A stretch of 64,000 nt of DNA, taken from the NCBI GenBank assembly GCA_002269645.1, contig NIVC01000522.1, positions 486,996-550,995 on the forward strand, read 5' to 3'. The translations under genes were made by a program, and so were the position numbers. Source of the stretch: Macrostomum lignano (Eukaryota). Under the pieces are notes generated by a model. The model made no database searches. It was not told the origin of the DNA and saw nothing but the letters and a program-made list of their open reading frames with translations. Of the stretch, positions 1 to 64,000 are shown piece by piece. Within the stretch, counting starts at the first letter, position 1. Every line of letters starts with the position of its first letter.

Positions 1-815
1 CTGGACTCGTCGTCGACATTGTACTTGCTGCGGATCTCCTCCACTTTTTGTTTGCTGAGGTCTTCGATCCACGTGATGGCATCAAACTGTTTCTTGTTTG
101 CTGGAGACAAGGCGAGAGCAGTTTCGACTGGCATGAACCGATAGAAAGCGGTGAGCAGGCCCACAACATTTTGGTTCGTCACACCTCCGAGGTTTTTTAA
201 AAACTCATTGAAGTCCGAGTCCTCGTAGCTGCTGAAGTTGGAGAAAATGAATCGAGTGACCACATTGGCCACGGCCTTGCTGATGAAGTCTCGTGGATCG
301 ACCAACTGACCTTCCTTCGACCTCAAAAAGTCCATCAGTTGCACAGCCTCCTCTTGAATCTGCAATTCTGAGGCGTTCCGACCGAACCCGAAGTCCTTGA
401 GAATGCGAAGCGCGAACTGTCTGTGCTCCTGCCACAGAACTACCTCGGAGCCCGCAATTCCGGATTCTTTGAACAGAAACTTGTGATAGTTTGTATTCGG
501 CCGTCCACTGAACACGTCGGGCATGGTAAACATCTCTCGCATGGTCTCGTAACCGGACACAAGAACAATCTCCTGAGTTCCCATTTGGAATGAAGCCAAG
601 TCTCCGTACTTCTTCTGGATGTCCTGCATCAGCAGGAAAAGTCGGTGGCGCTTGTTCATGACGGTTCGCCACATGACCAGCGGCAGCAGGCCGAAGCCGG
701 GAACGCCGACAGGGCCCGGAGGCGACTTGCTGAGAGCGCGCTTGACGTAAGCATATGCGCAGATAGCCAGAGCAATTACAGCGACTACAATCGCGTTTGA
801 AACGGTGAACAGCAT
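1..815 (-). CDS. Cytochrome P450, CYP2-clan paralog A (5' part of exon 1; runs off the window edge)
   Basis: Manual translation from ATG at 815: MLFTVSNAIVVAVIALAICAYAYVKRALSKSPPGPVGVPGFG...WQEHRQFALRILKDFGFG...NKKQFDAITWIEDLSKQKVEEIRSKYNVDDES. It is open to position 1 and colinear with the complete P450 at 14116-15765. It has an N-terminal membrane anchor, the PPGP hinge and the WxxxR motif. The 205..996 ORF in the track is an off-frame reading. Confidence 0.93.
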   Translation of the reverse strand, partial: MLFTVSNAIVVAVIALAICAYAYVKRALSKSPPGPVGVPGFGLLPLVMWRTVMNKRHRLFLLMQDIQKKYGDLASFQMGTQEIVLVSGYETMREMFTMPDVFSGRPNTNYHKFLFKESGIAGSEVVLWQEHRQFALRILKDFGFGRNASELQIQEEAVQLMDFLRSKEGQLVDPRDFISKAVANVVTRFIFSNFSSYEDSDFNEFLKNLGGVTNQNVVGLLTAFYRFMPVETALALSPANKKQFDAITWIEDLSKQKVEEIRSKYNVDDES

Positions 816-905
816 GTTGCTGGAGTTGAGTGGAATTACAAGCTAGATTGAAACAGTAAAATCTTATCGTCCTTGGCCTTTCATATACTTGCTTTCGGAC
901 TTTTA

Positions 906-940
906 GAACGTGAGCAAAGGTCATTTCTAGGCAGATTTCA
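906..940. promoter_or_regulatory. Conserved upstream block of CYP paralog A containing a nuclear-receptor (HNF4/DR1-like) site
   Basis: GAACGTGAGCAAAGGTCATTTCTAGGCAGATTTCA is nearly identical to 15847-15881 upstream of paralog B, while the surrounding DNA has diverged. It contains CAAAGGTCA. Function is inferred. Confidence 0.45.
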
Positions 941-1697
941 GAGAATTGTACCTCGGAGTCGAGAATGCTCAGCTTTGTAGTTTCGACTTTGTCCAACCCC
1001 TACTGTTTACAGTGTGGTGAGTGCTGTTTTTACTAGCTGTAAGAGTTTCTTGTTGTATATTTAAGCAGTTATAACCAAAATTTTAATTGTACCTGCATGT
1101 AAACGTTAGTGTACGTAATCCGTTGGAGAATGTAAGAATTATTAGGAAGACAAAAATGAAACGACACAATTATTTTCAGCAATAGTAATGAAATTTGGTT
1201 AAACAATATTTGCCTATTTTTTAAAGTTTCTAATTTTGACTGCACCAGATATTTGACTCACAGTCAACCTAAATCCGACTATCAATTCAGTGTTGAGCAC
1301 ACAAGCGTACCCATTCAGGGAAACGCCCCTTCCCAATCGCCTTAAAAAGTGGCTTTTCTCCAAAAACTATGTGAGAGAAGCAGCCAAGCTGTACGAATAG
1401 CAGAAGCTCAAAGTTTTCCAACTCTTGGATATGGCAACTGCTGTAGGTTGAGCACAGCAAACTTATTGCGAGCTTTACTTGTATTTTCGAGCGTAATTCA
1501 GTTTATTTTTGTCTATGGCTGTGTAGGCAGCTAACGCCTGCTTGAGCCAGTAGAGCTCGACTCTCTTAAACACAATTAATAAATTTGAGAAAAGCTGAGA
1601 GCCCAAGAGCTCCAAAAGAACTTAACAATTCAAGAGCGGTCTTTGCGCATCACGGTCTCCAAAAGCATAATACGAAAAGTATAACAATCGTCGCAAG

Positions 1698-2560
1698 ATG
1701 AAATCTGCACCGACTTCACCGGCACGGCCACCAGAGGGCCCTGCAAAAGTAGCTGGTCCTGCGAAAACGGTGGGATCAGCAAAAACAGCTGGTCTGGCGA
1801 GGGCAGCAGCTTCAGCGAAAACGGCTGGTCCTACGAAGACAGCTGGTTCTGCAGACCGGATGGCGCATGGCAATGGACCGACTATTCGACCAACTGCGGG
1901 AGCAGTGGATATTGAGAAGCTGGAGGCTTCCAGTAATCTGCCACGCTGGCTGGACCGATTCGAGGTGGCAGCAGCTTTTAACAACTGGGACTCGGTAAGG
2001 AAAGCCCAAATACTTCTTATGCGACTTTCACCAAAGCTATATGACAGCTTGGCCGATCATGTCTCGCCTAACAAACCGAGCCGGTTGAACTTCGATGAAC
2101 TCGTGGAAGCACTAAATGAACTGTTAGTTCCAGCAACATTCGTTTTGGCTGAGAGATTCACATTTCAACAATGCACTCGGAACCACGGAGAGAGCATGCG
2201 TGCATTTTCCGAACGACTTGTAAGAGAGGCAGAAAACTGTGACTTCAATAACATCGATGAAAGACTGAGAGACCAATTCATTTGCGGCCTGAGTGATCAG
2301 AACGTTATCGGAAAGCTACTTGTAAAGGACCACCGGAAGCTTACCTTCAGAGACGCAGTAGCTGAAGCAGAGGCGTTCTCATCGTTGATTGCTACTAATA
2401 TTATGAAAAACGCTCCAAAAGCTGATGGGGCTGCTGTAATGAAAGTAGAAGTTCTTAGACCTGGTTCAACGATAGCAAAGAACAAGAATTCTGCACGTCT
2501 GTGTCCCCGATGTGGCTCGACGCACGATAGTACAGCCTGCCCAGATATGGCAACCACCGT
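1698..2560 (+). mobile_element. Ty3/Gypsy gag fragment, truncated by a minisatellite
   Basis: Retrotransposon gag motifs (WLDRFE; LAERFTFQQC...GESMRAFSERL...AENCDF; ERLRDQFICGL) and a zinc knuckle CPRCGSTHDSTAC. The reading frame then runs into the 20-bp repeat, and no pol follows. Confidence 0.85.
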
Positions 2561-2574
2561 AGTAAGGGGAGTAA

Positions 2575-2658
2575 GGGCGCCAACCATGAGACAGGGGCGC
2601 CCACCAAGAGACAGGGGCGCCTACCAAGAGACAGGGGCGCCAACCAAGAGACAGGGGC
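2575..2658. repeat. 20-bp minisatellite, left part (unit GAGACAGGGGCGCCCACCAA)
   Basis: About 4 units, the same unit as the array at 8525-9499. Confidence 0.95.
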
Positions 2659-2754
2659 TTGACTTACTTGACTTAGCTGCAGGGCTGTCCCGGGGGGACA
2701 CAGCGGGAAGGCGCGAACGCCCATTCCGCTAATCCCTGAACGGCCGAAGCGTCG

Positions 2755-5700
2755 CTATGGACGAAGGGTTGGCGCCGCCCAGGGAGGTCCCCCAGGGTCG
2801 CCAGCAGCTATGGTGCTCTCTGGAAAGGAGAGTTCAGCCCTGCGGGTGGCCCGGAGGTAGCGCATGAGCTGATTAAAGTTTTCGGGTTTGCAAGCTTCAG
2901 TAATAGATGTGTGGCCCGAGGTAAGTGAGTCTGGCTCGCGTAAAGGCGGGACAGATGCTGACGAAAGGCTCAGCGGTTTCGTCACCTGAGTTACAGAAAC
3001 TGCAGATGGCGTTGGTGGCGTTGCCCTGCAGATACTGGTGCCTAGAGAAGCAGCCGTGACCTGAGAGGGTCATGGTGGCAGCCCGGATGTCTCTGCGCGA
3101 GAGGCGCAAGAGGAGCTTCCGGAGCTGGTGAGAGGGCTGAGGGACAGCGCCTCTGGATTGCCTGCAGGTAGTGCAGTTCGCCCAAGTCGAGCGGTGCTGG
3201 GTCCTGATCCACGCTTTGATGCGCGTGTCGATGACACAGCCGGGAATTGGGACAAGGGGTTCGGGACCGAGAGAGGAGCCGGAGGCGCCAACTTTCGCAA
3301 GGGCGTCAGCCAACTCATTTCCTCGGATTCCCACATGCCCCGGAACCCACTTGAGGGTGATTTTGTTGGTGGTACCCAACATGTTGAGGAGTTTTATACA
3401 GTCGAGGACTGTAGCAGAATTGGTGCTGCAGCCACTGATGGCGTGCAAGGCAGTTTGGCTGTCCGAATGGAAAATGATGTTCTCACAGGTAACGCCAGTG
3501 GCGAGGAGCTCTGCGGTGCAGGAGCTGATGGCAAGAACTTCATTTTGGAAGACACTAGAGTTGACCCCAGTGTACTGAGCGTGGGTTGCGATAACCCTCC
3601 CGTTCAGGAAGATTCCAACACCAAACCGGTATTGGCTGACTGCTTAGAACCATCGGTGTAGCAGTGAAGCTCACCAGGGTTCCAGTGGTCATTGATGGTA
3701 TCGCGCGAGTCGATAGCTACGGAGTAGCGTTGTCTCAGGTTGAGCGTTGAGGCAATGCCATCGGTGAAGACGCGATTGGCCTGATACTCATTGAGAATGT
3801 TGAGGCACAGGTCGCTATGCGGGACGAGGTTCCGCTTAGCAGGTGCCCTCATGTAAATGAATTTGACGCCGGCATCAAGTAAACTCTGCGTCGTTCTAGC
3901 CGCCTCAACCCTGACGAAGAGGTCAAGAGGCGGTAGATTAAGGAAGGCCTCCATGCCGGCAAAGGGCATGGACCTGGTGGCGTTGCAGATAAGCCTACAC
4001 GCTCTGCCCTGGATCGTGTTGAGCAAATCTGCATGGCTTTTGAACTGGGTAGCGCTAACCCAGACAACTGAGGCGTACGTAATGGCAGGTCTAACTACGG
4101 AAGTGTAGATCCACCAAAGCCGTTTTGGGGAAAGACCCCAAAAAGTGCCAAGTGCTCGTCGGAGGTGGGCCAGGATGGCTGAGGCACGCTTGGCTTTTGC
4201 TTTCACGTGGAAGGACCAGTTGAGCCGGTGGTCAAGTAATGACCCCGAGACATCTGGTTTGGTGCGCGAAGGCAATATCTCTACCGTAGAGCTGCAGAGG
4301 TCGTATGTTCCAGCGTATTCTGCTGGTGAAAATAATGGCAACAGTTTTGGGCTCAGAGAGTTCCAGACCGTTATCATTGGCCCAGGATTCTGCTTTGCGG
4401 ATAAAGCTCTGCATCAGATCCCTGAGCGTGCTGGGCGACGGCCCAGCCACAAGGGCAGTGCCGTCGTCAGCGTACCCGACTTTGAAGACGGGATCAGGTC
4501 GGGAGTCGCCCAGAAGAGCGTCCATGACCAGGTTCCAGAGCGTCGGGGTGAGGACTCCGCCTTGGGGTCCACCCTTACAGACTCTGGCGGAGGCAGTTTG
4601 CCCGAGAAGTTGGGCAGTGACCGTACGGTTAGAGATCATGTACATGATCCATCGTATGAGGGTAGCGTGAGCTTTGCGATTTTGAAGGGCCCTCTGAAAC
4701 GCTTCAAAGATAACGTTATCGAAGGCGCCAACAATGTCGAGAAAAAGAGCCAGGGCGTAACCGTCACCCAGTACCGCCCGTTCAATCTTCTCGACTATCG
4801 CAAGCAGGGCGCTGTCAGTCGACCTTCCGGTACGGAAGGCGTGCTGATGATTGTTGAGGGGCATTGCTGTCAGCTCGCAAGAGAGCAGCCGCCAGATAAT
4901 AAGCCTCTCAGTCAGCTTAAGCATTGCTGACGTTAAGCTAATTGGCCTGAAAGCCTTGACGCTCTGGTAGTCACCCTTTCCAGGTTTGGGAATGAAGACT
5001 ACCCGAGCTTCGTTCCAGCACTTGGGAACGTATCCCAGCTGGATAGAGGCCCGCATGAGATTGCGGGTAAGTCTCAGGAACGAGGGTATCTTGGCTGCTT
5101 CACGAAGAAGAACAGGGTAGATACCATCAGGTCCAGGAGATTTGAAGGGCTTGAAGGTTCTGACCGCACGAGCGATTAAGTCTTCAGTGATGGCTCCATT
5201 CCCGCCGCTAGGATGGCTCCATCCAATGAGTGGTTGGGTTCTGATCTAGCAGTGGGTACCCTCGGGAAGAATGTGCTAAGCATATGCTGAAGCACTTCTT
5301 CAGGTTCTTTAGTAAGAGAGCCTTCATCTTTTCTGATCATGGCTAATTTGGACATTTTGTCCATTGTAAGGGCCTTGACAAGCCTAGAAGTAGGTCTGTC
5401 TTGATCCAATTCATTGCAGAATTGGCGCCATTTACATTCCTTGGCCTTGCGCACTTCAGATTTGAAGTTACGGGAGGCTTGTCGGAAAAGCTCCATATCC
5501 TCCGGGTTTCTGGTCTTCATGGCACGGCGGTGAAGGCTTTTGGCCTTCCGCCTGAGTTTCCCCAGCTCCGGATTCCACCACGGCACCGAGATCTTGCCTT
5601 TGTAGGCACGGACAGGGCAGGCCGCCTCATAGGCTGCAATAATGCAACCTGTCAGCGTCTCAGCCGCATGGTCCACATCCTCGCAGGTCTCAATCGGACG

Positions 5701-6498
5701 TAAGTCCGTGAGTTCCTGCAGGTGCAGATCAAGGGTAGCCTTATAGGCCGCCCAATCAGTGCTGCGGATGTTACGCCTCCAAGTAATCGAGGACTGGGGT
5801 TTAGTGTCCGCGATGTTAAAGGCGATAAAGCAGTGGTCAGACAGGGAGGGCTCCTCAGACCAGACTCTCCACTCCTCAACTCTGTAAAAGAGTCTTGGGG
5901 TAACGAGTGTGGCGTCGAGGACCTCAGTCCATCTGCCATTATTAAAGGTAGGAGGGCTACCGCGGTTGCAGAGCATGAGGTTTGTGTTAGAGATAAGGGC
6001 CAGAAGCTCCTCCCCTCTTGTATTGGTGTCTTTGCTGCCCCAGTGCTTATGGTACGCGTTGAGGTCGCCCCCTAAGCACAGCTCAACGTTCTGGGACTCG
6101 CAGTACTGCGCAAGGCGCAGTAGACTCTCGGGAGCAGGGTCTCTGTCGCCAGGGATGTAAATCGAGGCAACGAGACACGCACGCGGAGAGAGATGATTAG
6201 ATTGGATGACACAAAGGTCTCCATCAGAGAGATCAGTCCTCAGCCAAGCCTGGAGATGGCTGGCAGCGAGGATAGCCGCTCTAGGGCGGTTGTTCCCCGG
6301 GCCACACACATAAAAATCAGAGTAGCCAGAGGGAATGTTGGGCAACTTACCGTTGCGCATCCAGGGTTCCTGGATCAGGATGAGGCCTGGCCTGTACAGC
6401 TCTACAATCTTCATCAGATTTACTGACGCAGATACGCAATGCTGTAGATTTATTTGCAGACAGAATGTCGCTCCTTTGGCAGCGTGGAGCGTAGTCAT
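2755..6498 (-). pseudogene. LINE ORF2 (endonuclease, reverse transcriptase, RNase H), broken into at least 5 frames
   Basis: APE: QINLQH, LIQEPW, GGDLNAYHKHWG, SLSDH. RT: FRPISLTS, QHAFRTGRST, LDIVGAFDNV, PQGGVLTP, GYADD. RNase H: YTDGSK, WVPGHVGIRGNELADALAK. C-terminal CSFC..ETAEPFVSIC (expected His reads as Pro). Confidence 0.92.
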
Positions 6499-6538
6499 AC
6501 TGTATTAAATGCAATTGTCTGGCTAGAGCCCCGGGCCA

Positions 6539-7676
6539 TCAAGGAGACTTGGACAGCAAATCGTCCTCGTCCCAGGCCGTTGGGGCTTGACTGGGAGATG
6601 GGAGTTGGTCGACGTCCATGGCCTCCTCACCCCCACCGGTCCCCCCAGCAGAGTCCTCGGGCTCCGATGACAGGATGGAGGAAGCTTCCTCATCTGCATC
6701 TTCGCCTTCAGACCCCAACAGGGTGGCCGAGGAGAGCTCGGATTCCGATGACCCGGCCTCGTCCTCAACTCCTTCTTTGACTGGCAGGTTCGGTTTCCGG
6801 GGCTTGGCCGGAGCCGTTACCGCGGTCGCCGAACTGCTGCTAGCAGAGGGGCGAGATGAAGCTTCGGCTTTGGGATTGGCTTGCGCTTTTCCTTGGGCCT
6901 TAGACTGCGCCCCGCTCTTGCCGGAGATGCCGGGGTTGGCAGAAGCCTTTCCTTTGGCAGACTTTCCTCGGCGCATCTTGAGCTTGAGGGCACCCAGCTG
7001 GAAAGAGGATCCATTAGGGTACTGACTCGCCCAAGCGTTGGAAAGGCCGAGGACAATTGAGTTGCCCGTCTCCCCCCTGCGGACTTTGCGGTGGTACACC
7101 AGTCCACTAGCAGGGAGGTCGGGGTTCAGACGCAGTAGGACCCGGCGGATAACGTCGGGTCCAGCTGCGGTGCTCTTAGCAGGGACAAAAACCACATAGG
7201 GTATTGTCTTTGGACGCTGGCCTTCGCGAAGAAAAAGAGCTCTGCCAAGGTCAGCATCCAAGGAGACCGTCGGCAGTCGCTGGAGTAGCTGCTGAGCGTC
7301 CTCCTCACTGCTGGGAGCAATAAGAACGAATGTGCTTCGCAGCTTCCCTCCTCGACAGTCAGCTCAATCAGACAGGAGTGAGCAGCACTCCACTTTTTGA
7401 AGCTGACCAGTGGTCCAGTCCTGGTCGCGACCTTGAATGATCACTCCCGGGATTTTGGCCTTGGCCTTCGCCTAAAAGGTAGCTCCCGAAAGAAACTTCT
7501 TGTTGGCAGTGGCCATATGTTGCGCGTGGTTTCGGCCTCAGCTCAGCCTCAGCCGTAGCAGCATCTCCAGGGAGCGCCGCCGCTGAACTACCGGAGCTTC
7601 CACCGGCCGGCCCGTCTGGTTGCTTTGGGACGCCAGTCGCTTCAGCATCCATGGTGGACGCCGCCGCTTTGGCCAC
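6539..7676 (-). pseudogene. LINE ORF1 (low-complexity ends, central globular domain), frameshifted
   Basis: ORFs 7368..7676 and 6539..7261 lie directly upstream of ORF2. The core DVIRRVLLRLNPDLP...SIVLGL resembles LOA-type ORF1. No CCHC knuckle was seen. Confidence 0.65.
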
Positions 7677-8524
7677 CGCAGCTCCCTTCTTGGCCTGCCT
7701 TTTGGCGCGTTGCTTAGCGCGTTTGCGCTCAAGCCGAGCCCGCTGAGCTTCGTCGGTTCTGCCAGATTTGGCCGGTCCTTTAGGCTCAGAGCTCGCGGTT
7801 CCCTTAGATCCACCAGCAGAGCTGGAAGGTCTTTGGGTACTTTGAGTTTGGTAGCTCTGGTCCGACTTCCTTTGCCACAGATGAATCAGTCGGTTGGGTT
7901 CTGCCAGCAGAGCCGGCCGGTCCTTCGGACTGAGGTTGGGGTTTAGAAGGGTCCCCGTCCCTAGAAATAGGGCTTTTATCCATAGTCGGCTCGAAGGCCA
8001 TGATAAAGGTTGGTGGGCTACCTCGAAGGGGCGCGGTACCCACCCGGCCGCTCCACCTGACCGGGCAGTAGGCCAAAAGAACCCTCAAGGCTGGCCCGAC
8101 ACCAGGAGGGGGACCGCTTGCGACCGGACTACTCCCCGGCCTTCCAGCCCATCAGCACGGTCAAACACCTTAGGCATTAGAGGGTACGTTGAGCAGTACC
8201 ACGGCCTGCGGACTGGCAAGCCAGACCCGCATACCCAAGTTCGGCAGAAGTCACTGGATGGGTCCCCAGCGCCGGAGCCCAGTCAGTCCGGCAGCCCTAG
8301 GGTCTGCCTTGAACACACGTGGAGACGAGTACCCTGGGTCGGCTTGCGAGACAGCGTGGGGGGGGGGGGGGGTCTGCGGCTGCCAGAGGCAAATAGAGGG
8401 TGCAGACCTCCCACCAGCCTTGACCTGCTGAAAAAAGGCGCAGGCATGAAGCATCGCAGACCTTAGCCCATGGGCCTAGTCTGTCTCATACTTACTGGCA
8501 TGCTGAATACGCCTTCGCGTGCAG

Positions 8525-9499
8525 GAGACAGGGGCGCCAACCATGAGACAGGGGCGCCAACCATGAGACAGGGACGCCCACCAAGAGACAGGGACGCCCA
8601 CCAAGAGACACGGACGCCCACCAAGAGACAGGGACGCCCACCAAGAGACAGGGGCGCCCACCAAGAGACAGGGACGCCCACCAAGAGACAGCGACGCCCA
8701 CCAAGAGACAGGGGCACCCGCCAAGAGACAGGGACGCCCACCAAGAGACAGGGACGCCCACCAAGAGACAGGGGCGCCCACCAAGAGACAGGGACGCCCA
8801 CCAAGAGACAGGGACGCCCACCAAGAGACAAGGACGCCCACCAAGAGACAGGGACGCCCACCAAGAGACAGGGGCACCCGCCAAGAGACAGGGACGCCCA
8901 CCAAGAGACAGGGGCGCCAACCAAGAGACAGGGACGCCCACCAAGACACAGGGGCGCCCACCAAGAGACAGGGATGCCCACCAAGAGACAAGGACGCCCA
9001 CCAAGAGACAGGGACGCCCACCAAGAGACAGGGACGCCCACCAAGAGACACGGACGCCCACCAAGAGACAGGGGCACCCGCCAAGAGACAGGGACGCCCA
9101 CCAAGAGACAGGGGCGCCCACCAAGAGACAGGGGCGCCCACCAAGAGACAGGGACGCCCACCAAGAGACAGGGACGCCCACCAAGAGACAGGGGCACCCG
9201 CCAAGAGACAGGGACGCCCACCAAGAGACAGGGGCGCCAACCAAGAGACAGGGGCGCCCACCAAGAGACAGGGACGCCCACCAAGAGACAGGGACGCCCA
9301 CCAAGAGACAGGGACGCCCACCAAGAGACAGGGACGCCCACCAAGAGACAGGGGCGCCAACCAAGAGACAGGGACGCCCACCAAGAGACAGGGATGCCCA
9401 CCAAGAGACAGGGGCGCCAACCAAGAGACAGGGACGCCCACCAAGAGACAGGGATGCCCACCAAGAGACAGGGACGCCCACCAAGAGACATGGGCGCCC
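8525..9499. repeat. 20-bp minisatellite, right part (about 48 units)
   Basis: Tandem GAGACAGGG(G/A)CGCCCACCAA with variant units. It lacks stop codons, which produces the spurious 340-425 aa ORFs. Confidence 0.97.
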
Positions 9500-9694
9500 A
9501 AAAAACTTGCATGGTCCTTTGGTTGGCGGCCTCATCAAATTGAACTGCTGCGTACGGCACTGAGCAAACTGTAGGCACTGCCGAAATAATCACATCTGAT
9601 AGAGGGCAGGAGCAAAGTAGAGAATTCTTTGCTTTGCGAGCATGTATCAATAAGTACGAGTCTGAAAAACCGTGAAGCGGGTTTATAAAGGTAT

Positions 9695-12600
9695 TGTGGT
9701 GACCGGAACAACGGAGTAGCTCTATCGGCAAAGCCGTCAAAGCGAATGTATTTCAGTGCTTAAGATCAAAGATGAGCAAGCATATTACGAGCGTAGTATA
9801 AGATTAAAAGCCAGAGCGGTGGATATTAACGATGGTATGCGACCGAGGGAACTGTAGAGCGGGAGATATAACCATAGACTATATACTAGTGTGACAAGCT
9901 TCGACTGGGGCTGCGTCATGTCCCCCTGTAACGGGAGTGACGTGAACATTCATACGAACAGTAAGAACATTTCCTAATACTTTGTTGTCAATTAGCCGAG
10001 GCGAGAACATACGCTATAGTGTTATCAGAGGCTGTTTGGCATGTCGTAACATTTTAAACAATGACACGTGATGGTCGGCCGGCGATTGGTTCGACGTGGG
10101 GATGTGCCTGAAGACTCAGCAGGGGCCACCGGGTCTTCCTGACGGCCGGTTGTGCTTTCGGGCTGCGTTTCCGGGTCCGCATCTGTGGCATTCCCGGAGC
10201 TATCAGCGGCATCCTCCTCTGGATCCTGGTTCGGGTCTGGTGCTAGCTGGTTGGTACTGGCGAGGCGCAAGTTATCTCCATCGCAAATCCAAGCGGTGTT
10301 GCGGCCTTGGTGCATGACGTACTCTACACGTTTAGGCAGCTCATCGTTGGTCAACTGATACAGCACGCTCTCACCTTGCTGGAATGGCGAGACCACAGGG
10401 ACTCGGATTGGCCGACCGAAGACCAACTCGGCCGGGCTCTTTCCACGAGTGTGCGACGAAACTCGGTGGTGCAGCAGAACTCTCTGTAAAAACGGGGTGA
10501 ACTCTGTGTGGGTTATGCGATCATCCCAGGCACGCAGGGCGCGCTTGACAGTTTGCACGGCCCGTTCGGCGGCTCCATTAGCCTGGGGGTAATATGTTGG
10601 CGATTCGAGTTTGCGAACCCCATTTGCCTTCAGCCAGAGGCGCACTTGGTCGCTAGTAAACTCTGGAGCATTGTCGGAGACCAGCAACTCAGGGATTCCG
10701 AAACGAGTGAATACGGTCCGAAGCGATGAGATTACAGATTTTGAGGAGCGGTCCTTGCATGGAAACGCTTCAATCCATCCTGAGAAAGTATCGACGATTA
10801 TTAATATGTTTCCCGCGCGTTGTACAAAGGCCCAATCCATATGCAGTTTTTGGAAAGCGTACTCGGCAGATGGCCATGCGTGTCGTTCTTGTGATAATCT
10901 TGGTCGCAACTGATTGCAGATCGGACAGTTACGGACGAAGCGTTCAAAATCTGCGCGCATTCCTGGCCACCAGCAGGACAAGGCCATGTAATTGTAGGCG
11001 GAGATGTAGCCTGAGTTGGTGGTGTGTGCAGTGCGGAATGCCTCGGCTCTCAGGCGTGACGGAATAAATATGCGACGTCCATGAACAAGTAGACCACCTT
11101 CTATGGTGAGGCTGTCAGAAACCTTAGCGAAGGGTCTTTCCGCCTGAGATCAGCCCGTCCACCTTCCAGTTTTAACACGATTAATTACGCTCTGAATAAC
11201 TGGATCCATCTCCAATTCTGCTAGAATGCGGTGCTGTGGTACCATGGGCGTCTCAAACGCGACGCAGTTTATAGCATCGGACAGCTCTGCCGTGTCTGCC
11301 GACGGGTCAGTAAAGCGTAAACGAGACAGAGCGTCTGCGTGAGGTATTTGGGACCCTGGCGTGTATTGAATTTCGTAGTCATAGTGCATCATTGCAAGTG
11401 CCCATCTCGAGATGCGAACAGATATGTTGGTGGGCACGCCACGCGACTGGCCAAACAGACGAATCAAAGGTTGGTGATCTGTCTGTATGGTGAATTTTCG
11501 GCCCATGAGATAATGCTTGAGACGATTGACGGCCCAGAATATGGCCAGCGCTTCCCGTTCGATGTTCGAATAGTTCTTTTCGGCGCTGGACAAACAACGA
11601 GATATGAATATTACTGGGTGACCGTCTTGCGTGACGACGCCGGCAAGTGCACCTTTGGAAGCATCAGTTGTGAGCGATAACTCCTTCTCCAGCGAGTATG
11701 GCTGGACCACGGGTGCCGACGAGATTTCCCTTTTTAACGCTATAAACGCTCTATCGCACTCGGCTGACCAAACAAATGTGGCGTCATCACGCCGGAGGTT
11801 ATGCAAACATTTCGTTTTGCCAGCAAAGTTTGGGACCAGCCGGCCAAAGAAATTAACTAGACCGAGAAACTGCTCCAGTTCCTTGCGGTTTGAAGGCGTG
11901 GCTATGTCCAAGATCTTCTTGACGAGTCTGTCGTCCGGTCGAATTCCAGAAGCAGAGACTCAAAAACCTAGAAACGATATTTCGTCACACTCCGCGTTTA
12001 TCCTCGTTGATAGTGACTTTTTTTTCGCGCAGTCTAGTCTTCACGGCCTGCAGCCGTTTGCTGAGTGAGGATGAGTTCTCGGCAAAAATAAGCACATCGT
12101 CCTGGTAAACGAGCACGCCCTTAAGGTCATGAAGGATGTTTTCCATGGCTCGTTGGAAAATGAAGGATGAATTTTTCATGCCCATTTGAAGGCGGTTGAC
12201 TCGAAACAAGCCCTTTGACGTGTTGATAGTCGACAGGTCCTGAGCATTCTCGTCGAGCTCTATTTGCCAGTAAGCAGATCGCAAATCGATGGAGGCAAAT
12301 TTCTTCGCATTCTTCAGTTTTGCGAATAGGCACTCAACGTTCGGGATGGGGTACGCGTCGGATTTTATCTGGGCGTTGACGTGGACGCTGTAGTCAGCGC
12401 ACATTCTGAGCGACCCATCCTTTTTTTCACCCAAACAACAGGCGAAGCGTTACTCACCGGGCCCTCAATAGGTTCGATGACGCCTAGAGCTTGCAATCTC
12501 TCCAGCTCGGAATTTACCGCAGCCTCCATAGCAATGGGAACTAGGCGGGCCCGGCAGAATCTGGGCTGAGCGCCATCGACTAGTTGCATAGTTGCCTTCA

Positions 12601-13600
12601 CACCCTTGATTTTGGGTAGACGTGTCGGTGGTGGCACTGGTGCTAGATTGGGCTGACACGCTGCAGAAGTGCTGAACACTTAGTCAGCATGGATAAGGTC
12701 CCGTCCAAGCAAGCCAAATGGCTTCGAGGCTTGAACCACAATCAGATCCACCGGGTGCAGCCGCCCGCGAAATTCGATGGCGGTTGACAACTATCCCAGT
12801 ACTTGCATCTCATGCCCGTCAAGCTTGCAGGCGGCGCTGGCAGCGAAGCAGCGCCGGGCGGTCGAGGCGCTCCCAGAGTTTTGAAGACAGCACACTGATT
12901 GCCGCGCCCATGTCCAGTTGCATTGGAATCGATATTCCATCAACGATGATTTGCTCTTTGGCTTCTTCCATTGAGTGGATCGAGTCGGTGGTTTCGAGCT
13001 GAAGAATTTCGCCGCTAGACTGCCCCTGCGAAAGGGCAGGGAGGCTCTCAGCCTGAACCGTATGGATAGCCGAAATTGCAGTGCCGAGCGGCCTGTCGCA
13101 AACGCGCCAGGAAATCAGGCAGTTTCTCTCCATGAGCTTGGCGGAGAGTGTAAAAGCGAGTCTGCTCAGCTAGAATCAACTTGGACTTTGGTTTCAGATA
13201 TGCTGTTATAGCTTCTTCCATCGTGGCAAAGTTGACTGTGTCCACCTCCTTTGGTGCGATTAATAGGCTCAGCTTTTCCAGAGTTTGCAGACCACAGGTA
13301 GCAATAAAGTTGTCGGAAATCTGTCGATTGTTGTCTTCATCAGACCAGCCTTTCGCGCGAGCTAGTGCGCGAAACGCGGTAAGCCACGTCGATGCTCGTT
13401 CTGCTTCTGTAAGGACCAGCGGTTCAAGCTGCGACGCTATTGTGGTGACCGGAACAACGGATTAGCTGTATCGGCAAAGCCGTCAAAGCGAATGTATTTC
13501 AGTACTTAAGATCAAAGATGAGCAAGCATATTAGTATAAGAATAAAAGCCAGAGCGGTGGATATTAACGATGGAATGCGACCGACGGAACCGAGTGACCG
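9695..13600 (-). mobile_element. Decayed Ty3/Gypsy LTR retrotransposon
   Basis: Direct repeat starting TGTGGTGACCGG at 9695 and 13441, giving CA ends on the minus strand. PBS-like TAGCGTCGCAG lies next to the 5' LTR. A PPT-like ACAGGGGGACA is at about 9919-9929. Gene order is gag-PR-RT-RH-IN. Confidence 0.85.
10025..13460 (-). pseudogene. Gypsy gag-pol with stops, frameshifts and an internal gag deletion
   Basis: gag LILAEQTRF...LARLRQAARHCNFG; protease LDMGAAISV; RT KDGSLRMCADY, YQDD; RNase H TTDASK, YSNIEREALA, TDHQPL; integrase CPIC, LHMDW, VSDNAPEF, ANGAAERAV. Confidence 0.92.
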
Positions 13601-14115
13601 AGGAGCAAACTGTAAGCACTGCCGAAATATCACATCTGATAGAGGGCAGAAGCAAAGTAGAGAAATTATTTGCTTTGCGAGCGTGCATCAATAAGTACAA
13701 CGAGTCTGAAAAAACCGTGAAACGGGTTTGTAAAGATATAAAAAATTAACAAAACTTATCGACAGGTTTTTTGTAAAAAATTAGAAGTTTTTATTTATTG
13801 TAAGTAAATCTGCAAAGAAGAAACAATCGTCCAAAAAATCTTTCCAATCAAACAAGTCTCTTCATTTTATAGTTTTTGAAAAGAAACTATATTAGAAATT
13901 TTCCTTCATAGTAAAGCAACTAATTTGCCTTTCAATCGCACATAATCTACAGAAATTCTTGCTCTAACCACTGAAAGTAAACGCTGCATTCATTACTGAT
14001 ATCGCGCCTTGGGTTGCAGAAGGTCCTTCGCCATCAACTTGTGAGGCTGACACAATGCCCAAACTGACTCTGCAGTTTAAATCGGAAAGTATTTTTATTT
14101 TAGAATTTAAAGTCC

Positions 14116-15765
14116 CTAATTTTCACGGTTCGCCACCTTCAGCCGGTGCTCGATGGTCGCATGGACGACGCCCTCAGTGCCCAGCAGGATCTGCTCCCGC
14201 TGCTCCGCAGTCCACGAGTCCGCTTCGAATCGGAAGTGCTGCATGAAGGTCACGAAGAACAAGAACACCTCCATGCGAGCCAGAACCTCTCCGAGACACG
14301 AGCGCTTGCCGATTCCGAACGGATTCAAATACTCCGACGCCTTGTACTGACCCTCCGGAGTAAGGAAGCGGTCAGGATCGAACTTGTCCGGGTTGGGGAA
14401 GTATCGCTCGTCATGATGAAGGCCGTACAGGTTGACGAAGATCATGGCATCGGAGGAGATGTTGTAGCCACTGAACTCCGTGTCCTGTGCAAAGTAGGAT
14501 ATCAAAGATTATACTTTAAGATATAGCAAGTGCTCCTAAGTGTACATTCAGCTAATGTTCTTATACTATTAATAAGGATTTCTGACAGTACACATAGAAT
14601 TCCCCCCTAAGAGTATATACAATACCTCAATAGCCCGATGGTCGACAGACATCGGAACAAGAGTAGAAATGCGTTGACACTCGTCCAGAAACGCCTGGCA
14701 GTAGTGCAGCTCCTTCTTGTCCTTCAGGCTGGCTTGTCGCTTGCCGATCTTGGCCATGATCTCAGCGTGGCAGCGGTCCTGCAGCTCCGGGTTCAGCGCC
14801 GCGTAAATCAGACTCCAACCGAGGGTGTTGCTGCTGGTATCCACGCCTGCGATGTACAGCTCCCAGATGGTCTTCACCAGCTGAAGGTCAGTGAATGTTC
14901 CCAGGTCGACGCCCCGTCTGTGCTGCTCTTGCAGATAAGCCTCCACATAGTTGCTGGGCTCGTCGTCGACATTGTACTTGCTGCGGATCTCCTCCACTTT
15001 TCGTTTGCTGAGGTCCTCGACCCACGTAATAGCGTCGAACTGTTTCTTGTTTGCTGGAGACAAGGCGAGCGCCGTTTCGACAGGCATGAACCGATAGAAT
15101 GCGGTGATCAGGCCCACAAGGTTTTGGTTAGTCAGACTTCCGAGCTTTCCTAGAAACTCGTTGAACTCGGGGTCCTCATAGCTACTGAAGTTGGAGAAGA
15201 TGAACCGAGTGACCACATTGGCCACGGCCTTGCTGATGAAGTCTCGTGGATCAACCAGCTGACCTTCCTTCGACCTCAGAAAGTTCACGACTTGCCCAGC
15301 CTCATCCTGGATGTGTTCCTCCGAAGCGTTTCGACCGAACCCGAAGTCCTTGAGAACACGAAGTGCAAAGCGTCTGTGCTCCTGCCACAGAGCGCCCTCA
15401 GAGCCAACAATTCCGGCCTCTTTGAAGAGAAACCTGTGAAAGTTGGTGTTCGACCGGCCATTGAACTTATCTGCATGCGTTACGAACATCTCGCGCAAAG
15501 CTGGATAACCGGACACTAAGATAAACTCTTGGGTTCCGAGTCGAAATGAGGCAAGGTCTCCGAACTTCTTCTGGATCTCCTGCATCAGCAGGAAAAGTCG
15601 GTAGCGCTTGTCGTTGGCAGTTCGCCACATGACCAGAGGCAGCAGGCCGAAGCCGGGAACGCCGACAGGGCCCGGAGGCGACTTGCTGAGAGCTCGCTTG
15701 ATGTAGGCATAGGCGCAGACGGCTAGGACAGCCACGGCAAGCCCAAATGAGAAGGTGCTGAGCAT
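14116..15765 (-). CDS. Cytochrome P450, CYP2-clan paralog B; 2 exons (15765-14626, 14484-14116), 502 aa
   Basis: PPGP hinge, WQEHR, I-helix AGVDTS, DECQR (ExxR), PDRF, heme motif FGIGKRSCLG. A phase-0 GT..CAG intron joins HRAIE to DTEFSGY. Confidence 0.96.
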
Positions 15766-15846
15766 TTTTGGTCGGATTGAATTTAACTCGATAACAGTAT
15801 CGAAACTTTTTCACCTTCCCTACTCATATATTCATTTTAGTCTAAT

Positions 15847-15881
15847 GAACTTGAGCAAAGGTCGTTTCTAGGCAGATTTCA
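15847..15881. promoter_or_regulatory. Conserved upstream block of CYP paralog B (HNF4/DR1-like site)
   Basis: GAACTTGAGCAAAGGTCGTTTCTAGGCAGATTTCA, matching 906-940. Confidence 0.45.
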
Positions 15882-16470
15882 AACGAATACTCTCTGAACT
15901 TGACTTTAAGGTTTGTTTATCTACTTGCTATATCTTTAAGTCGATTTGAGAAAGCCATTTTTAGAGAAAACAGTGCGGTGAGTAGTGTTTTGACCAAATC
16001 ATTTTTGGTAGACATTTGCGAGAGATAGACACGTACATTGCAGAAAAAATTCACTGGTACTCTGATAAGGTCATAAATTGGCAAGAGTCTCACAGCGTCT
16101 ACAAATGAAAGCTTAGTTGTTTTACATCTAGTAGGAGTTTTTAAGGGCCTGTCAACTTGAGCTCACAAAGTGGAGCCCGAGTCACCTATGTACACAAATG
16201 ATACGTCATTCTGCTCACATTGACACCAGAAAGTTAGATTTGGCAAAAAAGTTACAAAAATTGGACCTCGGATAGGAGAGAACAAGCAAAGGGACAATTA
16301 GGGACTAATGTGAACTTAATATCATAAGGAAATTAAGGTATTGTTGAATGTTATAAATGGGCATCTAGTTGTAGTTTGCCCTTTTTAATTTCAATATGTG
16401 CAGAAGAAGTCTTATAATTTCAATTGCTCTTCTGTTCAACTGCAAGTTTCGATCGCAAGTTGCCAAGCTG

Positions 16471-17002
16471 CAAGTTGTTAGGCCGCAAGCTGTTAGACCA
16501 CTAGCTGTTAGGCCGCAAGCTGTTAGGCCACAAGTTGTTAGGCCACAACCTGTTAGGCCACTAGCTGTTAGGCCACAAGCTGTTAGGCCACTAGCTGTTA
16601 GACCACTAGCTGTTAGGCCGCAAGCTGTTAGGCCACAAGCTGTTAGACCACTAGCTGTTAGGCCGCAAGCTGTTAGGCCACAAGCTGTTAGGCCACTAGC
16701 TGTTAGGCCGCAAGCTGTTAGGCCACAAGTTGTTAGGCCACTAGCTGTTAAGCCGCAAGCTGTTAGACCACTAGCTGTTAGGCCGCAAGTTGTTAGGCCA
16801 CAAGTTGTTAGGCCACAAACTGTTAGGCCGCAAGTTGTTAGGCCGCAAGTTGTTAGGCCGCAAGTTGTTAGGCCGCAAGTTGTTAGGCCACAAGCTGTTA
16901 GGCCACTAGCTGTTAGGCCACAAGTTGTTAGGCCACAAGCTGTTAGGCCGTAAGTTGTTAGGCCGCAAGTTGTTAGGCCCCAAGTTGTTAGGCCGCAAGT
17001 TG
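16471..17002. repeat. 15-bp minisatellite (G(C/T)TGTTAGGCC(G/A)CAA)
   Basis: About 35 units. It explains the (VRPQA)n ORF. Confidence 0.96.
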
Positions 17003-17570
17003 AAAAATTATTCTTTTCCGCGCTCGTATTTATAATAAAACTGCCTCAGTCAACATTATTTGTAACCAATAGCAATCGTAGCAAAAGATTTCGAATGGCT
17101 AGAAAGTCTGGGAATTATATTTGATGAGAAAGTTTGGACGCCTGCATGCCAGTTTCATGGGAACACGGCTCGATCGGACCCGGCCGTCGTGCATCCACCA
17201 GTGTTGCAGCTGTATCGCTGTGGCAGATCTTTGGCGCTGATTTCAGCAGTTTTCGTGGGAACACGACGTTCTGAGTGCAAGCCAATTTCAGACGGCTGAA
17301 ATTTCTCAACTTTCACTTTTGCAAACAATTAAGCGTGGGAAGCACAATGAGCTCCTGCTGAACTGGTCTTGCTGTCCTGGGCTGATCGGCTGATTTTTAA
17401 TGTGTGTTACTGCTGAGATCGTTGATGCTGCTGCTACTGCTGGTGCGAGCCGAGCTACGTTGGGTTTCTTAGACAAAGGCTAGCGTCGACAACGTTGGGG
17501 CATACTTTTTAACTTTGGTCCCCTCGCTCCAGGCTCACATTGGGTCCTCTCGTTGCCGTCCAGACTCGGT

Positions 17571-17745
17571 CAGGTGACACGTCCAGATGACACGTCCAGG
17601 TGACACGTCCAGGTGACACGTCCAGATGACACGTCCAGGTGACACGTCCAGGTGACACGTCCAGGTGACACGTCCAGGTGACACGTCCAGATGACACGTC
17701 CAGGTGACACGTCTAAATGACACGTCCAGGTGACACGTCCAGGTG
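17571..17745. repeat. 13-bp minisatellite (GTGACACGTCCAG)
   Basis: About 13 near-perfect units. Confidence 0.96.
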
Positions 17746-18762
17746 CCCTAGCCTTTATCCTTGTTCCTAAACTTAAAAGCATTTTCTCATGGCTCATATT
17801 GTCTGTATCATGTTTGCTATATTTTGCTATGATTATACAATAGTTGCGTGACGAGTCCCCACCCCCTGGTGTCACTGTGAGCAGAATGACGAATCATTTG
17901 TGTATCTGGTACATAGGTTACTCGGGCTCCACTTTATGAGCGGAAGTTGACAGGCCCTTTCTACGTGTTCTTTTAATATTTCCAGTTGAAATTCCACTCA
18001 ATCGATGAAAAGCGACAGATCTTACACTCGTAAGTGGCTAAGTTGCGTTATTTTACTATTCTTGAGAAGAACCCAAGAACTCACCTTAGGCAGAATATTT
18101 GGAAGAGAGTAAACTGTGACCTTTTGGCCGGAGTAACGCCCGGACTGAGACAGGAACCCTTAATAGAAGCAATTAGAAAGATTTGAATAGGGGATAAATA
18201 CATGAAATAACATAATGTATATAGTGTCATAACACTGGGATATATGTTTGTGGCGACTCCTCAAGTCCTTGGACTGAACAGCCGTACGCAGCCGTACGCA
18301 GCGCGATAGCTGCGGCTGAGCTGTGAGTTGCAAACTTATAATTTTCTCTATAATATCCTACATATTCTGCTTTCAATAGTAGTACAACGTGTATTTATGC
18401 AACGCTAGTTCGTGCCCCGTGCATACTGGACTGTCCACTAAACGTTGCCAGTTGTTTATTTATGAAAATCAACCCTGCAGCCAACAAGCATTCAAGTACT
18501 GTTGACCATAGCAACAGCGCACTCACACAGCCCGAAAGCCGCGCAGACTATCCATGCAGCTTTGGACTAACTAAAAGCAGCCTCGCTATTGGCTGAGTGG
18601 CTGAGGCTTGGCCGCACCCACTGCTGCCCCCTCACCCACTCCGCTGTAGAAACCTCGGAGATAAAAGCGCACACACAATGGCACTGGAGCCCCACCGGCA
18701 CACAAAACGCGCGTGTAATAAGTTTCAAATTTCTAAAGCAGATCAGTTGACAAGAACTAGTC

Positions 18763-19473
18763 ATGGCCGACTGCAAAGCCAGCTTTCTCGCTTTCTGCGA
18801 TGCCACAAAGAAAGGCTCAGACAAGGCCAGCGACAAGACAATCAAGAAGATCTTCACCGACTGCAAGGTCTTTCCAGCTCTTAAGATGACTTCGAACGAT
18901 ATGGACATTTCCATTTCCTCCTACAAGGGAAAGGCCAAGCTGAAGGGGTAAAAATCGTTCGATCCTACCGTTAGCATTCCGAAGCAATAACTTGTTTCAT
19001 AGCATTTCTACTAAAACTTTCTCACCCATTCCAGCGACCTCGACTACAATAACTTTTGCGCCTTCATCACGCACTTCTGCGCCGAGGCGGCCACCAAGAA
19101 GAAGGTCTCCGACGCCGCTAAAGCCGAGGCGGATGTGAAGAAGCTGATCGCTGATAACAAGCCGTCTGCCCACGGAGCAACTGTAAAGAATCATTCTGTT
19201 ACATGTAGATCAATTCATTGCACATATCAGCGTATTTTGAGTACACGTAGTTTCACCAATTCGCTACGAAACTGCTTTCAGGCTGCTAGCAAAGACGACG
19301 CCACCTCTCGTCTGACTGACGTCAAAGGCTACACGGGAGCTCACAAGGAGCGCTTTGACGCCGACACAGGCAAAGGCAAAGGCAAGGAGGGTCGCGAGTA
19401 CGTCGCCGACAAGAAGGCCGCGGAAGGATACGTCGGCGGCTACAAGAACATGGACACCTACAATAAGAAGTAA
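18763..19473 (+). CDS. TPPP: Tubulin polymerization-promoting protein (p25-alpha family); exons 18763-18947, 19035-19182, 19282-19473
   Basis: Spliced frame reads ...KIFTDCKV...SNDMDI...HGAT|[47 protein letters not shown], the hallmark TPPP C-terminal motif. GT-AG sites are phase-compatible. Confidence 0.93.
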
Positions 19474-20939
19474 AATTGTAATGCGGACTGCGACGGACAC
19501 CCACGTGTCGATAGAATAACATTTGCTTTTTCTATACGCTTTCTATTCGTATACTCTGTTTGCTGTGTATGCAACTTTTTGGCACTTTTCTAGCAACTTG
19601 TAATTTGAATCATTTTTTTATTCTGACATCTCTTTAACTTTGTACTCGGAGAGAATTACAGTACGGTAGTGATTTAAGTAGAAATCACGTCGCTTTTTCT
19701 TCTAGCTATAGTTGTTCAAGTGCTTCGGTCCGCTTTTAGGCGAATTCACTTCTCAAAAAACAAAATATACGGGCTATAATAGTGATAATAATATTATACA
19801 CATGCACAATGGAGCAACTGTCTTTTGAATCTGTATCGCATTCAAAAGCTACTCATTCTGCGCAATCGCTGGGAATGGCATTGAGAGCGGCCTCAGCCAG
19901 GGATAAGCCTCCACAATGCTGGTGGAGGCAACTCTGTCAATAGGAAGTGCGCCACAATGGGGGGGGGACTGGATCGGATAGAATGTGAAGCGCAAACATA
20001 AACTGCTGAGTTCTCGCGCGCTCTCGCTGGGTAAATAACATAAAAGTACACTGAGTTCACGGGCTTAGCTCAGACACACACAGGCCAATCTGAATGGCAT
20101 GTTTAGGGCTGCGGGCGGGTGCTGTGCTCACTGCAGTTGGGGCTGAATAAACTGAAGATATTTAGCTTAGGAAAGACTCAAGCTGAGTTGAGTAGAATAT
20201 GAGTGGAATCTTACAAGCAGAGCAGCCGAATGCAGCATATAGTTGTATTTTCATTGTTGACGCACGGGTCGTTCTATTTCTTTCTGAGCAGCTTTAAGTG
20301 TTGAGTCGCCATCTTGCAATGGCCTTGTTTACGCTAAGGCAGGCAAGGGTTCTGTCTGTCTCACTCTGTTTTCCTTCCCTAGAAGCACGTTTCTGAGATT
20401 TCTGAGAATGTAGATTTTTTGTCATCGCTGTTTATTGTTTACTCAGCTAATTTATTTTCCTGTGCTCCGTCTGTCTTCCTGACGTAGACAGAGGTTCACC
20501 TCGACTTTCTTTTTACCTTTACAGCTAAACATTAATGAAAATCATTAAGACCCAACTTTTTGCGTCTCTTAACTGTGCGCAATAGCAATCGCCCGATCTA
20601 GCTATTCTACTCCTTAAAAAGTACACTGGCATAGCATAAGTAATGTCTATAAATGAGCGTTGTGTTTTACTGTACTCGTAAAACTTTCCTTATCACAGCA
20701 ATCGAATCTTTGCAGCTCGGTTTTATTGCATGGCTCAAAGCCAATCTGTCTTGCATGGCTCAAAGCGCACCATGAAACTGCTTTTGAGGGGTGTAAAAGT
20801 TGAGAAAAAAATCTTATCGAAAACATGCAACAATAAGAAAATATTCCTTGGCGATTATTTATTTTGGAGACCTCTGTAGGAAGCACCCCATCCGAAGCTG
20901 GAGCCTCTTTAACCTCTCCCTTCATGGTACACCGGCATC

Positions 20940-21657
20940 CCCTCTGTAGCTGTCGCCTCTCTCTGTAGCTGGTGACCCCCTCTGTAGCTGTCGCCCTCTG
21001 TAGCTGTCGCCCCTCTGTAGCTGGTGACCCTCTGTAGCTGTCCTGTCGCCCTCTGTAGCTGTCGCCCTCTGTAGCTGTCGCCCTCTGTAGCTGTCGCCCT
21101 CTGTAGCTGTCGCCCTCTGTAGCTGTCGCCCTCTGTAGCTGTCGCCCTCTGTAGCTGTCGCCCTCTGTATCTGTCGCCTCTCTCTGTAGCTGGTGACCCC
21201 CCTCTGTAGCTGTCGCCCTCTGTAGCTGTCGCCCTCTGTAGCTGTCGCCCTCTCTGTAGCTGGTGACCCCCCTCTGTAGCTGTCGCCCTCTCTGTAGCTG
21301 GTGACCCCCCTCTGTAGCTGTCGCCCTCTCTGTAGCTGGTGACCCCCCTCTGTAGCTGTCGCCCTCTGTAGCTGTCGCCCTCTCTGTAGCTGGTGACCCC
21401 CCTCTGTAGCTGTCGCCCTCTCTGTAGCTGGTGACCCCCCTCTGTAGCTGTCGCCCTCTCTGTAGCTGGTGACCCCCCTCTGTAGCTGTCACCCTCTCTG
21501 TAGCTGGTGACCCCCCTCTGTAGCTGTCGCCCTCTCTGTAGCTGGTGACCCCCCCTCTGTAGCTGTCATCCCCTCTGTAGCTGTCACCCCCTCTGTAGCT
21601 GGTGACCCCCCCTTTGTAGCTGGTGACCCCCCTCTGTAGCTGGTGACCCCCCCCCTC
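20940..21657. repeat. Compound 15-21 bp minisatellite (CCTCTGTAGCTGTCGC / CCTCTGTAGCTGGTGACC)
   Basis: Two interleaved unit types. It produces the spurious 20647..21669 ORF. Confidence 0.93.
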
Positions 21658-24254
21658 TAGCACACCCAATCTATTTTTATCTGTCGTGTCTGAAAGTCAG
21701 CTCTCCATTCCTTTGTCTGCATATCGCAAAAATTTATTACATTTAGTTGTTTACCCAGACCTGTTGAATCGGTTTATTGATAGCCCCATGTCTACTAGAC
21801 ATTTTTGGCAAGTGCATTGAGAAAAAACACCGAAAACAAAAAACATCAACAGAGCCCTCAATTAAGTGGCTAAATTTAGCAAAGTGAAGAGATGGCCACT
21901 GTGAGATGCTCACCTCACAAGCTTTAGCCCCGATCTAGCCCATCATTTATGCACAATGGAGGTCCCATGCAGCAGGCTTGACCCTAGTTCACCCCTCTAA
22001 CCTCATCTAGTGTGGATGTGTGGAGTTTTTAATAATAATAATTTTAAGTTCTTGACCCTATTATACTACTAACCACGACAGTGCAGTAGTAGTGCGAAGT
22101 TTTATCGTTTAAACAATTGCATAGATAATTCGACAACTTTACATTGGACTACCCGGAAGGTATTGACCATACACCATCAGGGACGAACAATATTATATTG
22201 TTAATATTGAATTACTGCAAAACTTAGCGACATCTATATGTACGTATCTTTTAGATCCATGCGATGAATCTTTGATCGAGCTGCCTGCAATGAAGTGACT
22301 CGAGTCCTGAGCCAATCGCTTTTGGATGACATTGTGATAAGGACGCACTTTTTCCCAAATTCTACGCTAGCACATGGGCTCTAAACTTGCTAAGCTACTA
22401 GCAACAGGCTATGGATATTTTTCTTCTCTTTATGCAATTTTCCTAGAATCCATACTAAGTATATGATTTTGCCATACTAGTAGTTATAATAACATAGGCG
22501 CGGCTTTTGGGTCATAAATCATCGCTTTTGAAGCTGGTCTGACAGCCACCTGCGCCTCAATCAGTGCTGAGGCTGGCGCCAGATGGTCTGAGAGGATGCG
22601 GGCGGTAGCTTTTTTCTCATCATTTTGACAGGCCATCAAGATTTATGAGGTCAGGGCCTATTGTTCGGGTTGACTCAAGCGTGTGACAGCTTTGATGGCT
22701 ATGCGTTTTACCCCTAAAAGTACGTTGGGATTAGCGATTAGCGATTTCTCTTCATTATCTTCACTTTCTACTTAATAAGATCTTTCTAATGTATAATTTT
22801 TCATTCATTCTTGTCATTCCTACGCGAAAGGTTATAAATCATTATGTAGCGATTTTGAGTGATTTATGACCGCACCTGTGGTATTTTTATGGCCCCGGGG
22901 GAACTGATAGGATCTCTTGGTCACGTGAGTTTGGGTGGCAACAAGCTTAGCCATCCAGAAAATACGACGTGCGTTATAACAAATCGGCTCAGCCAATCAG
23001 AATCGAGGTGTTTCCATTATAACGGTCCAGTTGGCGGCTATTTAAACCGGCGTTTTTGGCCCGCTCGGACCTCAACGGGCTGGAACTCGGCTCCACCTCC
23101 TAGGACTTTGGCCTAACGGAGCCCGACCGTCGTCTCTTGATCCCCGGATCGCGACTCCCCCCCCATCACCATCAGGGACGAATCCCCCGGTCATCAGCAG
23201 CGAACGTCAAAGTTAAGAGCATCACCCGCTAGCTATCTGCGAAGATTGTGGCATCAGCATCATCCCGGGCCTACAGCTGCGAAGCACTAAGCCGATTCGG
23301 TCACTGCGGATTTCCTGGTCTCCGGCTGTTGAGTTTCTGATTGGTTGGGTGAGAGGCTACCTAGACTTGCTTGATTGGGTGATCCCCTATCTGTCCCCTA
23401 TTTCAGTAGCTGGATTAGGCGCACAATTTTGCTCATTTTATTCAACAGTGCTGTTATCGAGGCAGAAATCACTTAATAGTAATATTAGTAGTCTGAAACT
23501 CCAATTCAATCTGAGGTGTGAAGTGAATCAGTGAGAAGGTTAAATCTGACAGTTATTTTTATCGGTTTTATTTCTTTGTTCGCCGATGGCTCAGATGAGT
23601 AGCTAAGCTAGTAGGCGCCGGTCGCAGAGGACCAATGGCAAGGCAGTTCTCAGTCGATCAATCTATCAAATCAGTTAGCGAAGCTGCCAGGAGTGCAGAA
23701 TCGGCACCAGAGATGTACTCTGTGCACTCTAGGTTCGCCAAGCGGCTCGGGTAATGAATAATGCGGTCTCCGAAGTTCGAGTTAGTCTATCATCAGCGCT
23801 AGGAGAGGCTGGTTGGCGCGTTGAAGGCCAAAAGTACATATCTTCGTATTTAGCAATGTAATAGTACATGTAGCTACCCCATAGTCTCGCCACTGCAGGA
23901 ATCCCCTGCACAAGTCCCCTCTGTACCTGCATGGCCAATGCGATCTAGTCCCAGCAGTGTCCCTTATCATCGGCTATGACTTCGAGATTGACAGCAAAAA
24001 GACACTAGTTGGCAGGTAAGTGCAAAGCCCCTTCTAGTCGGAAGCCCGATTTCGAGAGTCCCGGTTTGGTGAGCCAGGGCGCACGGGCTGGTGGCAGCGA
24101 GTTGGTTAATCTGCGGATTAGCTAATCTCTACCTTTAAAATTCTCCCTGCTTGTCTCTCGCTGTCCCTCTCTTAGCTATATGACCTAGACTGCTCGCCAC
24201 ACGATCAAGCTACCATGGGGCTGACCATCTGACAGGAGTGGGGGGCCAGGACTC

Positions 24255-24565
24255 TAATTGATTTATTTCTGAGACCTGAGGCCCGAAGGCTTCCCCACAA
24301 GGGGCCGGAAGGTCGAAACCCATCAATTAATCGAATTGCATTTAACATCTCCGGTCCAATCTCTCTAACAGCTCAGTAGTGTCCTCGACAATGACGAAGT
24401 AGCGAATCTTTGCAAACAATCAACGCAGGTGACTCTGACGGGGAGCCCGCTCTCTGCATCGGCTGCATTACCGTCTTCTAGCTGATCATTGTGCTTTTCT
24501 TTCTCAATGGCCCATCTTTTTGTGAACAGGTGAGTTTTGCTGGCCTTTTTAAACTGACTCAAACT
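24255..24565 (-). mobile_element. 5'-truncated LINE 3' fragment (L2/CR1-like)
   Basis: LSQFKKASKTHLF resembles the C-terminal FKxxLKTHLF of CR1/L2-group ORF2. It is followed by a hairpin-rich 3' region and AATAAA. Confidence 0.55.
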
Positions 24566-24683
24566 AAACAAACAAACTACCTAACAGAAACAGAAAACCA
24601 TACCCCAACAGAAACAGAAAAACTACCTAAAAAACAAACAAACTAACAAACAAACAAACAAACAAACAAACAAACAAACAAAC

Positions 24684-24768
<85 letters not shown>

Positions 24769-24769
24769 G

Positions 24770-24840
<71 letters not shown>

Positions 24841-24874
24841 GACTTATAACTAACTAACTAACTAACTAACTAAA

Positions 24875-24925
<51 letters not shown>

Positions 24926-24945
24926 TTAACTAACTAACCAACTGC
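24560..24945. repeat. Compound microsatellite (AAAC)n then (AACT)n
   Basis: Directly visible. Confidence 0.97.
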
Positions 24946-26074
24946 ATAGCGTGCAGCAAATCCAGTTCTGCATTGAGCTACTAGCTAGTGCAGAGCTAAA
25001 TTGGCATCTCTAAATTATGGCGAATGCTGTTGCTGAAGGGAAAGAGCTAGGCTGTTGAGGGTGAGTAATTTATAATTTGTGGTAAAGCTAAATAAAATAT
25101 AAAATAGCGGTATAAGTATACGAATTACTGATGAGAAATTTCGAACTTCTTTCTGCAAAGAAGACCCCGCGAATTAGGCTGAGAAGAAAGCGGGGATATA
25201 CATGTACATTGTACATGTACGGGTATAAAGCAAAAAGACAGCTGCTATACTAAAAGAACAGCTTTCGCATCGCTCAAAACTATGGCTGTATATAACTGGT
25301 GAAGAAAAGTGAGAAAATCCCTAGTGTATTTTTCATGCAAAATCAGTTTCGATTTTTTCTAATAAACAGAGGGTTTCCCGCTCTTGATCTCTAGTAATTT
25401 TATGGAATTACTCATTACTTCTTCCAGAAATAGGCCTAAGAGCATCATTCAGTAGTGAGTATAAGTAGTGAAATCTTGAATTTAATAAAAAATACTGTTT
25501 AATGTAATTTAAATTGTATTTTTACGAAAATTAAATAGGCTGATAAAAATATAAAAATAGGCAAAAAGACCTTTTCTAAGTTTTTAGGTCTAAAACTTTT
25601 GATTAATGAGCTAGAAACGGACTATGTGTTCAAATTTTTAAGTACTTCGTTTTACCTCCTTTCATTAACAAAAATTGAATTCTAAATAATTTTGGTCGGT
25701 TGGAAGTTTCTTTTTTAACGTAGTCAAGTCAAGCAAGCGTGGTGTTCATGTAAATTAAAAGTGAAATTTTCTGTGCTTTAGCTCAAACTTACAAGACACC
25801 GTATCGGTTCGTTCCTTTTCTTTGATCGGTGTTTTAGTAAACAAATTTTTAGCAATTCGAAGGCCTGTCTTTCAATCGTGTCATTGAAACAGCGATTAGA
25901 AGTGAAGTCTGATCTGAAGTGTGAAAATAATTTTATTTACTTTGTCTTTATACTGTTAGGTGACACGGTGTTTGCCGTGACCACAGTTTGACTGAGTTAA
26001 TTTTTTGTTGGGATTTTTATATTTAGAATTGGAATCTTTATATCAGTCAGTCGTCAGACGGCCTGATTTGAAGA

Positions 26075-29000
26075 ATGTCAGACATGAATGGATTCGAGGG
26101 TGATGTTGAGGATGGAAAGCCTGTTGTTGAGCTATTTATCAAGGTAAGCCTACAATTTTGAAGCCAACTGCAAAAATTCCTATATTTCTTTTCATCTATA
26201 TTTATTGACATTATCAAGACATGAGATGAGATAGGCTAGGCCTATAATTTAAAAAGGCAGTGCTTATCCCCACGGTACCGTAGGAATAATTTCTGTCTTA
26301 TTCCAACGGTACCGTGGGGATAATTTTCAGCTTATCCGCACGGCACATTGACGAGATAGCTGCCCCATCTACATATGCCGTGGGAATAATTTTCTGCTTA
26401 TCCGCACGGGTGAATTGTTGAAGCAATGCAATAATCTATACAAACAAATTGAGAATTTACATGTCTAGTAAGAAGTCTACAGAAGCAGAGGCAATGGACT
26501 TTTCGGGGATGTCGGGATTAGACTAGTTGCTAAAAGTTCTTACATTGTAAACAATGACTAGAGCAATTCATCTTAAATCATACGTCATAAATACAAAAAA
26601 GTGTTTTTTGCGTAAAAAGGCCATTAAATCTTTACTTCTATCAAAATAATAGCCAAGCAAAGTTATGTTGTTATATTGCACTCAAACCGTAAGTACTAAA
26701 CTAAATTATGAACCCACGGCATATGTAGAAGATGGGCAGCTATCTCGTCAGTGTGCCATGCGGATAAGCAGTAAATTATCCCCACGGTACCGTTGGAATA
26801 AGACAGAAATTATTCCTACGGTACCGTGGGGATAAGCACTGCCATTTAAAAAATATACTTTTTTGTCTATATTTTTCTCTACATGTCTATATTTTTATTT
26901 TTTATTTGGTTTGAAATAAACAATTATATTAGAATTTTAGCCTTTTATTTTTATGTCTAAGATTATGACTTTTCAATTCATTTTAATTCACAAAAAATGT
27001 TTGTTGGTAAGTATAGATTGACATGATTAGTTAGGCCTTTGACTTTTCAATTAATAACTGTTTTTCTATTACTGCTTCTTATTTATTTTTAAAAATAAAA
27101 ATTGATTATAATAAATAAACTTAAATTTTTAGACTATAGGTATATATCTATCTAGCAAAACATCTCAGTTCTAGTCCTAGATATAAAATTTAATTAAGCT
27201 ATAAATGCAAAGGCTATCATAAAAAAAGTGTTACTTTTCATTATATCTTTTGTTCTAATCCATAGTCAAGATCATGGCATGCCTATGCCATAACAAATCC
27301 TATAAAAAATTGATTGCCTTATGCATTAAAATAAATCTTATCAAAAAAATTGCTAATGCAATATGCCAAAACTAGGCCTATTCCTAAAAAAAAGTTCACT
27401 TGCATTATACCATATATTGCAACTTTTTGAAAAATGCAAAAATCAATTATTTTCTATTTGAAAAACATCAATAAAGCTTGTATTTGAATTTGTTTCATAG
27501 AAAATGCAATATTAATTCTGTTAATTAAAAAAGCTATTAATACACTAGCAAAAAAGTGCTAAAAAATAATATGCTAATTTTGTCTTAGAAAGATATTGTC
27601 TAGTTGGAAGTCTGTTTTGCACTAAATTATGCCATTTTTGTCTTATGTTATACTGTGCTAAATTTTTCTTTGCCTATTGTTGGACTAGAATGGATCAGCA
27701 CAGCGCATATCCAACCTCTTTTTGCACTAGAATTTTCTATGAAAAAGGCCACCTTCCTGACTATGGGTTCTAATAATCCAAATAACCTCATTTTACACAA
27801 ATTAAAAGTGGAAATTCTCTTTATATTAACTTTAAACTCTAAAATTAGACTATGGAAACAAAAGTTATAAATGCAAATATAGTAAGAACTTAACCTAACT
27901 TGCCCAATACCTATCCAACCTATCAGAACCAGATGGGTGCTATAGCCACCAGCCAAGATAAGTTGCAAAATCAAAAATACAAAAAATGTAAAATCGGTAG
28001 AAGAAAGAAAACAGAAAAGAGGGAAAAGAGGAAGAAGGAAAAAGGGAAAGAGAAAGAGAAAAAAAGGCAAGAAAAGCCATATACAAAGTGGAAATTAAGT
28101 CAAAATCAAGAGGAACTTTGCAATTAGGAGAAACTAAGTCGCAAATCTAAACAAAACTAAGTTGGACTGGATGGGTGAAATTTTTAGGTTGGGCATGCAT
28201 GAGCTCAACCATAGACTTATAGTAAGTCAACAAGCTAGCAAAAAGTAGCAAAAGTACATTTGATTAAATGCATTCAGACTTCTTTGTTAGGCTACTTTGA
28301 CAAAGAGACATCTATAGAAAAAGTTAAAAAAAACATATAAACTTTTAAGGCAATAGAATATTTGCCACCACTGTGCTTTAGCTTCATTGATTTTTGCTCC
28401 TTCTTTTTGTAATGCCAAAAATCATAGATGTGCATTCAAATATTGCCCAAGCAAGTGAGATTTTCACCCTTTGGAGGATAAAACACACTGTAATCAAAAT
28501 TCATATGCAACTTTCATTGGCTCATTGGTCTAGAGCAATCTTTACCACAGTCATTCTATATATTTACTGCAGCCAGTTACCCATTTGTCAGCTTTTACTT
28601 CAATTTTTTGCTTGCTTGTTAATTAACTTACTACAGGGACTACTCAAACACCGGGACGGGAAACTAAATTTTTTTACGAGGCTGGCTGGCAATTATTTGC
28701 ATTAGAGAGATGCTGTGTTACTTTGTTGTCTATGGTTATTTTCTACTGCTGATAAAAGACCAGCCTTGTAAAAAATTCCTAGTTTCCTGTCCCGGTGTTT
28801 GAGTAGTCCCTGACTTACTATAAGTATATGGTTGAATTCTTGTTATATTTGAGTTTTTAACTTTTGTTTCCATTGTCTGATTTTAAAGATATTAAATTTA
28901 GTATGAAAAAAAGAGTTGGTACTATTTGTCCAAAATGATGTTATTTAGATCATCAGAGCAAGAGTAACATTGCTCTGAGTAACAATGTTACTAAGTAACA

Positions 29001-31267
29001 TTACTTAGTTAGTATATTTTAGACTTTTGATAGTTTGAATGATTTTTTAGAACCATCATTAGGTTAACTGCAATTTCTTCAATAAAAGCTTTAACTTTGC
29101 TATCTGAATATTTTTAATAGGATACATGACTTTTTGGCAAAGTCATAGTCAGGTAAAAGGCATAAATGCCAGAAACTTCTTGGGTGCATTCAAGAAGTTT
29201 AGTATACACGTTGCCATTGGTATACAAAAAGTGATTTTGGGCTTTTGGTATACACATTTAATGTGTATGGCATATTTTGGTATATTCAATACCTATAAAG
29301 AAGTCTGTTAGTTTTGCAAAAAAACTATTCTAGATTGAGCAAAGCTAGAATATTAAGTGCAAGCAGCGTGAGCTAAAGGACAATAAAGTGACATTAGAAA
29401 TAGAACTTTAGCAAAAAAAGTATATACTCGTATTGATACTTTGTGTGCATATATAACATATGAATGCACATTGTGCAGGCACTTTATTATTTTTGCATAG
29501 ATATGCAAGCAATTCTAAAGAGCACCAAATACTGTCTGTAGTAGAAAATACTAATTTGCTCCAATATGAATGTGTATTAACTTAACCTACACTAGGATAA
29601 TTACCTGTCTTTACCTCTACCATAGGCTTCCCATATCTGCAAGGAGGACAAAGGCCCTTGCCCAATCAGCCAGCAATGGTTCATGGTGTTCTACATCTTA
29701 GCCGAGAAGAAATACCTCAATCTGTTTGTCACCACTGTGAACCCGGACATGCCGCCTGAGGCCTATCAAGCTCTGGAGGTTGGCCGTCACCTCCCTGTTG
29801 CCCGGGTGATCAAAGGCGCCGACCCGCGCGGCAGCGACCTGTCCAACACCGTCTTCGACACCAACGACGAAATCGAGCAGCTCATGGACATCTGGAAATG
29901 TCCCTGTCTGGCTCTGCCCAAAGAATCAGCCGACGAAGGCGAAGCGGAGAAAGCTTTCTATGATCTGTACAAGAATCTCAACCTGATGCTCAAGACTGAG
30001 AACTCGACTCCGCTGTTGCACGTGTTGCGTAGAATTGACTCGTTCCTGGGCTCCCGCGGCTGCCGCTTCCTGCTGTCTGATGAGCTCACCTATGCTGACT
30101 GCCAGCTCATGCCTAAACTGCATCACGTCAAGATGGCTGGCAAGGTAACTTTGGTCTCTAACGACTCTGAATATTCCCAATTTGCTGGACTTCAAGTCAC
30201 TGTAAGGCAACAATGAACTCTACCCGAAGTGCTCTGTGAATCGCCTATAAACACCCATGAATATGCCTAAATGCACACTAAATATCGGCAATAAACACCT
30301 TTAATAATCGCCTAATCGGCAATAAACACCCTTACGTATAGGCACTATACTCACTTAAGTAACAATGATAAACACCCTTAGGTATGAACAATAAACAGTC
30401 TTAAGTATCGGCGATAAAAATCCTTAGGTATGGGCAATAGACAATAAACACCCTTAGGTATGGGCAATAAACTCTCTTGAGTATCGGCAATAAACACCCT
30501 CAAGTATCGCTAATAAACACCCCAGGTATTGCCAATAAACACCCTCAGGTATCGCCAATAAACACCCTCAGGTATCGCTAATAAACACCCTCAGGTATCG
30601 CCAATAAACCCTCAGATATCGCCAATAAACACCCTCAAGTATCGCCAATAAACACTCTCAAGTATTGCCAATAAACACCCTCAGGTATCGCCAATAAACA
30701 CCCTCAGGTATCGCTAATAAACACCCTCAGGTATCGCCAATAAACCCTCAGGTATCGCCAATAAACACCCTCAGGTATCGCCAATAAACCCTCAGATATC
30801 GCCAATAAACACCCTCAAGTATCGCCAATAAACACTCTCAAGTATTGCCAATAAACACCCTCAGGTATCGCCAATAAACACTCTCAAGTATCGCCAATAA
30901 GCACCCTTAAGTATAGCCAATAAACACCCCGAGTATCGCCAATAAACACCCGCAAGACACATTGTTAATAAACACATTGAAAAGTCATCAATAAACACCC
31001 CGATTTCCCCGGCAGTTCTATCGCGACTTTGACGTGCCGGCGGACCTGAACAACCTGCAGGCCTATTACTCGGCCATGTACGACTGCGAGGCCTTCCGCT
31101 GCAGCTGCCCAGCTGACAGGGACCTCTACCAGCTCTACCACGATAAGCTGCCCAAGAATTTGGTGGCGCAAAGGCCTCAGCCGAGCCTCATGGACGACTC
31201 TAGGGTGCTGCTGGGCGAGAGCGGCAGCGGCGGCATCGGCTCGGCTGGCAACGGAGCTGGGCATTGA
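26075..31267 (+). CDS. CLIC: Chloride intracellular channel protein (invertebrate CLIC/EXC-4 type); exons 26075-26143, 29626-30144, 31016-31267
   Basis: Spliced: MSDMNGF...PVVELFIK|ASHICKEDKGPCPISQQWFMVFYIL...VTTVNPDMPP...RFLLSDELTYADCQLMPKLHHVKMAGK|FYRDFDVPADL..L..Y..AMYDCEAFRCSCPAD. All introns are phase 0 GT-AG. Confidence 0.93.
26256..26843. mobile_element. MITE with about 130-bp TIRs and a 9-bp TSD (Mutator/MULE-like) in CLIC intron 1
   Basis: Ends GGCAGTGCTTATCCCCACGGTACCG... and ...CGGTACCGTGGGGATAAGCACTGCC. ATTTAAAAA flanks both sides (26247-26255, 26844-26852). Confidence 0.88.
28634..28812. mobile_element. 179-bp hAT-type MITE in CLIC intron 1
   Basis: TIRs CAGGGACTACTCAAACACCGGGAC / GTCCCGGTGTTTGAGTAGTCCCTG, with the 8-bp TSD ACTTACTA on both sides. 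Confidence 0.92.
30280..30960. repeat. 23-bp minisatellite (CCAATAAACACCCTCAGGTATCG) in CLIC intron 2
   Basis: Degenerate edges and a homogeneous core. There is a 180-bp higher-order duplication (line 30601 equals line 30781). Confidence 0.93.
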
Positions 31268-31764
31268 AATTTGACCAGCTAATTATAATATGCTAATTAG
31301 AAATGATGCTCTCTTCATCGAAATTTAACAACTCGGACTTGTAAAAGGAATGATTTTTCTATTTATACATCCCTATGTACAACTTTATTTTTATTGGTAT
31401 TTAGTGTAGTTAGATGTAAATTTAGTTCAACTACTAATAAATGTTTGTCATTGCGCTTCAATAATATATATCCGTAGTCTGTATGCAACGGCTTGCTATA
31501 TAGCGTATTGTATAATGTATAAAATATTGTTTCTATTTTTAGCTTGTTTCTTCATTTGCTCGAGTAGACTCACCTGTTTACTAGCTATTATAAACATTTT
31601 TTACCAGCAATGTTAACAAATGGCTCATTTTCCTGCGAGTACATTCGTTTTACTGTAGTTTCCTTGCAGTCCCGTTCATTACAGCTGAATTTTTTTGACC
31701 GATTTTTGATGCTTTCGTTTTTAGGCACAATTAGCATTGCAGGTAATGTCAAGTACTGGCTGCT

Positions 31765-32653
31765 GCCCTCCCAGATCCTCAGTTGCTGGGCCAACCGGCC
31801 TCCCAGATCCTCAGTTGCTGGGCCAGCCTCCCAGAGTGTCAGTTGCTAGGCCAGCCTCCCAGAGTGTCAGTTGCTGGGCCAGCCTCCCAGAGTGTCAGTT
31901 GCTGGGCCAGCCTCCCAGATGGCCAGCCTCCCAGATCCTCAGTTGCTGGGCTAGCCTCCCAGATCCTCAGTTGCTGGGCCAGCCTCCCAGATCCTCAGTT
32001 GCTGGGCCAGCCTCCCAGAGTGCCAGTTGCTGGGCCAGCCTCCCAGAGTGTCAGTTGCTGGGCCAGCCTCCCAGATCCTCAGTTGCTGGGCCAGCCTCCC
32101 AGAGTGTCAGTTGCTTGGCCAGCCTCCCAGAGTGTCAGTTGCTGGGCCGCCCAGATCCTCAGTTGCTGGGCCAGCCTCCCGGATCCTCAGTTTCTGGGCC
32201 AGCCTTCCAGATCCTCAGTTGCTGGGCCAGCCTTCCAGATCCTCAGTTGCTGGGCCAGCCTCCCAGATCCTCAGTTGCTGGGCCAGCCTCCCAGATCCTC
32301 AGTTGCTGGGCCAGCCTCCCAGATCCTCAGTTGCTGGGCCAGCCTCCCAGATCCTCAGTTGCTGGGCCAGCATCCCAGATCCTCAGTTGCTGGGCCAGCA
32401 TCCCAGATCCTCAGTTGCTGGGCCAGCATCCCAGATCCTCAGTTGCTGGGCCAGCCTCCCAGATCCTCAGTTGCTGGGCCAGCATCCCAGATCCTCAGTT
32501 GCTGGGCCAGCATCCCAGATCCTCAGTTGCTGGGCCAGCATCCCAGATCCTCAGTTGCTGGGCCAGCCTCCCAGATCCTCAGTTGCTGGGCCAGCATCCC
32601 AGATCCTCAGTTGCTGGGCCAGCATCCCAGATCCTCAGTTGCTGGGCCAGCCT
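31765..32653. repeat. 28-bp minisatellite (CCTCCCAGATCCTCAGTTGCTGGGCCAG)
   Basis: About 31 units. It gives spurious ORFs with a 28-aa period. Confidence 0.96.
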
Positions 32654-33687
32654 AGGTGTTGTCAGTCTGACCTGACTAACTTGCAGTTTTCCTGTTAATC
32701 AATAAAAATTTCTTCATAATTATTATTTGGTTTGGCATGCATGGGACACAAAAAGAAGCAGTTTTTTATCCAAAAGACTGGCATGTTAAAAATAATTATT
32801 TCTATTTTATTTTTATTACAAGTACATTTGCATACTTTCCCTGCAGCTGATTTTCCCGCCAAGTTTTTGCTGGTTGAAACGAAAAAAAAATTATTTATAA
32901 ATTTTTATTTGTATAATTTATTGTTTTTTCATGTCTTCTGAGTAGCTTTTTATATATATTTACATATCTGAGTGCGCAGTATCCAGGCCCAGGTTTAATT
33001 CCAACAATTATTGCATTCGCCTGTTCCTCTGCCCTTTGTCAACAACCAGCTTATTTACATGATTACTAAATCTGTCTGACTCATTCCTTTCCTACTAAAC
33101 TAGTTAAAACACTAGTTAAAATTAATTAATTACGACTGTTTCGCATCAGCGTTCTGTTTTCGATTGCTCATTTGCGGTAATTTATTTTTTTAAAGAAACT
33201 AACAATTAAACAATTGCTTACGCAGAAGAACTTGAAGAAACTTTTTTTTTCTGCTGCTCGTGTCTTGCCGGCCGAGTTGTTTGCAACTGTGTTGGTCTTT
33301 GTTGTCATTTTTTTCACTATGTTAATGCCCCAATGCTTCAGGTATTACGAGGTAGTCCTTGTGAAATAGCGCGGCGCTCTGATGTGCCAGCGGCCCAGGC
33401 TCGATTCCAAGTGCAGTCGCATTAAATTGGGGCTGAATTGGAATCTCGGCTTGGCTCTGCTCGTGCAATTAACGCCCTTGAGGGCCAACCCCCAAGGCAC
33501 AGTGAAGCGTACATGCCTAACGATAAATAAAGTTAGGGCCGCTGTACACTCCTAGGGAAAGTACAGTCCCCTGCCTCTAATTAAAAATACTCTGCTGTCT
33601 TACATTCATGCTTTGCTTATCACCTGTCTACAATTAAATTCATTTTTTAACTACTGACGGCCGTCCAAAAAGGTACAGAGACTCGCT

Positions 33688-36600
33688 ATGGATTCCAGTT
33701 TGGAGTCTTTGTTCCTACAGATGAAGAAATGCATTGTAGAATGTCGATCAGATATTCTGCGAGTCATGCTGTCTACTGGTAAGAGGGCTGGGTGGAGGGC
33801 CACGGAGGGGTAGAAAGGGTGAGGAAGAGGATAGAGAGGGTGAGGGAGAGGGAGAGAGGTAGTGAGGGAGAGAGGTAGTGAGGGAGAGAGGTAGTGAGGG
33901 AGAGAGGTAGTGAGGGAGAGAGGTAGAGAAGGTGAGGAAGAGAGGGAGAGAGGTAGAGAGGGTGAGGGAGAGAGGTAGAGAGGGTGAGGAAGAGAGGTAG
34001 AGAGGGTGAGGGAGAGAGGTAGAGAGGGTGAGGGAGAGAGGTAGAGAGGGTGAGGGAGAGAGGGTGAGGGAGAGAGGTAGAGATGTAGAGAGGGTGAGGG
34101 AGAGAGGTAGAGAGGTAGAGAGGGTGAGGGAGAGAGGTAGAGAGGGTGAGGGAGAGAGGTAGAGAGGGTGAGGGAGAGAGGTAGAGAGGGTGAGGGAGAG
34201 AGGTAGAGAGGGTGAGGGTCACTGAGGGAGAGAGGTAGAGAGGTAGAGAGGGTGAGGGAGAGAGGTAGAGAGGGTGAGGGAGAGAGGTAGAGAGGGTGAG
34301 GGAGATAGGTAGAGAGGGTGAGGAAGGGAGGGAGAGAGGGAGATGTAGAAGGTAATGATGTTCAATTGTTTGCTAGAACGAACTAAAACTTTACAGAAGC
34401 TATATTTAGCAACAGGCGGATAGTGAAAGTTTTAAACGGCCGTAAACAGTCTGATAAGAAAGAAAAGAGGGAAGTTGACCGAGGCGTGGGACAGGCTATA
34501 TTTAAAAGTAATAAAACTGGACCTTCGTACTCCACGCGCACAAAGAGGCCTAAAATATCGATCGTGCAACTATTATACGAAGCGCTCTAAATAGGTCGTA
34601 CACAACACACATAACATTAAAACGGCGCAATTGGGGGCCAGAGCTCGCAAAATACACAGAAAATAGAAAATAATACGATTATTATTGTCAGCGTTTATGC
34701 ATAAATCTGACAGAGGGAGAGAGGTAGTGAGGGCGAGGGAGAAGTATAGAAGTAGAGAATGGGGTGAGGAAGAGAAGTAGAGTCAAGGATATAAATTAAA
34801 TTATTGATTATTTTCGCATTGAAAGCCTGCCGGATTTTATGTAAGAAAATTGAAATGAAGGCATTCAAAAGCTCTTAGGCTGAATTAATCATTTTTGGGC
34901 GTGGCTGCTTAAGAGTTCTCTGAGAAAGACGCACTTTAATTAGACAGATCGTATAGATTTAAACTGCCAAATCAATAATCTTATTTATTTTTATTGCTGT
35001 TTTCAAATGACTCGTTTCAGTTGAAAGCGCCGACCAAGAGAAACTGCAAAAGCTGATGCAGTACACAACTAATGAGGGCTCGCTTCTGCATATCGCCTGT
35101 CAGGTAATTTATTGCCTGATGTTTTGTTCTAACCAAATATTCTAGAAAACTGAAATGATCTGTATTTTATTTATGCGATTGCTTGGTACTTTAGTTCACT
35201 CAAATCGGTTTTGTTTAGGTCTCAATCCCCTGTGTTTAGGTCACCATCCCCAAGTGTTTAGGTAGTTTAGGTCACCATCCCCAGTGTTTAGGTCACCATC
35301 CCCAGTGTTTAGGTCACCATCCCCAGTGTTTAGGTCACCATCCCCAGTGTTTAGGTCACCATTCCCATGTTTAGGTCACCACCACCAGTGTTTAGGTCAC
35401 CATCCCCAGGTTTAGGTCACCACCACCAATGCTTAGGTCCCCATTCCAAGGTTTAGGTCACCACCACCAGTGTTTAGGTCACCATTTGCCAGTGTTTAGC
35501 TTAAATCTATTTAGGTCACAGCTGTCCAGTGCTTAGTTCACACAGATAGACACATTTCCCTCTAATTCACTCCTGAACCCCTCAGCAAAAGATGCTGGAC
35601 GGCATCCGCATCCTGCTCAACACGGGCATCGATCCGCGGTTATTAAACGAATCACAGAAGACCGCATTGGCCGATGCAAACTTTCATCCGGACATTTTGG
35701 CCGTATTCCTGCAGCACTGCATCCAGTTAATATCTCAGGCTAAGTGAGTTAAGCGGTCTGTCTGTCTGTGTGTTTTGTCTTTTTCTTGTTTGTCTCTTGT
35801 GCATTTGATGAAATGCATTTAAATTTGTCCAAGTATGCCTTGCAATGCAGTATTTGTGGTCTAATCAAATATGATTTTACATATCTTATATGCACGGTTG
35901 AATTCATGTATATAAGATTTTTTTGTGCAGGAAGAAATTAATGAGTTTTTTTAATTCCGCAGATAAACGCACACACTGTTAATTCTGTAACAAAATAGCC
36001 GTAGCCTTTAGGTTTGGTCTTCTCTTGCTAATTAGTGCTCTGATTAGGACTAAAAAACTGAGTCAAGCGTTTTTTGACATTACATTTTTAAAGGATTGCT
36101 TTTTTTGTTAAGTTGTCTCTTAAACAATATTACTATCGTTAAGGTCACACTTGGTCTTGCTTCAAGTCATTAAGGCGTTGCTAAGATCATTGGAATGGCG
36201 CTAGAGGTCATTGGGGTGTCGCCAAGGTCATTGGGATGTCGCCAAGGTCATTTGGAGTTTTTCCAAGGTCATTATTGGGGTGTCGTCAAGGTCCTTGGGA
36301 TGTCGCCCAGGTCATTGTGGTTTCGCCAAGGTCATTGGGGTGTCGCTAAGGTCATTGGGGTGTCGCTAAGGTCATTGTGGTGTCTCCAAGGTTATTGCAG
36401 TTTTGCCAAGGTCATTGTGGTTTTGCCAAGGTCATTGGGGTGTCGCTAAAGTCATTATTGGGTCGCTAAGGTCATTGGGGTGTCGCCAAGGCCATTGCAG
36501 TGTCGCCAAGGCCATTGTAGTGTTACCAAGGTCACTGAGATGTCGCCAAGGTCATTGGGATGTCGCCAAGGTCATTGGGGTGTCGCCAAGGTCATTGGGG

Positions 36601-39600
36601 TGTCACCAAGGCCATTGGGGTGTCACCAAGGCCATTGTGGTGTCACCAAGGTCATTGTAGGGTCGCCAAGATTATTGTGGTGTTGCTAACGTCGTTGACA
36701 TCTCGCTAAAATAGTTGCAGTGTCCCTAAGGATGTAAGAACGTTGTTAGAGCGCATGTACATTCGATGTTGCAGAGGCCATGCATTTGCTTCGTTAATGA
36801 ATAAAATCATAACCCCCCCCCCCCAAATGGCAGCACGGAGGGCCTGGTTCGCATGCTGCAGATTGGCATCTCCGTGAACAGTCTGGATCGCACTGACAGT
36901 CAGCAGAACACCCTGCTGCACTGGGCCTGCCATTTTGCCCAGCCAGCCTGCGTCAGACTGCTTCTAGAACGAAGTGCTAATCCTAACGTAGCCAATAGAG
37001 ATGGCGTGACTCCTTTGCATCTGTGCTTGATTAAAGCTGACCTGGAGCTGGTCCGACTGCTCATTCAATACGGCGCTAATCCGTCAGTCTATGTGAAACA
37101 GGGGTGAGTCATTATAATTGTTGTGCTGTTGTCTGTTGAAATCTTGAGCCTTGTTCACGTTCACCTAATCTATTCACATTTACACCTGATCTATTCACGT
37201 TCACACCTGATCTATTCACGTTCTCAACTGATCTATTCACGTTCACAACTGATCTATTCGCGTTCACACCTGATCTATTCACGTTCACACCTGATATATT
37301 CACGTTCACAACTGATCTATTCGCGTTCACACCTGATCTATTCACGTTCACACCTGATATATTCACGTTCACAACTGATCTATTCACGTTCACAACTGAT
37401 CTATTCACGTTCACAACTGATCTATTCATGTTCACACCTGATCTATTCACGTTCACAACTGATCCATTTTGCGTTCACCCCAATATATTCCTATTTCAGC
37501 ATTAGCACCTTTTCAAATCACCCTCTCGCCGAATCTATTCTCTTTCACATTTCCACTGTTGCCATCTCACGTCTAGGCCATTCACGCTGGCTTACAGTTA
37601 ACCGAATAAATAAATAAATTCCCAGCGTTATCGCTTTCTCTCATGCGTTGCCTCACGTGACGATCTATCTGTGCATTATAATATAGTATTATTATTATTT
37701 AGCCTAAATTGCCAAGTTGAAAAAAATATAATTCTTTTACTTGTAAAAGTGTACAGTATATAATGTATGAAATGTTAATTTATTGCATTGTTCCACACTG
37801 TCGCAGCTAGTTTGAGGTCAGCCAGTTGGGGCACAGGACGGCTTTGAGAGAGAGAGAATGAAACACTTCTCAGAGAGGCCCATTTGGTCTGTTTGGGCGT
37901 TGCTCGTCTTGTTTCCTGAACATTTTTTTTATTTTCTATGTGTGCATGATTCGAAAATATGCTCGCGTGTTTCTGTGTGTGTGTTGCCCTCACTCTTCTC
38001 TTCTCTTGCTATAATTGTTCTTGTATTGTAGGTTTGCTAATTTTAGAAACTCGAAGCTGAGTAAGTAGACTGGGTGTTCGACTGCACTTTGTAATGTGGG
38101 TACGGTTGGTAGGTAGGTAGATATGTAAATTGATAGGTAGGTAGGTAGGTAGCCGGTAGGTAGGCGGGTAGATAGGTAAGTAGGTAGTTTGGTAGGTAAG
38201 TAGTTAGGTAGGTTGGTAGGTTAGGTAGGGTTGGTAGGTAGGTAGGGTTAGTAGGTAGGTAGGGTTGGTAGGTAGGTAGGGTTGGTAGGTACGTAAGGTT
38301 GGTAGGTAGGTACTTACGATGCTAGGTTGGTTGTTAGATTGGTTAGTAGGTGGGTAGATGGGTAGGTAGGCGGGTAAATAGGCAAGTAGGTAGGTTGGTA
38401 GATAAGAAGGTTAGTTCGTTGGTAGGCAGGTCGGTAATTAGGTAGGTAGACAAGTTGGTAGGTAGGTGGGTGGGTAGATATACAGGTAAGTAGGTAGGTA
38501 GGTAGTTATGTAGGTAAATAGGTAGGTAGATTAGTTCCTATAGATTAGCAGCTTTTGCCATATCGGCAAAAATACTAAGAGAAATTATGAAAATGCTAAA
38601 TATCTAGAAGAGTCTACTAGTTAGTAGACCAGTTTGCTTTTAGTTATATTTTAGTCACATTGATTTGAGACTTTCCGTGTTGGTATGCAATTCTCTCATC
38701 GCGATGGCTTCAAACACACAGTGTGTACATGTACAACTGCCTGACGATTAGGGAGCCAGCGCCGCTGTACACTTTGCGTGAGCGACGTGTTTGCGTACAG
38801 CATGCGTGTGTTTCGTCAGGGAGTCAGTGGAATGTTCATGACTAACTGCAATCGTATCAAATATTATTATTCTGCTTCTCAACTTCAAAACAACAGCTGT
38901 TGCTAGGGAAGTAATATAAAATATAATATACAGGTAATCCCCACAATGTATTCCCCTATAAATTTCCCAATAGCAGTGATCCGCCTCACCAACATGCTCA
39001 GGCCTTATGCGGACAAGAATGGTTTCGATCTGTGCAGCTTGAGCGATAAGTCTGTCCAACTGATGCAGCTCATATCCCAGCAGCATCATCAGCAGTCTCA
39101 GCAACAATTGTACTCGCAGCCAACTCAAATGTCGGCAGCTTCATCAACTTCGCCATCAGTGGCTAACGGTTCCGACTCTGGCGCCACTGCCGCCGCCGCG
39201 TCGGCGGTTGCTGCTCCAGCAGACGAGGCGCGCGCCCGGCCAATGAACGGGTCCGACTTCGCCAAGGACTCCGTGCTGGACAGAGCGTTCTGGCCGAGAC
39301 CGCAGCAGTCTCAGCTGCTTATTGGCCAGCATTTTCGACTGCCAGTTGGTCAGCAACAGCAGCAGCAGCAGCCGCTGGTGCTGTCTTTGAATCATCAGGA
39401 TGGCGAGCCGGCTCTGCACTGGCTGGCTGGCAGGCTGGCACAGTTCCGCCCCAGGACCCTGGTGGTTGCCAAGCCTGTGCAGGGAGTGTCGCTTGAGATC
39501 GGGCACCGGGTGTGCAGGGGCCGGCCTGAGGGCTATTATCTGGAGGTCACCAGCTCCGGCATCAGGCTGCTGGCTGCCGATGTTCGCGGCCTGTTCAACG

Positions 39601-42600
39601 GGGCTGCGGTGAGGGCTGAAACCGGTTTTCTATGGGGTTTTTAGGCTCCGATTTATTGGCGATTTTTGCAGGACCATCAGAGAGATTTTAATCGAGATCA
39701 GGGTGAGATTTTTATTATGTCAGCTATTCAGAGTTAGGTTGTGAGACAGATTTTGAGGCTACCACAGGGGGAGGTTTTGAGACTGTCAAGGTGAGATTTT
39801 GAGGCCATCAGGTGTGAGATCTTGAGGCTACCATTTTAAGATTTTCAGATCATCACAGGGTGAGATTTTGAGGACATCACAGGGTAAGATTTTGAGACTA
39901 TCATGGTGAGATTTTGGATCTTTCAGGGGCCGGGTGACATCTTGAGACTATCGGGGTGAGATTTTGAGGCTACCATTTTAGGATTTTCAGATCATCACAG
40001 GGTGAGATTTTGAGGCAATCACATGGTGAGATTTTGAGACTATCAGGGTGAGATTTTGAGACTATCAGAGTGAGATTTTCAGGTTGTCACAGGGTGAGAT
40101 TTTGAGGCCACCAGTTTTGAGGCAATTATTGGGCTACAAAAATGATTTTACTATCAAGTACTAAACAATGTGAAACGGCTTGCCTTTAAATCCAATAAAC
40201 CAGCAATTGATTGATAATAAACCGCTCACGCCTCAGGTGCTGTCATCCCTGCTAACAGTCTGTGCAGAGATCTCAATGGGCCTGGTGCCCGGCATCAGAG
40301 TGTGGGACTGGCCCACCACTCTGGTTCGCGGCGTTCTTATCGACTGCTCCTCGGGCCTGCTGCCTCGGCCGGAGGCTCTCATTAGCGTAGCCGAGTCTGC
40401 CGCCTGCATGCGGGCCAACCAGCTGCACCTGTTCTTCCGGTTGGGCAGCACCGCGCACGCCTGTCCGTACGCGCAGGAGGATCTGCGCAGGGTGGTTCGG
40501 TCTGCCCAGGAGCTGTGCCTCACGCCTGTGCTAGCCATTGATATTGGAATTGCAGTGTCAGATTTGACTCAGGTGAGCAAGGAGCTGCTGGCTTAGACCA
40601 TTTAGGATGTCGATAATCCTTCAGTGTCAAGTGGATTTAGGATGTTGATAATCCTTCAGGTTTGAGTAGATTTAGGATGTCGATAATCCTTCAGGTTTGA
40701 GTGTATTTAGAATGTCGATAATCCTTCGGGTTTGAGTGGATTTAGAATGTCGATAATCCTTCAGGTTTGAGTAGATTTAGAATGTCGATAATCCTTCGGG
40801 TTTGAGTGGATTTAGAATGTCGATAATCCTTCAGGTTTGAGTGGATTTAGAATGTCGATAATCCTTCAGGTTTGAGTGGATTTAGAATGTCGATAATCCT
40901 TCAGGTTTGAGTGGATTTAGAATGTCGATAATCCTTCAGGTTTGAGTGGATTTAGGATGTCGATAATCCTTCAGTGTCAAGTGGATTTAGGATGTCGATA
41001 ATCCTTCAGTGTCAAGTGAATTTAGGATGTTGATAATCCTTCAGGTTTGAGTGTAATTAGAATGTCGATAATCCTTCGGGTTTGAGTGGATTTAGAATGT
41101 CGATAATCCTTCAGGTTTGAGTGGATTTAGAATGTCGATAATCCTTCAGGTTTGAGTAGATTTAGGATGTCGATAATCCTTCAGGTTTGAGTGGATTTAG
41201 AATGTCGATAATCCTTCAGGTTTGAGTGGATTTAGAATGTCGATAATCCTTCGGGTTTGAGTGGATTTAGGATGTCGATAATCCTTTAGTGTCAAGTGGA
41301 TTTAGAATGTCGATAATCCTTCAGTGTCAAGTGGATTTAGGATGTCGATAATCCTTCAGTGTCAAGTGAATTTAGGATGTTGATAATCCTTCAGGTTTGA
41401 GTGTATTTAGAATGTCGATAATCCTTCGGGTTTGAGTGGATTTAGGATGTCGATAATCCTTCAGGTTTGAGTGGATTTAGGATGTCGATAATCCTTCAGG
41501 TTTGAGTGGATTTAGGATGTCGATAATCCTTCAGGTTTGAGTGGATTTAGAATGTCGATAATCCTTCGGGTTTGAGTGGATTTAGGATGTCGATAATCCT
41601 TTAGTGTCAAGTGGATTTAGAATGTCGATAATCCTTCAGTGTCAAGTGGATTTAGGATGTCGATAATCCTTCAGTGTCAAGTGAATTTAGGATGTTGATA
41701 ATCCTTCAGGTTTGAGTGTATTTAGAATGTCGATAATCCTTCGGGTTTGAGTGGATTTAGGATGTCGATAATCCTTCAGGTTTGAGTGGATTTAGGATGT
41801 CGATAATCCTTCAGGTTTGAGTGGATTTAGGATGTCGATAATCCTTCAGGTTTGAGTGGATTTAGAATGTCGATAATCCTTCGGGTTTGAGTGGATTTAG
41901 GATGTCGATAATCCTTTAGTGTCAAGTGGATTTAGAATGTCGATAATCCTTCAGTGTCAAGTGGATTTAGGATGTCGATAATCCTTCAGTGTCAAGTGAA
42001 TTTAGGATGTTGATAATCCTTCAGGTTTGAGTGTATTTAGAATGTCGATAATCCTTCGGGTTTGAGTGGATTTAGGATGTCGATAATCCTTCAGGTTTGA
42101 GTGGATTTAGGATGTCGATAATCCTTCAGGTTTGAGTGGATTTAGGATGTCGATAATCCTTCAGGTTTGAGTGGATTTAGAATGTCGATAATCCTTCAGG
42201 TTTGAGTGGATTTAGGATGTCGATAATCCTTCATCATCCCGCCAGAACACGTCGATCCCCAACGCTCCCGCAGGTGCAAAGCCAGGCAGATGTATTGCTA
42301 GGTGCTTTCCCGCCGAACTGCCCGATGCACCTGGGCCCCCGTCTGTCCGCTCACCTGGCCCAGGGCCCTGAACAGGAGGCGCCGGTCTGGCTGGGCCTCG
42401 GCCGGCAGCATCTCTACTTGGCCTCGTCCGGTTTCTCATTGCCGCCCTGGCTGCAGAAACTGCCAATCACCTGCATTGATCACTGCCTGCCCAGAGACCG
42501 GCCCGAGGACCGGGCAACCTATCTGCACTCTGCGCTGCCAGAATTCGTTCTGGCGCCCGCCACAGGCGCGTGGCTGTCGTTCACCGGCTGTCACAGTCTG

Positions 42601-43723
42601 CAGCGGACTCGCCTGTGTCCAGGTAAACACAGTTTCTATAGATCGTCTTGTACCCTGTAGGATTAATAGAGCTGCTGCACTTTCCAAATGAAATGATTTC
42701 TTGGAATGTCCACGCATCAAATCAATGATTTATTGAGTTGAGCCGGACGCATTCCCTGAGTCCAATATCTCGACAGCTCTACAGGCCTATAGATGGAATA
42801 TCTGGACACCTGCTTTGTGTAAGAACGTAAGAATATAGCGTGCACTGCATCGTGGTTGTGACGTGAACTCCTACAGACCACTGTTGATTTGCCTAATGAA
42901 GAGCAACGTGTGTTGTGATGGTCGATTCATTGACAGTGAATGAGCCAGTCTCTGAACACAGTGGAACAACTGATATCGCTACCGCAACGACGCTGACCAA
43001 CACTACTGGCAATGTAGAATCTCTGTTTACTTAATACGACGGTTTGGCCATAGACTATGTTGTTAAATGCACACTTCGTCGTGTTATAATTTGCTCCCCT
43101 GTTCCCTTTAACCAGGCCTGGCCAAGAGCCTCACCAGCTTGCCCGGCCTATCAGGCGTGGTCTCCTGCGACTGGGACGGCGGCGGCATCGGGCCGCACCT
43201 GCTCACGAGCCTGCCGGTGCACGCTGTCACTCTGGGCCTCGCCTGGAATCCCGCCGTGCTCAACAACGGGGCAGCCGATGACTCGTCAGCCGTGGCCGGC
43301 GCCGCCTCCCGCTGGCTGCCGGAGCCCCTAGCCAAGCTGGAGCCAGCCGAGAGCGCCGTGTCGCAGGCTGACAAGCCCAGCCCGTTCCAGGCGTTGTTCT
43401 GCGGCCTGCTGCCCGATCAGGAGATCGAACTCAGGCCCGTGCCCAAGTTGCATTTGAAATCGCCTGGCGAAGGCACGCCGGAGGAGCGGCTGATTGGCTT
43501 CACTGCCGAGCTGGCCTTGCTGTGCTACCACATGCTGGCCAAGCCGATGGCGTCACCGGCTCAGCGGACCGACTGCGCCAATCGGGTGATCAAGTTGAAG
43601 CAGGCGGCCCGGCCGGCTTGGGCTGGCGTCTATCTGAGCACCCAGCATCTCAACACTGCTCTGGCCACCTTTGACACTTTGGTTAGTAGATTGCTGAACT
43701 CTGTGGACCTGCCGGATATCTGA
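33688..43723 (+). CDS. Ankyrin-repeat + GH20 (hexosaminidase)-like protein; exons 33688-33778, 35021-35103, 35586-35743, 36834-37103, 38032-38060 (putative), about 38974-39608, 40237-40572, 42274-42622, 43116-43723
   Basis: Phase-compatible GT-AG splicing. ANK motifs SLLHIAC, NTLLHWAC, GVTPLHLC. GH20 domain-2 motif EGYYLEVTSSGIRLLAADVRGLFNG, then WDWP..VRGVLID...ANQLHL...YAQEDL. Exon 1 and the micro-exon are less certain. Confidence 0.82.
33800..34350. repeat. Purine-rich minisatellite (GGGAGAGAGGTAGAGAGGGTGA-type)
   Basis: Begins just after the donor site of exon 1 of the ANK-GH20 gene. Confidence 0.93.
35215..35500. repeat. About 21-bp minisatellite (TGTTTAGGTCACCATCCCCAG)
   Basis: Intronic tandem array. 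Confidence 0.92.
36150..36690. repeat. 20-bp minisatellite (GTCGCCAAGGTCATTGGGGT)
   Basis: Intronic, degenerate tandem array. Confidence 0.92.
37155..37470. repeat. 21-bp minisatellite (CTGATCTATTCACGTTCACAC)
   Basis: Intronic. It gives the (HLIYSRS)n spurious ORF. Confidence 0.94.
38105..38535. repeat. Degenerate (AGGT)n microsatellite
   Basis: Directly visible, intronic. Confidence 0.92.
39700..40120. repeat. Degenerate about 22-bp minisatellite (GGGTGAGATTTTGAGACTATCA)
   Basis: Intronic. Confidence 0.85.
40600..42232. repeat. 35-bp minisatellite (GATTTAGAATGTCGATAATCCTTCAGGTTTGAGTG) with a 315-bp higher-order repeat
   Basis: About 46 units. The diagnostic variant ATCCTTTAGTGTCAAG recurs at 41281, 41596 and 41911. 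Confidence 0.96.
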
Positions 43724-43849
43724 GATTAACCCCATCGAATCTGAATTTATCTCTCGAATTTTAACAAGAAATGTTGCAAATTTGTTCAGTTTCAACTGTC
43801 TAAAATCGATGCTCTGGTTTAACAACTTTATTTTATTCTCAACTCTAGC

Positions 43850-44745
43850 ATTCGGGTTTGAGTTCGGGATTGGGTTTGGGTTTGAGTTAATTGGGCTTGG
43901 GTTTGGGTTTGAGTTAATTGGGTTTGGGTTTGGGTTTGAGTTAATTGGGTTTGGGTTTGAGTTTGGGTTTGGGTTTGAGTTAATTGGGCTTGGGTTTGGG
44001 TTTGAGTTAATTGGGCTTGGGTTTGGGTTTGAGTTAATTGGGCTTGGGTTTGGGTTTGAGTTAATTGGGTTTGGGTTTGAGTTTGGGTTTGGGTTTGAGT
44101 TAATTGGGCTTGGGTTTGGGTTTGAGTTAATTGGGCTTGGGTTTGGGTTTGAGTTAATTGGGTTTGGGTTTGGGTTTGAGTTAATTGGGTTTGGGTTTGA
44201 GTTTGGGTTTGGGTTTGAGTTAATTGGGCTTGGGTTTGGGTTTGAGTTAATTGCGCTTGGGTTTGGGTTTGAGTTAATTGGGCTTGGGTTTGGGTTTGAG
44301 TTAATTGGGCTTGGGTTTGGGTTTGGGTTTGGGTTTGGGTTTGAGTTAATTGGGCTTGAGTTCGGGTTTGAGTTCGAGTTAGGGTTTGTGTTCGGGTTTG
44401 GGTTTGAGCTTGGTTCGGGTTTGGGTTCGTGTTTGAGTTAATTGGGCTTGAGTTCGGGTTTGGGTTCGGGTTTGGGTTTGAGTTCGGGTTTGAGTTCGAG
44501 TTAGGGTTTGTGTTCGGGTTTGGGTTTGAGCTTGGTTCGGGTTTGGGTTCGGGTTTGAGTTAATTGAGTTTGAGTTCGAGTTTGAGTTAATTGGGCTTGA
44601 GTTCGGGTTTGGGTTCGGGCCAGAGTTAATTGGGTTTGAGTTCGGTATTGCATTTTACAAGATTGGGTTTGGGTTAACATGGTTTGGTTCGGGTTTGGGT
44701 TTCGGTGATTGGGTTTTGGGTTTGAGTTCAGGTTTGGGTTGATAG
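43850..44745. repeat. (TTTGGG)n-based satellite with GAGTTAATTGGG interruptions
   Basis: Strongly G/T-biased, with an internal 120-bp periodicity (lines 43981 and 44101 are identical). Confidence 0.94.
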
Positions 44746-45634
44746 ACACATGACAGTTGGTAGACCCATAAAGGCAAACTATATTTTAGCATAATTAATG
44801 AGTTATTACCGATTGCTTGATAAAGTTTATCGAGAAAGTTTGTATAATCTGTTAGTGATTGTTAGCCATTGACTCTTCTAGATTAGCCTAGTCCATCCTC
44901 ATAACACACTGTTGGTAATGTTACACTTGCTGCTCTGTTAATTTTAACTTTTTCTCTTTTCCTTCGCTATTCTTAGATGCCAAAATATAGGACGCGTTGA
45001 GTTCTAGTAGTGCACTTTTATTATTATTGCTTATTACTAATATGGTTAACAATGTGTCTCTGGTTAGATCATCAATAGTGTTATTAGCGGCAGTGCCTAT
45101 TTGCTTTTTTAGTCTCTGATAAACTTTCATTTCTTGTTTCGATGCAGAATCATCATATCTGTGAGAGACGCATGCCTGTCTATTTTGCTTCATCTTCAAT
45201 CACTGTTCTGTTGCACATGTCCTTGTACATCTTTTATCTTCTGTTTGACAGCTATTATAGCACTAATTATTGTATCATTATTGTTGTTTCATTTGGTTTG
45301 CTATGCGGCTGTGTTACTTGAGACACCATAAATATTGTGTCTGGTATAGTGCATATGCGCACTGTAAATCAGCTAAGTGTTTATCTTTGCTAGCTTAATG
45401 TTTCTTTTTAGCTCGAGCGCTTTAGCGTTAACTATACTGCTTGTTCGCTTTGCTGGAAAGTTCATATAATTCTATTAGAAGGATGATATAAAATATATAA
45501 TAAAATTAGTGCATTCAGCGCCTAAAAAGTCCTTTAAGTTGAACAAACTAAGCCTATATGCTATTCAATTGTTCTCAATGTCATAGCTTATGTTGAGTTT
45601 TTTGTCTGCAATTTTGAATAATGAATTGGCGCTA

Positions 45635-46947
45635 CGAGGGGTGATCAAAAAGTTCTGCAAGTGACCTCACAACTCAGTGTTACAGCAGTCGAGGCGTCTA
45701 ATCAGTGTCACAGTCTCTCAAAGTACTTTCCACCACTATCTGTGCACCATCGCAATGTACCATGTCTGAAAGCAGTCATGGTACTCCGAAGTTGGTATAC
45801 CCTATGGAGCTGAATGTACCGCTTGGGCAAGGTCTTGTATGCGTGAAAACGGCCTCCCAGAAATGACGGATTTGATCCTCGGGAACAGCCAACAGTCGCA
45901 TGGTGCTAGGTCTAGAGAGTAGGGTGGATGGGGCAGCAGCCGGACCCCCTGCTGCTCCAGGCACGCCATGGTTGAGGCCGCTCTGTGCGGTGCCGCATTG
46001 TCATGGTGCAGCAGGAGTCGAGGTCCATGCCTGGTTCGCGCACGTTCCTGCCGCTCCTGCAGCACGCCTGGCAGAACAGTGTCTGTGTAGTACCTGGCAG
46101 TCACTGTGGCACCCGCTGGAAGGATGCTCACCGATACAACACCCTGAGAGTTGAAAAAAATGGCGAACATCCGCTTCCGACTGCGGAATCCGGTCTTCAG
46201 CACCTTGGGCCTCGGGCTCATCTTCTGCCAGCCAGACCATGTTGGACTGCTTATCCTTCATGGTAAAGAAGGGGATCCAACATTCGTCTCCTGTGATGAC
46301 ATCCGACAGTCGTCGTGGGCCGTGGGGCTCAAACATTTGCAGCCACAAGAGACAGATGCGCACCCTCTCTGCTTGCTGCTCCGGAGTGAGAAGATGGGGT
46401 ACCCACCGAGCGCAGGTCTTTGTGCGGCCCAGTTGCTCATGCATGATGTTATGAGCACTTCCATAGCTGACACCAAGCTCATTGGCAAGGAATCTCAGCG
46501 TAATGCTCCAATCCTCACGAATTATTGCATCGGCATGGGCCACGACATCTTCGGTCACGGATGTCCGGGGTCGGCCAGACCTCGGTTCCTCGTTGAAGCT
46601 ATCCCGGCCTTCCAAGAAATGGCGCAGCCAGCGGGCAACCGTGTCAAATGATGGAGCAGAGTCAGCTAAAACATTCACGAGATCGGTGTGAATCTCAGTC
46701 ACTTTGCAACCAAGTTGCATGCACATAAAGATATAGAAGCGAACACTGTCTTTTGATGTTTCCATCAGCTACTGAAAACACATGGAAAATATATGGCTGT
46801 GAAATTTTACTGGAGCACATTTGAAAGCCAAAAATGCATATAAATATAGCAAACAGATATAGCCGCATATGCGTAAGTTTTTGGCTTTTGCCGATTCTAT
46901 AACTAAAAGCTATAACAAAAGGTTGCAGAACTTTTGATCACCCCTCG
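45635..46947 (-). mobile_element. Mariner DNA transposon (DD34D), defective
   Basis: About 27-bp TIRs CGAGGGGTGATCAAAA(A)GTTCTGCAA with a TA TSD at 45633-34 and 46948-49. Transposase motifs RWVPH, ITGDE, HDNA-34aa-D and YSLDLAPCD. Frameshifts near 46230 and 45800. Confidence 0.95.
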
Positions 46948-46949
46948 TA

Positions 46950-48225
46950 AAATCTAGACTGCAGAGCTAAATTGGCGCTAAAATCTAGACTGAGGAGCTG
47001 AATTGGCGCTAAAATCTAGACTGAGGAGCTGAATTGGCGCTAAAATCTAGACTGCTGAGCTGAATTGGCGCTAAAATCTAGACTGAGGAGCTAAATTGGC
47101 GCTAAAATCTAGACTGAGGAGCTGAATTGGCGCTAAAATCTAGACTGAGGAGCTGAATTGGCGCTAAAATCTAGACTCCTGAGGAATTGGCGCTAAAATC
47201 TAGACTCCTGAGGAATTGGCGCTAAAATCTAGACTCCTGAGCTGAATTGGCGCTAAAATCTAGACTCCTGAGCTGAATTGGCGCTAAAATCTAGACTCCT
47301 GAGGAATTGGCGCTAAAATCTAGACTCCTGAGCTGAATTGGCGCTAAAATCTAGACTCCTGAGCTGAATTGGCGCTAAAATCTAGACTCCTGAGCTGAAT
47401 TGGCGCTAAAATCTAGACTCCTGAGCTGAATTGGCGCTAAAATCTAGACTCCTGAGGAATTGGCGCTAAAATCTAGACTCCTGAGCTGAATTGGCGCTAA
47501 AATCTAGACTCCTGAGCTGAATTGGCGCTAAAATCTAGACTCCTGAGGAATTGGCGCTAAAATCTAGACTGTGAGGCTGAATTGGCGCTAAAATCTAATC
47601 TGCGGCGCTAAAATCTAGACTGTGGAGCTGAATTGGAGCTAAAATCTAGACTGCGGAGCTGAATTAGCGCTAAAATCTAATCTGTGGCACTAAAATCTAG
47701 ACTGTGGAGCTGAATTGGCGCTAAAATCTAGACTGTGAGGCTGAATTGGCGCTAAAATCTAATCTGCGGCGCTAAAATCTAGACTGTGGAGCTGAATTAG
47801 CGCTAAAATCTAATCTGTGGCGCTAAAATCTTGTCTGTGGAGCTGAATTGGCGCTAAAATCTAGACTGAGGAGCTGAATTGGCGATAAAATCCAATCTGT
47901 GGCGCTAAAATCTAGACTGTGGAGCTGAATTGGCGCTAAAATCTAGACTGTGGAGCTGAATTGGCGCTAAAATCTAGACTGAGGAGCTGAATTGGCGCTA
48001 AAATCTAGACTCCTGAGGAATTAGCGCTAAAATCTAGACTCCTGAGCTGAATTGGCGCTAAAATCTAGACTGCAGAGAGCTGAATTGGCGCTAAAATCTA
48101 GACTGCGGCGCTGAATTGGCGCTAAAATCTAGACTGCAGAGAGCTGAATTGGCGCTAAAATCTAGACTGCAGAGAGCTGAATTGGCGCTAAAATCTAGAC
48201 TGCGGCGCTGAATTGGCGCTAAAAT
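46950..48225. repeat. 31-bp minisatellite (GAATTGGCGCTAAAATCTAGACTGAGGAGCT)
   Basis: About 41 units with length variants. Confidence 0.96.
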
Positions 48226-49103
48226 ATTTGATTGTTGGAAGAGGATAATTTTAAAACCATTTCAAAATAATAAAAAATGGTTTTATTACTCGTACTTATT
48301 ATTTTTTTTCATCTTAGGAATTCGAATTAGCTACTCTGCATCTGTTCCTTGAGATGTTTTCAATCTTAATTCTCGTGTTGAAAGTTATTATACGGAAATT
48401 CGGAAAAGAATAATGCTATGGTCACGTGAAAAAGTTGCACAACTTTTTTTCTGTACTGTAAAGGTCATCCCAAACTAGCCTATTCAGGTTTGGTCTGGCC
48501 GGCGCCTAGCTTTATGCAACAAGAGTTCATTCGGTTTTTTTGCACTAATAAGTGGCGGACCGGAAGAGAGAAAAAACTGACTCTGTTTTGTTTAACTGTT
48601 AGAGAGTCCCCACGCGCGTGAAGCGTGACTAACACACCTAAAAAGCCTTGGAAAAGGGTTTGTCCTCAGATGTGCGGGGTGGGTTTGGACAGGCGGGACC
48701 ACATGAAGAGCTGTACAATGTGGAGCTAAACTATTCATGCGGTCGCTGCGTGAGTGTTTTTAAGTTTATAGGCTCGCGGGAATGCCGGTATGCTAAAAAT
48801 AGATCAGTTTAAGACCTTGGTGGACACCCTTCAACCCGCTCTACGCTCATTCGGCCTTGGCCAAGCCCTACCCTCGTGCGTACATTCAACAAACCCGGAC
48901 TGCAAGAGAGCTTTCGTTCCCTAGAATTTTCTCCCCTTGGCCTTCGCTCCAGTATGAAAGGCTGTGCCTCCATTGAACAGCCCGCTTGTTGAAACGCCAA
49001 CAACCGAAGCCTCGATCTAGTCTTCCAACAACTCGGTTACAAACGAGGGCAAGTTAACTATTGAAGCATCTTGTTACTCGACAGAAAGTGAGCATTCTGC
49101 ACA

Positions 49104-51088
49104 ATGCGCAAAAGTACACAAGCTATACTGCCTATGCACTCGGCATTGACCGCGTGTCTGGCGAAGCCCGTGCCATGCCAGCAGCAGGCATCGCCAGTTC
49201 GCTGTCGATCGATGTCTAAGCTATCGAATTCGCGCCTGGCCTTGCGCAGCAACGAGTTCCTTGATTCGTCGCGCAACTCTTCAGCTGGGACAGCCGCCAA
49301 CAGCGGGAATGGAAGCAACGGCAACAGCAGCTTGGAACGGGAGCGCACCAGATCCGTGACCTCCTACTACAACCAGTCCGCTATCGACGCCGCGGCCAAG
49401 AAGAACTCGGTCCGTCTGACCCCGGCCTCGCTGCTGTACTCCGGCCGCGCCACCGACGAGAACTACGTGCTCCGGTCGGCTCAGTACCTGCAGAAGGAGC
49501 TGCCAGTTCGCATCGCCCATCGGATCGACGACTTCCGCTCGCTGCCCTTCATCATCGGCTGCAATCCGACCATCCTGTCCGTGCACGAGCTGTACATCCG
49601 GGCATTCCACATCCTGTCTGACTACCCCACCGTCACCAACTTGGCTGAGGAGGAGCAGTACTCCGGCGTAGTTCGTCAGCTGCTCGACGACCACAAGGAC
49701 GTTGTCACCATGCTAGCCGAGGGCTTCCGCGAGTGCAGCCGGCACATCCGGGATCCGCATCTGGTCAGGCAGTTTCTTGACAAGACCCTGACATCGAGGC
49801 TGGGCATCCGCCTGCTGTGCGAGCACCATCTGGCTCTGCGCCAGGAGCGTCCGGACTTTGTCGGCGTCGTGTGCACCCGGTTCTGCCCTGGCGACCTCAT
49901 CGACAGCCGGGCCGCTCACGTGGCCAAGCTGTGCCAGATGAAGTACGGCCTGGCGCCTGCGGTGAAGATCAACGGCAACAGGAAGGCGGCCTTCTCCTAC
50001 ATCATCCAGCCGGTTGAGTACATCGTTACCGAGGTGCTGAAGAACGCGTTCCGCGCCACGGTTGAGCACAACAGGGCCAAGGTCGGCTCCCTGCCCGAGG
50101 TCACCATCACAGTGGCTAACAATGATGTCGATTTCATTATTCGGTGAGTCTGTACGACTGTATTTGCGTCTTAGGCGCCATTTCTAGCTTCTCTGGCGCC
50201 ATTTCTAGTTTTTCTGACACCATTTTTAGTTTTTCTGGCGCCATTTCTAGATTCTCTGGCGCCATTTTTAGCTTTCCTTGCGCCATTTCTATTTCTTCTG
50301 GCGCCATTTCTAGATTCTCTGGTGCCATTTTTAGCTTCTCTGGCGCCATTTCTACTCTAGCTTCTCTGGCCCTGGCGCCATTTCTAGACTCTGGTGCCAT
50401 TTATAGACTCTCTAGCGCCATTTCTAGACTATCTGGCGCCATTTCTAGACTATCTGGCGCCATTTCTAGACTCTGGTGCCATTTATAGACTCTCTAGCGC
50501 CATTTCTAGACTATCTGGCGCCATTTCTAGACTATCTGGCGCCATTTCTAGACTCTCTAGCGCCATTTCTAGACTCTCCATTGTTCTCGAATTTAAAATT
50601 ATTTCGTAGAATAATTTTCTAGAATAACTTAAGAAGCAGTTTTGAATAGTCTTGGCTGGGTTGCGTGTGTGCGTTCATTCTCACACATTAATCAAAAAGC
50701 GCTAGAAATGTTCGCACTACCCTACTTAAAGTTACCGATGAGTAGAAAAAATAGCGTATAACGGTCTATTTTTGCTAATTACATTAAAATTTGCAGCTTC
50801 AGCGATCGCGGCGGCGGCATTGCGCACGACATCGCGACCAGCATATTTGAGTACCATTTCTCAACTTCCGGCAAGCACAGCGACGAGAATGAGTCGTTCT
50901 TCGACCGGGTCTCCGAGTCCCGTTCGGTGGGCCCGATGCACGGCTTCGGCTTCGGATTGCCAACCTCGCGCGCCTACGCGCACTACCTTGGCGGCCGCCT
51001 CACCTTCGAAACCATGCAGGGTGTCGGCTCGGATTTCTACCTGCGCCTGAGGCATATCGACGGCAAAGGGGACAGCTTCCGCATTTGA
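49104..51088 (+). CDS. BCKDK: Branched-chain alpha-ketoacid dehydrogenase kinase; exons 49104-50143, 50797-51088
   Basis: SYYNQSAID...VRLTP..LLYSG...[17 protein letters not shown]; [12 protein letters not shown]; [12 protein letters not shown]; spliced R|FSDRGGGI; [21 protein letters not shown]. The start codon is uncertain. Confidence 0.94.
50170..50580. repeat. 21-bp minisatellite (TCTGGCGCCATTTCTAGACTC) in the BCKDK intron
   Basis: Directly visible. Confidence 0.93.
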
Positions 51089-51824
51089 GGGTCCTTGGTA
51101 ACCCAGTTCATAATTCACTTCACTTGTCGAATTTTATTAATGACTCACAACTACGGTTTTTTAAAAACGAAATTTAACAACAGAAGACAGCACAAACTGG
51201 CATGTTAATTCCACCAATAATCGATTTGATTCCGTATTAAAACTGTATCAGTGATTAATTATCCAAATCGTCAGGTAATTGAGCACTTTCTTATTTGTGC
51301 TATATTATTTTCGCTTGAATTTCTTCATTCTCTGTTCTAAAAGCTGTTTCTTCATTTAAAATTCGTTTCTTCTGTTATACTACTTACTTAGATCGTTGTT
51401 AGCAGTAGTCAGGTTTGCGTGTTCAGAGAGTCTCAATTCCTGTCTGCCTACCTGGCTGCTCCAGCCTCAAATTTATCAAGCCTGGTCAGTCAACTCGCGC
51501 CTGACTTTACAAATTTTTAACCTTTGCTCTCATTTAGGCTCCTCTGTTTACCCGCGTTGCTTATGGTGATGTGGTCTCTGTTTTTGTTATCGTGAGGGCA
51601 ATTCCATTGCTTAAACTCTGCCATAGCTGAAAAAAATCATTAATATATTCCAGTCACTCAAAATTACTTTCTAGCAGTGCTGTAATCTTCCGTTATTATT
51701 GTAAAGCTTCAAAATATTACAATAATACAATAGTAGATTGCATGTAGGTAGAAACTCTTCAAACTTGATCAAAGGCTTTATAGTAGAAGGCATGAGGGGG
51801 CTTCTGGGACAAAATTTTTCACCT

Positions 51825-52036
51825 CCTCCATAATCCCATTAAATCCATCCATATTATCCCTGACAGAATCAGAAAAAAAGGGGGGTCGCACTCGCTCCGA
51901 AAACGTCCTCCATAATTCCATTAAATCCATCTATATTATCCCCGACAGAATCAGAAAAAAGGGGGGTCGCACTCGCTCACAAAACGTCCTCCATAATCCC
52001 ATTAAATCCATCCATATTATCCCTGACAGAATCAGA
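51825..52036. repeat. 81-82 bp subterminal tandem repeat (2.6 copies)
   Basis: CCTCCATAAT.CCATTAAATCCATC.ATATTATCCC.GACAGAATCAGA begins at 51825, 51907 and 51988. Confidence 0.9.
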
Positions 52037-52247
52037 GCATAACAGGTGTCCTACTTGTTCCGAAAACTTCAAACATAATCCCATTATAATCCACTGACAT
52101 CCACCCATAGCATATTCGAAACAATCAGAAAATAATCTGCATTCTTCTCCCCACATTCAATCCGCAACGTGCTACCACATCCCTAAGACTTTAAATCATC
52201 AGCGCAGGGTCCTTACCCTTTGAAAAAAAATTAAATTCTCAATAAAA

Positions 52248-52490
52248 ATGTTTCCAGTTGTCTTTCCAGGTTCCTATTATACTCAGCCTCATCCATTGTA
52301 CAAATCCAAGTACCAATGCAAGAAGGAATGCAGCGAGTACATGAGAAAATATTGGCCCGATGTTGATATCAATGCCCCTAATATTAATCTAGCTCTTCAA
52401 AGACACTGGTTTCATAAGTATGGAGTAACCTATGTAAAAGATTACGACAGCTACTATAACTTTGCAGAAATCATTAGGCAGTTGCGTTAA
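52248..52490 (+). CDS. Polinton small ORF, 80 aa, Tyr/aromatic-rich, unknown function
   Basis: Intact ORF with an AAAAATG start context like the other viral genes. No family was recognised. Confidence 0.55.
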   Translation: MFPVVFPGSYYTQPHPLYKSKYQCKKECSEYMRKYWPDVDINAPNINLALQRHWFHKYGVTYVKDYDSYYNFAEIIRQLR

Positions 52491-52764
52491 AAAACCGAAA
52501 AACCAAAAGGCCAAAAGGCCAAAAGGCCAAAAAGGCCAAAAGGCCGAAATCGTTTTCATTTTGGCCTCGCGCGAGGCCGAAATCGTTTGCATTCTGGCCT
52601 TCCCTCGAGACGGAATTCTTCCTCGGCTGGGCTCAGTTAAAGTGAAAATCTCTCTCCCCCACGCGCGCTGCGCCCACACACGTAAGAGATTTTGAGTACA
52701 CATGCGCGCATTTTTTCATACCACTCTATTCTCGGCAAGCATACTTAAAAGGGAACGCATTTTC

Positions 52765-53628
52765 TCACATTCTCTCAATGATTAACGTCAATACAAACTC
52801 TTCCCCATTAAAATCAACACCCACCCCATCTTCAGTCTCAAACTGTAGCACAATCTCGTGAATCTCCTTATTACTCAATACAACTCTTTTCACTGGATTT
52901 GGTTTCTCTACCACCATCTGTCCTCCAGCTACAGAGTTGGAGATATTGTACAAAATATTCGTTCGCTTTCCCTTAAATACCCAATCAAGACTGAGATTAG
53001 TTCTGATTAGAATATTCAAACCCTTTACAATGTCTGCTATATTGGGTGCTAAGAACAAACCGCGTACACTTTCCCGGGCCATGCTAACGGTCCCCAATGC
53101 TTGAGTGGCAGTCCGCGCCGCGGATTCTGCCTTATAAACTTTCTTCTCGAATCCCAGTTCCCTATACCAAGTGTCATCTTTAAACTCAACCTCCGCATCT
53201 TTGTGAACTTGCATGACCACTCTCATTACAGTGAGATCATAGGTTAGTTTGACAGGGAACAGTTTCTTCTCTGGCTTACTCGCATCAGGTGTCTCAAAAT
53301 GGCCTCTCTTAGTAAAGACATTTTCTAGAAAGTTATTGTAGGTATCCACACTTTGCGTGCTCACATGGAATACCACAGGGTCTGCTGCTGCACCTTTCCA
53401 TTTGTAATAAAACTTATTATTTGCTGCCATCACATTGGGAACGTTTGACCAACCAGTGAAGTCGTTAAGATAGACATGGTAATTAGCGCCTGGATCCAGG
53501 CGAATCGCCTGCTCTAATTTTTCAACAAACATCCCGTTTGAGTCATTAATTCGCCCAGTTATTGTAATAGGAATGCTCTCCTTGGAGTGTGAAATAATAT
53601 TATTTAGTCTTTCAGCAATCGCTTCCAT
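52765..53628 (-). CDS. Polinton minor capsid protein (penton, single jelly-roll)
   Basis: C-terminus NILYNISNSVAGGQMVVEKPNP...EIHEIVLQFETEDGVGVDFNGEEFVLTLII matches the Polinton penton pattern. It sits directly downstream of the MCP. The probable ATG is at 53628 (AAAAATGG). Confidence 0.8.
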   Translation of the reverse strand: MEAIAERLNNIISHSKESIPITITGRINDSNGMFVEKLEQAIRLDPGANYHVYLNDFTGWSNVPNVMAANNKFYYKWKGAAADPVVFHVSTQSVDTYNNFLENVFTKRGHFETPDASKPEKKLFPVKLTYDLTVMRVVMQVHKDAEVEFKDDTWYRELGFEKKVYKAESAARTATQALGTVSMARESVRGLFLAPNIADIVKGLNILIRTNLSLDWVFKGKRTNILYNISNSVAGGQMVVEKPNPVKRVVLSNKEIHEIVLQFETEDGVGVDFNGEEFVLTLIIERM

Positions 53629-53652
53629 TTTTCCACCCACAAAAAAAAATAT

Positions 53653-54925
53653 TTAAACTTTACTGGATGAATTGTTGATCATGTTAAGCTTCACCTTCCT
53701 CTCAAATGCATAGATAATGTACAAGTCCACGGGTGTTGCGTCAGTCCTCTCAATGTTAGTCACGATATTCACAGGGCTGTTATCAGTAGGCATTTGTCTG
53801 GCAGACACATCAGCGCCAAACATTGGATATAGAGTTCCATATTGAAGAGCTGTGATAGCAATTCCGTTGTTCTCTTTCACAGCCAAGTCGACCAACTCGC
53901 TGTAAAATTTGCTAATCTTGTTCTGACTGAAATTTCCATTTTGTGGCAGTGCAGGGTAAAGATTATCACTGATTTCATGCTGAATGGACCGCACGTCTCC
54001 ATGCGTGTAGCGTATAATGCTATTTGGGTTTCTCATATTAATAATGATATACCTTGGATTGCTGCATGATCCCTCTTTGATGCAGATGTTTGTTCTAGTT
54101 TCGTTTCGCTCATCTCGACACATGTAGGCCGTGTATGCAACATCAATGTCCTTCTCTATTGCCTTAAGATAGTCTGCTTTTAGTGCAGTCTTTGGCTCAA
54201 TGACTTCCAAATACAGCTCGATTCCGGTTAGCTTCACCTCCATCCTTGTGTGGTCCGCCCCAGTCCACAACACTCTACTGCGATCATCTCTAGTCAGTCT
54301 AAATGTGTAGCTAAAGTTACTAGTCAGTCGATTAAATTTATTACAGAATCCACTCATAAATCTCAGTGGTACAAATACATCAACAGACCGATACAGCGGG
54401 TTTTTAGCAGCATCATCAGCACCTTGCAATGCATAGTTGTATCTCTTCTTCCTCTTTTTATAGCCACTGTCATTGATGTCTCCTTCTTTTTCATCTGCAA
54501 TAAAACCCGCACCACTTCCCAACTGAATAAAATCAGGATTCTCGATCAAACAATGAGCGTCATAGACAATTCCAAAGTTGGCGATTCGCTCCAACTCAGT
54601 GCTCCCATTCGATACACTAAACTCCTTGAACATGTACGCCCAAAAGTTACTGATCAGAGCCACATCCGCATCATGCTTGTCAACGTTAGCACGAGCCGCA
54701 TCCGCACCACCTTTTGTCTTGAATTGAAATGTCATATGGAAGCCGCTCTTAAGACTGTGCACACTAACCAGAGACGACAAATGTCAGTGTTTGACCTGGA
54801 CCCAAATTAGTTTCATTCTGGTTCTCGTGACTCGGAACTCTAACTTGTGTCGCTTTGATTGTGCTATCATCACTCAAAATAGGCTTGTTAATTTTGTAGA
54901 AAACTGGTGTCAGTGGGTCGTTCAT
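53653..54925 (-). pseudogene. Polinton major capsid protein (double jelly-roll), one frameshift near 54770
   Basis: From ATG 54925 it reads MNDPLTPVFYKINKPILSDDSTIKATQVRVP...GQTLTFVVSG, then shifts into the 53653..54780 frame (NFWAYMFKEF...FVPLRFMSGFC...IELYLEVIEP...YIIYAFER). Size and beta-rich motifs fit the Polinton MCP. Confidence 0.8.
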
Positions 54926-54956
54926 TTTTTTAACTAAAAATAAAATAAAATAAGAA

Positions 54957-56193
54957 ATGAAGCGGAAAAGTACACAGCAGATATCTGAATTGGAGAAGCT
55001 AGCACAAGCAGAGAAACGAGTTACCGGGCTAATAAATAAGGAGCAACAATCCTACAATGAGTTTGTCCAAGCAGCTACAGAGTTTCATAAACCCGGGTAT
55101 GGAGAAGCTAAGAAAAATATTGATCAGGTCAAAGAAACTATCGACGACATACAGGAAACCCAAGTGCAAAAGGCTTTGGGCAAAATTCCAGAAGCACCAC
55201 AGATACAACCGCAACCACAGACACAACCGCAACCACAACAATCACAACCACAACAATCACAACCACAACAGCAACTAAAAGTGACAGATAACATTTTTGG
55301 ACCAGTAGAGCGTGTCGAACATGATGGGAAATATGTATTTGGAATAAGTATGTGGAGAAAAAACATTTATAATGAACCAGTGGAATATTATATCGACATA
55401 AATAAGGAAAATATTTCTGTTGTCAAAGGCTCAGAAGCTATGAAAATTCCTTTCACAGAAACCTTACTGACTTTTATGACCAAGAACCAAGAGAGAATCT
55501 CGGACAAACAGCTAAAGAACTATAGAGATCTAGTGACTTTTGCTCTTGCTAGAGATATAGCAATACTAAAGGCCCCAGAAGTCCTGAGACTTATGTATGA
55601 TAACGGTGTCAACCTGACTAGATTCAAAAAGTACAATCACTTTAAACAATGGTTCGATTTGCCAGATCAGGCGGAAGTCATAAAATATCTAGAACAACAG
55701 CAACAGCAACCACAACAACAACAGCAACCGCCACAACAGCAGCAACATTCCACAGAAGAACAAGTACTTAGTCAACTCGAGCAGTTAGACCCTTTGAAAG
55801 TAGCTGAATATAAAAATGATCACCCAGATGCCTGGCAACTCTTAGAACAACACTCTCCAGATCGAATGAACAGAATCAAGCAAAGAGTTTTCACACCTCA
55901 ACAAAGACAGGCGCCACATGACAGTTCCATCTCTGAAAGTGAGCAGTCTTTTGCATCACCTCCCCAGCAGCCACAAGCCCAACCAACTCCACAACCTCAA
56001 GACCAACGCCTCAACTGGAAAAGGAATAGCTGAAATCTACAAGCGAGTAGCGGTTCTTCTAGGAGCAGCAAAGACCGGAATGAAAGATGAGAATAGAAAA
56101 GAGTTCGTTCACATCCTCAATAAAATGCTTGAGAGAAAATACATCGATAAGAGGGCGAGAGAGCTTCTGCTTTCGCGGTTTAACAAAAAATAA
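54957..56193 (+). CDS. Polinton Gln-rich protein; probably frameshifted into the 55918..56193 frame
   Basis: 358-aa ORF with two Q/P tracts. The overlapping frame supplies TGKG..IYKRVAVLLGAAKTG...EFVHILNKMLERKYI, resembling a helical C-terminal motif seen in Polinton proteins (recalled, not searched). Confidence 0.65.
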
Positions 56194-56209
56194 ATTTCTA
56201 TTTAAAAAG

Positions 56210-56587
56210 ATGCCACTTATTTTCGAAAAAGACATTGACAAATACTATGACAAAGAGGAACTTAATCTCATTAAACGCGGATCTGGACTTTTCCCTGCAG
56301 GCCACTATCCAAGAAAAGAACGCTCAGGGAACGGTCTTGCCGATTTGATCGCTCAGGGGGCCAAGATTTTTAAGGTCATTGGAGAGAACAAAGAGAACAT
56401 CAAGAACGTTGCCGAAGCGGCTGGCAGTGTAGCCACAGCAGCCAAAAAGATAAAGGAGACTGTAACACCTAAACAAGAGATTCAACCGCTGGCTCCGCTG
56501 GCCCCAAATCCAGACAATGTGGACCCTGCAGTCTATGAGAAGATGAGAGCTAGCATTAAAAAGGGAAGCGGTTTCAAATTTGACTAA
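56210..56587 (+). CDS. Polinton small basic protein with GxG motifs and an amphipathic helix (putative core/membrane-active protein)
   Basis: ATG at 56210 (AAAAAGATG); RGSGL, RSGNGLADLIAQGAKIFKVIG, KKGSGF. Confidence 0.65.
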   Translation: MPLIFEKDIDKYYDKEELNLIKRGSGLFPAGHYPRKERSGNGLADLIAQGAKIFKVIGENKENIKNVAEAAGSVATAAKKIKETVTPKQEIQPLAPLAPNPDNVDPAVYEKMRASIKKGSGFKFD

Positions 56588-56635
56588 AGGGTACTTTTCA
56601 AGGGTACAAGACATGTAAGAGTATAAGACTAGTCC

Positions 56636-56735
56636 TGAAATGACACATCTAAGTCCCAAAATGACACATCTAAGTCCCAAAATGACACATCTAAGTCCCA
56701 AAACGACACATTCAAGTCCCGAAATGACACATCTA
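56636..56735. repeat. 21-bp tandem repeat (AAATGACACATCTAAGTCCCA), about 5 copies, upstream of the ATPase
   Basis: Directly visible. Confidence 0.9.
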
Positions 56736-56774
56736 AATGATTTATTATTTAATTTTTTTTCAATCATAGAAAAA

Positions 56775-57560
56775 ATGGACTTCTCAAACGACTTCAATCC
56801 TCACTGGACGCGTAATCAGATTAAGTTTTCTCATCACGAGTCAATTCCGAGTCATTTCAGATGCATTGTTGTTGGTTCATCAGGTTCAGGTAAAACATTC
56901 AGAGTCTTTAACATGCTTCTTAGACCTGGCTTTATCGACTATGACACTCTGCACATCTACTCTCCCACACTGTATCAAGATGAGTATAGAATGTTGATTG
57001 CAGGGTTTCAAAACAAGCTGAACAAAGAGGACATTATTGCATGTTTTAATAACCAAATAAGCCTTCCCAGTAACCCAGAAATTGTAGCTGCTGAATATTC
57101 AAAGCACCTCAAAGACAATGAAAAATGGCAGAACATTAAAGTGTTCACCTATGGAGATCCACAGGCTGATCCAAAGACCAAACTTCTACCCCAACCAGAT
57201 GAGCTAGAAAAGGGGAGAAAGCATTTGATCGTCTTTGATGATTGTATGACAGGCCCACAGAAGCAGATAGAAAACTATTTTACAAGAGGACGACATAACA
57301 ATTGTAATGTAATTTACATTGCACAGAACTGGTTCGAGCTCCCGAACAAAACAATTCGTGGGAACTGCAATCTGATTCTCCTGTTTCCAACCATTCCACA
57401 GGACAGGTTAAAAAGATTTTACAATGAGGTCATTGCGCCTGCCTATTTCATAAATCCAACAAAAAACTCAAGCAGAAAGATTTCACAGAGGAATTCGTTA
57501 ATCTTTGCTATGACAAGTGGAATCAGCCTTACCAGTTTGTGATTATCAGCAAAGAAAAAA
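56775..57560 (+). CDS. A32-like (FtsK/HerA) DNA-packaging ATPase; C-terminus frameshifted
   Basis: Walker A GSSGSGKT, Walker B LIVFDD, FTRGRH, YIAQNW, IRGNCN. Confidence 0.93.
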
Positions 57561-57590
57561 GAACTGTAATTTAAAATTTGCTATTAAAAG

Positions 57591-58332
57591 ATGTCAATAA
57601 ACTTTGCAGGTGAATCCATTTCTGGCAACAGCGCTCTTACATCAGCTCAAATATCCATCCTTGACAGGCGATATATCAACAGCGACGAAAAGATCCCAGA
57701 GATCAAACTGAATAAAAACAGACTGAAACAATTAGAGCGCTCCATGCACCAGCTACAGATAAACATAGAAGATCTCAGGCTTAAAGTAGCTAGACAGAAG
57801 TTTGACAGTGATAAGCTTTATGCACAGTTGTCACAGCACTAATGAACTTAGGTCAGAAATAACTTCGATAGTCTCGCAAATCAACGGTTTAAGAACAAAT
57901 TTAGCATCGACAATTAATCTTCTGAGAAACTCCATTGATAGGCGGATGCGCATTCTTGAAGAAGGAGTTTTCACAAACACAGTTAAAGTGAGGAATTTAG
58001 AAGAGTTCATGAACCAGTCAACAGCATTGCATGATAGAATTAAAGAAAACGTCGCAACCAACACAGGTAAAGTGAGGAATTTAGGAGAGTTCATGACTCA
58101 GTCAACAGCGTTGCATGATCAAATCAAAGTAAGAATTACTGCAAATAAAGTCTTTGTAGATTTAGTTTTTACCGAATGGCAGAAATCGGTGAGAAGAATC
58201 GGTCGTCTTGAACGCTTGCATAATCTCAAAAACATTGACGCTGAAGAGGCACCACAGACCACAAGGGAAACAAGTGATCCAACCGACTTGTTTGAGATCA
58301 TGCGTAGAATGGAGCTCACAGATAATGAATAG
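57591..58332 (+). CDS. Polinton coiled-coil protein (two overlapping frames, probable frameshift near 57830)
   Basis: MSINFAGESISG...RRYINSDE followed by heptad-like sequence and internal repeats (NT.KVRNL.EFM.QSTALHD x2). Confidence 0.55.
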
Positions 58333-58440
58333 GCAGATTCAGAGACCTGTTGCCGTCACTGCAGACGAAGCAATCAACCGTAAAACAAATCTAACCACCA
58401 CCAACTAGTTGCCGATTTTTTTAAAAAAATTCCCTTAAAA

Positions 58441-59030
58441 ATGGATGCTCAAAATTCTCTTTATGATCCGAACGCTCCCACAACACCTAGTGCACCTAGT
58501 GCACCCCAATATGAGCAACAAAAACTCTACCCCGTCATTACTTGTAACTCTCAACAGTTTCGACTAGTGGAGATTCAAAAAATGCGCGATGATCTTGAAA
58601 AAAATATTTTCCACAACACAAAGAAAATTAAGCGCTATGACAACCACTGTAAATTTTTCGACTACAGCAATATGATTCTAGGATCTGTGTCTGTTCTATC
58701 TGGATCTGCTGCAGCTGTCTCAGTGTTGCCAGTCATCACAGCCCCAATCGCAATCCCGCTCGGCTCTGTGGGTGCTGCATGTGGACTTATTTCAGCAATT
58801 ACTGGAGCATTAGCGCGAAACAGGCGAAAAAAACTAAAGCAGCTACAGGAGAAGCAAGTAAAAGAGAAAGGGGTGCACACTCAATCATAGGGTACATTTC
58901 AAGGGCAATCGAGGATAAGTTCATTTCAGAGGATGAGTTCAAAACCATTCAGGATCTTTATGAACAATCAATTCGAATGAACTTGAACATGGTCGGTACT
59001 GATGACATGAGTCAGCTGAGAAATGAACTC
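58441..59030 (+). CDS. Polinton membrane protein (GasderminX-like), frameshifted near 58870
   Basis: N-terminal PSAPSAP and LYPVI; FRLVEIQKMR; KKIKRYD; about 48-aa hydrophobic G/A-rich segment; continuation SIIGYISRAIEDKFISEDEF. The family name is from recalled similarity only. Confidence 0.7.
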
Positions 59031-59098
59031 GAGAAAGTTCTTCAACATTATGTGGAAAGAAGGACAACGAGAAGACAACGAGAAATGCACAATGAACC

Positions 59099-59497
59099 CT
59101 ATGAAACACAGCGAATAATTTCCTTGTAGGTCTTTCGTGTTTTGGTCATTGCATACAAAACAGTCATGCACAGCTCACCGCAAATATCACTGCTAAGACC
59201 TTGGAGAATAAAGTCTGAGCGATAAATTTTTTTATTATTTTTTCCCTTCATATAATTTCTTAGCTCTTCTGGTACTGCCGTCCCATAGCTATCGAAGTAA
59301 TAACACTTGTGCTTGCGATCGGGATCAATCACCCAGCAAACCCAATGAGATCCTGGCTTATCGGTGGTGTCAAAGTTCATGATGCCGCATTCTTTTCTTA
59401 GAGGAAAATCAGGCAGAGTGTCCCTCATAAATATTCCTCTAAAGTTTGGGATTTCCAGTTCGTTAGCCAAATCTTCAAGAAAGTTATTTGTCGTCAT
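59099..59497 (-). CDS. Adenain-like cysteine protease
   Basis: FRGIFMRD, GIMNFD...GSHWVC, YFDSYG, Q...SDICGELC (H-D-Q-C catalytic set). Confidence 0.93.
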   Translation of the reverse strand: MTTNNFLEDLANELEIPNFRGIFMRDTLPDFPLRKECGIMNFDTTDKPGSHWVCWVIDPDRKHKCYYFDSYGTAVPEELRNYMKGKNNKKIYRSDFILQGLSSDICGELCMTVLYAMTKTRKTYKEIIRCVS

Positions 59498-59546
59498 TTT
59501 TTATGAGGTTTATTAAACTTTCTCTTAAACCTAAACAATCTCTAAC

Positions 59547-62500
59547 CTAACCTCCATAACCTAATACTCCTAACCTCCTAACTCCACCTCCTAAACCTAA
59601 TCTCCAGTGCCCGAACGGTAGACTGTTGATATTGTCATCAAAAATGAATCTCTTGTTATCTGCACCTGACAGTCCAATCTTCTTTTGCTGAATTGTGTGA
59701 ATAATATGGTTTTTAGATTGTAGCTTTGAGAACTCATGTGATGTCTTTTTGTTGCAATTCAAGGCGTCTCTGTATTCAGCTTCATTAATTTCCTTCCTAA
59801 CACACGTTTCGGAATTCCCTTTGATTTTTTATTGGGTCTGACGACTCACATTTTATAAAATAGGACTTTGCTCTCAACCCAATGAATTCAGTGATTATGT
59901 CACCAGCAATCTCGTCCTTCATTTTCCCAATCACTTTCTTGTTAGTGGCGTCAAACACTTGATCGCCATTCTGTGTCCTGCAAGATTCATCATACTCAGA
60001 CAAGTCAAACAAATCTTTTTGCTGCAGCATGTCCTGATAAATGTCTTCTGTTTGAATGTCCATAATAAAACTGTCTGTGTCAGTGTACAAGAGTTTCATT
60101 TTATCCTTGTACTGCTGCTTCATGCCATAGAAGAACTGGTACATCAGACGTTTTGATTCGTCGAGAACAGTGACACCTGTATAGATCGGCTTGCGCAGCG
60201 TCACCTTGGTTTTGTAAAATATGATCACACCTAAGTAGCTATTAAAGATATGGAGTTCTTTGAATGTTGGCTTTGACATATTTGCCTGAATAACATCAGG
60301 CTCTGATGAGGTAACAAGTTTCAGGTTTGTTCTTTTCCGCTCATTCTCAAGAGTCTTGCCATAGACAGAGTTGTTGGCCAACTTAAAGAGGTTCTTGTCA
60401 AAGTCGTTGGTTGCTTTGGTCCTAAACTGGGTGTTCTTATCAATGTAGGGTTTCATCCACGCTTCCTCTGTAAATGTAAGAGCCCTGTGAACTTTGGTGA
60501 CCCTGCAACCAAGTGAGATAAAATACTGAAGCAGTTTGTAATGGATTTTGTAACGTGTCTTGTTGTTTAGATTCTGTGTTAGTTTCTCTGTATGTTCTTT
60601 TTCTGTTCCTGACAGTGCCAAGTTCCATTATTATCATTGGGAGTTTCGATTATTTTCGGGCACTTGATGTTCTCTGGGAAGGGTGGAAAGTCAGAGAAAT
60701 AGTCGTGAAGCTCTGGTGGAATGTAAACATCAACCTCATAAATGGCAGCCAATGAAAAGTCCCACTTTGTTCTGATGAGGGTAGCCATCGAAAATCTCTA
60801 ACTGGAAGATCTTGACTCATCGCCCACCCGTAGAGATTATTAGCGTCCAAGTAAGTAATGTAGTTTGAGGGCTGCTCCTTATTGTAAGATTCAATGTAGG
60901 GATTGTTTGCTTTTGCATACCTGTTAACGCAAATTGAGATTCCCCCTCGCTTTGACGATTCGACAAAATTGTACATGTCAATGTCTGTAAGAAGTTCAAT
61001 GTACCAATCTGGATCTTGATCCCATTTCATTTTAAGCAAAGATTCCCAGCTAGTGGCAGGCAGAGACACATAATGTGCTGGATCGAGGCCATATGCTGTG
61101 TACCAGGTGTATCTGAAGGTTTCAAACACATCGGCCAGCAGAAACACATCTGTGAAGAGGTAAAGCAGGTGATACTGGAAGAAGTTTTGACAATTAAAGT
61201 AATTATAGACATGCTTCGCGTGCTCATAGTCTTTGTCAGAGATTCCAGAGTCTGTTAGCTTTGAAAAGAACTTCTCCTGTGGTGGTAAACCTTCTTCAAA
61301 TACGTGATACCAGTAATATTTTCATAGGGGTAGAAGCCTTTGGTTCTCAGGAGTTTAAATGATTCATCAGTGTTGTTAATTTTACTTGCAAACATCTTTG
61401 TATATGTACATTGTTCATCTTTTAGATTCTTGCTTAGTTCGTCTAGACTGGCAGCTAGAAATTGATATGAATCCTTCAGTCTTATTTTACCTGTACCCGA
61501 ATTATCCTGTTTAATATCAACACACTTAAACTTCTCCTTGTTCTCTGCGATGCAATCAAGGTGTATGTCTGGAATCATGCCGATTTTTTCAACTATTAAA
61601 TGCATGTCATAGTTCTTTGCGTTGTGACAAAATATCGTTAGATCATGAATGTTCGATTTTAGCTTTAGATTACAGGTGTTATGCGCTGCACCTCTAAATT
61701 TCCCAGTAAAGTGGCAGTGGTCCCTAACGGTGGGTTTTTAATATTAGTGCAAGTTAAATGTTTCCTGCAGATGTGCATTGAGTTGCTGATAGGAAATTGC
61801 TTTCATCCTCCTCAGTCATCATTATTGGAACAGGTTGAAGGGTGCTAATCACTTTTTGCAACTCTAACATTCTGGCAATAAACTGCTCCACACACTGCTC
61901 TCCAAAGAAATAATTATACTCAACAAGTCCTTTTGTAGTAATAAAGGCATATGCTACTGATTGGGACATGTTTTTGAGTTTGAGTTTGTTTTGAGTTTCT
62001 GGCACGATTGAGCATTCGAAATCAGCATATAAACAAATGGGAGCTTCTCCATCTTGTGATAGTTCTTAAAACGGAGATACTTCTCTTCAGCTGAAGGAAG
62101 AAGCAGTTTGTTGGGTGATCCTCGCATGATAATTCATGCTCTGTTAGCTTTTTCAAAGCGTTCAGCAGTCACTGTAATGCTTAAGGCACAAGCGGCAGAT
62201 GGCAACAGCCTCGTGATGATTATTCAACTGCTTGTGAATGAGTCTTGAAAGATCTTTAATCCAAACATAGTGAGCCTCCTCTAGTAAATTACCAATCACT
62301 AGAAGATCCACTTCAGTCCGCCTTTTCCCCTCAGGATCTAAAACGTCTTTGCTACATCTGACCGGTTGAACTTTCTCAGTTTTTTCACTCCACTCAAAGA
62401 CTGTGATTCTAATTTTGTTATTAAACACTTCTTCTAGCTTTGGGATCTGAGAGATGCCAAGCCTCCTTTGTCAAACCTGATTCCCTTCTTTTCGCATTCG

Positions 62501-63392
62501 ATGAGATAGTAGTTGAAATAATTTTGATAATTTGAGGTTCTTTCGCGGTGGTGTGGGACACTAAAAAGTGCAGAAAGAACTGCCCATAGAGCACAGCAAT
62601 TGTCTTTATTTTTAACATTTATGCAAGCTTTTTTGCCGGCTAGCTTATGGGAGCTCTATATAAGAGGAGGCTTTAAGTGGGTCATATTTCATGACCATGA
62701 CAGTCGCTCTTTGAATCCCTCCACGACCCATCCGGAACCTCTGGATGTAAACGCTTCAATTTTCTTATTGACATCTTGAAGGAAAGGATCCAGTGTGTCT
62801 GTTGGGGTGAATGGCTTTGCCTTTGTTGTCATGTAATACTCGAGATGCTCAGTGGGTTTTGCAGGCATATAAAACGCAATCTTGAATGATATCTGTAGTT
62901 TAAAGGTCTTGCGTGTTTTGAGTGTGGTGATCAACAACTGATTGGATGCTGTCTTTATAGTCGTAGATGTTTGCGGTGGTCTGCTTATGGGATTGTGTAC
63001 TCTATGTAATGTTCTGTAAACTTCCTCTGTGCAAAATTAATCTCTTCATGGCAAGCTCCGACTCTTTTAAATGGATTAATTGCTCTAATTTCTCTTGTTC
63101 CTGCTTATTTTGTGGGTACTTTGCTTTTTCACCAGTGAGAGTTTCGTAATTTGTTAACTAAGTTGCGACTCCTCTCTTGGTGTTCCTTTGCAGGATTTTT
63201 TATAGGCACATACTGGTTGGATTCTAATTGATTGATGATTTCCAACTGTTTTTCATAGCTTCCCAGGTGACCAGGGTCGGTGTTTGAACTTTTGTTTGCA
63301 TGCTTCTCTTAGTAAATTACTTTTGTCTTGAAATGAGACGCCTTTTGAAAAATTTTGTTGACTAAATCTTTTGCTGGATTAGCTTTTGGCAT
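59547..63392 (-). pseudogene. polB: Protein-primed family B DNA polymerase with an endonuclease VII-like insert; many frameshifts
   Basis: EAFTSRGSGW; YLRFKNYH; YADFECS; CHIC...VRDHCHFTGKFRGAAHNTCNL; CHNAKNYDMH; LKDSYQF; LRTKGFYPY; YLDANNLYGWAMS; KLANNSVYGKT; YTDTDS; FIGLRAKSY; NKR...SLPFGH. Probable start at 63392 (AAAAAAATGCC). Confidence 0.95.
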
Positions 63393-63534
63393 TTTTTTCT
63401 CTAAAATATAAAAAAAATTTTGAGGGTGACCACCCTGATAGAAAAGTTGAACTGTTTCTACATCCTATCAGTAGCGTTTAGGTTTATGAAGCTGGATAAA
63501 GTGGGGTTTTAAACCTCATCACATGCGCATTATT

Positions 63535-63966
63535 GTAAACCCAGCATTGTGCAGTGTCATGATGGCTTTGACAATGTCAGACTTGCTTACAGAATTTTCA
63601 TGCTCACAATCATCACGATCGGGGCAGCCTCTCCTGCCTTAATTGTTATACCTTTGTCTCTTGCAATCTTTTGCAATTCAAGCTGGTGGGCTCTATCATT
63701 ACCAGCTTTAACAGCAGTTGCTACACCTCCAGCTACACCACCTGCGGCACTTACAGCGCCTGCAATGATCGGGAATAAGAGCTGCTAATGGTAGGATTCC
63801 TCCTGACTTTTCATCTGTGATGCTGTGTCTTTGTTCATTACACTGAAGTATTTGCTGCGTGGGATCGATTTTTACTTTGCACCTTTAATTGATATAATAC
63901 CTGCGTTTCTTTGATTCAATGATTTTATTGAGTTTATTGATGGTTACTGGTTTCAATCTTTGTCAT
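63535..63966 (-). pseudogene. PZ/cupiennin-like Polinton protein, frameshifted
   Basis: Minus-strand frame EKSGGILPLAALIPIIAGAVSAAGGVAGGVATAVKAGNDRAHQLELQK matches the conserved GGxLPL...GG..GGVA..V motif of Polintons (recalled). AAAAAATG at 63966. Confidence 0.65.
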
Positions 63967-64000
63967 TTTTTATTTTAATATTTTAATTAATTTCCGCTGT

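Follow-up and report, generated by a model that had tools for sequence, protein, structure and literature searches.

What occupies the DNA that follows the BCKDK gene in the window analysed here (64,000 nucleotides of Macrostomum lignano contig NIVC01000522.1), and does it belong to a living family or to a dead one? From position 51782 to the window edge lie 12.2 kb of dense intronless reading frames with a GC content of 38-42%, which we read as the left part of a Polinton of the adintovirus type, integrated in the host genome. The original prediction had placed such genes, intronless and tightly packed, immediately after BCKDK, and both the gene identities and an exact AG terminus at 51782 bear out its endogenous Polinton/adintovirus. 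The PolB, major capsid protein (MCP), ATPase and protease features of a Polinton are all present, and no Polinton feature that was tested came out negative. We consider it probable that this is the left part of a multicopy, self-synthesising Polinton that is missing from the site in two DNA runs, with a predicted integrase beyond the window, predicted particles, and frame breaks that are mostly assembly errors.

Capsid, packaging and replication genes

The MCP gene (53653..54925, minus strand) is interrupted by a frame change near 54770. Its segment 53653-54783 matched PF21738 with an E value of 5e-6 to 6e-6, slightly short of the cut-off, and this family was found in 77 of 79 aligned capsid members, while both capsid pieces matched P0001 with 77-79% identity. 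Prediction of the capsid structure had been proposed as a check, and modelling the larger piece from the 79-sequence alignment gave a confident double-jelly-roll (DJR) model (pLDDT 92.3, pTM 0.91). This aligned with PBCV-1 at Z 20.6 (rmsd 3.4, 305 aligned), with Sputnik (Z 18.9), EhV-201 (18.8), faustovirus (18.4) and mavirus (17.6) as further top matches. The top structural matches were exclusively DJR capsids, with unrelated folds reaching Z ≤6.4 and Foldseek in agreement. The hexon originally proposed is corroborated by the Pfam match and the model together, and the product of 53653..54925 is predicted to be a DJR capsid.

Identity between the capsid and the nearest named structures was 8-11%. 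A word-indexed search returned seven relatives at 67-76%, which are clusters within P0001-P0013, and a HMMER scan returned 283 representatives at E ≤0.001; among those aligned, P0134 reached 42% and the others ≤27%. P0001-P0013 and P0134 come from short ENA, JGI and Logan contigs of 0.9-5.8 kb. In a quick, midpoint-rooted tree of 91 rows, limited to representatives of 400-520 aa and made without bootstrap, the window capsid grouped with its close relatives at 100% SH-aLRT and with P0134 at 99%, separate from the clade holding the capsids of IMG/VR loci L005 and L006. Judged by these sequences the capsid is evidently divergent and belongs to a small unnamed clade. This clade was not found in the contig collections searched, no close capsid relatives with gene context were present in viral contigs or metagenomes, and the deep alignment gave no conserved seed. 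The 50 best BFVD rows contained no adintovirus hexon; a single row, at rank 39, bore the label Adintovirus penton.

The neighbouring gene (52765..53628, minus strand) has an open frame of 287 aa and adjoins the MCP gene. BLAST matched it, at E 1e-8 to 4e-6, to ORFs at four of 14 IMG/VR loci (L005, L006, L007 and L013), all four of which carry a capsid gene, and its Atlas look-alikes (0.98) were unnamed viral clusters. It had no Pfam, PHROG or PDB match, and PDB sequence searches with the MCP and penton profiles gave nothing meaningful. The penton of the original prediction thus finds support in the BLAST matches to capsid-linked ORFs but in none of these three databases, and from homology and position we regard the product as a likely penton, the minor capsid protein.

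An A32/FtsK-like packaging ATPase (56775..57575, plus strand; frame change near the 3' end, at about 57480) matched Pox_A32 at E 5e-6 (26.5 bits against a cut-off of 22.8) and the ATPases of L005 and L006 with 32-37% identity (E 1e-39). The adenain-type cysteine protease (59099..59497, minus strand; open frame, 132 aa) scored 21.8 for Peptidase_C5 against a cut-off of 21.3, matched the adenovirus protease 1avp in the PDB at E 0.003, and shared 29-41% identity with the proteases of eight IMG/VR loci. With both Pfam matches past their cut-offs, these two claims of the original prediction are confirmed; neither gene had close relatives with gene context in viral contigs.

The remaining genes are accessory in character. 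A Gln-rich protein in two frames (54957..56193, plus strand), which we tentatively label PZ-like, gave hhalign E values of 0.11-0.13 against a two-sequence profile of its L005/L006 counterparts, and its C-terminus reached z 3.2 against one of these two relatives; its gene precedes that of a small GSG protein, matching the position in L005 and L006, and the PZ-like gene proposed earlier is thus weakly supported. The 125-aa basic protein with GSG motifs (56210..56587, plus strand) has a layout like L005:5205 and L006:5671, with non-significant pairwise z scores of 0.7-2.1, and is a candidate protease-processed core protein in a cupiennin-like position. It is followed on the plus strand by a coiled-coil protein in two frames (57591..58332; 84 + 180 codons; weak coiled-coil Pfam matches below cut-off) and by a hydrophobic-hairpin protein, also in two frames (58441..59129), whose pieces each match one ORF in L005 and in L006 at E 2e-7 to 2e-3. 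The best of these matches (E 2e-7 and 2e-6) uphold the membrane-protein gene of the original prediction, and among the PZ-like, GSG and gasdermin-like labels only the last has a significant match. The names GasderminX-like and cupiennin-like are tentatively carried over from PMC8502044 (seen in part). Towards the window edge runs a broken gene with an adenovirus pX-like core domain (63587..63884, minus strand), matching Adeno_PX at E 2.7e-4, under the cut-off, and the pX-like parts of L003 and L013 at E 0.01.

The gene for the protein-primed PolB (pPolB; 59547..63392, minus strand) lies in 11 pieces, one of which has 451 homologues at E ≤1e-10; a profile of 67 relatives mapped to the 11 pieces colinearly, from 62970 to 59601, with ten frame changes. 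As originally proposed, it contains both an endonuclease VII-like insert and GSGW (Pfam polymerase B and endonuclease VII pieces were identified). The vOTU Cys and His motifs, found in 70 and 68 of 76 PolB relatives, respectively, are also in the window, as are the catalytic motifs of polymerase, vOTU and protease. Of the 84 relatives of at least 1000 aa, 78 have GSGW/GSNW and 73 have the VxDH[CD]H endonuclease motif, and homing-endonuclease inserts in polinton polymerases have been described (PMC11161782; 10.1101/2023.08.22.554363; both in part). The DANNLYG motif had been offered as a mark of divergence; it was not found in the paper text searched, but is commonplace in this PolB class (102 of 120 listed relatives) and was ruled out as such a mark. 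The proposed divergent lineage therefore stands for the capsid and falls for these polymerase signs. PF03175 was weak in two of eight full-length relatives (E 7e-18 and 4e-15) and absent from the other six. The best PolB identities, 42-53%, were to proteins from metagenomes and from Elysia, Exaiptasia, Macrosteles and Rhizophagus. In a quick tree with 59 rows the window piece lay amid relatives from animals, fungi and metagenomes and had no starred sister group, and phage records gave no PolB match.

These genes would fit a cycle that starts from an excised linear copy, which pPolB replicates from the AG termini through protein-primed self-synthesis, with the vOTU domain perhaps releasing the terminal-protein part of pPolB (a model from PMC11161782, in part). 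The ATPase would pack the DNA into a DJR capsid whose vertices are formed by penton, adenain would trim the small basic core proteins and the gasdermin-like protein may assist membrane crossing. An rve integrase, presumed to lie in the right arm, would insert new copies with a short target duplication. In the window, where the element is cut by the edge, none of the 22 element ORFs scanned with Pfam matched rve; such an integrase is present in L006, which has the same gene set, and beside this PolB class in L001, L002 and L004.

Copy number and frame breaks

The element was detected in 20 sequencing runs from seven studies of a single organism, which together with a junction lying exactly at the AG terminus makes the contaminant misjoin entertained in the original prediction unlikely. 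Four of these runs (X1, X5, X12 and X15), of which X1 and X5 are DNA-like, were mapped to 50700-64000. Read depth jumps at 51782, with the first two element bins deeper than the element interior. In X5 the depth was 23.8 for the flank contig and 1153-1437 for the seven element contigs listed, a difference of about 50-60 fold; X1 showed a like jump at the boundary, and the element-to-flank ratio was high in a run from 2015 as well as in one from 2024. The element is multicopy and likely represents a young, recently mobile family of roughly fifty copies, a figure to be read with the caution that summed contig depth is a poor measure of copy number and that the flank may itself be duplicated, Macrostomum lignano having duplicated chromosomes (PMC5730564, in part).

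Of 26 coding differences between the window and the runs, 15 were synonymous against an expectation of 27% (p 0.001), in a sample of 40 listed differences out of 459 from which 14 had been dropped (seven in the flank, three non-coding and four of unsure frame). Such a bias is as would be expected of a lineage under purifying selection.

In the window itself the reading frame changes within the hexon, ATPase, PolB, PZ-like, coiled-coil, gasdermin-like and pX-like genes, and the penton and protease frames are open. The full virion module of the original prediction is therefore present in its genes but not intact, with at least seven genes broken and PolB in 11 pieces. These breaks could be real frameshifts in a decayed family, amplified once and now composed of dead fossils; most vertebrate Mavericks are degraded (PMC8097293, in part), and the run contigs include deletion variants and more divergent pieces. 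However, we judge this reading unlikely. The rows listed were 12 of 109 for indels and 24 of 1,029 for loose ends. Some of them coincided with six of the ten PolB frame changes and with the capsid and ATPase breaks, the other four PolB breaks being without a match among the rows listed. As a rule, the indels at the breaks were carried by all, or by the greater part, of the depth of X5, X12 and X15, which indicates that most copies there are without those breaks. Furthermore, half of the X1 records are ≥99% alike, and both the synonymous bias and the existence of an empty site speak against a family of fossils.

The breaks of the window copy are instead likely to be mostly long-read assembly errors. 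Twenty close element pieces (10,465 nt; from 28 listed, the eight more divergent ones dropped) had 53 gap letters and 70 substitutions, whereas four flank pieces (3,112 nt) had no gap letters and 30 substitutions, and this high gap share in the element suggests long-read sequence that was left unpolished, not an ageing copy. The indel places showed no homopolymer enrichment (6 of 12, with a background of 40%), which somewhat weakens the assembly-error reading and counts towards decay. Long-read assemblies can thus give such a family a dead appearance.

No RNA run was listed among those containing the element. X12 and X15, which we tentatively take to be RNA, covered all element bins at a depth roughly equal to that of the 3' exon of BCKDK, and an X15 contig begins at the BCKDK exon-2 acceptor. 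The element may be transcribed, but equal coverage could come from carried-over DNA, given some 50 copies of the element, and we draw no conclusion on expression.

The left terminus and the insertion site

The host BCKDK gene (49104..51088, plus strand) has two exons (49104-50143 and 50797-51088) that sum to 444 codons, and matched PF10436 at E 4e-45. Its exon-1 ORF is 100% identical to Macrostomum lignano BOX15_Mlig003650g2 (443 aa), the second-best match being a Macrostomum lignano paralogue at 73%. The element inserted ~700 nt downstream of the stop codon, and a functional tie to BCKDK was considered and found to be unsupported.

The left terminus (51782..52093, plus strand) starts with AGTAGA, which agrees at five of six positions with (AGT)2, a motif reported at Maverick ends (PMC8097293, in part); at 51824-52093 an 81-82 nt subterminal unit is repeated 3.3 times. 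The terminus is likely to be part of a terminal inverted repeat; no inverted partner lies within the window, the right end being beyond the window edge. Two flank contigs leave the window at this point: the X1 contig matches over 440 of 487 nt, ending exactly at 51781 and continuing with 47 other letters, and the X5 contig matches to position 1255 of its 1524 nt, likewise ending exactly at 51781, before 269 other letters. This demonstrates an empty site and fixes the terminus at 51782, so that the element is missing from 51781/51782 in both DNA-like runs, and the family looks insertion-polymorphic. As these contigs diverge after 51781, the preceding bases (51776..51781) are a candidate left copy of a 6-bp target-site duplication, its length being the literature value for Mavericks (PMC8097293, in part); the window holds this one junction only, and no second copy.

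The filled site is known from the window alone, since the flank-element junction was bridged by no contig among the pieces listed (32 of 14,889). A chimera of assembly or library, in which the BCKDK flank became linked to a free linear genome (episomal or viral) or to a copy that belongs at another locus, would account for this, for the presence of the empty site alone among the listed contigs of both DNA-like runs, and for a gap rate that is sharply unlike between element and flank. None-the-less, we think such a chimera improbable, more so than decay. The join falls exactly at the AG terminus, as it would from integration; the window flank differs from the run contigs at ~1.4% of sites and so possibly represents another haplotype; run contigs lose rare variants, a caveat that applies directly to the missing junction-spanning contig; and the high element-to-flank ratio recurs in runs from 2015 and 2024.

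Relation to known elements, novelty and minor features

The multicopy, self-synthesising Polinton that we favour shares with described Polintons/Mavericks (PMC4028283 and PMC8097293, both in part) the pPolB, ATPase, protease, MCP, a likely minor capsid protein and a weakly PZ-like gene, intronless packing, an AG-type end and a multicopy state. Its gene order differs from the two-module plan of vertebrate Mavericks in the same sources: penton and hexon are directed toward the left end, the PZ-like, ATPase and gasdermin-like genes are directed rightward and the protease comes after PolB.

The element resembles Beta adintoviruses, or Eupolintoviridae (PMC8502044; renaming in PMC12451622; both in part), a likeness drawn from features rather than from comparison with the Terrapene or Mayetiola reference proteins. 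Both appear to have a PolB weakly matching PF03175, vOTU-like motifs, hexon, penton, FtsK/A32 ATPase, adenain, gasdermin-like and pX-like accessories, and integration in animal genomes. In contrast, Beta adintoviruses carry an integrase where the edge-cut element shows none in the window, no flatworm is among the mapped examples consulted, and the window capsid has no named relative above about 27%. Compared with L005 and L006, identities were 32-37% for ATPase, 40% for protease, 43-49% for PolB, 18-19% for penton and 22-23% for MCP, and the gasdermin-like genes are also homologous; however, these loci differ from the window in gene order and orientation, their capsids fall in another clade, and they carry a separate PLA2-like gene and galactose-binding fibre-like genes, none of which was seen in the window.

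Alternatively, host repair, and not an rve integrase of its own, could have endogenised a midsize linear DNA virus (MELD/PLV-like) that lacks an integrase or depends on a helper. This seems to us very improbable: no integrase lies within the 12.2 kb present, the capsid falls outside the L005/L006 clade in the quick tree and relatives without integrase are described, but the element is cut by the window edge at less than the usual 13-25 kb (PMC8097293, in part), rve occurs in four IMG/VR loci with the same PolB class, and the high copy number and clean terminus fit integrase action.

The searched literature, which did not extend to Repbase or Dfam, contained no description of a Macrostomum lignano Polinton/Maverick, in keeping with the earlier expectation that the lineage is probably undescribed. 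Polinton or Maverick is mentioned neither in the main text and three supplements of PMC5730564 nor in PMC12801592, and the adintovirus supplement (PMC8502044) names no flatworm in the part before its tables (first 4 million characters). Mavericks have expanded in the genome of the planarian Dugesia (bioRxiv 10.64898/2025.12.11.693146, in part), a different flatworm lineage in which they are treated as a repeat class, and which we compared by description only.

As capsid-encoding Polintons are common in animals, the element itself is unsurprising. Its capsid marks an unnamed lineage (seven clusters, then P0134, then distant relatives) that now has a host, and the virion question could be brought within experimental reach by an apparently young, multicopy, insertion-polymorphic family in a model animal that can be cultured. 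Particles of animal Mavericks had not been observed as of 2021 (PMC8097293, in part), and expressed polintoviruses have been reported in corals (PMC11131425, in part). A bolder reading, which we hold to be doubtful at present, is that laboratory Macrostomum lignano harbours an active adintovirus family with its own capsid lineage, still inserting, transcribed from particular copies and making particles; if true, this transparent flatworm, ready for RNAi and transgenesis, would offer a first direct look at animal Polinton virions and their transmission.

Outside the named genes, an 80-aa ORF (52248..52490, plus strand) had no Pfam or PHROG match, and Rfam gave no match across 51000-64000. Beside this ORF lies a non-coding segment (52485..52760) with an 8-nt array and a GC-rich palindrome, whose folding gave z about -3 against 30 shuffles (one weak hairpin), and which is missing, with a joint at 52484-52761, from a variant present in all four of the runs mapped. 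We also observed AT-rich stretches ending in AA(A/G)ATG-like starts.

Start-codon context and a deletion variant at the left end of the element

All ten predicted starts of the element genes, between 52248 and 63392, were preceded by an AT-rich stretch with A-rich last bases, by simple count; the start sequence read AAATG in eight genes and AAAGATG in the other two. Judged from sequence, this shared context is possibly a compact promoter or initiation signature common to the element genes. Within the same region, a variant without a 276-nt segment (52484-52761) was present in all four sequencing runs (X1, X5, X12 and X15). Its depth in the DNA-like run X5 was 21.6, which is the level of the flank, whereas in X12 (22) and X15 (55), the two RNA-like runs, it was close to that of the whole element. 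This contrast could reflect transcription biased to certain copies, or strain differences.

The BCKDK 3' end and other host genes

One contig of run X15 (50796-51748) extends from the acceptor site of BCKDK exon 2 to a point ~30 nt short of the element, which suggests that BCKDK has a long 3' UTR terminating just upstream of the insertion. Elsewhere in the window we read by eye exons that we take to be cytochrome P450 (14116-15810, minus strand), TPPP/p25-like (19015-19473, plus strand) and CLIC-like (29626-30216, minus strand).

Accessory genes of related metagenomic loci

The IMG/VR Polinton-type loci L005 and L006 each carry PLA2-like and gasdermin-like genes (L005:3-566 and 3380-4081; L006:1298-1993 and 4150-4683) together with the PolB class of the element, giving a mixed accessory set. 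The PLA2-like gene is described as an Alpha hallmark in PMC8502044.

Other repeats in the window

A frameshifted Mos1-like mariner transposase, with HTH_48 and HTH_32 domain matches, lies at 45650-46770 (minus strand). Non-LTR retroelement and Ty3/gypsy-like pieces (2897-8084 and 10025-13461, minus strand; 1671-2732, plus strand) are likewise broken over several frames, and their translations, read by eye, include endonuclease, RT and RNase H for the former and gag, RT, RNase H and integrase for the latter. A MITE-like inverted repeat (26248-26851) has 118-nt arms that are 95% alike, with palindromes inside. Minisatellite arrays with units of 15-35 nt are numerous (8500-9600, 16400-17000, 40500-41800, 46948-48225 and 50174-50578); one sits within the BCKDK intron, and that at 16.4-17 kb is flanked by inverted arms (16143-16229 and 17866-17959).

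Follow-up and report, generated by a model that had tools for sequence, protein, structure and literature searches.

A predicted SLATT-like membrane hairpin protein of animal Polintons and iridovirus-like viruses carries conserved candidate ALIX- and TSG101-binding motifs

A predicted membrane hairpin protein encoded by a Polinton of Macrostomum lignano carries in its N-terminal tail two kinds of short motif that are conserved among its homologs, and that probably bind the host ESCRT machinery, with ALIX as the main partner and TSG101 as an auxiliary one. The gene lies in the 64,000-nucleotide stretch of DNA that we analysed (the window), in which a preliminary description had pointed out the motifs. 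For the family as a whole we lean towards a budding-type role, namely the non-lytic release of membrane-wrapped particles. A more far-reaching reading, which we put forward as tentative, is that the SLATT-like family of animal Polintons and invertebrate iridoviruses (2649 representatives) may be a dedicated ESCRT-recruiting egress factor, and that Polintons may be quasi-enveloped and exit without lysis. The motifs would indicate which machinery is bound, not for what purpose.

The tail of the window gene contains PSAPSAP and LYPVI exactly where the preliminary description had placed them (Table 1). The disordered N-terminus that it had described ahead of a coiled segment and a long hydrophobic hairpin is borne out by an AlphaFold2 model and by the uncharged stretch at residues 75–125. 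The extent of the gene needed correction, since the tail is intact but the window frame is broken after 149 aa: the open reading frame from 58441 meets a stop at 58890, and the conserved C-terminal part continues in another frame. A single open frame from the tail to the C-terminal box is found in 29 of the 30 best loci of the source genome, the exception being the window copy. This genome holds at least 151 matches to the gene, and unbroken sibling copies have an overall length of about 204–239 aa; the Arg/Thr-rich C-terminus (L001–L030) differs in length through short repeat slippage. In four sequencing runs that we guessed to be RNA, a contig over the frameshift site differs from the window by one gap, so that the break may be private to the window copy, or an assembly error. 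The whole element is evenly covered by contigs in these four runs, in a way that makes transcript and DNA inseparable for a high-copy element, and none of the sequencing runs containing the element is recorded as RNA.

Shuffling of the window tail alone gives chance probabilities of 0.018 for P[ST]AP, 0.007 for the YP motif and 0.0001 for both. Two PSAP copies are present, as first described, but inspection of the DNA identifies the doubling as a duplicated 9-nt unit that arose by slippage and is not conserved; tails of unbroken siblings have 1–4 P[ST]AP copies, with S and T interchanging. The survey of sibling tails covered 90 loci of the source genome, with the anchor motif in 82 and 47 distinct tails. 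Twelve loci with an apparently motif-less tail were rechecked, and all 12 have the motif just upstream, before the break or an earlier start. A second family in the source genome was considered and rejected, its members being broken copies of the hairpin-protein family. The third short motif, NSLY, is kept in the near clade (source-genome copies and P0004–P0015, except P0009) despite the divergence of the remaining tail.

Table 1 Features of the hairpin-protein gene and of the surrounding element in the window
Feature	Position	Strand	Basis or remark
SLATT-like hairpin membrane protein gene, 5' part, 149 aa	58441..58890	+	frameshifted near 58880–58890
Same gene, 3' part in another frame, conserved C-terminal box	58896..59129	+	alignment
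NSLY, third short motif	58453..58464	+	near-clade alignment
PSAPSAP, residues 16–22: two overlapping P(S/T)AP (TSG101-type) motifs	58486..58506	+	duplicated 9-nt unit
LYPVI, residues 29–33: YPx(L/I) ALIX-type motif, most conserved feature of the tail	58525..58539	+	sequence, homolog conservation
Long first helix, residues 37–94: coiled-coil-like start, basic patch, first hydrophobic segment	58549..58722	+	AlphaFold2
51-residue uncharged hairpin, residues 75–125, basic residues on both sides	58663..58815	+	sequence; membrane hairpin predicted
Probable left end of element: AGTAG start, imperfect internal repeats	51782..52120	.	sequence
Minor capsid protein, probable	52765..53628	-	position and size; no significant Pfam match
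Double jelly-roll major capsid protein	53653..54735	-	Pfam DJR-like E 5.1e-6
A32-like packaging ATPase	56640..57542	+	Pfam Pox_A32 E 4.9e-6
Adenovirus-type cysteine protease (C5), convergent neighbour	59099..59497	-	Pfam
Protein-primed DNA polymerase B, several pieces	59797..63036	-	DNA_pol_B_2 E 0.003
Piece of separate pX-bearing gene	63587..63784	-	matching sibling ORF: Adeno_PX E 8.9e-7

The AlphaFold2 model, built with a 143-sequence alignment (mean pLDDT 85.9), leaves residues 1–36 without secondary structure; helices 37–94 and 101–159 form a long hairpin, followed by two shorter helices. Two adjacent hydrophobic windows occur in 137 of the 150 homologs analysed, and the protein is predicted to be a membrane hairpin of two helices, of which both ends would be cytosolic, given the basic flanks and the positive-inside rule. 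Both the sequence and the model agree with the arrangement typical of SLATT proteins, a helical hairpin whose two hydrophobic helices lie next to each other. In Foldseek, the top matches are uncharacterised invertebrate iridovirus proteins (S6DF61, A0A068QKD3 and A0A5B8RH66; E 7e-7 to 7e-5); nine of the 50 rows are viral proteins with a SLATT label (E 0.001–0.15, best TM 0.58, in a comparison where long helices match easily). Among the 143 members, Pfam SLATT_1 matches 5 weakly (best E 0.002), DUF4231 matches 2, and the RTX N-terminal hydrophobic domain matches 28 weakly (best E 3e-5). We describe the family as SLATT-like, and not as a firm SLATT member. Against the PDB, Foldseek gave no match at E ≤ 0.001, and VIA-align returned BAR domains and other coiled coils with Z up to 11.4, which the tool itself rates as uninformative for helical bundles. 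When PDB sequences were searched with the profile, all matches had E ≥ 0.018; they pair lysine-rich C-terminal helices with the N-terminal helices of large clostridial toxins, and we take them as compositional.

The likeness to pore-formers mentioned in the preliminary description appears to be one to SLATT proteins rather than to gasdermin. GasderminX is defined by similarity to the gasdermin C-domain together with a pX-like domain (PMC8502044; this and the other papers are cited from the parts of their text that were available). We rejected this identity because the definition requires the pX-like domain, which here is in a different gene of the element. No Adeno_PX match was obtained in P0003 or among the families listed, and no similarity to the gasdermin C-terminal domain appears among the matches listed in the profile and fold searches, where absence from a list is non-excluding.

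To follow the motifs among homologs, an exhaustive profile search was performed, which gave 2649 representatives at E ≤ 0.001; the best 150 of these 2649, each from a separate 50%-identity cluster, were analysed, and the counts of homolog tails refer to this set. The conservation check proposed in the preliminary description gave YPx[LIV] in 123 of the 150 tails, compared with 4.7 expected from shuffled tails, and P[ST]AP in 65, compared with 0.9 expected. Both motifs are present in 59 tails and neither in 21, of which 12 are shorter than 10 aa and possibly truncated; P[ST]AP is missing from 85. Outside the tails, YPx[LIV] occurs in none of the 150 proteins and P[ST]AP in one. These counts suggest that the main motif of the family is the ALIX-type one, and that PSAP is auxiliary. 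The 2499 weaker homologs beyond the best 150 may lack the motifs. As the search profile included the tail, the homolog listing leans to motif bearers; scoring with a tail-less core leaves 119 proteins above the cut-off of the list, with YPx[LIV] in 93 and P[ST]AP in 48, a subset that is an approximation of a blind sample. Word-indexed searches gave 129 proteins, 113 of them from one clade, and all were recovered by the tail-less core profile. Across 11 clusters at 70% core identity, P[ST]AP is present in 9 representatives (0.08 expected) and the YP motif in 10 (0.11 expected).

Within the motifs the key residues are fixed, and the remainder of the tail is free. Position 2 of PxAP is S in 42 cases, T in 23 and another residue in 4, and the residue preceding [ST]AP is P in 65, A in 12 and another in 3 (P or A in 77 of 80). 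In the YPx motif, x takes 15 different residues, and position +3 is L (100), I (13), V (12) or another residue (7). When all 4-letter patterns in 138 tails were counted without guidance, YP.L (100 vs 2.4) and P.AP (68 vs 5.5) came out on top. The tails are otherwise unalignable, with variable spacing and either motif in front (PSAP first in 33, YP first in 26). A rough FastTree tree of the core, with 79 proteins, gives 12 switches of order, compared with a shuffled mean of 23, which indicates that the order is inherited, yet has flipped repeatedly. Order flips, a free x and fixed key residues fit motifs that are read by a partner, rather than motifs belonging to a folded structure. PPxY, a possible third late-motif class, is found in a minority of 9 of the 150 tails (among P0180–P0326). 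Regarding the distribution of the family, two of the 30 homologs checked by identity gave an organism name, both cnidarian, and the Atlas neighbours fall in mollusc, Preplasmiviricota and Nucleocytoviricota clusters, which are leads only. Genomic context covers the source-genome copies and the NCLDV clade described next; for distant homologs none was found in the viral or metagenome contigs searched.

The motifs were also recovered blindly. A DNA pattern made from the C-terminal core box alone was searched against IMG/VR, and identified 13 viral loci, 12 of them with a homologous ORF, among which P[ST]AP is present in 11 and YPxL in all 12. In the extended NCLDV clade, with 20 loci and 19 full ORFs, the corresponding numbers are 17 and 19 of 19, while a control of 164 other ORF starts in the same loci has P[ST]AP in none and YPxL in 3. 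These homologs align with 30% identity over 165 columns, form one lineage, and have K or R, not a hydrophobic residue, before YP. Their neighbours include XRN, MSV199, dUTPase, A22, Pif1, topoisomerase II, NAD ligase and VLTF3, which, together with the fold matches, points to invertebrate iridoviruses. A scan with the motif string alone picked up 6 viral loci, none of which is related to the core. An unrelated giant-virus ORF (L092:934 onward, + strand) has a tail end with PSAPPLYPM, and the pair may recur in further NCLDV proteins. A vertebrate iridovirus, tiger frog virus, buds via ESCRT, with an ASAP motif bound by Tsg101 (PMC4880917, in the text available).

The Polinton origin proposed at the outset is supported by the double jelly-roll capsid protein, the A32 ATPase and the C5 protease, all over the Pfam cut-off, by the pieces of protein-primed DNA polymerase B, and by the far-side genes of a sibling element. 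The DNA_pol_B_2 scores (E 4.5e-4 in the sibling) are under the curated cut-off because the polymerase gene is in pieces. The hairpin-protein gene lies between the ATPase and the convergent protease, and a protease-type motif is found on the strand opposite to it in all 30 of the source-genome loci considered. The left end was placed at 51782 by AGTAG, which we take to be the Polinton terminus motif; the contig stops at the end of the window, and the right end of the element is beyond it. The sibling, on contig C33, displays the far side, with a pX-bearing ORF, a separate parvovirus-type PLA2 (E 2e-13) and an ORF (L164:5801-6451) that by eye has an integrase-like motif but no Pfam match. The ORFs of the window element and of the C33 sibling include no recognisable fusogen.

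Several other features of the window were observed. The capsid protein carries LYPAL and LYPMF (53961 and 53832, - strand), probably in the jelly-roll core; hepatitis A virus uses capsid YPxL motifs. A 166-aa ORF at 56087-56587 (+) has glycine-rich motifs, an amphipathic-looking helix and no Pfam match, and by eye is possibly a "cupiennin"-type membrane-active gene of adintoviruses. A host gene similar to branched-chain/pyruvate dehydrogenase kinase (49104-51089, +; BCDHK_Adom3 E 4e-45) is separated by about 700 bases from the left end of the element that follows it, and a broken mariner-type transposase with Mos1 HTH domains is present at 45802-46765 (-). The host DNA also contains tandem arrays with units of 8–35 nt, at 8382-9400, 16351-17100, 31818-34400, 40460-42100, 43773-44750 and 46886-48100.

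The source genome contains genes for both candidate partners. A TSG101 UEV domain is encoded at 3 loci (E 7e-39; against human TSG101, E 1e-44), and an ALIX-type V domain is encoded in pieces on separate exons. Two putative PTAP-pocket positions are not the same in the host UEV as in human TSG101, a point against the ESCRT reading. The TSG101 gene (C629/C1162/C1163) and the ALIX-type gene (C3039/C2509/C1209) each have three near-identical loci, which suggests a partly triplicated genome or assembly. TSG101 is the established partner of P(T/S)AP and ALIX that of YPxnL, two motifs that are frequently used together (PMC8402826), and YPx[L/I] is a motif accepted by PalA/ALIX (PMC3346829).

In the mechanism that we propose, the hairpin would insert in a membrane with both ends in the cytosol, and the YPx(L/I/V) and P(S/T)AP motifs of the tail would bind host ALIX and TSG101, which in turn would direct ESCRT scission to whichever membrane harbours the hairpin protein. 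The C-terminal helices may link to the capsid, by analogy with orbivirus NS3, and progeny particles would then bud out without lysis, wrapped in membrane. This mechanism would apply to the family, the window copy itself being broken. Since no fusogen was seen, the wrap would be of the quasi-envelope kind. The separate PLA2 of the sibling element provides another candidate for entry, which weakens an entry role for the hairpin protein. Envelopment has been suggested for nematode Polintons, which carry a fusogen, and is presented as an open question for other Polintons (PMC10748475).

The strongest alternative, though in our view an unlikely one, is that the motifs bind ESCRT in order to manage a SLATT-like pore (a viroporin), either through multivesicular-body sorting or shedding, which would time or limit the damage, or by tying up ALIX and TSG101 so that repair fails and the cell lyses. 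The SLATT labels and the weak RTX matches described above are in its favour, as are the proposals that viral SLATTs act as endosomal-escape pores (PMC12220804) or serve abortive infection or exit by lysis (10.64898/2026.10.13.758929). A viroporin activity is also possible for NS3 (PMC6949946), so that pore and budding roles can coexist. What argues for budding is that two motif classes in one short tail are the pattern of budding proteins (PMC8402826).

It is improbable, in our estimate, that ESCRT is instead bound for an internal membrane step, such as crossing or resealing of the nuclear envelope, formation of an inner virion membrane, or endosome escape at entry. The gene is also found in NCLDV-type viruses, which have inner membranes, and Polintons integrate in the nucleus; against this, ESCRT-III at the nuclear envelope is recruited by LEM2/CHMP7 rather than by TSG101, and for entry the sibling element offers two other candidates, a separate PLA2 and a pX-bearing protein. 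We likewise give little credence to the motifs being real but binding another partner, either a viral capsid protein or a different host reader of proline motifs. Of the 132 YP sites, 25 have V or I instead of L at +3, and more than half of the tails among the best 150 of 2649 lack PSAP; nonetheless, two independent motifs each match a known adaptor of one pathway, with the reported S/T, P/A and L/I/V tolerances, and both are retained in viruses whose gene content differs greatly. Finally, the suspicion, voiced in the preliminary description, that the motifs are chance products, here of a Pro/Ala/Ser-rich, slippage-prone tail, is refuted for the family by their conservation (123 and 65 of the best 150 of 2649, vs 4.7 and 0.9 expected) and by the motif-blind recovery, and holds for the tandem doubling only, in which a slipped 9-nt unit is present in 1–4 copies in siblings.

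If the more far-reaching reading of a dedicated egress factor is correct, it would account for the spread of integrated elements between cells and hosts that are left alive, and a pore-type domain of bacterial defence systems would have been reused as an NS3-like budding adaptor. The motif pair would also assign a specific role to a widespread and uncharacterised viral family that has hitherto been interpreted as a pore. A motif pair on a membrane protein opens the question of Polinton exit to peptide-binding and knock-down tests, and the invertebrate iridovirus homologs offer a cultivable system. Late-domain use is already known, including in non-enveloped viruses and in a vertebrate iridovirus. 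Among the papers listed in searches of openly accessible articles and preprints, none connects Polintons, viral SLATTs or iridescent viruses with ESCRT motifs; in the portions of text available, ESCRT is not mentioned in PMC8502044, PMC12220804 and PMC11161782, nor in 10.64898/2026.06.19.733378, 10.64898/2026.10.13.758929 and 10.64898/2026.09.30.755861.

Compared with known systems, the tail has the features of late domains, with P(S/T)AP/YPxnL in a segment predicted to be disordered and with motifs that are conserved and independent of position. The closest parallel in layout is NS3/NS3A of bluetongue virus, which is non-enveloped. This small protein has two TM segments, late motifs near its N-terminus, PSAP among them, a coiled-coil, basic patches next to the membrane and a C-terminal part, and it connects the capsid to ESCRT so that particles are released without lysis (PMC6949946). 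NS3 pairs PSAP with PPxY (NEDD4), whereas in the Polinton family YPxL is dominant and PPxY is limited to the 9 tails mentioned above; binding is proven for NS3, and for the Polinton family it is suggested by the motifs. Homology is not supported by Pfam Orbi_NS3 (3 of 20 members, best E 0.043) or by Foldseek (NS3 at E 0.12), and we consider the likeness an analogy. Retroviral Gag combines the same motif classes (HIV p6 PTAP and LYPxnL, EIAV p9 YPDL, MLV PSAP and LYPAL; PMC8402826), but there the late domains are on the capsid precursor, whereas the Polinton motifs are on a separate membrane protein. The iridovirus proteins that are the top fold matches probably share the motifs, as judged from the IMG/VR clade, which differs in having K or R before YP in place of the hydrophobic residue of LYPVI. 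Adintovirus GasderminX is a membrane-active accessory gene located near the protease in adintovirus maps (PMC8502044), a position like that of the hairpin gene, but it has a pX-like domain, for which the hairpin protein has no match. Viral SLATT proteins of Polintons, PLVs and NCLDVs have the same helical hairpin with two hydrophobic segments, and a "SLATT" gene, compared here by label only, is marked in cnidarian adintovirus maps of Hydra and Stylophora elements (PMC8502044 supplement Fig. S2). The available text of the papers on viral SLATTs proposes pore roles without ESCRT (PMC12220804, 10.64898/2026.10.13.758929), whereas the Polinton family carries ESCRT-type motifs.
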